A stretch of DNA of 64,000 nucleotides, taken from positions 3,286,001 to 3,350,000 of the forward strand of contig CDPCPM010000247.1 of the NCBI GenBank assembly GCA_976551045.1, given 5' to 3'. Every line of letters begins with the position of its first letter. Within the stretch, counting starts at the first letter, position 1. The notes under the pieces were generated by a model. It was not told the DNA's origin. It ran no database searches and saw only the letters and a list, made by a program, of their open reading frames with translations. This stretch comes from Glaucostegus cemiculus. Taxonomy: Eukaryota. Below are positions 1-64,000 of the stretch, one piece after another. The translations under genes and the position numbers were made by a program.

Positions 1-635
1 ATTCCACAAAGGATGGTAAGGGAAAGCCAATAACAGATGTTCTATTTGCTCAGGAATGTTATTTCACCCCTTTCCTGCTGACAGCAACAAACATGATTGA
101 TTGGTATAATTTTACAATGGTCTAATGGGTTTCTTTTTCAGATTGGATGTCCTCTTGCTTCCCCTCCTCTTGGAGTGAGAACAATACAATGTAACTGAGT
201 TGTTAGCAAAGTTCAAAGTAAAACTGCAACGGTGAGCTAACACCAGCAGCTTCAGAAATTAGTGTAAAATCATTTATAACAAGAATGTGGCAGAAAACAA
301 AACATGTTACATACACATTCAAATTATAAGGCAAACTGTGGGAAATTAAAAAGCCCATAGAAATAATATTTTTGAGATTCATTATCTCCAAAATCATTAG
401 GGATGGTGTAACAGCAAAGAGTAATCTGTGAATGCTGATATACACCAGTTACCAAAACATTTAGGAAAAAAAATGGAGAATGAGACTGCACATGCACAGA
501 TGTCACGCTGTGCTTGCTGCTATATTCAATGAAGACAATAGTCTCTTCAAAATAACATGAACCTCTGACGCCAATACATATGTATTTCTATTTATTTTAA
601 TATCTATTTCTATTTGTGTATTTCTATCTATATTT

Positions 636-878
636 GGGGCGGCACGATAGTGTGGTTAGTGCAATACTGTTACAGGGCCAGCGATCGGGGTTCGATTCCC
701 GCTGCTGTCTGTAAGGAGTTTGTACGTTCTCCCGTGTCTACGTGGGTTTCCTCCGGGTGCTCCGGTTTCCTCCCACATTCTAAAGATGTCCGGGTAGGTT
801 AATTTGGGGGTTTAAAATGGGCGGCGTGGACTCATTGAGCCGAAAGGGCCTGTTACCATGCTGTAAATAAAAAAAATT
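636..878 (+). mobile_element. tRNA-derived SINE (V-SINE/HE1-like) with CR1-type 3' tail
   Basis: tRNA-like head with A/B-box-like motifs (tagtgtggttag...ggttcgattccc), core gtgggtttcctccgggtgctccggtttcctcccaca, and tail gccgaaagggcctgtt like the CR1 3' ends in this window, followed by an A-rich end. Confidence 0.85.
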
Positions 879-934
879 AATCCCATTTTCAGCATCTAGT
901 ATTTTCCATTCAGGTTGGTGTTTATCATACTGCT

Positions 935-1222
935 GGCAGGCACGGTAGTGTAGCAGTTAATGTGACGCTATTACAGCGCCAGTGACCCAGGTTCAAATCC
1001 AGCCACTATCTGAAAGGAGTTTTTACGTTCTCCCCATATCTGCGTGGGTTTCCTCCAGGTACTCTGGTTTCTTCCCACATTCCAAAGACGTACGGGTTAG
1101 GAAGTTGTGGGCATGCTATGTTGGCACCAGAAGTGTGGTGACATTTGTGAGCTGCCCCCAGAACACTCCACACAAAAGATACATTTCACTGTGTTTTGAT
1201 GTACATGTGACTAATAAAGATA
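935..1222 (+). mobile_element. tRNA-derived SINE, same head/core as 636-878 but a different 3' tail
   Basis: Shares head and core (gcgtgggtttcctccaggtactctggtttcttcccacattccaaagacgtacggg). Ends catttcactgtgttttgatgtacatgtgactaataaa. Confidence 0.85.
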
Positions 1223-1249
1223 TAGTAATTTAAAAATACCTTATCCTGA

Positions 1250-2340
1250 TGACCTTAATGACACAAAGTGGAAAGGCTGTCTGAAATTGTTGAACTCAGT
1301 ATTAAGCTTTGGCAATTGTAATGTGCCTAAATAGAAGGTGTGATGCTCTTCTTGACCTTATGTTGGACTCTGTTGGAACCCTGTAAGAGCCTAAAGAGAG
1401 AGGGATCGAAGTGGAAATGGGAACTGGATACTCGCTTCACCCTTTGAGATTGGACAAAGGTGTTTCTCCAATGTACAGGAGATCACATCCTGAGCACAAA
1501 ATGAAGTGCACTAAATTTTAAGAAGTAATTTGCTGCTGTATCTGGAAGGAGTGTTTGGGTTGCTGGGTGGTAGGAAGGGAACAGGTAAAAGGGTGCATGT
1601 TGCATTTCCTGCAGTTGCATGGTAAGGTGTCATGAGAAGGGGAATGGTTGTTGGTGGGGATGGTAGAGTGTACCAGAAAGTCACAAAGCCCTTTGTAATG
1701 CTAAAGGGGAGGGGATGTTCCTGGTGGTGCTGTTGCAATGGAGGTGTCAAATACAGATTTTGTTATATCTGGATGCTGATGGGGATAGAAGATGAGGTCA
1801 AGGCAATCCTGTATTTACTGCAGTTGGGAGAAGAGGGGAATAAGAGCAGGTGAAGGAAATGGAATAGATGCAGTTGAGAGCCTTGCCAACAAGGGTGGAA
1901 AGGAAATCACAGTTAAGGAGAAAGCACTTTAAAAAGAAGACAACTTGGAAGCACTAGTGTGGAAAATATTATCAGTACAGATGCAATGGAGCTGAAGAAC
2001 CTGTAAGAATGGAATAGACTCCTTACATGACTTAAGATAGGAGGTGTAGCCAAAATGGCTGTGGGAGTATGTGGGCTTATAATGTAACTGGTTAATAACC
2101 AATCTCCTGAACCGGAGATAGAGAAGTCAATAAAGATAATGATGAGCCACATGAAAGCAACAGGTAAGTGAAAATTAGCAACAAAAGTGATGAATCTTTT
2201 GTATTCTGGAAAAGGAAGCAACACAAATAGTTATGAGTGTACCTTAAGAGTGGGAAGGGGCCTGAGTAGAACTGAACCAAGGACTGTTCCATATATCCCA
2301 TGAAGAGACAGGCATAGCTTAGGCCATGTGGGTTTCCAAA
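1250..2340 (-). mobile_element. Degenerate Penelope-like element (RT C-terminal part and Cys-rich linker toward GIY-YIG)
   Basis: Minus-strand remnants resembling MGPSYACL near 2300-2335 and a Cys-rich linker. Similar to the better preserved copy at 6225-7690. Confidence 0.7.
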
Positions 2341-2779
2341 TCTAATACCTCTGTACTCTTTTGTTCCTCATTCCTATGGCATTGTCCTACAGAGGATATT
2401 TCTGCAGGCTGTACAACTTAAAGGAAGTGAGACAGATTTCTGGACAAAAGATTATGCCACTTCCCTGTCCTGAGGTACCAGAAAAAGGAAAGGTTATTAT
2501 CTCTTTCAGAGCAGCAAACATTTCCAATATGTCATGGAAAATGGGAATCCTGATCAATTTTGACAAGGCAAGATTAATGCAGTAGGTTGCACACTTCAGA
2601 CTACTAATTAGCACCCAGCCCAATTGTTTGTTCTTGAAATGTTATACATAGTTCAAAATATCATATTGAATCTTTAAAATCAAACATTAATGTCCCTTCA
2701 TCTAATGCTACACAAAATATCCTTAGTAATAAGACAAAGCACAAAAGAGAACTAACCTATTGAAATATTCCTTGCTCTT

Positions 2780-3190
2780 CAGATGAGTAAGGACACAATG
2801 GAAAATGATTTAATTACTGATGCTTTCCACTCACCCACCATTACAGCCACAATAATCCAATCCAAATCTGTTGCCAACAACCATCTCTTCAGAAGTCCAA
2901 TTCTTGACTCATCCATTCCTCTGCCATCCCTCCACCTTGGAGATGTAGCTGTTGGGAGGTGCACTGGAGAGAATAAATGTTTATTTTGAGTCAACATAGA
3001 GATAGCTGAGGGATGAATGTGTGATGTTTGAGGTTAGTGGTGGATGTTGCAGCCCAAGAGGCATTCACTGCACTGATTAGGGGTATGAGGTCATTAATCT
3101 TTTGCACCTCTGCATCCAGGACCCCAGCACCTGATTACTGGAAGTCACCTCCTTCCACTGCTTGTTAAACTAGAGACTGAATGGTCTCCT
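2780..3190 (-). mobile_element. Old CR1-clade LINE fragment (endonuclease-adjacent region)
   Basis: Resembles the reverse complement of the family at 53270-54300. Heavily decayed. Confidence 0.45.
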
Positions 3191-3199
3191 GATACTCAC

Positions 3200-5930
3200 A
3201 GAATCATCTAGCCAGACGGCACAGAACCAGGCCTTTTGACCCAACAATCTATGCCAAACATTAAGTACTCATCTACACTAATCCCATTTACCAGCACTTG
3301 GTCTGTAGTCTTTTTGCCTCAGCAATTCAAGTGCTTATCCAGATGCTTAAATGTGAGAGTACAGTGCAGAGTGTTGCAGATTGCAACTACCCTTTGGGTG
3401 AAAAAAAGTTCTACAGATTCTCCTATAAACCTCTAATTCCTCACCTTATACTCAATGCTTCTGGTCTCTGGTACCTCCACCATGAGAAGTTTCTTACTAT
3501 CTTTCCTACCTGTGCCTCTCATAATTTTGTATACTTCTGTCAGGTCCCCATTCAGCCTCCTCTGCTCCAAGGAAAACAAGCCCAGCCTATCCAGTATTTC
3601 CTCATAACTGAACCATTCCATTTGAGATAACATCCTAGTGAATCTCTTCTGCACCCTCATCAGTGCAATCAGGTTCTTCCAGAACTGCACCCAATATTCC
3701 AGTTGTGCCTACTAACGTTTTATGAAATTATACTAAGACCTTCCAGCTCTTATACTCCATGCCATGGATAATGAAGACAAGCATCCTGTTTGCACTCTTC
3801 ACCACCATACCCACCTATGCTGCCACCTTCAGAGACTCATGCACCAAGGTCCCTTTGTTCCACAAAACTCCGCTGGCCTTACACTTCATGATATATATCC
3901 ATATCATTTTGTACCATAATACATTCCTCTCTATCAACATCACCTATTTTTGTGTCATTTGCAAACTTACTAATCATACTTCCTATATTCATATCTAAAT
4001 GATTAATAAATAAAACAAATAGCAAGGGTCCCAGCAACTATCATTGCAATACACTGCCAGTCACAGGCTTCTAATCCTCCATTATTACCCTCTGCATCTT
4101 GCTACCAAGCCAATTTTAGATCCAATTTGCCAACTTGCCTTGGATCACATGGGCTCTAACCTTTTGGACCAGCCTTCCAAGTGGGACCTTGTCAAATGTC
4201 TTACTGAAGTCCATGTAAACCATATCAACTGCACTGCCCTCATCAATATATATTTAGTTGCCTCTTCAAAAGGCTCAATTAAATTAGTCAGACAGGATCT
4301 CTCACCAACAAATCCATGCTGACTATCCCTGATCAGCCTTGCCTTTCCAATTTTATATTAATCCTGTCTGTCAGAAATGTTTCCAATTATTTCTCTACCA
4401 GTCATGTTAGACTAACTGGTCTATAATTTCCTGGCTTATTCCTGGTGTTCTTCTTGAACAAAGGTACTGCTTTGCTGTCTTCCAATCATCTGGTACCTCA
4501 TCTGTAGCTAGCGAAGATTTAAATATCTCTGTCAGGACTCCAGCATTCCTCTCCTTTAGCAGCCTGGGATACATCCTATCAGACCCTATTGACTTATCCA
4601 CCTTTACACCTACTAAGACATTTAATACTTACTACTTTTTAATCTTAATTTACCTTGCTCTAGAATTTCACTGTCCCAAATGAAATTGCCAACTACAGAA
4701 AAGGTATTCATTTAAGACGCATCCTTTGGCTCCACACAAAGATTGCTCCTTTGGTCCCTAAAGGGCTCCACTCTTGCCCTACTTACCCTCTTACTCTTAA
4801 TATATGTAAAATGCTAAAGAATTTTTATTAATCTTATCTATTGTGATATTTTGTGACCCTTCTATTCCTCCTAATCTCTCTTTTTAAGCACCCTCCTACA
4901 CCCTCCAGATTCCCGAAGGACCTCGTCTGTTTTTGTTGCTGTGTATCTAGCATGTGCCACCTTTCTATTCTTTATCAAACCCTTGATATCTCTTGGTACC
5001 CAGGGTTCCCTAGACTCACTCTCCTTCTCCTTCACCCTTGCGGGAACATGTTGGGCTTGAACTCTCAATTTTTTACTTTTCAAAGACTCTGTCTTCCTGA
5101 ATGTAGATTTACCTGTAGGTAGCTGCTACTGGTCCATGTTTGCAAGGTCCTGTCTAATGATACTGAAATTAGCCTTCCCCCAATTCAGACACTAATTTTT
5201 AGACCATCTTGATCACTATCCCCAAAGCTCTTGCCCACTCACACTTCATCCATTTGCCTGGCTTCATTCGCTAGGATTATCCAGCATGGTCTTACCTGTA
5301 GTCAGACTATCTCAATGCTGGCACATAAAATCTCTCCTGAATGCACTTTAAAAATTCTTCCCCATATAATCCCTTCACTTTTAGGTGATCCCAGTTAATA
5401 TTGGGCAGACTGAAATCCCACGCTGAGAGAGTCTTGCTCAATAATGCAACTGCTCCCCCTCTTTTACATTACCCCTCCCCTCACCCTCCGCTGTCATGCC
5501 TGAAACTCTGTACCCTGGAATAGGAAGTTGCCCATCCAGCCCTTTCCCCCATGTCTCAATGATTACAATAATATCGAAATTTCATGAGCTGATCAACACT
5601 CTAAGTTCATCTGCCTTATCAGTCAGGCTCCCTGCATTAAAATAAATGCAACTTAGCCTTCCAATCATCCAATGTGTCTTACATGTCAACCTGCTCTGCC
5701 TGCCACCCATCCCACATGTACATGTTCCAACTACCCCAGAAATGTTCCCAATGAACCAAAAATCTAAAGCACTCCCTCCTACATCATACTTTTTAACCAC
5801 GACATATCTTCCCATTTCTGTACTCAGAGAGCTCACGGGACTGGAAGTAATCTAGAAGTTGCAAATTTAGAAGGCCTGCTTTTTAACTCAGTTACCTAAC
5901 TCCATAAATTCATGTTGCAGAAACCTCTCT
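3200..5930 (-). mobile_element. Degenerate CR1 LINE (ORF2 endonuclease-RT plus ORF1 end, internally deleted)
   Basis: ORF fragments IYFNAGSLTDKADELRV, DRMYPRLLKE...VPDDWKTA and RVQKRFTRML...LGLFSLEQRRLNGDLTEVYKIMRG. CR1 3' tail near 3200-3240. Confidence 0.9.
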
Positions 5931-6224
5931 TGATACAGAATACGTCTCCTCTCCATTTTCTCCACAATGGTTTCAAGTAGTGTGTCTGAAAATTGTGGAC
6001 TATTGTTGTTACTGTGGTTATATCCTGATTGCAGTGTTTTTGCCAAGGTGCATTTCAGTTGGGTCCAAATGTTTAGATATCATTGGCTATCAACTAAACA
6101 TTCACATCCAACTAGAGTTTTATAAACTTTTTACTGGATTACTTATGTTACTATCGCTATCATGAATCTCCTGTGAACAAAGAGGTTGTTAAATGTAATT
6201 TATTTATGCTTTTCTTAAAGAGTC

Positions 6225-7690
6225 ACTTTCCAGTACCTTGATTCTGTATCATGACAGGGAGACTGAGGCAGGTGGGTGATAGATGGAAGCAAACAAAGAA
6301 ACAAAAAGGGCAGATGGAGAGAGGTGGGAAGGAGGGGAGGGTAAAGGTTGATAAAGTGGGAACACAAAGGCTGCCAGTGCTGGAATCTGATAAGTAGGGA
6401 AGGTGATAATGGGAAACATTAGGGGAGAGATTAAGGGCAGATGGCACCAAATGAGGGAGGGGATCTGGTGGGTGAAATGTGTGGGTCGTAGGTGGATAGA
6501 ACCAGGAGGGGGAGGGGGACAAAATTGGGTAATCAGGAACTGGTAGTGGGATATAGGAAAGGGAACAAAAACAGCAGGACCGGAGGGGGGAAAGAGAGAG
6601 AGAGAGAAACACAGAATGTAAGAGTTACCCGAAATTGGAAAATTCAATGTTCATAATATTGGGTTATAGACTACCCAGGCAGAATATGAGGTGTTGTTCC
6701 CGTAAATTGTGATGGGCCTCACCATGGCAGTGGAGAAGGACAAGGACAGATAAGTTGGTGTGGGAATGGGAAGGGGAGTTGAAATGGCTTGCAACCGGGA
6801 GCTGAGGATGGCCATTGGAGACAGAGTGTGGATGCTCTGCAAAGCAGTCGCCTGTTCTGTACTTAGTCTCACTGAAGTAGAGGAGGCCACATCAGGACCA
6901 TTGAAGATAGTAGCCAAAGTTGGAGGAGGTGCACATGAATCTTTGCCTCACCTGGAAGAGCTGTTTAGATCCCTGGATGGTGATGATGGAGGAGGTGTAA
7001 GAACCTACACTGGTTACAGAGGAAAGTGCCAGCAGTCAGGTGGGGAGGGGTGAGCAAACCAGGGGGTCCGGAGGGAGTGGTCACTGTGGAGGGCAGAAAG
7101 GAGTGGGGAGGGGAAGATATGGCTGGTGGTGGCATCTCATTGCAGCTGGCAGAAATGACGAAGGATGATGTGCTGGATGCAGAGGCTGGTAGGACTAGGG
7201 GAACTCCTATCTCTGTTCTGTTTGGGGGTGGTGTGAGAGCAAAAGTACGAGAAACAGAGAAATTGCAAGAGAGGGCACCATCAATTACAGGAAATGGGAA
7301 GCCACTCTTCTGGAAAAGGGAGGACATTTCAGATATGGAAGGCCTCATCTTGAGAGCTGGTGCAGTGGAGACAGTGAAACTGGGTGAAAAGGACAGCAAG
7401 ACTGTAGGAAAGGCGTAGTCCAGGTGGCTGTGAGAATCAATGGGTAAGTGTCAGTGGATAGTTTGTCTCCTGTGATGGAGACAGAGCGATCCAAAAAATG
7501 GAAAGATGTATCAGAAATGGTCCGAGTGAATTTGAGAGTGGGGTGGAAGTTAGTAGTGAAGGTGATAAAATTGACAAGTTCCGCACGGGTGTAGGAAGCA
7601 GCATCATTGCAGTTGTTGTTGTAAAAGAGGAGTTGGGGAGTGGTTCCACATAGACAAAGAAAAGGCAGGCATAGGTAGGGCCTTGCATTC
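6225..7690 (-). mobile_element. Penelope-like element remnant
   Basis: Fragments GPTYACLFFVYVE, ISEMSSLFQKSGFP...VIDGAL...VPLVL and GTFLCNQCR. The pyrimidine-rich 3' region is typical of fish and shark PLEs. Confidence 0.8.
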
Positions 7691-8109
7691 CTGTGGCTAG
7701 GGCAATTGCATTCCTAGATTTTGTTTTAATGTATGATGACATATAATCCAGTCCATCAGTCACACTTAAGTTATCCGGTCTGTCTATGTTTTCAGATGAA
7801 GTGCTGGGAACACGACCTCCATTAACATTTCTAATTAAAGGCCTGGCTTCACACAGTTTTTCTTCCTGAGAATGATTTAACATACGTAATGGTTCACTAA
7901 TTTGAAATTTTAAAAAAATAATAGGGGGAAGATTTTACAATGGATATTACCACTAAACATATGTGTAAGTATTGGCCACTGGTTGTACTCACCTTCAGGC
8001 ATCTAGTCCAACTGCTAGCACAAAAGATGACTTTTGTATCTCAATGAGGAGTGGCCAGTTTCTTTTACCTGATAACTTCACTTTGTATTTGGTGAATGAT
8101 CTAAGCTTA

Positions 8110-8330
8110 AAAGAGAATTGCCTCAAAATTCAATTCCAGTCAGTGAATGCACCTTACAGCAGCTGCTCATTGTACTCTGCTTCTGAAGTACAATTCCATT
8201 ACAGTCACTTGAACTCAATTTCAAAGGTAGGGTTTGAGGAACTATCACAACCACATGCTGTATTCAGCGCTACTACCCGGCCAGAACTTTTAGACAAATG
8301 TCTTGCTTCAGTGACATGCCTTTGTCATTA
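8110..8330 (-). mobile_element. Very old DeuSINE/SacSINE-like head remnant
   Basis: Weak resemblance to the head region of the copy at 9540-9925. Confidence 0.35.
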
Positions 8331-8979
8331 GAGCTGTTGCTTTTTATCATTTCTGTCATGATATTGGCAAGAAATATATTAAAGTTAGCTTGTCAATCAT
8401 GATATTTTCAAAGCAATTGTAATTATTTCCAAAAAAAGAGCTAATATACAGTATATCCAGAGATATTTCTCTTGGCTAGCTTGGGATAATTTCCTTTTGG
8501 TATATATGTTTCTTGCTGGAAAAACATACAATTGAAAAAATGTCCACTTCCCCTTCACAGTGGGATTTAGTACTTATGAATGGGAATTCTCCCTGCTGTG
8601 CTGGGAAACTGCATGAATTACACTTGCTGGATTTATTACAAAACTCCTTGGGTTTGACACTATTTTTTAATCCATGTAGTTGACTGGATGTACAGATATA
8701 TGGCACTTGTGGGGAAATCACCTTTTTCTGAGCAATACCAATTTCCTATTACCCTGTAATGCTTTTTATGTTCATCTGCTGTCAAGCTGAATGATACAAG
8801 AATCCCTTTTTCTTCAACAACCATGCAATAAATCATTTTGTTTACTTTGACTAATTTCAGATTTATCATCTGGATCAGACACGATACCATTACTCTCCCA
8901 ATGACTTTTTTTTGTTATAACTATGTCATTCATCAAGCCTAGAAAAACTAAAGCCTGTTGGAAAAGTCCAGAAGTAACA

Positions 8980-9490
8980 TTAGCTTCTACCGCACTGAGC
9001 TTTGCCCTACATTTACCACTTGTAACAGCGAGCCGCCTCGCACACGGTTCACACTTGTTCACCTGCACCCACTTCTACTTATTTTCCTCGTTTAATGGGA
9101 ATGTTCCAGCAGTTTAGATTAATAGCTTTCTTTTATTTTCCATGGATAACGTCCAACTTCTGACGCTGTACATTGTTCTGAGATCCATGTGGCAAACGCG
9201 TTGAAATCAGAAGCCTTCAGGAAAAGATTCTTAACTTTATTGCAAGGAAATGTAATCAATCACAAGAGAACTGCTGTGATGGATAGATTCAATGTGGTGT
9301 GATTGGGGAAAGCGCCAACGTCGCGTCTCGTTGGCAGGTGCACTTCTCTGTCCTCATACAGAACACAACATTTGAATAGAATTATCTTTCTTCCCTCTTG
9401 GAAATCTTCATATCTGTAGCCACTACCGGCCTTGAAAGATTTGGTACTTTGCTTCCTTATCGGGTGGTTAAATTGTGCGCAGGTCATAGA
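8980..9490. promoter_or_regulatory. CpG-enriched unique segment, putative promoter or enhancer
   Basis: Many CpGs in otherwise CpG-poor DNA. CCAAT (minus, 9302-9306), E2F-like TTGGCGC (minus, 9312-9318), and ACGCGT followed by TTGAA (9196-9205). Confidence 0.4.
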
Positions 9491-9539
9491 AAAAAGAAAG
9501 AATTGTGTTTATAATTTTCCTTTCGTATCCTTTTGACAA

Positions 9540-9925
9540 TATCACAAGTACTTTACCGGCAATGAAGGACTTTGCATGTGTAGCCATTGCTGCAGGGTGA
9601 AAACACGGCAGCCAATTTGCACAAACAGCAATGTGATTATATCTGATAATCCATTCTTTACAAAAACAGGTTGATGTGTGATAAATATTGGCCGGGACAC
9701 CATGGATAACACTCCTGCTCTTCTTTGAAATAGTGTCACGGGATCTTTTGTATCTGAGGGGGCCGGTGGAACCTCGGTTTAACATCCCATTGGGAAGCTG
9801 GCAGGACGGACAGAGCTGTGCTCGCCCAGTACTTCGCCATGGCCCCAGCCCGGGCTTCCCTGCAAGCCCGGGGCAAGGTGTGAAACTGAAATCTTTTGAG
9901 GTAAGAGGATATCAGCTGAGCCATT
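9540..9925 (-). mobile_element. DeuSINE (SacSINE1/AmnSINE-related) ancient SINE
   Basis: Blocks ggcagccaatttgcaca, ataaatattggccgggacacc, cctgctcttctttgaaatagtg...gggatctttt and cctcggtttaacatc match the reverse complement of the Deu domain as I recall it. Confidence 0.75.
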
Positions 9926-10399
9926 TCTAAACTCCACACCAACCAACGTGTAGCCCAGAATAAAATGCGTTCTCCAGAAGGAAAGTGAAGAGGAATCCCA
10001 TAGTTTGGGTGGTGGGTGGGTGCTGTGAGCAGAATAGGAATGTTTGAAGTTAGTTGATGTCATAAAATAGAAAAACTAAGCAGTAGAGCTCCTGATAATC
10101 GGTAGTGACCAATCCTATTAAAGCTATACTTTTTCTGCAGGGAACTTACATCTGATGATCTCTACTCACTTCCATGTCCCACATTTCTCCATTTCCTTCA
10201 TGCCTTTCTCAGTATTTGGGGGAGGAGGGGCAGGTTTTGGTCGGTTTTCATAAGATGGTAGAATGAGGCTTTCAGGGGTGGGTGGGGGCAAGAAATGTTC
10301 CACAGGATTTCCTCCTGTGAATTACTGAAGCTGGGGGTGCTGCTCTATGCACCACCAAAGCTCCCGAATCAGGAGAAATAGCAGTAGAAAGGAAGGCAG

Positions 10400-11110
10400 C
10401 AAAAAGCTGTTCAGCTGTGGGAAGTGGGTGAAGGAGGACACACAGCATGTGAATTTTCAAAAATAGATCCATACAGAGTTGCGATATATAGAGTGGCTGT
10501 GTTTTAACAGGGACGCAGTCTATGACCAATGGAGTGAATAATGGAGCCCAATATCAGAGTAAGCTAGCACACTGGTTTGAACCTTTCATGCCTCACAAAC
10601 TGCACTGGTAACACCAGTAATGTGTCATTTTTCTGTGGAGAATGTTCCAGGTTATTGACAGTGTGCAAGATGTTTATCACATTCCCTACGGATGCTGTCA
10701 AGTAGGAAAAGGGATTTGTTCACAGGTTTGACGGGAAACACTCCATTCTCATTTTCTAGGTTTTGTAATTCAAGGAAGATGCAAATCCCAGAGACACAAC
10801 AGTAACTTCTATCACAGCAGCTACCCCTATAGTCCCACACTGTAAACCACTCTCAGTAGTTGACAGTATGGTTTTGGTCCCATGCACAAACACAGTTTGC
10901 AAGATGGAGTTGGGTTCTCCCACGCTCTTCAGCATTGTGGAAAACCTCATTGGCAGGCTGCCACATGCACTGAGAATGTCTCTGGGGAATCATCTTTTTA
11001 TGTCAGTGGCTCATTGTGTTGAACTGTACTGAGCAGGGGTAGAATGGAGGCTGCCATTTGCTCGACACGTGTTTTGTGGTGTCCTGTTCCTGCCCCCCTT
11101 GTCACTGTGC
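10400..11110 (-). mobile_element. Highly decayed Tx1/L1-clade LINE, region downstream of the RT core
   Basis: Ordered minus-strand remnants KTRV..ASILPLL, STMLKSVGEPNSILQTVFVHG and LVIDCVPVK. They resemble the Tx1 segments KxLVI..LLY, TMYK..GG..VPN..LILMATFVCG and LxVxxxLPVR. Confidence 0.5.
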
Positions 11111-11859
11111 AATTGTTTGGCCTACTCTCTGATCTACATGCAGTGCCAGTAACTAATGTTAGACTAACTATAGCTAAACTAACTGGCTATTAGCTAACCA
11201 TTGCATACAGGTCAGACAGTTGGAAGCTGGCAATCCAGCTTAAAAATCAGGGAATTTATAGAAGTGATGTTTAGAACTTAAATTGTATTTTCATTAAGTA
11301 CATTTAGCAGATTTTATATAGTCTATAAACTCTAACACAGTATCAAACCTCAACATTATGGTAAATGAAATCCTTCTAGGTACTGGCTAAAAATGCCTAA
11401 CATTCCTTATGATTATCATGAAACAAATATATTTTATCAGTGGAAAGTAGTTGTTAAAGTTCCCATGAGGAAAGCTTACTGCCAAACTATCACAGTGCTT
11501 ATTAAGTTAAATATGTGTGTGTCTGTGATCACATAGATTTGCATATAGGTGTATGTGGTTCTGAGGGTTTATGTGTATTCTTGCAGATTTGGGTGTGCGT
11601 GTTTGTGGGTTTTTTTTAGTTATTCAACAGTTGATGCATAAGCTGGGTTTGAAAATGCTGAATGAGAGCCATATGATTTCCATTGCTATGGCTGCATCAC
11701 AATGTGCCTGCTTCTCAGAGTGGCATTAATCTTAGTAGAAAGATCTGGACATAGAAATTTGATCGGATTGGAAGAGCATTCGTATAAAGACAACATAACA
11801 GTTATGCTATCAGTTCAATACAATGGGCTTCAACTATGGTTCATTCATTTCACTCTTGA

Positions 11860-12200
11860 TATAGTTTAAGTTTGAGTGGTTTAAATTAGAGTGGCAGGGG
11901 GATGGGAACCACAGTGCAGATTGTAGGGTTGAGGGCAAGAAAGATGGTATGACACAAGATTGAAAGGAAGGACAGCAAGGAACAGGCTAAGAAACATGGG
12001 CTAAAATTTGTTACGTTAGGAGTATATGGGTAAGGAGGATGAACAGAGGCCTCAATATGTGAGGGACAAGACTGGCTACTCAATGTTCCTGGTTTCACTC
12101 TTTTAGATGTGATAGAGGGGGGTAAAAGAGGTGGAGGGGTTGCACTACTAGATGGTCACTCATCTATTTGTAGCCTGCACTTAGAGGGTCACATCTTGAG
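11860..12200 (+). mobile_element. CR1 fragment (ORF1/ORF2 junction, internally deleted)
   Basis: Similar to 12895-13260 of the adjacent CR1. Confidence 0.75.
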
Positions 12201-15200
12201 AGCAGGCTACGGATAGGCAGGTGATCACCAGGAGAAGTAAGGAGAGCAGGCAGTCAGCGCAGTGTTCCCCTGTGGCCATTCCCCTCACTAACAGGTATAC
12301 CCCTTTGGATACTGTTGGGGTGTGGGTGGGGAAATGACCATTCAGAGGCCAGCAGCTGCAGCCGGGTCAGTGGAACCATGCCCAGCTCTGAGGCAAACAA
12401 GGGCAGCGTGAAGTCAGGCAGAGCGATAGTAAGGAGTACAGATAGGCGTTTCTGTGGCCGCAATCAAAACTCCAGAATGGTGTGTTGCCTCCCTGGTGCC
12501 AGGGTCAAGGATGTTTCACAGCAGGTACAGGACATTCTAAGAGGGGAGGGTGAGCAGCCAGAGGTTGTGGTCCATTTAGGTACCAATGACATGGGCAGGA
12601 GGAGGAATGAGGTCCTTCAAAGTGATTTCAGAGAACTAGGTAGAAAGTTAAAAAGCAGGACTGCCAGCATTGTAATCTTGTGCCACGTGCGAGTGAGGTG
12701 AGAATAGATACATAGTGCAGTTCATATGTGGCTAAGGAGCTGGTGCAGGAAGGAGGGCTTCAGATTAATGGATCATTAAGTTCTATTCCAAGGCAGGTGG
12801 AACTTGTACAAACAAGACAGTTTGCATCTGAACTGGAGGGGAAGTAATATCCTTACTGGAAGGTTTGCTAGTGTGACTCGGCAGGGTTTATACTAGTTGG
12901 CAGGGGGATGGAAACCACAGCAGCAGGGCAACAAGTGGTAGGGTTGAGAACACTAAAGATGATATGACAAATAAGATTGGAAGGAATGATGGCAAGAGAC
13001 AGGCTAATAAACATGGTGGGACTGATGGGCTGAAACATTTATTTCAATGTAAGAGTATTATGGGTAAGGACGATTAACTTAGAGCCTGGATCAGTACATG
13101 GAATTACGATGTTGTTGCCATTACAGAGACCTGGATACGTGAGGATCGGGACTGGCAGCTCAATGTTGTTTCGTTGTTTTAGACGTGAGAGGGGGGTAAA
13201 AGAGGTGGAGGGGTTGCATCATTGTTAGGGGAGAATGTCGCAGCAGTATTCAGAGAGGACACACTGAAGGTCTCATCCACAGAGGCAATTTGGGTGGAGC
13301 TCAGAAATAGGATAGGGGCAATTACACTGATGGGATTATACAATAGCCCCCCCCCCCCCCCAATAGCCACTAAAAGGGGAGGAACAGATTTGTAGACAGA
13401 TTATGGAAATGTGCAGGAACAACAGGGTTGTCATAGTGGGGGAATTTAACTTCCTTAATACAAGAAGCTTAGATGGGGCAGGGATTTCTTTAGTGCATCC
13501 AAGAGGGGTTCTTGAAACAGTCTGTGGAGAGTTCACCTATAGAGGAGAGAACAAACTTGACCTGGGTTTGGGAAATGAGACAGGCCAGGTGACAGACCTG
13601 ATAGTGGGTGAATATTTTGGGAACAGTGATCACAACTCATTATGTTTTAAGATAGTTGTGAATAAAGATAAAATTGGATTTTGTTGGAAGGTTCTAAATT
13701 GGGGGAGGACGAATTATGACAGGATAAGACAGGAGTGAAGGGGTGTTGAGTGGGAGCAGCTGCTGTCGAACAATTCCACGTCTGACATCTTCGAAGTGTA
13801 TAAAGACCAGCTGATCAAACTTCAGGATCAGCACGTTCCAGTAAGGAGTAAGAACAAGGATGGTAAGGTCAGGGAACCTTGGGTGACCCGAGAGGTCTTA
13901 AATTTAGTCAGGAAGATAAAAGAAGCTTACGTAAAGTTTCAGAAGCTAAAATCAGTCTGGGCCCTTGTGGAATATAAAGATAACAGGAAAGTGCACAAGC
14001 AGGCGATTAGAAGGGCCAAATGGGGCCATGAAATGTCCTTGGTGAGCAGGATCAAGGAAAATCCCAAGACATTTTATACCTGTATTAAGAAAAAGAGGAT
14101 AACCAAGGAGAGGGTAGGTCCACTGAAGGATAAAGGAGGGAAGTTGTGCTTGGAGTCAGAGCAAGTGGCTGAGGAGATGAGAAGAAATTAGAGGATAGTG
14201 AAAATAGAGTGAGGCACGCCAATGTGCTGGGACATTTTGAGATTAAGGAGAAGGTAAAGCTGGATCTTAAAAGCATTAAGCTGCATAAGGCCCCAGGGCC
14301 TGATGGCATATATCCCAGAGTATTGAAAGAAGCAAGTGAGGAGATTGCTTGTGCTTTGACAAGGATCTTTATGTCCTCACAGACAACAGCAACAGGCAAG
14401 GTCCTGGAGGACTGGAGAGTAGCAAATGTTGTGCCTTTTTTCAAGAAGGGAAATGGGGATAATCCAGGTGATTATAAATTAGTGAACCTCACGTCAGTGG
14501 TAAGGAAGCTATTGGAGAAGTTCCCAAGGGATAGGATTTATGCACATTTGGAAAAGCATGGCCCGCTTAGGGACAGTCAGCATGGCTTTGTCTGAGGCAT
14601 GCATGTCTTACAAATTTGACTGAGTTTTTGAGGAGGTGTCAAAGGTGCTGGATGATGGTAAGGCAGTGGATGTTATCTATGTGAACTTTAGGAGGGCATT
14701 TGATAAGGCCCCTCATGGTAGGTTGATTCAGAAGATAAAGATGCATAGGGTTAATTGCAAGTTTGGAGGGTAGCGGGGTAGAAGGCTATTTTTCTGGTTA
14801 TAGGTCCAGGACCAATGGTGCTTGGCGAGGATCAGTGCTGTGACCTCTGTCTGTAATATGTATCGATGATTTGGATGAAAATGTAGATGGGTGGATTAGC
14901 AAGTTTGCAGATGACACCAAGATTGGTGGAGTTGCAGACAGTATAAAGGACTATCAAAGAAAACAGCAGGATATAGATCAGTTACAGATATGGACAGAGA
15001 AGTGTTAAATGTGGTTTAATCTGGGCAAGTGTGAGGTGTTGCACTTTGGGAGATCAAATGAAAGGAGAAACTGCAGTTAATGGTAGACCCCTTAGTAGCA
15101 CTGAGTTACAGAGAGATCTTGGGGTCCAGGTCCATAGTTCACTGAAGGTGGCTACACAAGTAGCTAAGGTGGTAAAGAAGAAGTATAGAATGTTTGCCTT

Positions 15201-15812
15201 CATTGGTAGAGGTGTTGAGCATAACAGTAAGGAAGTCAAGCTGCAGCTGTATAAAACTTTAGTCAGACCGCTCTTGGAGTACAGTGTGCAGTTCTGGCCG
15301 CCCCATTATGGGAAGGATTTGGATACTATGGAAAATTTGCAGAAGAGGTTTAAGCAAGATGCTGCCTAGATTAGAGGGTATGAGCTATTAGGACAGCTTG
15401 GACAAACTTGGGTGGTTTTCCCTAGAGCATCAGAGGCTGAGGGGAGACCTGATGGAGGTTTTTTAAATTATGAGAGGCATAGATAGAATAAACGGTCAGA
15501 ATCTGTTCCCCAGGGTAGAAATGTCGAACACCAGAGGACATGCTTTTAAGGTTAGAGGGGGGAAGTTTAAAGACAACGTGAGGGGCAAGTGTTTTGATGC
15601 AGAGAGTGGTAGGTACCTGGAATGGGTTACCACAGGTAGTAGTGGAACCGGGCAGTTTGGTGGAGTTTAGTAGAGGCTTTCACAGACACATGAATAAGAA
15701 AGGAATGGAGGGGTATGAGTGATAAACAGGAGGAAGACATTTGGTATAAATCAGCATCAATATCAGCACGACATTGTGGGCCGAATGGCCTGTCCTGTGC
15801 TGTACTGTTCTA
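12200..15812 (+). mobile_element. Near full-length degenerate CR1 LINE (ORF1 esterase, ORF2 APE-RT, 3' tail)
   Basis: ORF1 SRMVCCLPGARVKDV...VVVHLGTNDMG. ORF2 KAPGPDGIYPRVLKE, EDWRVANVVPFFKKG and KTLVRPLLEYSVQFW. 3' end gggccgaatggcctgtcctgtgctgtactgttcta. Confidence 0.95.
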
Positions 15813-16499
15813 TAATGAAGGCAAGTTAATGCCAACATCCAAATAGGAAGATTATTTCTTTCTTGCATTTGAATTCTGTGATGTATGCACTCCCATGTGT
15901 TCCTGGTCTTGAAATACAGTAACATGGAGCGCATGCAGAGTAATACACAGGAGACAGTGGGTGTCTGGTTTACTTGAGTTTCTTCTCAGACTGTGCATAT
16001 TTCATACAATGATATAAATGTAATGAATACATCATACAATGATATCTGTATCTTTTAAAAGAGAAGCCATGATACCAGCTTAATAACATTCACTGATTTA
16101 CAAGTTTAACTAGTTGACTGGGCCTCGAATTTTCTTCAGTCTTTATAACTGTATTAGAGTTGCATGTGTTAATCTTGGAGACTCAATAGACGTTGCTTCA
16201 TGAGTTCATTGAAGGTATTGCCTCCGGACTTTCTTAAGTCATGTTCTGTGTCAATCCTTCTTAAGAAATGTAGGTCTTATATCAGTGGAATATTCCAATG
16301 CACAGCCTTTCTCGCTAATCTCTTGGTTATTTTCCCACTGAGGTCAAGTAGTGTATGTGAAACTTACTGCATTACTCAGCAACTGTGATGAGATGATTCT
16401 TAGAACTATATATCTGCATGATCTCACCAATAGAGGATTTCCTCATCTCTGACCTTCTTGGTGGTCTGAGCAACAAGCTTTATCATTCATATCAATCTC

Positions 16500-17340
16500 T
16501 TCTGTTTGGAAGATGTTTCAGCTTCCTCTCATTCCAGATTCAGCTGAACCAAACCCAAAAACATCTCAAGTCCCTGTGCTTCACCAGCTCTGAATTTTTC
16601 CTCCCCTTTCTTAACTTCTCCAATTCAGGGGATCAATTAGTAACCACTATCTATTGCAAAGCAACACACTCCCACAGCTGCCTTACCATAACCTTCTCTA
16701 TCCTGCTTCCTGTAAGGACTTCATTCCACTTTTCCAAATCCCTCACATTTGTGCTGATGATGACACTTCCCGAAGCAATGCTTCTGAAGTGTCTTTTTTC
16801 CTTAATCATATCTTTCTCTCCACTGTAGTTGATAAGGCTCTCAATTGCGCCATCTGAGGGGTGGGGGCAGAGATGATAAAAATGTGTAGAGAATAATTTT
16901 TAAAAAACAGGAATAATGTAGGATTAATGTAAAATCGATGCTTGATGGCTTCATAGACCAAAAGGCCTGGTTCTGCACTAAATAACTCTGAATTCTGCTC
17001 TCACCTGCTCTCTTCCCAACCAGAGAAAGGACAGTTTTGCCCTTTTGCCACCTTCAGTGTGATGCCACCACCTGGCTCCTCTTCCCCTCCCCCAAGTCTC
17101 CAGTATTCTGAACGGATGGTTTCCTTTGCAAATCCTTGATTCACTCCTCCATCTCCACCACTTCCTTCTCATTGGCATGAAATTGGAAAAGATGCGATAC
17201 CTGCCTTTTACCTCACAACTTCCCACCTCCAGCAACTCAAACACCCTTCTCGGTGAAGCAGCCCTCGCTAGCCTGTGTCAGCCAGCAACAACCCTATTTG
17301 CATCAGATTCTCTTAGCCTCCACCCTATCACCGACATTCT
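16500..17340 (+). mobile_element. Penelope-like fragment interrupted by a SINE/CR1 3' tail (~16858-16985)
   Basis: PASCKDFIPLFQ...ICADDDTSRSNASEVSFFLN...STVVDKAL matches PLE RT C-terminal motifs. Confidence 0.7.
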
Positions 17341-19129
17341 CTGAGTCTCCAATCCACACTCTTCTGCAATTTAAAACATGTTTGTTTTCTAAATTTGCCT
17401 TTTCTGATAACTTGCTGAGTATTTCTAGTACTGTTATGCACCACCTGTTGGGGAAGAAAAGTTATGTTAATACTTCAGGTCTGTATTCATGTGTCAAAAC
17501 TGGAAAATGATTCCAATTTAACAGATTTTAAGAAAACAAATAGGTGGGGAAAGGGACAGAGGAGGAATGAACAAGAGGGAAACTTGATGGGATGAAATGA
17601 TAAAAGGATAATATCCTTCCAGACATGCAATGCCCAGAACTAAATGCCATATTCCAGATGGGTCTGATCAGATCTATATCCAGTCATAACACAGTCTCCA
17701 TTCCTTTATATTTTCAGTCCACTGTTAGCCTTCCTAATTCATTATTATATCTGTCCACTGGTCTGGGTAATTGAAACCTTGAAACTTTCTGCTACTAGAT
17801 CTTTTTTATAGCTTCTTGCCACAGAGGTGACTCCTGCATTACAGCAATTTGAGTAACTGAAATTCGCCCTTCTGGAATTCACACATCACTACCAAAAAAA
17901 AATTCTGAGATATAGAATAAAAGTTTGCTCTTATGAAACTCATTAAGTAACTACATTACAATTGGTTGCCCCATTCTCATAATATTAAAAACCTTTAACA
18001 TTGTTCATGATATACTATACAATTTTTTAAATATTTAAGTATGTAGCTCTTACAAATTTTAATACTCTTACCTTCAGTACAATTCGTATTGTTCTTCATC
18101 TTTGTATCTGTATTTGATTTGGGCATTGGAAAATCGAAATCTACATCCCTGATTCATAGCAATAACCCCCAGAGATTCACAATTCTTTGCTATAATTGTG
18201 TTGAATCTTGCACATATTCATTTGTATTTTCAGTGGTATTCTTGGTCATTACAGAAAACTTCAAAAATTGAAATGCGCTCTATACCCAAATCAACAGCAC
18301 ATTTTTCTGTATATACCTGAATATTTAGTATAAGCTTTAAATAAGCTACAAAACAACCTTGTTTTTGTTGTAACATAATAAGTAGCAATGAGTTTTACAC
18401 ATTAAATAGGGGATAGTTTTGGGCATTAAATCTTAGCAGGAGTAGTTTATTGTATAACAAGTGCTTTACACAGTTCTTTCTGGTGTCTTACTGGGTTAGT
18501 CAGTGTTCCAAAACCCTGACCACTTCTCGGGTCAAAAGGACCCTCTCCTCTTCAGAGGCATGATTGGCAAAGAAAGCTGGCTCTAGCAGAGTTACTCCTG
18601 ATACAAATCATTTAGAATATAGTGTTATAACTAACACCCCATTTCACCAGAGAAACCAGACCTCATAGCTAAACTCCTAACAGTCTCTTGTTCTCAGCAG
18701 AACAAGAGACCATAGGACGTCCATATCCAATGTTTGCATATTATCGTTGCTTTTTCTTTCAAGTCTCCAGAATCCTCAGTGTGTTGGAGCTATTCTTCTC
18801 TCTGTAGGACTCCACAAACAAATATCATACTTCCGATTGGGCCCCAAGCTAATTCCCTGAAAGATATAAATTCAGAAAAATGAAGAAAACTTACTTTATT
18901 AAAAAAAAAGGTTCAGGAATATTAATTTATTTCTTTCAAAATATCCTTCAACCCTGCTCAGACTGAAATTAGTTGACATGAATCTTGGGGGTATAATTAA
19001 AGACAAATTATTATAGAAGTTGCACACTTCTCATTAAGAGGAAGACTCAGTGTGGCCTATCATCTTTAATTAACTAATGGAAAAAAATTTAAATACAGCA
19101 AGACAATACAAAATATTTATCTGGATGAC

Positions 19130-19640
19130 TAGTGAGCTGTACTTGGAGTAATGTGTGCAGTTGTAGTCACCCTGTTATAGGAAAGACATGGTTAAACTGG
19201 AAAGAGTGCAGAAAAGATTTGAGGACTTTGCCAGGACTAGTGGGCCTGAGTTAAAGGGAGAGGCTGGCCAGGCAAGGTCTTTCCTCTGTGGAACATACAA
19301 GGGGCAACCTTATAGAAATGTTTAAAATTATGAGAGACATAGATAAGGTGGATGGTAACAGTCTTTTCTCCAGGGTAGGGGGGTATAGATTTAGGGTGAG
19401 AGGAGAAAGATTTAAAAGCAACTTTCTCGCACAGAGGGTGGTGAGTATATGGAATGAGCTGCTAGAGGAAGTGGGTGAGGCAGGTACAATGGTATCACTT
19501 AAGCAGCACTTGGATAGGTACAGGCAGAGGCAAGGCTTAGAGGGATATGGGTGGAACGCAGGAAATTGGGACTACCACCTGGACAGCAAGGACTCTTTGG
19601 GCCTGTATCAATGCTGCATTGCTCTGACTCTATGGCTCGT
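19130..19640 (+). mobile_element. 5'-truncated CR1 3' fragment
   Basis: RGNLIEMFKIMRDIDKV...NFLAQRVVSIWNEL. Confidence 0.85.
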
Positions 19641-21049
19641 AGACTGAACTAGCTTGACTCAAAGGTACAACACTGAATGAAAATTAAAGTGTTGACAGTC
19701 TTGTTCTTGCAGTTGTTGAGCTAAAATCTATAATTACTTTTAACCATTTATGTTTTTTTGGCACAAGATAGATGCTAATTCATATCTGTAAAGATTTCAC
19801 ACCCAGGATTTGCCAATAGTTGATGATTCTGGAACCTTATGCTGGAGCTGTCATTATTTAAGATTTATAAAATGTTGTCATGCTCGTAATTAAAAAGGTA
19901 CTGTTTGCACTTTATGGCTCTGTCATACCAAATCACTGGGATATGCTATAAAGTATCAGTAGTCAAGCTGAGAAGTAGGAATGGGCTGAAACGGTGACTG
20001 ATTTGCCCACTTTGGGCTGTAAAAATAACGTCATCCTCCATCAAATTAATAGCATGTTCCTGGGGAGAGGGAAAGAAGATCACATTACTCAGGAAGACTG
20101 CAGTCTGCAGGCTGGCAACAGAGAGTCATTTGTCTTTTGACCCTGCAGGAGGTTCACTATTGGACATGTACACCCCTTCTGAACAGTGCTGAATTTTAGG
20201 TTTTGCAGAATTATCTTTAGATTTAATTAATCTTCTCTCACACTTTTTAATCTTTTCCTACCCACTGTTCACAGTGAGGCAAACCTATTACTGAATGACT
20301 GTGCTGTCCCCATGTGTTAGGACAGTGAATTTGTTGCGGTCCTTAAGCACAGACTGTTCTCTGGGCTGTTACTGTTGCTTGTTAATTAATGGTAATCATG
20401 GTTAAAATCCATATTATGTGGTTCTCATTTACTAAAAACACAAAACATCAATATATTAGCCTTCAGTTAAACTTCCAGCTGATTTGTACACAAGAGTCTT
20501 TATCAGTGAAAGAATTGCTCAGTTCTTTTAACAATTACATGTGTATCATGTTTCTTTTCAAACCTCTGGCTACTTAGGCTCTAATAAGGCTGTATGAAAG
20601 TTCAGGGGAGGAGATAAGATCCAGTTCAACCAACCAGAGGAAAGTGATTGAAGCTGCATAAGACAAAGACACTGTGTAAGCTCATAGAGGCCCTGTTGTT
20701 AAATGCTTTGTGAAGACCCCTGGGACTGAATGTGCTAACAGCAGTCCTTACGTAATGCATTTGCTGCCGCTGAGATAAACAAGCCTGTGGAATATCTTGG
20801 GCAAATAAGTATATTTAAAAACTGTGCATCACATGAGTTCTGACACACTGTTGCACCAGCTGCTACTGTTAGCCAAGTTAAAACTGAAAATACTGGAAAT
20901 CCTCATCAGGTCAGGCAGCATCTGTGGAAAGAGAAAGTGTTAGAGGTGCAGGAAACTTAATCAAAATTGGGAAGCAGAGAAAACAAGTTAGAAAGAGTGC
21001 ATGTCGGTCTGTTTTCATAAGGATGTGCATTAGAAACACCTTGCAAGAT

Positions 21050-21295
21050 GAGAAGGAATAATAGGCCACCAGGCACCTCAAGGCTGACCTGCCATTCAAT
21101 GTGAACTTGGCTGATCAATGCTGGTCTCAGTTCCTGTTCTGTACCAGTTCCCCGTAGCCTTCAATTCCTCCATCTTGTCAATAGGATATTTATAGATCTC
21201 CACCTTAAATATTTCAAATGATTTAGCCTCCACCACCCTTTGGGGCAGAGAATTCCAGAAACTTGCTACCCTCTGAGAGAAGAAAACATTTTTCA
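21050..21295 (-). mobile_element. CR1 3' end
   Basis: NVFFSQRVASFWNSLPQRVVEAKS. Confidence 0.85.
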
Positions 21296-22075
21296 TTTAG
21301 GCAAAGCAAAATATTGTTGGGCAGCTATGCTAAGGAGAATCTCCGTTTTGGGGGTTGGGAAGAGATGGTAGGCCCAGCAACAATTTGTGGCTATGAACCA
21401 GAGCTGTGTACACCGATTGTGGCGTTTGATTGGAATGAGTCACTTGGACTGAGAAATAGTGCGTTTCAGAGAAGTGCAGAACCGGACAGCAAGGAGATCT
21501 AGCAATGACTCAACCTGTGGATTATACTGGCCCAGCCCACACAGATCATTGGTCAGGCAGACTTGTAATAAACCTTGTGCCGGTTGCCCTGGAAGCTCAA
21601 AGACAATATGTAAGTTTTATTGCCATAAAACAACCAAATGTAAAGATGACATACACATACAGAACTGGCAGTCTGCTATCCGTCATATTGTTATATGCCC
21701 AGAGCCTGAACTGGATTAGACTCTTTGGAGTATATAAATAGAGATCTGATATCTGCTTCAGATCTCTTTTACCCAATTCACTTGCCTTGAATGCAGCCAC
21801 TACAGCATTGGCACATTCAGAACATCCAGGCATACTTGCAGGGAGCTGTTACTACTACAATAGTAATTAGTTCTTACCTAAATATGGAGTTAATCACAGG
21901 AGTGCTGTTACTGGGATTGCTTCATTTTGCGATTGTTGTTGTATTCTGGTGGTATGCTGATCTCCACATGCACCTGCAGAACATCTCAGAAGGTTTGACA
22001 CTGCAGTGCTCCAAAATCCTTCAACTGGTCTTAGGAGGACTGTAAACAAATCATCACATAAGAAGTATGACCTGA
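21296..22075 (+). pseudogene. Decayed coding-like segment, possibly an env/fusion-glycoprotein remnant of an LTR element
   Basis: Overlapping frameshifted ORFs, including INLVPVALEAQRQYVSFIAIKQPNVKMTYTYRTGSLLSV and a hydrophobic block ELITGVLLLGLLHFAIVVVFWWY. Resemblance to fish LTR-element env proteins is from memory only. Confidence 0.35.
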
Positions 22076-22214
22076 GACAGGACCTGGCTAAAGTAAAATG
22101 GGAGCAGCTGCTAGAGGGGAAAGTAACTTTCAGTAATTGGGAGGCTTTTAAAAGCAAGATATTAAGAGTCAAAGTCAATATGTCCCTGTAAGTGTAAGAA
22201 GCAAAGATGGGTAA
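21789..22214 (+). repeat. 426-bp direct duplication, copy 1
   Basis: Near-identical to 25529-25955 (gaatgcagccactaca...gcaaagatgggtaa). Confidence 0.97.
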
Positions 22215-25200
22215 GTTGTAGGGACCAATGACGTGGATAGGAAGAAGGAGGAGGTCCTGCAAAGAGAGTTAAGGGAATTAGGTGCAAAGTTGAAGGACAG
22301 GACCTACAAGGTTGCAATCTCAAGATTGCTACCAGTACCACGTGCTAGTGAGGCTAGAAATAGGAGGATCATGCAGCTAACTATGTGGCTAAGGAGTTGG
22401 TGCAGGAAGGAGGGCTTCAGGTTTCCTGGATAATTGGGCTTTGTTCCAGGGAAGGTGGGATCTGTCCCAAAGGGACAGTTTGCACCTGAACTGGAGGGGG
22501 ACTAACGTACTTGTGGGTAGGTTTGCTAGTGCTACTCTGGTGGGTTTAAACTAGATTTGCAGGGGGAGGGGACCGGAGTGTTAGAGCAAATAGTGATGAG
22601 GAAAATGGTCATATGAGGTCTGCAGGTATGGACAGAAATCAAAGGTTTGTACATGATGGTAATGTTCTCAGGTTCTATTTCAATGCAAGGAGTATTGTAG
22701 GTAGGGCGGATGAGCTTAGGGCATGGATTGGCACGTGGGATTACGGTGTTATTGCTATTAGTGAGACATGGTTGCAGGAGGGGCAGGACTGGCAGCTTAA
22801 TGTTCCAGGCTTCTGTTGTTTCAGACATGGGGAGGGATGAAGGGGGAGGGATGAAGGGGGAGGAGTGGCATTACTGGTCAGGGAACAGATCACAGCTGTG
22901 CGGAGACAGGTCAGCCCGGAGGGCTCGTCTACTGAGGCCATATGGGTGGAGCTGAGGAACAGGAAAGGTGTGGCCACACTAATAGGGTTGTATTATAGAC
23001 CGCCCAATAGTTAGAGAATTGGAGGAACAAATCTGTAGGGAGATAGCAGACCAATGTAAGAATCAAAGTTGTAATAGTAGGGGATTTTAACTTTCCACAT
23101 ATTGACTGGGACTCCCACACTGCGAAAGGGCTGGATGGCTTGGAATTTGTCAAATGTGTTCAGGAAAGTTTTCTAAATCAATATATAGAGGTACCAACAA
23201 GAGAGAATGCAATACTTGTCTCCTATTAGGGAACCAGGCAGGTCAGGTGACAGAAATATGTGTAGGTGAGCATTTTGGGTTCAGTGATCATAATGCAATT
23301 AGTTTCAAGATAATCATGGATAAGGATAAGTCTAGTCCTCAAGTGGAGGTTCTAAATTGGAGAAAGGCCAATTTTGTGGAAATGAGAAAGGATCTAGGTA
23401 GGGTGGATTGGGATGTTATTTTCTGGTAAGGATGTGCTTAGTAAATGGAAAGCCTTCAAATACAAAATTTTGAGAGTGCAGAGTTTGTATGTTCCTGTCA
23501 GGATTAAAGGCAAAGGTAACAAGCACGGGGAACCTTGGTTTTCAAGGGATATTGGTGAGCTGGTTAAGCAAAAGAGAGGTGTATAGCAGGTATAGGCAAC
23601 TAGGAACGGATGAGGGACTTGAAGAGCATAGGGAATGTAAGAAAATACTAAAAAAGGAAATCAGCAAGGCAAAAAGACATGAGGTTGCTTTGTCAGATAA
23701 TGTGAAGGTAAACCCAAAGGGTTTCTACAGGTATATTAAGAGCAAGAGGATAGTAAGGGACAGAATTGGTCCCCTAGAAGATCAGAGTGGTCGTATATGT
23801 GTGGAGCCTCAGGAGATGGGGGGAGGTCTTAAACAGTTTTTTTGCATCAGTATTTACTCAGGAAACTGACATTGTGGATATGGAAGGAAGGGAAACAAGC
23901 ACTAGTGTCATGGAACATATCGAGATTAAAAAGGAGGTACTTGATGCTTTACAGCGAATAAAGGTAGATAAATCCCCAGGACCTGACAAGATATTTCCTC
24001 GGACCTTGAGAGAGACTAGTGTAGAAACTGCAGGGGCCCTGGCAGATGAATTTAAAATGTCCTTAGCCACGGGTGTGGTGCCGGAGGACTGGAGGGTAGC
24101 TCAAGTTGTTCCATTGTTTAAGAAAGGCTCGAAGAATAAACCAGGTAATTACAGGCCGGTGAGCCTGACATCAGTTGTAGGTAAATTACTGGAATATGTT
24201 CTGAAAGGTAGGACATATAAGTATTTGGACAGCCAAGGGCTGATTAAGGATAGTCAGCATGGCTTTGGGTGAGGTAGATCGTATTTAACGAATCTTGTGG
24301 AGTTTTTTGAGGAGGTCACTAAGAAAGTAGATGAAGGAAAGGCTGTGGATGTTGTCTACATGAACTTTAGTAAGGCCTTTGACAAGGTCCCACATGGGAG
24401 ATTAGCTCAGAAGGTTCAGTCAATGGGTATCCATGGAAAGGTTGTAAACTGGATTCAAAATTGGCTGAGTGGGAGAAGACAGAGAGTGGTTGTGGATGGT
24501 TGTTTCTCAGATTGGAGGCCTGTGACTAGTGGTGTGCCTCAGGGATCTGTGCTGGGCCATTGTTGTATGTTGTATATATCAATGATCTAGATGATCATGT
24601 GATAAATTGGATTAGTAAATTTGTGGATGACACTAAGATTGGAGGTGTAGTGGACAGCGAGGAAGGCTTTCAAAGCTTGCAGTGGGATCTGAACCAAATG
24701 GGAAAAATGGTCCAGAAAATGGCAGATGGAATTTAATGCAGACAAATGTGAGGTGTTGCATTTTGGAAGGACAAATCAAGGGAGGACATACACAGTAAAT
24801 GGTAGGGCACTGAGGAGTGCGGAGGAACAAAGGGATCTGGGAGTTCAGATACATAATTCCCTGAAGGTAGAATCACAGGTAGACAGGGTTGTAAAAAAAA
24901 GGCTTTTGGCATCCTGGCATTTCTAAATCAAAGTATTGAGTTTAGGAGTTGGAATGTTTTGGTGAGGTTGTATAAGTCATTGGTGAGACCAAATTTGGAA
25001 TATTGTGTGCAGTTCTGGTCGCCGAACTACAGGAAGGATGTCAGTAAGATTGAAAGAGTGCAGAGGAGATTTACCAGAATGTTGCCGGTCTTCAGGAGTT
25101 GAGTTACAGGGAGAGATTGAGCAGGTTACGACTTTATTCCTTGGAGCGCAGAAGAATGAGGGGAGATATGATACAGGTTTACAAAATGATGAGGGGCGTA

Positions 25201-25528
25201 GAGTTAATACAAGTAGGCTCTTTCCACCTAGATTTGGAGAGATAAATACAAGAGGACATGGCTTTAGGGTGAAAGGGGAAAGGTTTAAGGGGAACATTAG
25301 GGGGAACTTCTTCACTCAAAGAGTGGTGGGAGTGTGGAATGGCCTGCCATCTGATGTAGTAAATGAGGGCTCACTCTTAAGAGTAATTTGGATAGATACA
25401 TGGATGAGAGAGGTCTGGAGGGTTATGGGCTGGGTGTAGGTAAATGGGACTAGCACAATAATGTTTTGGCACAGACCAGAAGGGCCGAATGGCCTGTTTT
25501 CTTTGCTGTAGTTTTCTGTGGTTCTATG
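22215..25528 (+). mobile_element. CR1 LINE, 5'-truncated within ORF1, complete 3' end
   Basis: Starts at VGTNDVDRKKEEVL. Contains FYFNARSIVGRADEL, KSPGPDKIFPR, FSKAFDKVPH and SGVPQGSVLG. Ends gggccgaatggcctg...ttctgtggttctatg. Confidence 0.95.
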
Positions 25529-25955
25529 GAATGCAGCCACTACAATGTTGGCACATTCAGACCATCCAGGCATATTTGCAGGGAGCTGTTACTACTACAA
25601 TAGTAGTTAGTTCTTACCTAAATATGGAGTTAATCACAGGAGTGCTGTTACTGGGATTGCTTCATTTTGCAATTGTTGTTGTATTCTGGTGGTATGCTGA
25701 TCGCCACATGCACCTGCAGAACATCTCAGAAGGTTTGACACTGCAGTGCTCCAAAATCCTTCAACTGGTTTTAGGAGGACTGTAAACAAATCGTCACGTA
25801 AGAAGTATGACCTAAGACAGGACCTGGCCAAAGTAAAATGGGAGCAGCTGCTAGAGGGGAAAGTAACTTTCAGTAAATGGGAGGCTTGTAAAAGCAAGAT
25901 ATTAAGAGGTCAAAGTCAATATGTCCCTGTAAGTGTAAGAAGCAAAGATGGGTAA
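25529..25955 (+). repeat. 427-bp direct duplication, copy 2
   Basis: Near-identical to 21789-22214. Begins immediately after the CR1 3' tail. Confidence 0.97.
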
Positions 25956-27680
25956 ATTTAGAGAATCTTAGTTAACAAAGGATTTATAAGATTTGATCAG
26001 GGAAAATGCATGTTGGATATAGGAAATTGGCATCACAAGTTCTATTAAGTTTTATGGAGAAGTTTTTTCCCTCAAGTTTTAAAGAGGAAAAAAATACCCC
26101 TGGGCCCTGAAATGACCTTGGCAAGTAGCATTAAGGAGAATTCCAAAATCCTTCTAAGTACAATAGAAGCAAGAGGGTGGCTAAGGAAAGAGTAGGTCCC
26201 CTCAGGTATTCATTGTGCGGAGCCAGGGGACATTGAGCAAGGTTCCAAATGAATACTTTATCAAAATTCACCAAGGAAAAGGATGTGGAAGCATGAAAGT
26301 TCAATGAAGGTTATGCTGATATTGTGGAGCACGTCTGTGTCAAAGGAAGTGGTAGAAATATTGGTGCACATTAGTGTAGATAAATCCCCAGGGTCTAATG
26401 GGATCTATCCTAGAATGGATAAGGGAAATAAGCGATGAGATTTTTTTGGCCACAGGAGACCATCAGAAGACTGGAGGATAGCTAATATTGTCCCCTTATT
26501 CAAAAAGGGAAATAGGAACAAACCTAACAACTTACAGGCCAGTAGTGGCAGGGAAGTTGTTGAAGCAGATTCTGGATGGACAGGATTTATGTTCATGTGG
26601 AAAGACAGATTAATTAGGAGTCAGTGTGGTTTTGTGCACACGGGAGATCGTGTCTCACAAATCTGATTGATTTTCTTCATTACCTCCTCAAAATAAAACT
26701 CAAGGAAGGCAGCATGGTTAACATGTACTTCAGTAAGACATTAGGCAAGCCTTCACATGGTAGGCAGATCAAGAAAAGTTAAGGCACAAGCAAATTCAAG
26801 GCAACTTGGTAAACTGGATTCAGAATTGTCTTGTTGATAGGAGGTAGCGGATACTGTGGATGTTTTTTTTTTCCTTCTCTTTTGAAGTGTAAGTCTGTAA
26901 TGGGGTCAGCACTGAAACTTTTGTTGTTGGTCATATAAATGAATGACTTGATTGAGAACATAGGTGGTTTGATTAGTAAGTTTGCAGAAGAAAATTGATG
27001 GAGTCATAGATAGCAAAAAGGTTGTTTAAAGATATAGTGGGGCAGAGTGGTGGCAGATGAAAGTTAATCTAGGCAAGAGTGAGGTGATGCATTTGGGGAA
27101 GTCAAATTCTGGTAAGAAAGAGAGAGTAAGTGACAGGGACCTTGGGAGTGTTGATGTACAGGAGCCCAGCTGCAAGTTGAAAGCTTGCTGAAAGTGGCAC
27201 CACAGGTGGATAGGGCACTGAAGGCAGCATTCAGCATGTGGGCTTTCACAGGCCGAGTATTAGAAATGGGATGCCATGTTGCCATACAAAATGTCGTTTA
27301 GACCATATTTATAGTATCATGTACAGTTCTAGGTGCCACACTACAGAAAGGATGTGGTAGCAATAGAGAGAGTGCAGAAGAGGATGTGAACATATGGCTG
27401 TAGTAATAAGGAGACATTGGGTAGGTTGGGTTTCCTCTTACTGGAATGTAGGAAGTGACCTTTCAGGACATAGATAGGATAGTTTCTTTGCCAGGGCAAG
27501 GGAGAACTGGAGGGCATAGGTTTAAGGTGAGGGGGGAGAAACTTAAGGGAGATCTGAAGGTTGTTTATCCACACACATGATGAACATTTGGAATGAGCGG
27601 ACAGAGGAGGTGGTGGAGGCAGATATAATTACAATGGTTAAAAGCCACTTGGACAGGCAAGGAGTAGAGGAATATGAGTG
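25816..27680 (+). mobile_element. Older degenerate CR1 ORF2 (host of the 22215-25528 insertion; its first ~140 bp are also at 22076-22214)
   Basis: DLAKVKWEQLLEGK start, DKSPG and EDWRIANIVPLFKKG remnants, C-terminal RGHRFKV-like region. Confidence 0.85.
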
Positions 27681-28158
27681 GGTCTGTGGGATGGTTGGTT
27701 TAGTCCCTTTAGCATTTTAGCTCACAGCAGTTTAAGAGCCCCGAACATCAACTGTTGAAGTTATCGAAGATTTCCTTTGGACATTCCAGTGCCAATATGT
27801 TGATGGCTTTTGCTATCTAGTTATGAGAGTGCAAGAAATGTAACATAGCATTATTTTTAAGGGAACTAGTCTAGATCATTATTTCATATCTTCATGAATT
27901 GCTGGACCCATTACATTTACAATACAGAGGAGACTTCTTGGACTAGCACCAGGGAGGAGGTATTTTCAGTAGGCTGTGAAACCACCGCTTTCATCGCCTT
28001 CCTAAAGTCATATTGATTAGTGGGAATTTGAAAAAACTGTCAAGTCTCAGTTGGAGGGAGGGAGAGATGGGAGGTGAAAAGACAGGATAATTACAAGACA
28101 TATTGACATTGATAGTTATCAAATCAAACTGTTACAAAACTAGACCAAAAATTATTTT

Positions 28159-28164
28159 TTTATT
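28159..28164 (-). terminator. Candidate distal polyadenylation signal (AATAAA) of ADIPOR2
   Basis: AATAAA on the minus strand followed by T/GT-rich sequence, at the end of a ~2.7-kb AT-rich stretch with no recognisable repeats downstream of the stop. Confidence 0.4.
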
Positions 28165-30212
28165 GGTTGAAATCTTACATCAAGTAAAAATCCAATTATG
28201 CACCCTTAGCCAATATATACTTAATCCAGAGACACTCAAATTAAAGCAGTGGGAAATAAACAAGGCCTCCTTTCATCTGGAAATGAAGTATTATCGACTA
28301 TAAAACACTCCTCAAAACAAGCAAAACACAGATCTTAATAAGGCATCGGGCAAACTCTTGAGAAATCTTGACCAAGCTATGCACATATGCTGTATACATA
28401 ATACAAGTAAACAAAGTACAGCAGATTTTTGTCTTTAAATGGTTTCTCATTTTGAGGGTAATCAATTCACTTCCATTGAATATGTCAGCTGAACAAAAAA
28501 AGAAATTGGAATCCTACAAAACTCCAACCATTCTGATCTGCTTCAGTAAGTGGTATGGCAACATTTCAGCACACAGATTCTGGTCATTCCAAATCAACTT
28601 CCTCAGATAATTCAAGAGGGAAAATTATTGTTGTTTTCAATGCACATTCCAGGAAATCTTGAAGATTCTAAATATCAAGATATCACATCATTCAGTTGAA
28701 ATCTCTTGCATCACATGAAGCACTTCAAACCATATCAGATCTACTCTTATCAAGAACCAGATCCATAGATTTGTCTTTCTGTTTTAAGTTGCTTTTTGTA
28801 TTCTAATTTTACCAGCTCCTACTCTAACTACAAGATGGGGTGGAATGCTGCTCTTACTTTTAACTGGTTGCAATTAAATGTTAATACTGGTGTTAAATTT
28901 TAAGTGATCCATATAAACCCCTCACAAGAGCACAATAACATTTTTAACTTTGAGCCTAAATGTGGTTAGGACTACTTCAGGATTGAGATAACTTTGTTTT
29001 AACTACTCAGTTAAAACTACTTCCTTTCTCTGTTGCTCATATCTTTCTTCACCTTTACCCATAATGCATCCCTACAGTTAGTTTGGCAAGTTTCTTCATA
29101 TCTCCAGTCTATTTTACTTCATAGTCAGCAGACAAAAACTTTTGAATGAGAAGATATTCACCTTCCTCTTACATCCTCCAGTCACCACTCCACTCTATTT
29201 TGAGCCAATTTAAAAACAACAGAAACTTAAATTCTGCAAGTATGTGCAAGAGTGGTAGAAAGGAAGATATTATACATGGTAAACCAGTGTCCTAGTGAGC
29301 ACTAATCACATGCAGTTCTGGTAACTCCACTGTCCTTCATCAGACAAGTGTAAACATTTTCAAAACCATTTCCATACAAAACTTCCAGCCATAAACAAAA
29401 AAAATGTAATCAGCATTATTACAGCTGGCTAAATAACAGGCGTTGTAATATCCAAAGTTGAATGAGGAGCGCAGAGTGAATTAACTAAATGTTTTAAAGT
29501 GGACAGAATCAAATTATTCAGATTTGTTCAGACTTGTACCTTACTAGAAATCTGAATGCAAAGTTTCCTGACTATTGTCTCAAGGTGCTCAGAAATGAGG
29601 AGAAAAAGCTATTTTGAACCATAAGCCTTCAACAATAAAGGAAACCTATTTCTTTATCTTAGTTTGCTGAAACATCCACACAGTGACAAAGTAAACTGAA
29701 AATGTTTTAAAGCTGATGAGCCAATTCTAACTGAACCTGAAAGCAAATTGCAACAGATCAGTTATATCACATTACATCAACCATTTACATACTAACCAAC
29801 AAATGTAGTGGCAAGACCCACTTCCCCATCCCATGCACAGAACATCACAACAGTAAAAATAAAATTATTCATATATATGCATGAATATGTATATAAAACA
29901 TGTATGTATATATATATAAATATGCATGTGATTCCTTACAAGTTGAAGTAGGTGCACAATCAATAGAAATCGGCACACACCTGCTTCTCTTTGATCTCAC
30001 CGATCAATGCTATCTATTAACATAGCATACGGCAGAATAGAAAATTAAAATGATCAGGCCTCACAGCACACTTAGTGGGCAAGCCATCACAAAGGTGGCT
30101 TTTTGCATTGCTTCTTATACTGGCATCTTTCCACTACCTGATGTCTACCAATATTTGTGCAATGTAGTTAACAGTGTGTGGTACTCTTGCGAATGTTTAC
30201 TGTACAAAAGTT

Positions 30213-30218
30213 TTTATT
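30213..30218 (-). terminator. Candidate proximal polyadenylation signal (AATAAA) of ADIPOR2
   Basis: AATAAA on the minus strand about 630 nt after the stop codon. Confidence 0.35.
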
Positions 30219-30842
30219 ATATAAATTTTCTAATTAACTGAAAGTTAGAAATCTTATTTACAAGAACTTTCTTTTGTTATAAGCAGCCAGACTCTGCTCG
30301 GAAGTATTAACTTCAAATTTTCTTCCTCTTTTTATATCTTTTCATAGAAATAAATATGGTATTCAGTTAAAGCAGAACTTTGCTTCAGATTCAGCAATTA
30401 TGTAAATTACATACTAACTTATAATTTATAATTTACATTTTTTTAAATTGGGATTTGATGACTAGTTGACAATTGCATTGGTCACACCTTGTGGTGACTC
30501 CATGATGTCGTGGCATTTTGCTTCTTTACAAAAACAGCTTCTTTGAAAACCCACAGTCACCACTGAAAACATCGTCCTGATGCAGCTGGAGTCCTGTATT
30601 CCCAACGTTATTTGGCCTTCCCATCTGTTTGTGTTCATCTGGTTACCATTAGTTTCCAGCCACAGTTGGAAGATATATCATCCAAACAGGTAAGAAAATT
30701 GATCACTAGTCGTGAAACACACAATATTGGACTGATTCACCCAAATTAAACTGCGGTAAGAATTTTGATCTTTCAGTTATTTCATCATAAATTCCAGTAA
30801 CATTGATCAAAGTTCCGCTGTGCACCTAATTGGAGATTAGTT

Positions 30843-30971
30843 TCATAGCAAGTCATTATCAGTGCATCCACCACCAACACCATGACGAAACTCCTGAAGG
30901 TTTGAGACTCCATGGAAGTGAACAAATGCACCAGCCACCACCAGAACATGGAACAGCTGATGAGAGTGAAA
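30843..30971 (-). CDS. ADIPOR2: Adiponectin receptor 2, last coding exon (129 nt including stop)
   Basis: tttttacag acceptor, then FHSHQLFHVLVVAGAFVHFHGVSNLQEFRHGVGGGCTDNDLL*. Contains the HxxxH zinc motif. Confidence 0.97.
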   Translation of the reverse strand, partial: FHSHQLFHVLVVAGAFVHFHGVSNLQEFRHGVGGGCTDNDLL

Positions 30972-31283
30972 CTGTAAAAACAAAAGCAAGATCAAAAGGT
31001 CAACATCCAACAATGGAAACCAAAAACCAATGCTTCCATTTCATCAACCTGCACAACAATTTTTAACAGAGCTTTTTTTCACAGAAACACAATTTCTGGA
31101 GTGCATCCAGCATATCTAAACAGCACTGTTCAGTTTAAAAATTGTCTTCTGGATGTGTACAATTCTCTTTCTGTACAACAGTGACCCTTTAATATTTAAG
31201 TAGCAAATTTTCCAGTCTTCTAAGCATTTATAAAGCTTGAAAAAAATTAAAGTTTGAAATAGAAAAGGCTACTGATTACTTAC

Positions 31284-31477
31284 CCAAATGTCACACTTTC
31301 CAGGGAAGAAACGCTCAGGGATACGGGCAGCATATAAGGCAGCTCCTGTGATATACAATGCTGCCATCAAGAACAACCAGCCAATCTGTCCAATAGTAGC
31401 AGCCCTGAAAAATCCTTCTGATATCATAAAGTGCAAGGTAGGTACAACTCCACTCAGCCCCAATCCCACAAAAACTC
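31284..31477 (-). CDS. ADIPOR2: Adiponectin receptor 2, coding exon (194 nt)
   Basis: AG/GT boundaries. GVFVGLGLSGVVPTLHF...AARIPERFFPGKCDIW. Confidence 0.98.
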
Positions 31478-31989
31478 CTAGAAATAAATAGATGGGAGAC
31501 AATGAGTCACACCAAAAATGCAAAATTATCAAGCAGGAACAGTTTTCTTGAAACCCCACCATCAACATTTCTGTATTTAAGGAATGACCTCAAATACCAG
31601 ATGCCTGGCATCTATCCCAGAAGTATTATTCAATTTAAAGTAGTATCCTTTGTATTAAAACAAGTGGTACAGAATTATTACATATAACTCAGACTCTTCT
31701 GCAGATTGTTCCAAGTGTCAATCCTTATTTACACTTACAGGTCTGTCTTTCTGTCTCTATCTCAATATCCTAAATAGAGATACATGATCTCAGAATTAAT
31801 GTCTTACTTCCAATTTAGAACAAGTTTTTTCATTTAAAGAACTTATTCACAACCACGTTGAATACAAGTTATGATCTTATGAGATTTTCATAATATAGAA
31901 ACAAAACTGATTCCAGGGGTGTGCCAATTAACATAAACTTACCAATTAAGGTAATGATTTTTAAAATGTGGTAGTTGATTCAATTTGGA

Positions 31990-33270
31990 CACAAGTTTGC
32001 TGCTCTGAAAATATTCTCACTGACAACCTCATGGAATTGAAATGAAATTACTGACCTAGTTAGGAGATTGGTAGAGTACAGGGACATATGAAATGCAAGA
32101 AAGTGAACAGTTGTGCCCTACAAAAGATCTGCTGGAGCCTCAGCTATTCATTATACTCATGATTTCAATAATGTCAGCAAAGAGTCATATATCAAAGTGT
32201 GACAATGACACAAATAAGAACACAAAAACAGGAGTAGGCAATAAGGCCTTCAAGATTATGGTCTCAATTACTCTTTCCTGCCTGATTCTCAAACAACCAA
32301 CTCCCATCGGGTCCAAAAATCTAAGTCACCCTTCAACATATTTAACAATTTGGCTTATGCCTTTCTCTGGGCTAGACAATTGCAAAGCTTCACAACTCTC
32401 TAAGAAGGGGAGAAAACAACTAAGTTTAAAATGGGAATCCCTTCCCCCCCCCCCCCCCCCCCGAGGCTTTTCCCTAATAGTTTCATATTCCTCCATCTAG
32501 GAGAAAATCCTCAACATCATCTCCATTTTGCACACATCAGCAAGATCAACTCTCATTCTACTAAACTCCAGAGAGCATAGGTTCAATTCACTCAATCTTA
32601 CCTCCGGACTTTTCCAATGGATGGATAATGTATAGAAATTAAATATAAAAATCTTACTTCTAGCCTGTAGGGAATGTTAGTGTACAATTACCCTAACAAC
32701 TGTGCACTGTAATTACTTGGCACTTTAGAAGTTCACATCAAGTTTACAAATCAAATCAATTTACAGAGAACCACAGCGAACCAATTAAATAGCATTACTA
32801 AATTAAGGCTTGTGATAATAAAGAAACTTCATTTACATCAATGCTTTGTTTTATGGTATTGCCAGGTGTCAGTAATAGTAATAAAACCAGAATACTGGTG
32901 TGCAGCATTAATGAACAAGATGCAGTCAAATGTTTAGGTCACCTGCATTCCAGAAATATTACATACTTAGTAAAAGAATACTACACAGGATAAAGCAAGA
33001 TTTAGAGGTAGTTCAAATGTAATTGGTAGACGAATTGGAGATTTTTAAGAGTTTCATCCAAAGGATCACAGATGTCTAGAACTTGCTGCCTGATAAAGAG
33101 TGGTAGCTGCAGAAACTCTCTTAAATATTTAAAAATACTTGGATGCGTACTTGAGCTGTGACCTGCAGGGCAATGAACCTAGCTCTGGATGGTGATATCG
33201 AGAGTAACTCTTTCTCAACTATCACAGAAATGGGCTAAATGACCTCCCTATGTCATAGATTTTCCATGAT
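31990..33270. mobile_element. Cluster of old CR1 fragments in both orientations
   Basis: RT remnant near 32000-32210, minus-strand 3' tail 32215-32600, plus-strand 3' end 32950-33270. Confidence 0.6.
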
Positions 33271-33698
33271 TCAAAAACTGTAAAGGATTTTGTAACATTA
33301 ATTGAATAGCAAATATCTGCAGGTGCTAGAAATACTTTAGGTCAACGATTCTTCATCTGAACTGATTAAGTATCATTTTCTCTCCACAGGTGATGCCCGA
33401 CTTGCTGAATATCTCCAGCATTCTCCATTTTCACTTTGTTACATTAGACTAGTTTATTCAAGCTTCCACTATACATTAACGAGCACTGTTCTAAATGCAA
33501 TTAAAAAAATAGTTATACATTATCTTGCATATCTTGCACCATGGCATGGTAAAGAAACTAATCACACCCACGAAAACCTGGGCACACTTTCTTGAAGATT
33601 CCAGTAAATAACAGAAGATGTAAAGCTATGTACTCTCAAGCATACATCAACAAGAAATATTACACAAAAAGAATGGATGTAAGCGCCAATTAACTTAC

Positions 33699-33886
33699 CA
33701 GCTCGTACACCTCTGTACTGTGGTGTTGCAAAATAGTCCCACTGGGAAACTATAATTGCTGTGATACCAAGTACACAGACAACAAGCAAGTAAATGAAAC
33801 ATGGCTGGGGGTTACAGTAGAAGGAGTAATACAACCATGGCACAAAGCTACCCATTATTAGAAGTGCTATGCCAGAATAGTCCAAC
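33699..33886 (-). CDS. ADIPOR2: Adiponectin receptor 2, coding exon (188 nt)
   Basis: AG/GT boundaries. LDYSGIALLIMGSFVPWLYYSFYCNPQPCFIYL...FATPQYRGVRA. Confidence 0.98.
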
Positions 33887-35925
33887 CTGAGGAAACAGAA
33901 AGGATATCATTTAGGTTCACTGCAGCAATCCAGAACTCTCATTACAGTATTTATAATATTGTAAATCCAATACATGGAAAGGAAAACAAAATTTATTCAT
34001 ATAATTAAAAAAGAAAATCTTTAGATTCAACCATTACATTTTGTAGTAAATACTTATTCAGATCTGGTTTCTAAGGCTAATTCAATTTATTGAAGCAATT
34101 TTAACAATTTTTGAGCTGGATACTTCAGCTTAGCTCACAAAAAGAGCAAAATGATTACAAGATGCTGATGTCATGCCCATTTTTCTCAACTCGGTCTTTC
34201 TCTTCAACATACAAATGTACACAAAAAAATTATTAGTTCTCCAGATTAAATTATCACTGAACATAATCAGTTAACAGGAATATTGATCTGCTAGACAAAA
34301 CCTTGAATTATTTTGCTCAGTTTTGTTTATTTTTTTCCAGTAGCAAAGTCTAGCCTGCTGGGCATGTCCCACAACATTTTTATTAAAAACACATTACACA
34401 GTCAAAGTAGCATAATGTGCTTCTAACTGCTACATCTTATTCATTTGGTGTCAGCCATTATTAACCTTTTCATACTATTCTCCACCCCCCCCCCACCCCC
34501 ACCCCAACAAACATCATCAGTTACTGAAAATAAACTTGCTTTCTTCCCCAACCGCTCCCAGTTCTAACAATGGGTCTAGGATCCAAAATGTTAACTGATT
34601 CTCCTCCAGAGACGCTGCCTGACCTGCAGGGTGTTTGTAGCATTTTCTGTTTTTATTTCAGATTTCTAACATCTACAGTTTTTTAAATTTTCATTCACAA
34701 ACTAAAGAATTTGTTTCACAGTGAATAATGGAAAGGAATTGTGTAAAAGGAATTGTATATACCTGGTTGAACCTGATATTTAATAAAAACTTGAAAAAGC
34801 CATATTTCATATGAAAAATTATGCACCAGCTGGGCAAAACCAAGATACTAGTGGCATGCATCTACCTTAAATCCTGGACAAAGGGAATAAAAATTCTTAA
34901 AAATAATAATCATTTGACTTTTCTTTAGTTCACAATTCATAGCAATACAATAGCACTGAACATTCTCAGGGAGAGGCTTTTGCCAATCAAGATTAGCTTT
35001 GAGGAACTAATCCAGACCTAATCCTTTCTTCTGCTCTTCCATACGATCTCCAATGTTTGAGATATCTATCCTCCAAACTATATAAAGCACAATGATCTGG
35101 GCCTCAAATACTCAAAGGGCTCCAGTTATGTATTAATAAATAAAAACAATAAATCATAATTTAACTAGCTGACGATCTGACCATAGACTTTTGCGAAAAG
35201 TTTATGTACTTTGCATTTAAATGTAGCTGTTTAAGTTTCTACTGCCCTTTTCTAATACGGACTAATAGACAGTTCAGATGTTTTTGAATACAGGCTAACA
35301 CAAAGGGCTATCAAACCATCTCAATATAAAAGCACTGTTAAAAACCAAAATATGCCATAGGGTTGGAAAAGACAGCTTGCCCAAGCTTTATTCCACATTT
35401 TTGCCTACACTTTGTTGTAATTATTTGGGACCAAAATTCTGCAGTTATGACTAAATCAACTACCTTGTAGCTCCTGGCACCTACAAAAATTAAGGCTGGG
35501 AGATTAGCTAAAACCATTTAAATGTTTGTCAAGACCATCCAAAAACTATTGACTTTACAGCTAAAACGGATTCTGATGGCTCAATAAACTAGCACTTGAT
35601 GAATGAAGATAGCCCACCATTATCAATCAAGAAGAAAAACAAAATCACACAATGGATCTCTGGGATACAGCTACCTCCAATTAAAAATACAAATCAAGGT
35701 AGAAAGATGTATAAAATATATTAAAAAATTAATGGCACAAACCATTCAACTTATTTTTACCACCTATTGTTCTAATGCCCAAGGGATAATATAAGCAGGT
35801 TAAGCTGCAAATAAATATGAAGACCCCATCTGGTAAAACTTACCAGAATCAGCAGCAGCAAGGAACTGGAACAAGTTTTATTTTTGGGCAAGGTCTTTAG
35901 ATCAACACTATTCTAAATACCTCCC

Positions 35926-36225
35926 AATGCTCAAGACAAGAGGGCATGGCTCTAAGGTTATGGGTGAGAAGTTCAGGGGAGATGTCAGAGGAAGGTTTTT
36001 TACCCAGAGAGTGGTTGGTGCATGGAATATGCTACCTGGGGTGGTGGTGAAGGCTGATATGTTGGACAGGTTCAAGAGATTGTTGGATAGGCATATGGAA
36101 GAATGTGAGATAGAGGGATATATGGGAGGAAGGGGCTAGATAGTGTTAGGTGTGGTTTGATGGATGGCACAATATGGTGGGCCGAAGGGCCTGTGTTGTG
36201 CTGTATTGTTCAATGTTCTATATTC
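35926..36225 (+). mobile_element. Short 5'-truncated CR1 (same subfamily as 43108-45072)
   Basis: TRGHGSKV...FFTQRVVGAWNMLP, with tail ctgtattgttcaatgttctatattcta. Confidence 0.92.
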
Positions 36226-36699
36226 TACATCTCAGTCATACAGCTAAAATAGTGAAAAATGTAACTAAAATTTCTTGAGCTTGTACACCCAATTATTGGA
36301 TTTTTACAAGCAGCATTTTCATACCAGGCAACACAAGTTCTTCAAAGCTAATATTGTAGTACTTCACTGAAAGAACACAAACACAATTCCTCAGCGTTAT
36401 TGATGACAAGGTATTATTCAGGAATGTCACATTTCTACTGCCAAACCTGATCAAATGCAGACTGTGGTGATCAGTATCCAGGTGATGACTGTTTAAGGGA
36501 AAACTCAGATCATTGTGGAAGTTGTGATTTTTGAAACAGATGTTGAGATCACAAGGTTAATTTAGGTAGACAAAAATGGTCAACAGGTTCATAATATATA
36601 GATTAAACCACATTCTAAATAGTAAATTAAAATCAATAACAGGTTATCAGCAGGTTACCAGTTTACCTTAAAGTTCTTATTTTACAAATGGTTACTTAC

Positions 36700-36886
36700 T
36701 TGGAAAATACACGTGAAACATTTTCTGAATGGCAGTAGAATGTGTGAAACAACCAGGAGAAACACAGGCAGAGAATGGCCCCAAGGAAAAATGCCCCAAA
36801 TACAACTTTCTCTTGCACCGGGGCCACAAATGATATGTTCGGCCTGAACATGTAGAAAATTCCAAGACCCAAGAAGAAAAGACAAC
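36700..36886 (-). CDS. ADIPOR2: Adiponectin receptor 2, coding exon (187 nt)
   Basis: AG/GT boundaries. GCLFFLGLGIFYMFRPNISFVAPVQEKVVFG...FHTFYCHSENVSRVFSK. YMFRPNISF is diagnostic of R2 rather than R1. Confidence 0.98.
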
Positions 36887-36964
36887 CTAAAAAAAAATGA
36901 ATATATACAACAAACTTAAGTAAAGGTTGACACCCAGAAATAAACAAGGAATATAGCCTTTTTT

Positions 36965-39190
36965 TCTATTCAATGCAAATATTATTACAGGTAAAGTGGA
37001 CAAACTTTAGGCCTGGATTAGTACATGGAACTACGATGTTATAACCATTACAGTGACTTGGTTGAGGGAAGGGTAGGACTGGCAGCTCAACATTCCAGGG
37101 TTCAGATGTTTCAGAAGTGGTGGAGGTGGAGGTGGAGGAGTTGCACTATTGATCAGAGAGAATGTCACAACAGCACTTAGAGAAGACATCTTGGAGGGCT
37201 CATCCAGTGAAGCAATACGAATAAAGATTAGGAATAAGAAAGGGGCAATAACTATGATAAAGGCCTCCCAATAGCCAGCGGGAGATAGAAGAACAGATTT
37301 GTGGGCAGCTTATGTGAAGATGTAATGACAAAAAAGTAGCTGTAGTGGGCGACTTTAATTTCCCCAATACTGACCTGGGCTCCCTTAGTACCAGAGGTTT
37401 AGATGGGGCAGAATTTGTTAGGTACATCCAGGAGGGTTTATTGACGCCGCATGTAGCTAATTCAACCAGGGAGGGGGCCATACTAGACCTTGTATTATGA
37501 AATGAGCCTGGCTATGTGATCAGAGTTTCAGTGGGAGAGCACTTTGAGAACAGTGATCATAACTCCGTAAGTTTTCAGATATTTATGGATGAAGATGAGA
37601 CCAAGGTGGAGGACATGGAGGATTGCGAGATGAGGGGAGAATATGCTAATATTCTAGGGCTCGTTGATCTCAAGGAAGGAGTGGTGTTGGGGGCCTTGAA
37701 GAACATCAAGATGAACATCAAATTCCCCAGAGCCTAATGGGTTCCATCCCAAGTAATTGAGAGAGGCAAGACAGGAAATTGCTGAGGCCCTGAGAGAGAT
37801 CTTTGTATCCTCAGTAGCCACAGGGGAGGCCTAGTGGACTAGAGAATAGCTAACGTTGTTCCTTTGTTTAAGGGCAATACAGACAAACCTGGAAGTTGTA
37901 GGCTGATGAGCCTTACATCAGTGGCAGGGAAATTACTGAACATTCTTAGGGATAGGATCTACTCACATCTGGAAAAGCAGAGAGATTAGGGAAACTCAGC
38001 ATAGGTTTGTGCAGGCAGGTCACACCTTACAAACTTGATTGAGTTTTTTTTTTGAGGAGGTGATGAAGATGATAGATGAAGGTAGGGCAGTTGATGTTGT
38101 ATACATGAACTTTAGTAAAGCTTTCAACAAGGTCTGTCATGGTAGGATGATCTGGGAGATTAAGGCATATGGAAATCATGGAGACTTATCTGATTGGATT
38201 CAAAAATGGTTTGGCTGTAGAAGATGGAGGGTAGTGGCGGAGAGGCATTATTCAGACTGGAGATCTGTGACCAGTGGTGTTCCGCAAGGATCAGTGCTGG
38301 GACCTCTTGTTTATGGTATATATTTAGACAAACAGTGTATATGGGCTGATTAGCAAGTCTGCAGACACACAAAAATTTGGCAGAGTTGCGGATAGTGAGG
38401 AAGATTGTCAAAGGATTCAGCAGTATATAGATCAGTTGGAAATGCAGGCAGGAAAGTAACAGATGGGATTAATTTTCCAACAAGTACAAGGTGATGCATT
38501 TTGGGAACATATGGGTGGAAGAAATACAGTATATGGTAGGGCACTAAGGAATGCTGATGAACAGAGGGACATGGTGTTCATGTCCCTGGTTCCCTAAATG
38601 TGGCCACACAGGTTGATAGGGTGGTGAAGGCGGCGCATGGCATGCTTGCCTTCATAGGTTGAAGCATAGAATATAAAAGTTGGGATGTTATGTTGTAAAT
38701 TTGCAAAACACTGGTTAAATGTCACTTGGAGTATTGTGTGCAGTTCTGATTGCCACACTATGGGAAGGATGCGGTTGTGCTGGAAAGAGTGCAGAGGAGA
38801 TTCACCAGGATGCTGCCTGGATTGGAGGACTTTAGTTATGGGATGGGCTTGATTTCCCTGGAGGGAAGGAAGCCAAGGGGTGACCTGATATACAAGGTTA
38901 TGAGAGGCATAGGTAGAGTAGATAGTCAGGATTGTTTTACCATCGCAGTGGTATGAAAAACAAGTGTGCTTAGGCTTAAGGTGAGAAAGAGTTTTTAAGG
39001 GAATTTGAAGGGAAAGTTTTTTTTTGCAGAGAGTGGTTGACATCTGAAACTCGCTGTCAGAAGTGATGGTGGAATGAGATACAATCACTATATTTAGACA
39101 GGCACTTAAAAGGCCAGACAGAGAAGGATATAGACCTAATGCAGGCAAATGGAATCAGTGTAGATGGGCAAAAAGGCCACCAAAGACACG
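36965..39190 (+). mobile_element. Degenerate CR1 ORF2 with a large internal deletion near 37600
   Basis: APE motifs (GDFNFPN, SDHNSV), RT motifs (FSKAFNKV, SGVPQGSVLGP) and C-terminus. Confidence 0.92.
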
Positions 39191-39238
39191 TATGACTCAA
39201 CTCCAGTACTATGCTAGATCCATAAAATGTCTGGTTAG

Positions 39239-40516
39239 CACCTTATCAAACGCCTTGCTAAAATCCATATACACTACATCTACCGATCTCCCTTCATCGA
39301 CGTTCTTGGTCACTTCTTCAAAAAATTCTATAAGACTCGTCAGACAGGACCTGCCCTTGACAAAACCATGCTGACTATTTCTAATCATGCCATACTTCTC
39401 CAAGTGTTCCATGCGAGGCTTATGGAGAAGGTGAGGAGACACGGGATCCAGGGGGACATTGCGATGTGGATTCAGAATTGGCTGGCCCACAGAAGACAAA
39501 GAGTGGTTCTGGAAGGGTCGTATTCTGAGTGGAGGTCGGTGACCTCCGGTGTACCTCAGGATCTGTGCTGGGACCCTTGCTGTTTGTCATCTTTATAAAT
39601 GACCTGGATGAGGAAGTGGAGGGGTGGGTTAGCAAGTTTGCTGACGGCACGAAGGTTTGGAGGGCTGTCAGAGGCTACAGAGGGACATAGATAGGATGCA
39701 GAGTTGGGCTGAGAAATGGCAGATGGAGTTCAACCCAGATAAATGTGAAGTGGTTCATTTTGGTAGGTTGAACAGGTTGGCAGAATATAGAATTAATGGT
39801 AAGACTCTTGGCAGTGTGGAGGATCAGAGGGATCTTGGGGTCCAAGTCCATAGGATGCTCAAGGTGGCTGCGCAGGTTGACTCCGTGGTTAGGAAGGCGT
39901 ATGGTGTATTGTCCTTCATCAGTCGAGGGATTGAATTTAGGAGTAGGGAGGTAATGCTTCAGTTGTATAGGTCCCTGGTCGGACCCCACCTGGAGTATTG
40001 TGTTCAGTTCTGGTCGCCTCACTACAGGAAGGATGTGGAAGCTATAGAGAGGGTGCAGAGGTGGTTTACAAGGATGCTGCCTGGAATGAGGAGCATGCCT
40101 TATGACAGCAGGTTGCGGGAACACGGCCTTTTCTCCTTGGAGAGAAGGAGGATGAGGGGGGACCTGATAGAGGTATATAAGATGTTGAGAGGTATGGATA
40201 GGGTAGATAGTGGGAGGCTTTTCCCCAGGGCTGAAATGGTGGCCACAAGAGGACATAGGTTTAAGGTGCTGGGGGGAAGATATAGGGGAGATGTTAGGGG
40301 TAAGTTTTATACTCAGAGAGTGGTGAGTGCGTGGAATGGGCTGCCGGAGATGGTGGTGGAGGCGGATACGTTAGGGTCTTTCAAGAGACTGTTGGATAGG
40401 TACATGGAGGTAAATAAGATAGAAGGCTATGGGTAAGCCTAATAGTGTAGGGATATGTTTGGCACAGCTTTGTGGGCCAAAGGGCCTGAATTGTGCTGTA
40501 GGTATCTATGTTCTAT
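39239..40516 (+). mobile_element. Young CR1 with inverted 5' segment (39239-39411 minus, 39408-40516 plus)
   Basis: The minus segment encodes EHLEKYGMIRNSQHGF...FSKAFDKV. The plus segment resumes HARLMEKVRRHGI and includes a 259-aa ORF and 3' tail. Confidence 0.92.
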
Positions 40517-40524
40517 TATCTGCA

Positions 40525-40835
40525 GGTATGCACAATGGCATAGCTGGTAGAGCTGATGCCTCACAGCACCAGAGATCTGGGTTCAACCCTGACTTTGACT
40601 GCTGCCTGTGTGGTATTTGCATATTCTCCGTGATTTCATGATTTCCCTATATCTCCTGGACACCTCCCACATCCAAAAGGCATGTGGATTGGTAAGTTAA
40701 TTGGCCACTATAAATTGCCCCTAGTGTGTAGATGATTAGTAAAATATGGGGGGAGTTGATGTGAATGTGGAAGAATGAATGAGATTAGTGTAAACATATG
40801 GTTGATGACCTGTGTGGACTTAGCTGTACCTCTGC
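40525..40835 (+). mobile_element. Degenerate tRNA-derived V-SINE
   Basis: Head gctggtagagctgatgcctcacagcaccagagatctgggttcaaccct, core ctcccacatccaaaag, and taaattgcccctagtgtgtag. Confidence 0.75.
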
Positions 40836-41258
40836 ATGACCCTCAAGGTGAAATTTTCAAAAATGTTACATACTAGAATGCTCAGTTTTCACTAACTGTG
40901 CAGTCCAATAAATATCACTATCAAAAAAGAAAATGCAGTATTCCCCTGAGCCATCGATTAAATCAAGTAGTCACTTATTGAATTGCATTTCTCTGCATAC
41001 CCACCAATCAATTTTACAAGCTTTAATATTGTAATATAGATTTTCCATGCCACAAATTAATAGGTCATCAAATTTGAACATCTTTTACAAATGCCAGTGG
41101 TTAAGTCATACTTGAAACACACGTATGCTGCCAATTCATTTACCAATCTGGAAAAACCTGCAATAAACTGTCAATATCATTAGATTTTGCTGCCTCAAAG
41201 GTGACATGCCAGTGGTTAGCAGATTATGCAAAGTCAAGTGCTTTTCTGTATACCATAC

Positions 41259-41430
41259 CTATGAGATGTGTCCAAATGTTCAAGGTTTCTGTATGAATCC
41301 TAAAGATGCTTCTTAAGCAAGCACGAAAAGATGGCATTGGTGGCCTGTGACCATGCAGGAGGTAGTCATTATCCTTCAGCCAATCAGGCAGCACATCATG
41401 GGGAATGACCCGCCATCGCCCTTCCCATAC
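41259..41430 (-). CDS. ADIPOR2: Adiponectin receptor 2, coding exon (172 nt)
   Basis: AG/GT boundaries. VWEGRWRVIPHDVLPDWLKDNDYLLHGHRPPMPSFRACLRSIFRIHTETLNIWTHLI. Confidence 0.98.
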
Positions 41431-42659
41431 CTGTAATAAGTACAACTTTAATAGATACCAGAATACTTCTAATTTCTCACTGGGATTATGCAAAGAATAT
41501 TTCAACTGAACAGGTTATAGAACCTGCCTGATTTCCAATTCACTGAAATAAAACAAACGAAAATTCAGGACATGAGTTACAATTGCAAGGTTAGAAGTTA
41601 CCTCCATACATTTTAAAATAGTTTTCCTCCTGCTGTGTCTACTAACTAATACTAAAAGAAAATCATTAGTCAAACAGACCAATAGTAATTCAAAACAGAT
41701 TGGGAAAAAATGGCTACCAGTTTATCATCAATGAAACTATAGCATTTTCTGTAAAGATATTAGCACAAAGTACATATATCTAAAATATATTTGTATGCTT
41801 AGTAATTATATTGTGGGAGTTTGGAAGATCTTTTCCTGCTGTTTATTTGGAAGTGTACACGTTTCTAGATTCTAAGAATGAGAGCAGTTGTTCCAGTTTT
41901 GGATTCCTGTCTCTAATAGCAAAGTGAACTACATAATGGAATTTTATGTGGTAATCAATGGAAGATATGTTACAACACAATTGGTTCTAGGGGGAAAAAA
42001 TGGCAGATTTCAGGACAGAAGTCACTACACCCTGATGGAATGCAATCTAGATCATTGATGGAGAGTGAATAGCAGGGTCAATTTTTCAATTCTTCTTACA
42101 TTTGCAACATATAGCAACCTGCAAAAGCAGCAATACAAGCAATTGTTCAGAAGGCAGGACATAAAGTCATAGAATTTATAACCAGTTAGTGCCTTAGCTT
42201 TTGAGTAACCTCAGAAATCTGTTTTATTAAGATTACTGATGATTTGGAAATGAGTCAGTTAATCAATTTTGGGTGCAAAAGGGCAGAATAATCTGAAAGG
42301 TCAAGTCCATAAACAAAACACCAGCAGGAGTTTAATTTTGGAGGAATCTTGGCATTGAACTACATTCAACAGGAGTGTTTTCCACAATTATTTTGTGTGG
42401 AGTAAGCAGAGTTTTATTCTTCAATAGGCTTTGTGCTCATGATACTTATTCTTTCAATCTAAACAGAATTAATGGCGGGGAAACATTTATGTCACGCATA
42501 GGCCAGATCCACAGTTCATCCAGGAATGGAACATGTGCATTTTTGGGGGGAGGAAGGGGGCGAGGTAATCGTTTCCAAGTTTTTGGATTTGTGGGTGAAA
42601 TGGTCATTAACAGTGAAGCCTTGGGGACATATTAAATTTATGCCCCCAAGAAATCGCAA

Positions 42660-45600
42660 GGCACATCAACATCACTGTACTCAGAATGATATGACATACA
42701 AATGAGCGCTAAGAAAAGGGTAAATAACAGGTGAATAAATGGTGTTGGATTTGCAATCAAGGACTTATGGGTGAATCGGCCAATCAAGTTTCCCGTTGCT
42801 ATCAATAACCTCCTCATGACCTTTCATATTCACCATCACTTTTGAGTAGATATTCAATGCTTCAATAGCTCAGGCTGAAGAACAAAGAATACATCTACAT
42901 TAACCTTGACACAATGTTATCATCCATTCCAAATACAACAACCCCCACCCCACAAGAAATAGACAAATCCATTTGGACTTCGAAACAAGTTAACTGAGAC
43001 TCTTGCAGAGGTAAGTGCAAGACAAATTCCCATTCAAACAAATGCACAGAGCACAACCTTGTGATCACAAACATAATTTTAGATAAATCAACAAATACAA
43101 AATAACTTAGAACCATAGAACAATACAGCACAAAACAGGCCCTTCGGCCCACCAAGTTGTGCCATCCTTCAAACGTCTCACAATCTAACTCTTTCCTCCC
43201 ACATATCCTACTATTCCACATTCTTCCATGTGCCTATCTAACAATCTCTTGAACCTGTCCATCGTATCTGCCTCTACTACCACCCCAGGCAGTGCATTCC
43301 ATGCGCCAACCACTCTCTGGGTGAAAAACTTCCCTCTGACATCTTCCCTAAACTTTCCACCCAATATCTTAAAGCCATGCCCTCTCGTCTTCTGCATCTG
43401 CTCTCTGGGAAAGAGACGCTGGCTGTCAATTCTATCTATTCCTCTCAATATCTTATACACCTCTATCAAGTCCCCTCTCATCCTCCTCCTCTCCAACGAG
43501 TAGAGCCCTAGCACCCTAAGCCTCTCCTCATATTCCATACCCTCTAATCCAGGCATCATCCTGGTAAATCGCCTCTGTACCCCCTCCAACACCTTCACAG
43601 CCTTCCTATAATGCTGCAACCAGAACGGAACACAATATTCTAAGTGCGGCCTAACTAGAGTTTTGTAAAGCAGCATCATCATCTCTCTGCTCTTGAACTC
43701 AATCCCACGACTTATAAAAGCTAACATCCCATAAGCCTTCTTAACTGCCCTATCCACCTGCAAGGCAACTTTGAGTGAACTGTGGATATGAACCCCCAGA
43801 TCCCTCTGCTCCTCTACACTGCCAAGTACCTTACCATTTACCTCATACTCTGCCCTGGAGTTCGTCCTACCAAAGTGCACTACCTCACACTTCTCCGGAT
43901 TAAACTCCATCTGCCACCTGTCCGCCCAGCTCTGCATTCTATCAATACTCCTCTGTAAGCTCCGACAGTTCTCCACACTATCTACCACACCGCCGATCTT
44001 GGCATAATCCGCAAACTTACCAACCCATCCTTCCACTCCTTCATCTAAGTCATCTTAAATATAACAAAGAGTAGAAGTCCCAGAACCGATCCCTGCGGGA
44101 CACCACTAGTCACAGCCCTCCAATCCGAGGACACTCCCTCCACCACAACCCTCTGCTTTCTACAGGCAAGCCAATTCCTGATCCACACAGCCAAACTCCC
44201 CTGGATGCCTCGGCCTCTGACCTTCTGAAGCCACCTGCCATGAGGAACCTTATCGAACGCCTTACTAAAATCCATATAGACTACATCCACCGCACTGCCC
44301 TCATCAAGCTTCCTCGTCACCTCTTCAAAGAATTCTATCAGGCTCGTGAGGCAAGATCTTCCCTTCACAAAGCCATGCTGACTGTCCCTAATCAGTCCGT
44401 GACTCTCCAGGTGTTCATAGATCCTATCCCTCAGAATCCTTTCTAACAGCTTACCCACCACAGACATGAGACTCACCGGTCTGTAATTTCCCGGACTATC
44501 CCTACTACCTTCCTTAAACAAGGGAACAACATCCGCTACCTGCCAATCCTCCGGCACCATCCCCATGGACAACGAGGACTCAAAGATCCTCACCAGCGGA
44601 TCAACAATCTCCACCCTCGCCTCTCGAAGCAGCCTGGGGAATATTCCGTCAGGCTCCAGAGACTTATCCGTCTTGATATTATTTAACAATTTCAGCACCT
44701 CCTCCCTCTCGATAGCTATATACTCAAGAACATTACCCTTACCAGCACTCTCTGTCGCGTTATCCAGACCCCTCTCCTTGGTGAATACGGAAGAGAAGTA
44801 TTCATTCAGTACCTCCCCTACTTCTGCCGCCTCCAGGCACATCCTCCCACCTTTATCCTTAATCGGACCTACCTTCACCCTAGCCATCCTTCTGCCCTTC
44901 ACATACGAGAAAAAAGCCTTGGGATTTTCCTTAACCCTACTAGCCAACATCTTTTCATGTCCCCTTCTAGCTCTCCTCAGCTCTTTCTTAAGTTCCTTCC
45001 TCACTATACTATATTCCTCATGGGCCACATCCGAGCCTTGCCGCTTATACCTTACGTAAGCCGTCTTCTTCCAACTCCCTTCTTCCCAAGGGAGTTAGCA
45101 ACTCCCTTGTTCAGACTTGATCAATGCAAGAAGAGAGTCTCGATCTAAGATGTTCAAGCCATGAGAGAAGCTGGCAACTGCTCAGCTAACCACAGTTGGG
45201 TAAGATAAGCACATCTATTGGGATTACACCAAAACACAGAAAGGAGCCTGAATCACACACATAACAAGGCAACATCAAAAAAATTTGCATGAAGTGAATT
45301 TCCAAGCATATCTGTGGCACAACCATACAATAAACCCTGCATCTAACCTATCAGGCCCTTTGAGAATTTTGTACATACAACAGAACTATGCATCAAAGGC
45401 TCAGAAAGCAGAGAAATGCAAACGTGAAATAAAAACAGAAAGCACTAGAAATAGCAGATCAGGCAGCATCTGTGGAGAGAAAAACTAAGCTCACATTTCA
45501 GGATGATGATCAGCTGAAATACTGAAAGAAGGTGGAGAAGTACTGACAAACAAACACCATTTACTGCTCCTTAAAATCTGGCACACTGAAGAAATCCCTA

Positions 45601-46765
45601 CTGATTTATGCAAGGCTAACATAATTGCTTTTTTAAAAGTAAGTTAGGCCCAGTAAGATCTTTGCGAGAATATTTCTAAATTACCTTCTCCCTCTTACAG
45701 AGCAAGTATTTCCATGGCCTCAGTGTCAAGAATATTACCTGGAGTATACATAATCTTCAATCTAACTGAAGCCCTCAACTCTGTCCAATAGCCAAACAAA
45801 CTTAACAGCATGCAAAAGTCCTCCACAACCAGATGATTCCTTCTGCCTGGACAGTGGCTCTACTTCTAAACTGTTCACCATCCAAACTCATAATAAAACA
45901 GGGTTGTGCAGAGGGACCTATCCAGTCTCATTTTTAGCAGCTATTAAACTGTTAATCCTCAGGCATTAGTATGCATTATTAAACTGACTTCAACCTCTCT
46001 TGCACCCATGCTGAAACTAAATAACATCAAGCTCCAGCACACAAATGGAGGTGCTATAGATGCACACTCAAAGGAGGACCTACAGCTCTTAACTATTTCC
46101 CCAAAGTTGACAATGACCTTGTACTAACCATTGATATAGGCAAAACATTCTATCCATTAGTCTTTCCCCAGTCAATCAGTTGTGGCAATGGTGAAATGGA
46201 AAATGATGAACACTTCGCCTACTTTGGCATGCAATCATCAGAGAGCAATCATCAATGTTAAGCCCAGAATTCCCACACCAGCACTTTCTTCAGAAGATCC
46301 TCAACACAAACTGGAAGAATTATCATACTCATGTACACCACCATCTTCCACCTTGAAACCCTCAATATCCAGCATTGGTTAGAGGCGAAGTAGATACCAT
46401 ATGCTTACCAAAAACATTGGTATACCCCAACTTGCCATTGGAGAAAAGAAATGAGAAGGCCAAAAGATTCACCTCAAAGACTCCCTCAGACAAGCATTAA
46501 GAGATGCAGTTTCAACATCACACACCTAGAAACAGTAGTCCAAAGGAGTGCAAAATTATGTTAGAGGAGGAAAAGCATCTCACACTAGTTGCAGACAAGT
46601 ACCCAAAAATGGATAACCATCTCAGCACTGTCATGTAAAACTGCCTTTTAATACCTGTAACTTCTGCCAATGTGCTTGCAGCTCAAAGATCAGACTTCAG
46701 ATACCCGTGCAACTTAAAAACTGCAAGAGACCATACTCAATCCCAACGGATAGCTGATGATGATA
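42660..46765 (+). mobile_element. Ancient RTE-clade LINE split by a CR1 (43108-45072) and a PLE terminal fragment (~45400-45510)
   Basis: Ordered remnants GVGFAIK...INxxLMT (~42740-42830), AMREAGNCSANH (~45160), KQGC (~45895-45910), AHSKEDLQ (~46062) and HFAYFG (~46211). 3' end ...gctgatgatgat. Confidence 0.7.
43108..45072 (-). mobile_element. Young 5'-truncated CR1 (ORF2 in two long frames of 327 and 283 aa)
   Basis: Complete RT motif series with one frameshift near 44040. 3' tail tgtattgttctatggttct. CpGs retained. Confidence 0.96.
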
Positions 46766-48589
46766 TAGTTTTCACCTCTGTTCTGTGCTGAGTTGTGGAA
46801 ATATTTCCCTATCATTTTGCAGCTTACCCATGCTCTCCACTTCTTTTGAAAAGACCTTGCTATGTTTATGATCACTTCCACATTACCATTTATGGCACCA
46901 ACTCAAATTGTTTGCAGAACTGTTCCATCACTAAACTTTCACACACTATTGTAAGTGTACTTAGTCGTTAGGTTTGTTTAACAATTTGGTTTTCAATTTC
47001 ACTATAATCATCCCTATCGCCAAATTTGTTATGCACTTATTTGTCATTGTAGATTAGAACTTTATGTAACATTTACAGCTTTCTACTTCCTGTACAAGGA
47101 ACTTTTTCTTCTCTGCCATCTGTTTACTATCCACATAACCAATTCAAACAGCTCAGTATTAGACCATTCATGGTTACATTTACTTATGGATCCATTATCA
47201 GGAATGCTTCAATTAAAGAAATACACCTTGAATTCCCCTAAATTCCTTACATTGCAGGTGACTATCAACTGTTTTGTGTCATAGCAGTATTAAATTTAAC
47301 AGCTTACACCTACCTCAAGGTAGTTAAATTAGGTGGTATACGGTTAGAGTAACCATTTCTTGACAAATTCAAAATTCCCATCTTGTATCAGATCATATGT
47401 TCTGAATCTATGCTGGAGTTAAAATTATTCTTCTGAATAACATTCTTATTCTAACATTTTGAACACAGGGTGTATAAATTTACACTCCCACTTAGTTGCA
47501 TTGCTCTAACACGGTTAAGCAATGAAAAATAAAATTCAAGGTTACAATCCATTTTAGTTAATAAAACTTTGACTACACTCATTTGTATTACATTATCTAG
47601 AAAAAAGTCTACAGAAAGTTTTGTGAAAGGTATAATCTGCCTTTAGGCCTTCTCTCTCCCTCTACCACATCCCCCCTTTCCATGTCCTATTACTTTGATC
47701 AAGATGACATTGCCACTACTGTGTCTATTTCCTAGTGATCCCAAAGCAAGTGCAGTTATTAATGAACACTTGCATGGTATATAAGAGAGAAAAACTTCAG
47801 CACTTACCAGTTTAGTTATAAAATCAAAATACATAAATAAGGAAAACAAATTCCGATAGGAGTTTATTAAATTTTAGACATGTTATATCATTCAAGCCAA
47901 AAAGTTTTCTACTGAATAGTATTAATCTTGTAGGATATAAAATCCCTTTTGGTAAATTTTAATTTCTGCAAGACGTATGTGCATGAGCAGTAATAATAAT
48001 ATTTAACTTTGGTACTGGAAATGAATATATTTTGCTGTAATTGTGGGGTGAATTTGACACCATAGCAGATAAGGGAGAAAAAACTGACACCATCGCCAGG
48101 TTAACTGCAACCCTAAAGCCAAACCATTTCACTAAGTATACCATTTGGCCATCAGGTTAGAACATTTAAGATTGCATCAACTTGCGAATGGTATTTAAAA
48201 GCACAAATTACACTTCATATTAAAGGACCTATTGGATACACATTAAATTGTGGACAAACGTAAACTACTTCAGAGGAACAGTTTATTAAAACTTGCAATC
48301 AGACGAGTTACTGCAATTGCAATGACTACTTATGAAAAAGGATGGTACATGCAAATAAGAAAACAGAAAATTCAGTTTGTATTTGGAAATAAACCACTAA
48401 ACAACGGCAGCCTGTTCCTCCATTACCTATCCCAAATATTACTTTACCTTACATGCAATGAGTATTTTGTTTTGTTATACATGCATTCTGGTCTGAGAGC
48501 AGTTTGGGACAGATTGAAATATTTTATTTCAGCTAAATGCATACAAAATTTGATAAACTGCTGCACAGTTGAACAACTATTTGAAACAT

Positions 48590-49650
48590 AACCTCCAGTT
48601 TAAGAAAGGTATGATGTACTGCCAAAGCTAGCATTTAATATCTGACACATTACCATCAAGTATACAATGGTATACTGCCTTCCTGAACCTCTGCAGTCCA
48701 CATGGTTTAAGGTTCTCTCAAAGTGCTGTTAAGTGGAGAGTTCCAGGGTTTTGACCCAGCAATGGTAAAAGTAATAAGATGATGTAATCCCAAGCTTTAC
48801 CTCTGTACCTGCTGCCTTTGTTTTTCAATGTGGTAGAGGCCAGGGGATTAGGAACAATAGTTAAAGCTAAAGTATATTACTGCAGTGCCCTTTGTAGAGC
48901 ATGCCAGCAGCCAAATGTGCTAGTGGCAAAGGCAATGATGAACCATGGGGAGCCAATCAAACCAAACTACCATACAGCACAATACAGGCCCTTCGGCCCA
49001 CCATGTTGTGCTGACCTTAAACCACGCCTACGACTAACTAACCCCTTTCTCCACATATCCCCCCATTTTAAATTCCTCCATATGCTTATCTAACAATCTG
49101 TTGAACTTGACCAACGTATCAGCCTCCACCACCACCCCAGGCAGCGCATTCCATGCACCAACCACTCTCTGGGTGAAAAATCCGTCTGCTATCTCCATTG
49201 AACTTCCCACCCATTACTTTAAAGCCATGCCCTCTTGTATTGAGCACTGGTGGTCTGGGAAAGAGGAACTGGCAGTCCACTCTTATCTATTCCTCTTAAT
49301 ATTTTGCACACCCCTATCATGTCTTCCCTCCTCTCCAATGAGTAAAGACCTAGCTCCCTTAGACTCTCCTCATAATCCATACTCTAGCAGTGTTATCTTG
49401 GGTTCTGCACTGAACCAGGTCAATAGACAGTACTGGATACATGATGGAAAGGCTTTGAGGGAGAAAAGAGATGAGGCACAACTACAGAATGCTCAGGGTA
49501 ACCTGGTCTTGGAGAAACAATATTCATGTAGCCAGTCCCATTAGTTTCTGGTTAAAAGTGACTCCTCCTCAAGACAGTGATGGTGGGGGATTATGGAATT
49601 CATGGAATGTCAAGGTGGGTAGGTGGTCAGATTCTCATTGAAAATAAAAA
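48590..49650 (-). mobile_element. Old CR1-clade fragment with a nested CR1 3' end (~48965-49390)
   Basis: The nested piece has a TQRVVGAWNALPG-type C-terminus and a gggccgaagggcctg tail on the minus strand. Confidence 0.7.
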
Positions 49651-50019
49651 CAATACATGGACTGGATTTAGGAGTGCTGAAAATGTTAAGACCAACTCCA
49701 CATTTTCACTAATGTTAAATTGTAGCAGACTGCTTATGTTACGAGCAAATCAATACCTGTAAATTCCACCAAAGCAAAATTGCAACATATGTAAAATTAT
49801 TTTCTCTATAAAGTTCTACAGTATCATGATCTGAAACAGAACTTGAAATCTCTCCAATAAGCTGAAAATGAATTTAAAATACTTTACATTATACTTGAGA
49901 TATTAATGAAAAATAATATTAGACTGTAACGACTATTTTTGCTATTTAAAAATAAATTTTTAAAAAACTTTTCATTTACCAGATATTTTTTCAGACAGGT
50001 AATTTTTACTTAGACTTAC

Positions 50020-50133
50020 CTTGTGGACAAACTCTTCCATCTTTTCCATGGCATGATGGGCCTGTAGAAGTGGTGCAATGCTCATGAATCCTTCTTCTTC
50101 AACAGTTTCTGTTTCTTCAGTTTCTGTGTAGTT
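50020..50133 (-). CDS. ADIPOR2: Adiponectin receptor 2, coding exon (114 nt)
   Basis: tttttag acceptor and gtaagt donor. NYTETEETETVEEEGFMSIAPLLQAHHAMEKMEEFVHK, phase 0 into the VWEGRW exon. Not listed in the ORF track. Confidence 0.95.
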
Positions 50134-50465
50134 CTAAAAAGCAAAGCATACTTTTAAAATACTAGTTTCTAGCCAGCTTGTATGGAAATATATTAAAATC
50201 TCTGGACCGTTTAGCATATTCAATAAAACAGAATTTCCTCAACACCTTCAAGGTCTCTGAATTATACCAAAAATTCACAATGAGTGTTCTATTTGTTCTT
50301 TTGCTTCTATCTTTTATTTGTTTGGTATAAAGAAATTAAGATCACATGTTCCAATTGTGGATTCAAGGCAAGACATTCATAGCAACATATAGGATATTGT
50401 TTAATAGGATATTGAAAGTGGTTGCAGCACATATTATCAACAAGCTTGCAAGATTGACTAGACCA

Positions 50466-50976
50466 TAGGCAATCTCCAGGTTAAGTAAGCATTCCGTCCC
50501 TGAGAACTATCCGTAAGCCAATTTCTCCACAAGTCAAAAATGTTAGTTTTTGATAGTAACCCATATCATAAGAAATAGGAGCAGGAGTAGACAATCCGGC
50601 CTGTTGAGCCTGCTCCGCCATGCAATAAGATCATGGCTGATCTGGCCATGGACTCAGATCCACCTACCTGCCTTTTCCCCATAACCCCCTACTATGCAAA
50701 AATCTATGTCTTAAATATATTTAATGAGGTAGCCTCCACTGCTACATATCATATCACTCTACATACACTTGCTATATTTCTTTCATTTCATTAAATAATC
50801 TGCCTAACACTATGCATAATTAAACTAAATATATACTATAACTATTTATTAATGAATAACATGAAATATTTTATTATTACTACTAGTTTGAAAAATGCTT
50901 TAAAAATGTATGGAAGAATTTGCGTAAGGTTAGATTTCCATCAGTCAGGTCATTCACATCCCAGGGAGCCCTTGCA
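50466..50976. mobile_element. Tigger/pogo-like MITE remnant
   Basis: Imperfect terminal inverted repeats (taggcaatctccaggtta... / ...tcccagggagcccttgca) around an AT-rich interior. Confidence 0.5.
50565..50744 (-). mobile_element. Very short CR1 3' end nested in the MITE, with 9-bp TSD catatcata
   Basis: CR1 tail ataagaaataggagcaggagtag... TSD copies at 50562-50570 and 50745-50753. Confidence 0.8.
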
Positions 50977-53269
50977 GTTGTATTTAATAATCAAGTTTAC
51001 ATTAGATGCCAACCTTAAACAATAGCTTGAATTTAACAGTTTCAAATGTACAGCAGCAAGCCTCTGACTTTCATTATTTAAAAAGACTGTATGTACACAC
51101 ATGCTATTTTCTACACTGTTAAAATTTTTTCTATCTCCTATTTGCAATGATGTTAAACTGGTGTAGTCATATTCTGAATTAGTAAGCAGAGGCAGATACA
51201 GAATTTAAATTAAGCAAATAAAGCTGGAATAAATGCCAGAATAATTAAGGGTTACTGTAAAAATACCAGCTTGTTCTATCAACACACTTAGTTTACCAGT
51301 ATCCTTCTGGGAAGGATAATATGCCACCCTTAACTGTTCTGACTTACTTCTGACAACATATGAAACTCTTAATTGCTTGCGCACTGAACACTTAGAGAAG
51401 GCAGGAGTGGACAATGAATAGCAGCTTTGCCAGTGATGTCCACATCTCGTGAATGAACAAAATAAGATGGAAAATCTACTGTATTAGGATGTTAATTTAA
51501 ATTTATTATTTAAAAAAAAACCTCACTGGTTCAAAAACTCTCACCATGGAAACTCCAAGGGCTTATGCAAGGCCAAAACAATACAGATGACTGCTTTGAG
51601 CAATGTCCCTTTGTGGGAGTGCTGCAGGCAATGCAGTGCAGAAACTGGCTTTCCCATCAGACCTGTTGCTAAAGATTTGATTCATGGCTAATTATTCATA
51701 AATAAATACCCTATACCCTAGAAAAATATATTGGACCAAAAATAGTTTTCAGCCAATGAGATAGTTTGGCCAAAGCTCTTTTGTTCATTCAAAGCAGAGT
51801 CACAAGACTCACAAATAAAAATATGTACAGTTGTCACACAGTAAAATATTTATAAAATTGCTTTAAGTATTTGAAATCAAAGAGTCACATTCAAGCTCAA
51901 GGCTGTATGTTACTGAATCATGTTCTAAACCACTTAAAATTGAATTTTATTCAATACAGCAAATGATACTGTAGCAATCTGTTTGGGCCACCTTCATAGT
52001 AATGTATCAAATATTTGAGCCACCTTTTTAGCAACATACAGATGTGCATCTATTTTCAATTATATTGTCTCTTTTATAGCGCAAGAAACACCTGCAGAAA
52101 AAGTTGTGTGTAATGCAATAATACCATACACATCAAGGTACAAAGTTAGTGTGCAGTTTTGATGTTAAAATACTACTGGGGTTATTGTTTTTATGGTCTT
52201 TGGGAATTGATAGATGGGTGTACCTAGAGTATGAAAAACGTAGACTAAGGAAAAGCTCTGTCAGGCCTCCAACCTGCTCTTCTCACATCGTTAATGTGAA
52301 TGGTCCATATGAATTTCCAGCCTAACCATCCAACAATGACTATCTCTTACTCAGAGCTTCTATGGCATGAATATTAGTTGACACCTATCAGTCCATGACT
52401 TAATGTTGTCTAGGTCCAGCTGCTTGCGCTCTGATCTTATTTTTAAAAAAGCCGTTAATGCAACAGTTGAAGATGGGTACAGGAAAATGCCATAAGGAAC
52501 TCTTGCAGTGATCACGAACCTCGAATAATCATAACCATTTTCCTTTGTGTGATTCCAACCACCAAAATGTTCTCTCCTCAACAGCCATGATCTCAGTTTT
52601 TCCAGGGTTCCATAAATGCCCCTATGGTCAAAAGTTGTCTCAATTTCAAGTCCTATGCTCAGTCAGGTTGGCATCTTTAGGAGCTGCTCCTGCATATTTC
52701 ATTTCTTGAATGCAACAAGAGCTAACCTACTCATTGTGGTAGAAAACTACAAAACCTAATTTCTTCTGAATGGTTTTTGACTCCCCCTATTGTACCTCCT
52801 ATCTTAATTTGCTTTATTCCACAGCAGTCTAAAAAGGTAGAAAGCAGCATTTATGATCACTTTCATTTTGACAAATGACAGTGATTTACTTGTTCACTAC
52901 ATTTGGCAATCTCTTTTACACTGGGGAAACCAAAAGCAGATTAAACAACTATCTTTGTGGAACACCTCCATTCAGTCTATTTTAATTCTCTATCCCATTT
53001 TGACCTTTGTGCCTATGGCCTCCTACACCATTCCAACTGCAATGAGTTGTCAGAGCATTTTGTTTTCACTTATGGCCCCAACTTTTAATCTTGCCTATAA
53101 GTACAAAGCAATTACTAATGAGTCTATCACCTTAAGTGAAAGATCCCAAACTTTGAATACCCAAAAACAAGTGTCTTTTCACTCAAATTTTCAGTGGAAT
53201 GTAAATTCTGCTAATAGGAAGAAGCAGAACACAACAACAAGTATCTGGTTCACTATTGTCCCTTGGGAC

Positions 53270-54300
53270 TAAATCTGCCATCCTTAACAGATCTGGCCTA
53301 TATGCAACTCTCAATCCATCTTGTATTCTTGACCCTTAGGTGTTCTCTGAAACAGCCAAGTAAGCATCACTACATTCAGATAGAGAAACAATGGAACCAC
53401 ATAAACCACCTGGCAGCAACCTAGGTATTTGGACACAGCAAAGTTGCTCCCAGCCCATTTAACCTTGCAAATGCTTGTCACAAACATTTGGGGACTAGTT
53501 CTAAATTGGGAGAGCTGTGCCACAGATCTGTCAATCAACAGCCTGAAATATGATATTCACAGAATTGTATCTCAACAGACAATGTATCAGATATCCTCAT
53601 TACAATCCCTCAGTAATGTCATCTCACAAGCAGAAAATATGGCCAGAGATGGAGCACAGTGGTATACCGGCAGAAAGGAGTAGCCCTTGCAGTCTCAATA
53701 TTGGCTCCAGACCCCATGAAGTCTCACAGCAAAAAAAAAGAGCAGAGAAAGTTCTTCCTGCTTAGCACCTACAATCCTCCCTCAGATGAATCAATGTTGA
53801 GCAACACAGCAACACTTGCAATAGCATTTATACTGGGTGGGAGACTTCAGTGTCAAACACCAAGCGTGCTTGGTAGCATCACCATTGAGAGTGTCCTGAA
53901 AGGTGCATTTGCAGCAGGGAGTGAGGGGAAGTAACAAGAAAGATTAACCTACCTGTGGCAGATACATCTATCCAAGATAAAATTGGTAGAACTGACCCCC
54001 GTACTGTCTCCACAAGGACCAAGTCCAATCTATATCCAGAGAACATCTTCCATCATACTGTTTGGCACTACATTGCGCCATCCACTACCCTGAAAATCCA
54101 TACCCTCTACTACAAGTAAGTAACATCCACAAAATGCACTGCATTTAGTCACCCAGGCTACTCAAACAACAAATCAAAAACCTGCTACCTCTACTACCAA
54201 GAAAAAAAGCAGCAGGCTCAAAGGAATACCATCACTGGCAAGCTTCCCTCCAACTTGCATGCTGCAAATTTCTACAAGTCTAACCTAAACCCTCTGCCCC
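53270..54300 (+). mobile_element. Old CR1-clade LINE (endonuclease start and 3' remnant)
   Basis: NIWGLVLNWESCATDLS is a frameshifted version of the NxWGLVPKLGELSHRLVKQQPDI-type endonuclease N-terminus. Confidence 0.6.
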
Positions 54301-55232
54301 TTCCCATATTATTTATCTTAAGGCTTTACCTACAACTCTTGTTATTCTATATGCCAGAAGAGTAGTCTCAGCCTGAGCCATTGAATCCCGTCCTTCTTCC
54401 CCCAGTACAGATGCCTCAGTGACCAGAATATTAAGAATTCTGGCAAGCATTTTATACTGAATATGTTACAATAAAAACTGTGTGCTATTGTTGAATCAAT
54501 TGACAGTATCCAGTTAATTCACTTAATCAAGGACTATGTTCATTCATCTTGAAGAAAGTATCTTGTGTAAAATTCATCCTCAATACCTATACAGAATAAC
54601 TAAGGTGATGTAAATACATACAAATCTTTCTGAGATACATTCAAGAGACAGAAGATTAGCTGTTTGTTGTTACCTCATTACTTTTTTGACCATGACATGA
54701 ATACCCTTGTCTCAGAAATGTCAGGAGAATGCATTATTGAAAGGCTAGTGAAAAGCAGCATTTAGAAATCTTGCTTAAACGTTATCAATTCAAATTTTTG
54801 CACTTTGTTGATTCTGTTTTGAACCTGGTATGTCACTACCCACCCCAACAGCCTCCAATGCACTTGAACCCACAGTCGCCATTTATTATTTTAAAAGTGA
54901 CAATAATAATAAACCAATTCCAAAACCAAAACTAATTCCAGAATGACATCTTGTGATCACTCCAAATTACCCATTAATTTGGTTTTGTATGAGAAGTTTC
55001 AATGTACTGAACATAGTTACAACTGAGAGGATGAAGTTACAGTGTTTAATCAGGCTTCTAGAAACCAAATTACAAATTCCATACATGTATATTGGTAGAA
55101 GAGAAAACATGCCCAAATGTGAGAATTTTTTTTTGGAAATAATCATAACAGAACTGCTTTATATAACCACATAACAATTTGGATATTTTCCACTCCCTTG
55201 CAGGTCAATTCAAAAAGTTTAGGCATTTTAAA

Positions 55233-57527
55233 ATATGGAACAGTACAGCACAGGAACAGACCCTTCAGCCCACAATGTTGTGCTGAACTAATTAAACTAG
55301 TAATTAAATGCCTAACTAAACTAATCGCTTCTGCCTACACAATATCCATATCCCTCCATTCTCTGCACATTCACGTGCCAATCTAAGAGCCTCTTTAAAC
55401 ATCTCTATCGTATTTGCTTCCACCACCATCCCTTTTGCAGGGCATTCCAGGAACCCATCACTGTGTAAAAATAACTTGTCCCACATACCTCCTTTGAACT
55501 TACCCCTCTCACCTTAAATGCGTGCCCTCTATTATTAGATATTTCAGCCCCAGGGAAAACTTACCAACTGTCTACTCTATGCCTCTCATAATCCTCTAGC
55601 AGGTCTCCCCTCAGCCTCCCCCGCTCCAGAGAAAACAACCCAAATTTGTCCAACCTCTCCTTATAGCACATGACTGCTAATCCAGGCAGCATCATGGTAA
55701 ACTTCTTCTGCACCCCTCCAAAGCCACCACATCCTTCCTATAATGGAGCGACCAGAACTGAATGCAATACTGCAGATGCGGCCTAATTAGAGTTTATAAA
55801 GCTGCAACTTCCCAACTCTTGAATTCAGTGCCTCGACTAATAAAGGCAAGCATTCCACTATGCCTTCTTTACCACTCTATCAATCCATGTAGCTACTTTC
55901 TTGGACTTGGACCCCAAGATTCCTCTGTACATCAACACAGTTAAGGTCTCGCCATTAACAGCGTACTGCCCCAATACATTTGATCTTCCAAAGCACAACA
56001 CTTCACATTTGGCCAGATTAAACTCCATCTGCCATTCCTCCACTCGTATCAGCAACTCATCTATACCCAACTGTATCCTTTGGTAATCTTCTGCACGGTC
56101 CACACACTACGGATCTTTCTATCATTTGTGAACTTACTAACCTACCCATCCACATTTTCATCTGGGTCATTTACACATATACACACAGAGCAGAAGACCA
56201 AGTACAGACCTCTGCAGAAGACCACTAGTCAGGGACGTCCAGCCAGAACAAGTCCCATCGATCACTACCCTCTGTCTTCAATGGGCAAGCCAATTCTGAA
56301 TCCAAAGGGTCAAGCCACTGTGGATCCCATGATCTTAATCTTCTCGATGAACCTACCATAAGAGACCTAATCAAACACCTTACTAAAATCCATGTCGACC
56401 ACATCCACAGCTCTATCTTCATCAATCACCTTTGTCAACTTCTCAAAATACTCAATCAAGTCAGTAAAACACAACTTGCCCTGCACAAAGCCATGCTGAC
56501 CATCCCTAATAAGACATGCTTTTCCAATTGCTCATAAATCCTATCCCTAAGAATCGTCTTCAATAGCTTCCGTCCCACTGATGTGAGACTCACCAGTCTA
56601 TAGTTTCCAGGATTATCCCCATTTCCCTTCTTGCATAATGGAACATCAGCTACTCAACAGTTCTCAGGGACCTCGGCTGTGGCTAGGGAGCACAAGATCT
56701 TGGTCAAGGCCCCACAAATCTCATCCTTTGCCTCTCTCAATAACCTGGGGTATATCCCATCAGGCCCTGGGGACATATACACCTTAAGAGACCCAATACT
56801 ACCTCCTTCTTTATTTCAAAATGGCCTAGCATATTAGCGCACTCTGCACTGATCTCCCTATCCTCCACATCCTTCTCGTTGATAAATACTGATGCAATGT
56901 ACTCATTTAGGACCTCTCCCACATCCTCCACTTCCAAGCACATGTTCTGTCCTTTATCCTTAGTGGTCCTATCCTCTCTCTAGTTATCCTCTTACTCTTG
57001 ATGTATGTACAGAATGCCTTATGATTCTCCTTAATCCTACTTGCCAAGGACTTTTCATGGCCCATCCTAGCTCTCCTAATTCCCTTCTTGAATTTTCTAG
57101 CTTCTTTATAATCCTCAAGGGGTCTGTTTGATTTTAGCTTCCTAAACTTTACATTCACTTCCTTTTTCTTCTTGACTAAATTCACCAGCTTTCTCGAGAT
57201 CCAAGGTTCCCTTACATTGCCAGCCTTGTCCTTCCTTCTTACTAGAGCATACCTGCCCTGTACTCTAGGTGGTTGGTCTTTAAACACCATCCACGTCAGA
57301 TATGGACTAACCAAAAAACAGCTGTTCCCAATCAACTTTCCCTAGTTCCTGCCCAATACTCTTGTAATTTGCCCTGCTCCAATTTAATACTCTCCCGCAA
57401 GGTCCATATTTATCCTAATTTATAGCTATCTTAAACCTTAAGGAGTTTTGGTCACTGTTCCCCAACTGTTCTCCCACTGAAAGGTCAGTTACCTGGCCAG
57501 GCTTATTTCCCAACACCAGATCCAGTA
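55233..57527 (-). mobile_element. Degenerate CR1 ORF2 with 3' tail
   Basis: VREPWISR...KENHKAFCTYIKSKR, EVLNEYIASVF and WQMEFNLAKCEVL. 3' tail near 55233-55290. Confidence 0.93.
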
Positions 57528-57938
57528 ACATATAACATGCTCCCACATCAATAGAATTATTAACTTCTCCTCACCCATTGTTTTGCTGCTGCAATTATTA
57601 GTTCAGAACAACACAGGAATAAAAACCAGTGAGGTTGTTCAATAAGCTTCAATTCAAAGACAGTCATATTTCAGAATTTATGCAATGTGTACCACATTCA
57701 AGTTAAGTAGATGAAATACTGGTTGCAATATTTCAAAGAAGGTAACTTGTTAATTTGTGGGTACTGAAACTCTGACAGTGTTAAGTTCTTTTGTGGATAG
57801 TATAGTTATCATACCATGACCTCCTTCAGTCAAATTTATTTTGTGTTGGAAACTAGGACATTAAATACACCAATATTAAATCTTGCAAAAGTGTCTCAAT
57901 CTCAGCTTTGCTAGGTCCATTTACATAGTATTAACATT

Positions 57939-58232
57939 TGAAAATCTTGAGCACTCAATTTGGCTTCCTTGCACACTTTTGAGACTTCAATTATGAAGCT
58001 GCACTGATCTCCCTATCCTCCACGTCCTTCTCATTGGTAAATACTGATGCAATGTACTCATTTAGGACCTCTCCCACATCCTCCACTTCCTAGCACATGT
58101 TCTGTCCTTCATCCTTAGTGGTCCTATCCTCTCCCTAGTTATCCTCTTGCTCTTGATGTATGTATGTATGAAAATCTTGAGCACTCAATTTGGCCTCCTT
58201 GCATACTTTTGAGACTTCAATTATGAAGCTGC
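57939..58232 (+). repeat. 64-bp direct duplication (57939-58002 / 58169-58232) enclosing a 166-bp copy of 56844-57009
   Basis: Direct sequence comparison. Confidence 0.93.
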
Positions 58233-58659
58233 TCTTGAATGTGTAGGAGGCAAATTAAATAAACTGATTATAAACCTTATGGCATCACAAGCAGGTCATT
58301 CCTATTTTGATTAGAAGTGTTAGTTTTAACTCTAAAGAGCAAAGTTCACACAACTCATAGCAATACAGTTATATAAGTAATTGGACAAATAAAATTTGAT
58401 CCACTATTTTATAAGGCTAAGTGCCAGAAACAAACTATGTTAATAGCTTAAAGTTTTAAAAGAGGCCAAGCAACAACTGACAAAAGTGGACAATGCACAT
58501 TCAAATTATTTATTTAAATTCTAAGCAGAAATTGAAATAGCAGAACTTAGTACATTATCAAACTGATATGGAAGCAATTAAGTGAAAAAGTAGAATAATT
58601 TAACTGAGAAAATAGTTCACTCTAGTTTTTAAAAACAAAAAAATGCATATTATACATAC

Positions 58660-58996
58660 ACCATCTTACCATACAAATGTCCCAGAGAGTCTCACATATT
58701 TTGTTTGACTCCATGACAAAGAGTAACTATATTAACAAATCTAGTAAATTTGGATAAAGCAAGGTTCCACAAATAGCAATGAGATGAATGATCAACTAAT
58801 TTAATTTCAGCAGCATTCGTTGGGGAAAGTAAATGACAGAAAAGACACAAGAACACTAACCTTCCTCAAATAACACCATGGAATTCACTTGCTTGAATCG
58901 CCACAAGAGGCAGATAGGATCTTTAAAAAATAATGTAAAGGATAGCACCTCCCACAATGCAGAAGCTAATACTACCCCAGAATGTCAACCTTGATT
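58660..58996 (-). mobile_element. Decayed DeuSINE copy
   Basis: caaggttccacaaatagcaatgagatgaatga, cttcctcaaataacaccatgg and gatagcacctcccacaatgcag are collinear with 9540-9925. Confidence 0.6.
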
Positions 58997-59028
58997 TTTA
59001 GGGAGTTTTATAGCTAATCACCTATTAC

Positions 59029-59110
59029 CTTTGCTGTAGGCCTCTTCACATGAACTGTCCAATTTATTCTGACGTCTTAGCCTTATCTCCTTTGATAATT
59101 TGTCCTTCAA
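59029..59110 (-). CDS. ADIPOR2: Probable upstream ADIPOR2 coding exon (82 nt)
   Basis: ttgttcatatag acceptor and ag|gtaata donor. LKDKLSKEIRLRRQNKLDSSCEEAYSK resembles the ADIPOR2 N-terminal DIRLRKGHQLD. No ATG inside, and it ends in phase 1. Confidence 0.5.
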
Positions 59111-59559
59111 CTATATGAACAATTACTGTTTGAAAGTTACAATGGAAATAGTTTTCAACCCCTTTTCAGGCAGTTTTAGATCTCAGCAACCCTGTATTTC
59201 TTCCATCAATAATGTTAACTTCATTATCACTGGTTGCCAAAGCCTGGTTAAAGGAAAAGTTTCTTCTAACTTGCTCCAGCAAAACCTGTCATTATTTTGC
59301 ATAGTTCTAAAGGGGTGTCTTCTTATCAGATAACACCACCTTCTCCAATCACTCCACATAACAGAAATACACAATATTTCAGCTGTGGTCAAACAAGTGA
59401 CTTCAAGGAATGTTTTCAAAGCTATCATACCCCCACTGACTTCTGGGACTTCCTGCCCCATAATGGCTCCAAGTGAACCAGCAGCAACAATGGTATCTGC
59501 AACGAAAGCGGCATTAATGGCCAAAGGAGTGCACCATCTCCCAAACTATCCAACTATAC

Positions 59560-59670
59560 TTTCAAGTACTTCATACCCTCACAGAATCTGCGGGTGCCAC
59601 AGTAACCTCAGAACATACAGAACTGAAGTGCAAACACGTCATCCTCAATCCCAAAGGACAGATGAGGAAT
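59560..59670 (+). mobile_element. RTE 3'-end remnant
   Basis: cagaatctgc...acctcagaac...gtcatcctcaatcccaaaggac resembles the end of the RTE at 46660-46765. Confidence 0.5.
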
Positions 59671-59944
59671 CACCACCAGAACTTAACATATGTTACATCA
59701 CCAAAGGACTGCCCAATCCTATTACCCTTGCATCAGTCAGTACATTAAGTGCAGTTCGCTAAACACCATCTCTCAAAGCAGACCCAACATTTGTTAATTT
59801 TGCCTTACTCTGCAGCTGTCTCCCAAACATATTTCATGAGTTAAAAATACAAATCAGAAAAATTATTCTGAAGTTTACAGAATAAACCCTTTACTATAAT
59901 GCAATTAGCATCTATAGTCCAAAACCACTGCTTCCCAGAAATCC

Positions 59945-62900
59945 TAGAATAGTACAGCATGGAAACAGGCCACTTGGTCCAACTCATCCATGCCAACCAG
60001 TCGACACACTTCCATTAATCCCATTTCCCAGCACTTGGTCCATAGCCCCCGATGCCTAAGCAATTAAAGTACAGATCTAGACATTTCTTAAATGCTGTCA
60101 GTGACTCAGCTTCAACCATTCTCTCAGGCAATGCATTCCAGATACTTACTACTCTCTGGGTGAACGTGTTCCCCCTCATATTCCCTTTAAATCTGTTGCT
60201 CTAAACCCATGTCCTCTTGCTTTATCTACCTCTGATGTGGGGAAAAGCTTCCTGCATTCTACTATCTATATCCTTCAATTTTATATACATCAATCACATC
60301 GCCTCTTAACCTCTGCTTTTCCAGGCAGAACAGACCTAGCTTTTCCAGTCTCTCCTCTCAACCAAACTGCTCCATTCTAGGCAACATTTTGGTGAATCTC
60401 CTCTGCACTCTTTCCGGTGCAATCATATCCTTCCTTTACCTTGGTGACCAGAAATGCACACAGTGCTCCAGCTGAGGCCTGACCAAGTTTTATAAAGTTG
60501 GAGCATAACCATCCTACTTCCATATTTAATACCCCAACTAATGAAGGCCAGTATCCCATATACTTCCTATCCACTTTATTACCTGTGTAGCCACCTTCAA
60601 GGACCTATGCACGTACTCCAGGATCCCTTTGCTCCTCCATACTTCATAAGACCCTATGATTCATGGTGTATGTCCTAACCTCAATAGTGCTCTCAATAAT
60701 GCATCGCCTCACTTTTATCTAGATTAAACTCCATCTGCCATTTTCCAGCCCACTTCACCAACACATCAATATTTCTCTTCTGTTTAAGACTGCAATCAAT
60801 AACTCAGTTAATCTTTGTGTGGTTCATGAACTTACTCTCACATCTACATCCAATTCATTCACATATATTATAAACAGCAAGGGTCCCAGCCCCAATCCTT
60901 GTGGGACATCATAAGTCACAGGCATCCAAGCACAAAAAAAACTCCCAATAAGAGTTTTTTTAAATATATAAGAAGCAAAAGAGAGACGCGGGTTGATATA
61001 GGACCGATAGAAAATGAGGTGGGAGAGATTATTATGGGTGATAAAGAGATGGCGGAGGAGCTAAATCAGTATTTTGCGTCGGTCTTCACGGTAGAAGATA
61101 TTAACAATATACCGGTTAGTCAAGGGTCTCGAGGGACGGAATTAAAGACAGTTAAGGTTACGAGAGAGAAAGTGTTGGGGAAGCTAAATGGGTTAAAGAC
61201 TGATAAGTCTCCGGGACCGGATGAGATACATCCCCGTGTACTGAAGGAAGTAGCTCTAGAAATAGTGGAGGCATTAGTGATAATTTTTCAGGAATCGATA
61301 GACGCTGGAGAGGTGCCGGAGGACTGGAGGGTCGCGAATGTAGTTCCATTGTATAAGAAAGGTGGGAGACAGCACAGAGGAAATTACAGACCTATCAGTC
61401 TTACATCTGTGGTGGGGAAGATACTAGAATCGATCCTCAAGGATGAGGTGATGGGATACATGGAGGTGCAAGGCAAGATAGGTCCTAGTCAACATGGATT
61501 CGTGAAGGGAAGATCCTGCCTGACCAATTTATTGGAGTTTTTTGAAGAAATCTCAGGCAGGGTGGACAAGGGAGAGGCCGTAGATGTAGTGTATTTAGAC
61601 TTTCAGAAGGCATTCGACAAGGTGCCGCACAAAAGACTAATTAGTAAGATGAGAGATCACGGAATAACGGGCAGGATAACAGAATGGGTGGAGAGTTGGC
61701 TGGATGGCAGGAAACAGAGGGTGGGAATAAAAGGATCGTGTTCTGGTTGGCTGCCGGTTACTAGTGGTGTTCCGCAGGGGTCGGTGTTGGGGCCCCTTCT
61801 TTTTACCTTATATATTAATGATTTAGACGAAGGAGTCAATGGGTTTGTGGCCAAGTTTGCAGATGACACTAAGATTGGGGGAGGAGTGGAGAGTATTGAG
61901 GAGACAGGAAAGTTACAGAGAGACTTGGATATTCTAGGAGAATGGGCGAAGAAATGGCAGATGAGGTTCAACGTGGAAAAATGTGCAGTTGTACACTTCG
62001 GAAGTAGAAATGGAAGGGCAGACTATTATCTAGAAGGAGATAAAATTGGAAGCACAGAAGTACAAAGGGACTTAGGGGTGCTCGTACAGGATAACCTAAA
62101 GGTTAACCGCCAGGTTGGATCGGCAGTAAGGAAAGCGAATGCTATGTTGGCATTTATTTCGAGGGGTATAGTATATAAAAGCAAGGAAGTGTTGATGAGG
62201 CTATATGGGGCACTGGTGAGGCCTCACTTGGAGTACTGTGTGCAGTTTTGGGCCCCATACCTTAGGAAGGATGTGCTGATGTTGGAGAGGGTTCAGAGGA
62301 GATTTACTAGGATGATTCCTGGGATGAAAAAGTTTACATATGACGAGCGACTGTCGTCACTTGGACTGTACTCGTTGGAGTACAGAAGAATGAGAGGGGA
62401 CCTAATAGAAACGTACAGGATGTTGAAAGGAATGGACCAAGTGAATGTGGTCAAGCTGTTTCCCTTGGTGGGGGAATCCAGGACTAGAGGACACAAACTT
62501 AGAATTAGAAGAAGCAGGTTCATAACAGAGATAAGGAGGAATTTCTTTAGCCAGAGGGTGGTGAACCTGTGGAACTCCTTACCACAGAGAGCAGTGGAAG
62601 CCAGATCATTGGGGATATTCAAGAAGGAAATAGATAGATATCTAATTGGTCAAGGTATCAGGGGATATGGAGATAAGGCAGGGATTTGGACTTAGAATAG
62701 TAGGTGGGTTTTTTTTTTTTTCTCCCCCCCCCCCCCCCCACCTTCCCTTCCCTTTGGAGCAGACTCGATGGGCCGACTGGCCTGCTTCTGCTCCATTATC
62801 TTGTGATCTTGTGATCTTGTGAACCATCATCCACTATCTCCCATTGCCAAAGCAATTTTGGATTGGTTTGCCAACTTACCCAGGATCCCATAGGCCCTAG

Positions 62901-63165
62901 TCATTTGAACCAGTGGGACTTTGTCTATGGCTTTACTAAAGTCCATGTAAATCACATCTGTCATGCCCTAATCAATACATTTTATTGCCTCTTCAATTTA
63001 TTCAATCAAATTGGTCAGACAGGATCTGCCCATTACAAAGCTATGGTGGTCATCTCATATTACTCCCTGTCTTTCCAAGTGATCATTAATCATCTCCCTC
63101 AGAAATTTTTCCAGCACCTTCTCCATCACTGATGTTAGGGCTTACAAGTCTATAGTTACCAGTTA
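59945..63165 (-). mobile_element. Old CR1 (59945-60946 and 62823-63165) split by a younger opposite-strand CR1
   Basis: 3' tail at 59945. The RT remnant continues collinearly across the insertion. Confidence 0.85.
60947..62822 (+). mobile_element. Very young 5'-truncated CR1 with uninterrupted RT ORF (~580 codons) and (GATCTTGT)n tail
   Basis: ORF open to its stop at 62695, with KSPGPD, YRPISLTS, QHGF, DFQKAFDKVPH, GVPQGSVLGP and FADD. 3' stem-loop at 62756-62794 and an octamer repeat at the end. Confidence 0.97.
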
Positions 63166-64000
63166 CATTCTCACATTGCTAAAAATTATGCTCTTGACAT
63201 TGTTCAAGTTTCCTATCCCCTTGTCTTTGTTGCTATGGTCTTATTCTCCTCCTCCACAACGGTAGATAAACCATGCAAGGAGATCAGTCCTAATACCGGT
63301 GAGGCACAACTCTTATCGAAACTTGCTAATCCTGGAAAGAGGTCTAGATGCATTGACAAGAGTACTGTCAATTTAGTTAAACAGAATTTCAAATTCTAGA
63401 CCACGGACTGCAATATCTAGACATCTGAATCTTCTAAAAATAAAATTCATACTTCAGAGTTTTGATACAAGTCGGGGTGGAAGGGGAACAGCAGATGACA
63501 TTTTCAAACTCAGAAGAAATGCTCAATCTTACTTTTCACCCACATTTCATTCAGATCAAATAAAATGAGAGCTTCAGCAAGATTGATATTAACTGAAAGA
63601 ATGATCAACATTCTGCATTTTCTTGAACACCAATCCAAATCTCTAGTCTATTCTCCTACACGTGAACCATATCATCAGAACTGAAATATGTATAAGATTG
63701 AATGTGGAGATGAGAAGCTTGAAGAGCACCGCTACATTTTGATACAATTTAGTCTTTTTCCCCCACCAGATTTTGTGCCAAAAGAATTCATACATAATAA
63801 AAATGGAGTAATAACCCTAACAATATTTTCCATCTTTGCAAATATACACCAGTGTTTTGTAGGACAAAGCCTTATACAAGATGCTCAAACATCATTCTCT
63901 CTTTTCCAGCATAAATGAGAGTGACAAACCAAGAGATGTAATTACAGAATGAAAATGGGCCATTCAGCCCAACTAGCCCTAGTTAGTGCTTCTCCTCCAT

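Follow-up and report, generated by a model that had tools for sequence, protein, structure and literature searches.

How does a CR1 retrotransposon come to lie between two nearly identical copies of 429 bp of host DNA? The question is raised by a locus of Glaucostegus cemiculus, which we analysed together with its surroundings in a window of 64 kb, the whole stretch of DNA considered here. Target-site duplications (TSDs) of CR1-clade elements are reported to peak at ~3-5 bp (PMC4245944, citing Ichiyanagi and Okada 2008) and those of inherited human L1 elements are nearly all <30 bp, only canonical sizes being listed in a review (PMC4805530), so that a large TSD has a low prior at such a locus. 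One genome survey gathered TSDs of 5-30 bp only (PMC2912911).

Results

A direct repeat around a single CR1

Self-alignment of the window revealed two directly repeated copies on the + strand, copy 1 at 21789..22217 (429 bp) and copy 2 at 25529..25958 (430 bp), aligned over 430 columns with 96.05% identity. They differ by 16 substitutions at 429 paired sites and by one 1-bp indel, a base of copy 2 that copy 1 is missing. The near-identical repeat described in an earlier note on this DNA is therefore real, but the ends given there (22214 and 25955) fall 3 nt short. Twelve of the 16 differences are transitions (p=0.0008 against 1/3), 5 are of CpG type, and derived states are present in copy 1 and in copy 2 alike. 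This pair is the sole self-match of >90% identity and >170 bp in the window, where the unit has no third match. When the two flanks of each of 13 CR1 copies were aligned locally, the score was 377 at this element and at most 14 at the other 12, the ends of the copies having been set by eye and the 5' ends of old copies being uncertain. Both junctions of the insert are sharp to ~1 nt.

The repeated unit is chimeric, with ~270 bp of non-CR1 DNA followed by the first ~150 bp (previously put at ~140 bp) of a much older CR1, in the form of a truncated ORF2 start. This old ORF2 (25812..27672, + strand) carries 21 frameshifts and 8 stops, with an implied divergence of ~21%. Its start is found at ~22050-22070 in copy 1 and at ~25800-25812 in copy 2; it breaks off where copy 1 stops and continues, to ~27670, only after copy 2. 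That the start of the old CR1 lies in the unit and the rest only beyond copy 2 supports reading the unit as target DNA rather than as an LTR, in line with the earlier note. The nesting also lets the empty site be read with no need for an outgroup and supports a single copy of the unit there, the single-copy status having been searched within the 64 kb. Homology-driven joining of the incoming cDNA to the resident old CR1 was considered and rejected, since the two elements break in different reading frames, the young one in ORF1, the old one in ORF2.

The copies enclose one collinear, 5'-truncated LINE of 3,311 bp (22218..25528, + strand), provisionally labelled CR1 from its anatomy. As the earlier note had it, a truncated 5' end adjoins copy 1 and an intact 3' tail adjoins copy 2. 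The element is cut inside ORF1, and the remnant (22218..22545, + strand, one frameshift) begins at the very first base of the insert, 22218, in comparison with P0074 and P0075. It corresponds to the C-terminal part of a GDSL/SGNH esterase-like domain: the Pfam match to Lipase_GDSL_2 (E=0.0024) is under the curated cut-off, and the assignment to the ORF1 esterase of CR1-clade LINEs counts the identity to ray proteins, 75% to a Hemitrygon protein and 70-75% to ray proteins with PF13472. The ORF2 remnant (22679..25450, + strand) contains, in this order, an APE endonuclease and a reverse transcriptase, with 12-13 frameshifts, depending on the reference, and 1 stop. RVT_1 was recognised with E=1.3e-9 and Exo_endo_phos weakly, with E=0.006, on the fragment given; amino acid identity to proteins with both domains is 70-76%. 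The 3' end (25466..25528, + strand) combines the conserved hairpin motif with about two repeats of the tail, shares at most 1 nt with copy 2 at the junction, and has neither poly(A) nor LTR. The authentic tail ends at 25528, and six further CR1 ends in the window share this motif and tail. The predicted fold of the hairpin was no more stable than that of shuffled sequences (z=-0.84).

Age of the repeat and of the insert

The copies of the repeat have diverged by 16/429 pairwise, that is 1.9% per copy (CI 1.1-3.0). In the younger CR1, 11 of 225 reference-invariant codons are changed, which corresponds to 2.3% (CI 1.1-4.1), and another reference set gave 8 of 151. A comparison of the two ages had been suggested as a check; the substitution clocks agree, at 1.9% against 1.8-2.9%, with a ratio of CR1 to repeat of 0.96-1.55 (p=0.20-1.0) whose 95% limits of 0.3-3.3, a factor of ~3, permit the CR1 to be up to ~3 times older than the repeat or half its age. 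One stop is seen in the CR1, against 2.0 expected at 2% and 4.9 at 5%.

The indels do not fit the same age. ORF2 of the insert has 13 frameshifts in 869 codons, and its frameshifts per invariant-codon change are 3.65 times those of 8 other ORF2 copies (z=2.76, p=0.006, a post hoc test). The repeat pair has 1 indel (p=0.064 against the frameshift count of the CR1), so that an indel clock would put the CR1 older than the repeat. A more slippage-prone sequence found no support as the cause, since homopolymer and dinucleotide densities resemble those in three younger copies. With the strictest reference set the changed codons also fall unevenly on the two halves of the element, 0/67 in the 5' half against 11/158 in the 3' half (p=0.037), whereas two looser sets gave p=0.35-0.40.

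Gene context

The window also carries the last coding exons of ADIPOR2 (30846..41514, - strand), the duplication lying ~5 kb beyond the stop codon. An 84-codon frame is kept in both copies of the unit; it has no Pfam match, no hit among 1 candidate from a 5.8-billion set and none among 1.84 billion representatives, and we take it to be a chance frame rather than an exon or gene. A frame scan covered 134 of the 185 open frames of at least 42 codons outside masked repeats and below 30.8 kb, the 51 others starting below 7,969, and found no match for frames in the unit. In the same scan one FHA_2 hit under the cut-off was recorded at 19979. Rfam gave 0 matches between 20.5 and 28.5 kb. The description of the duplication as being on the scale of an exon thus holds for its size, but no exon content was detected in the unit.

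A second duplication in the window

Separate from the main event, a 64-bp direct repeat (57939-58002 and 58169-58232) surrounds a 166-bp insert at 57939..58232. The insert was copied from a neighbouring old CR1, the donor (56844-57009) lying 1.15 kb away, and shares a private frameshift and an F-to-I change with it. The junctions show microhomologies of 4 nt and ~2 nt. Divergences of 7/166 for the insert and 2/64 for the repeat match that of the main repeat (homogeneity p=0.92), and this second insertion is a non-retrotransposition event of the same age as the main duplication. It resembles the repair-mediated captures reported in PMC2671141 in its donor at <5 kb, the lack of a tail, the microhomology or filler at the junctions and the presence of a TSD. 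Its size, 166 bp, is close to the published mean of 162, whereas its TSD of 64 exceeds the 4-21 nt reported there; to the 3.3-kb main insert the same model is a poor fit.

Discussion

Origin of the duplication

The probable explanation is a target-primed CR1 insertion in which the 5' end of the element became attached to DNA ending 429 bp downstream, that is, a large TSD. The direct repeat adjoins both ends of one LINE copy, the insert stops exactly at the CR1 tail, which supports an origin as an RNA copy because it ends where the RNA 3' tail does, and the clean truncation right on copy 1 also counts for target priming, as do, within their wide limits, the matching substitution ages. The bottom strand would have been opened at 21788/21789, where the junction is seen, to serve as primer on the RNA tail; reverse transcription then ran for 3,311 nt, as the extent of the insert attests, before halting inside ORF1. 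In place of a second nick a few bases off, the partner of the cDNA end may then have been a top-strand end at 22217. Such an end could have come from a distant nick on the same chromatid, the intervening 429 bp being unwound and filled in, or from the sister chromatid, at a broken or replicating site. Copies and CR1 have since decayed neutrally, by ~2% each, and what is left downstream of ADIPOR2 most likely has no function. The frameshift excess, the wide age limits, the 0/67 against 11/158 split and the 58-kb event, which shows this geometry although it lacks a CR1 3' end, count against this reading.

Several other routes could produce repeated flanks. DNA-templated repair, by synthesis-dependent strand annealing (SDSA) or replication template switching, might have used a decayed CR1 at another locus as template and re-entered the target 429 bp upstream of its departure, with no reverse transcription at the locus; a clear case on a small scale is seen at 58 kb, and a dead donor could have passed on its frameshifts. 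We consider this unlikely: a DNA copy has no cause to stop exactly at the tail, extra substitutions from a dead donor are not in excess, the published captures average 162 bp with a maximum of 619 bp (PMC2671141), and the window is without a donor of >70% identity over a long stretch. The insert does not combine the unique donor at <5 kb, short length and arbitrary ends of repair-mediated duplications. Unequal crossover between two CR1s of the same subfamily that had landed on different haplotypes, at sites 429 bp from each other, would give a chimeric CR1 with the intervening DNA present twice, hence the exact structure, authentic tail and 5' truncation included, and the uneven decay of the two halves is a weak hint in its direction. 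It is distinctly improbable, as it would need two insertions of one orientation and subfamily within 0.43 kb to co-segregate, presumably a rare situation, and the difference between halves disappears with the looser reference sets; moreover, the ORF1 remnant has 6/51 changes and the frameshifts number 7 and 6 across the halves. PMC5932611 deals with double insertions at the same site and is no test of this route.

The clock limits also permit a CR1 half as old as the repeat, as expected if a 429-bp tandem duplication came first and the CR1 landed later on its seam. Both junctions match the repeat ends to ~1 nt, however, a chance landing on the seam would claim only about a few in 860 positions given an insertion into the pair, and the point estimates put the CR1 at equal or greater age, so that this order of events is very improbable. 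Equally little weight falls on an error of assembly, in which two haplotypes, or reads crossing the CR1, would have been wrongly joined. The element is indel-rich, as in poorly polished sequence, and large apparent TSDs in short reads, a different type of data, were chimeras in 10/10 checked cases (PMC4805530). Indel error is not general, the youngest CR1 of the window being free of frameshifts over 591 codons, and the copy differences look biological in their transition and CpG bias and their derived states on both sides. A divergence of 3.7% is, besides, high for two alleles. That the unit is an LTR, or a dispersed terminal repeat of a composite element, is scarcely credible even though 430-bp direct repeats of 96% identity around an RT-coding body have the outline of an LTR element. 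LTRs follow the TG...CA rule, and this unit is without the terminal CA; the interior is CR1 ORF1 and ORF2 with a LINE tail rather than gag, pol and integrase, and the unit is not element-specific, carrying an unrelated old CR1 fragment that extends outside it and lacking a third match in the window.

Comparison with known systems

The earlier note gave a few to ~20 bp as the normal TSD of target-primed reverse transcription, but LINE TSDs of hundreds to thousands of bp have been published. L1 TSDs of >100 bp accompany up to 10% of HeLa insertions and reach 5.3 kb in NER-deficient cells (PMC5223499, where Gilbert 2002/2005 are cited for large TSDs of engineered L1). The engineered elements described there are likewise 5'-truncated LINEs with an intact 3' end between target copies of hundreds of bp; they are de novo cell-line events, whereas the present element is of the CR1 clade, apparently inherited and aged by ~2%. 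A 1,228-bp TSD was reported for 1/25 insertions of zebrafish ZfL2-2 in wild-type chicken DT40 cells (PMC2666801); this too is a non-L1 LINE with tail repeats and a long TSD, but of the L2 clade and in cultured cells of a foreign host. Tandem duplications of 1-10 kb associated with L1 have been interpreted as large TSDs (bioRxiv 2024.12.14.628481), and cancer duplications bridged by L1 (PMC7058536; bioRxiv 2024.12.14.628481) share the retroelement at a head-to-tail seam and fit sister-chromatid or break-induced-replication models, as reported in these sources, but are somatic and span 1 kb to 22.6 Mb. Ordinary CR1 insertions have the same 5' truncation, hairpin with short-repeat tail and scant junction homology, and differ in their TSD of a few bp (PMC4245944) against 429 bp here. 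A young CR1 at 60.9-62.8 kb of the window splits its host without a long repeat. In the literature searched we found no inherited large TSD of the CR1 clade, although long CR1 or L2 TSDs may be listed in supplementary insertion tables.

Significance

Large TSDs are usually viewed as outcomes of cell lines or tumours and have seldom been documented as inherited, and the repeats they leave are expected to recombine out (PMC5223499). This aged, apparently inherited CR1 suggests that a large TSD can pass through the germline and persist despite the expected loss. As a single locus without detected gene content it changes little by itself. By the logic of the nested CR1, long TSDs could be counted cheaply across the CR1-rich genomes of sharks and rays. 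It is a speculative and unlikely extension that, in a ray-like lineage, germline CR1 insertions and DNA captures are often finished by repair of the replication-restart type, duplicating tens to hundreds of bases and slipping at short repeats. Were this true, the two same-age duplications within 64 kb and the frameshift excess of the CR1 would reflect one pathway or episode; exon-sized copies would commonly arise through long flanking duplications, which TSD surveys capped at 30 bp are unable to see.

Structure of the duplication and of its insert

The unit, about 429 bp of host DNA, lies on both sides of a single young CR1 LINE, as copy 1 (21789-22217) and copy 2 (25529-25958). Alignment of the copies over 430 columns gave 96.05% identity, with one 1-bp gap and 16 substitutions at 429 paired sites; the repeat described in an earlier note as a giant target-site duplication (TSD) is real and was well described. 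In a self-comparison of the window, this pair was the sole match above 90% identity and longer than 170 bp. When the 3' flank of each of 13 CR1 copies, with ends set by eye, was aligned to at most 3 kb upstream of its 5' end, the copy at 22218-25528 scored 377 versus 10-14 for the 12 others, and its flanking repeat far exceeds chance expectation. The differences between the copies are biological in kind, since transitions predominate (12/16, p=0.0008), five substitutions are of CpG type and derived states are found in both copies. Pfam, protein-database and open-frame searches detected no coding exon in the unit, and Rfam no RNA family.

The insert (22218-25528, 3,311 bp), which we take to be a CR1 from its anatomy, lies about 5 kb beyond the stop codon of ADIPOR2 (minus strand). 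Its first base is the start of a frameshift-aware alignment to two ray proteins, within the esterase-like ORF1 domain. ORF2 (22679-25450) is collinear, contains reverse transcriptase and endonuclease regions and shares 70-76% amino-acid identity with the best references; the closest named protein relatives are from Mobula, Hypanus and Hemitrygon, and a ray is thus the probable host. The 3' end carries a hairpin motif and tail common to six other CR1 ends in the window. At most one base is shared at the junction with copy 2, and at most about one base at the 5' junction matches the expected upstream codon.

Over its final ~150 bp the unit consists of the beginning of ORF2 of a much older CR1 (21 frameshifts, 8 stops, implied divergence ~21%), which breaks off where copy 1 ends and resumes after copy 2, to ~27670. 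Because this element continues only past copy 2, the empty site was probably ordinary target DNA with one copy of the unit, in agreement with the earlier proposal of pre-existing target DNA.

Age and decay

The age of the CR1 was estimated by counting which of the codons that related ORF2 proteins hold constant have changed in it. Changed codons numbered 8/151 with 40 references; with 18 closer references, four settings gave 11/225, 5/130, 15/279 and 22/356, corresponding to 1.8-2.9% per site. The earlier note had expected this age to match that of the unit, which is 1.9% per copy (CI 1.1-3.0); the ratios (0.96-1.55, 95% limits 0.28-3.29) do not differ from 1, and the ages agree only to within a factor of about 3. 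ORF2 has one in-frame stop (expected: 2.0 at 2%, 4.9 at 5%).

The CR1 carries 13 frameshifts in 869 ORF2 codons and one further in ORF1, as well as a 14-bp tandem repeat and losses that keep the frame. Scaled to changed invariant codons, its frameshifts are 3.65 times as frequent as in the 8 other ORF2 copies pooled (p=0.006 in a post hoc test). In three young copies, 3 frameshifts fall within 1,548 codons, and the unit pair has one indel (p=0.064 versus the CR1 indel rate). By inspection, most events add or remove one short-repeat unit; denser slippage-prone sites than in the younger copies were not found. Under the strictest settings, changed invariant codons number 0/67 in the 5' half and 11/158 in the 3' half (p=0.037), a difference absent under looser settings (p=0.35-0.40).

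Other elements in the window

At least 13 CR1-like copies occur on both strands; for the seven that were dated, implied divergences range from ~0.4% to ~21%. A very young copy (60920-62823) has neither a frameshift nor a stop in 591 codons, and one change in 132 invariant codons. It sits within an older CR1 on the minus strand, lacks a long flanking repeat, and provides a control inside the window as well as an indication that CR1s were recently active. In another young copy (39239-40516) a 5' inversion of the twin-priming pattern is seen, with ORF2 residues 529-585 encoded on the minus strand (39409-39239) and residues ~587-934 following at once on the plus strand. Such 5' inversions are reported mostly for human L1 and not for the other LINEs tested (PMC4245944).

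Older internal repeats (11878-12144 and 12885-13218, 76-80%), ahead of and within a CR1 at 12-15.8 kb, are possibly a second truncated CR1 piece, and an old local direct repeat joins 641-795 and 939-1097 (78% over 159 columns). Four coding exons of ADIPOR2 were located on the minus strand (30846-41514), the one at 33.7-33.9 kb being closer to human ADIPOR2 than to ADIPOR1. A 53-codon frame at 19979-20137 (plus strand), one of 134 scanned, has a weak FHA_2 match below the cut-off (E=0.0032), probably by chance.

A second event is found at 57939-58232, where a 64-bp direct repeat (57939-58002 and 58169-58232) surrounds a 166-bp insert. This insert is 95.8% identical to an old CR1 1.15 kb away (donor 56844-57009) and at most 80% to other CR1 copies. 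It is a local templated capture, as indicated by the donor identity, the donor's private frameshift, the lack of a CR1 3' end and junctions with 4-nt and ~2-nt microhomology plus a TGTA expansion. It fits repair-mediated duplication as described in PMC2671141, except for its longer TSD. Its divergences match those of the main repeat (p=0.92, ~2% age). The event is proof that such geometry can form in the window without canonical retrotransposition.

Origin of the large duplication

The insert behaves like a known LINE outcome and shows features of the large-TSD class, namely a direct repeat against both ends of one LINE copy and an end at the CR1 tail. A large TSD is most likely; its production by target-primed reverse transcription is the best reading and a probable one. 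Around the observed junctions, insert extent and decay, reverse transcription would have started at a putative nick on the unit's left edge and copied the 3,311 nt, and the cDNA end would presumably have joined a top-strand end lying 429 bp downstream, supplied by a distant second nick or by a sister-chromatid or restarted-fork end. The frameshift excess, the strict-setting difference between halves and the second event each count against a simple form of this reading.

DNA-templated copying of a CR1 is an unlikely source, but the least improbable of the rivals; target-primed insertion is preferred mainly because the insert stops exactly at the CR1 tail. Unequal crossover between two neighbouring CR1 insertions would yield an identical product and is given a still smaller chance. 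We consider very unlikely both a CR1 landing at the joint of a pre-existing tandem duplication and an assembly artefact, the latter being opposed by the biological kind of the copy differences. That the unit is an LTR is the most improbable of all, and is ruled out on local evidence by the old CR1 to which its end belongs.

Long L1 TSDs are documented: above 100 bp in at most 10% of HeLa insertions and up to 5.3 kb in NER-deficient cells (PMC5223499). Tumours carry L1-bridged tandem duplications that range from 1-10 kb (bioRxiv 2024.12.14.628481) to 22.6 Mb (PMC7058536). Zebrafish ZfL2-2 produced a 1,228-bp TSD in 1/25 wild-type DT40 insertions (PMC2666801). TSD size peaks at ~3-5 bp for CR1- and L2-clade elements (PMC4245944), human inherited L1 TSDs are almost all below 30 bp (PMC4805530), and one human L1 survey gathered 5-30 bp only (PMC2912911). 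Homology-flanked insertions form a class in a vertebrate-wide structural-variant preprint, whose available text makes no mention of long CR1 TSDs (bioRxiv 2026.06.26.733778). No inherited CR1-clade TSD above 100 bp was found in a literature search that did not cover the main CR1 junction surveys or the majority of other subscription papers. The locus is unlikely to be the trace of a broader repair pathway in rays; it represents an aged, apparently germline CR1 example of a probable large TSD.
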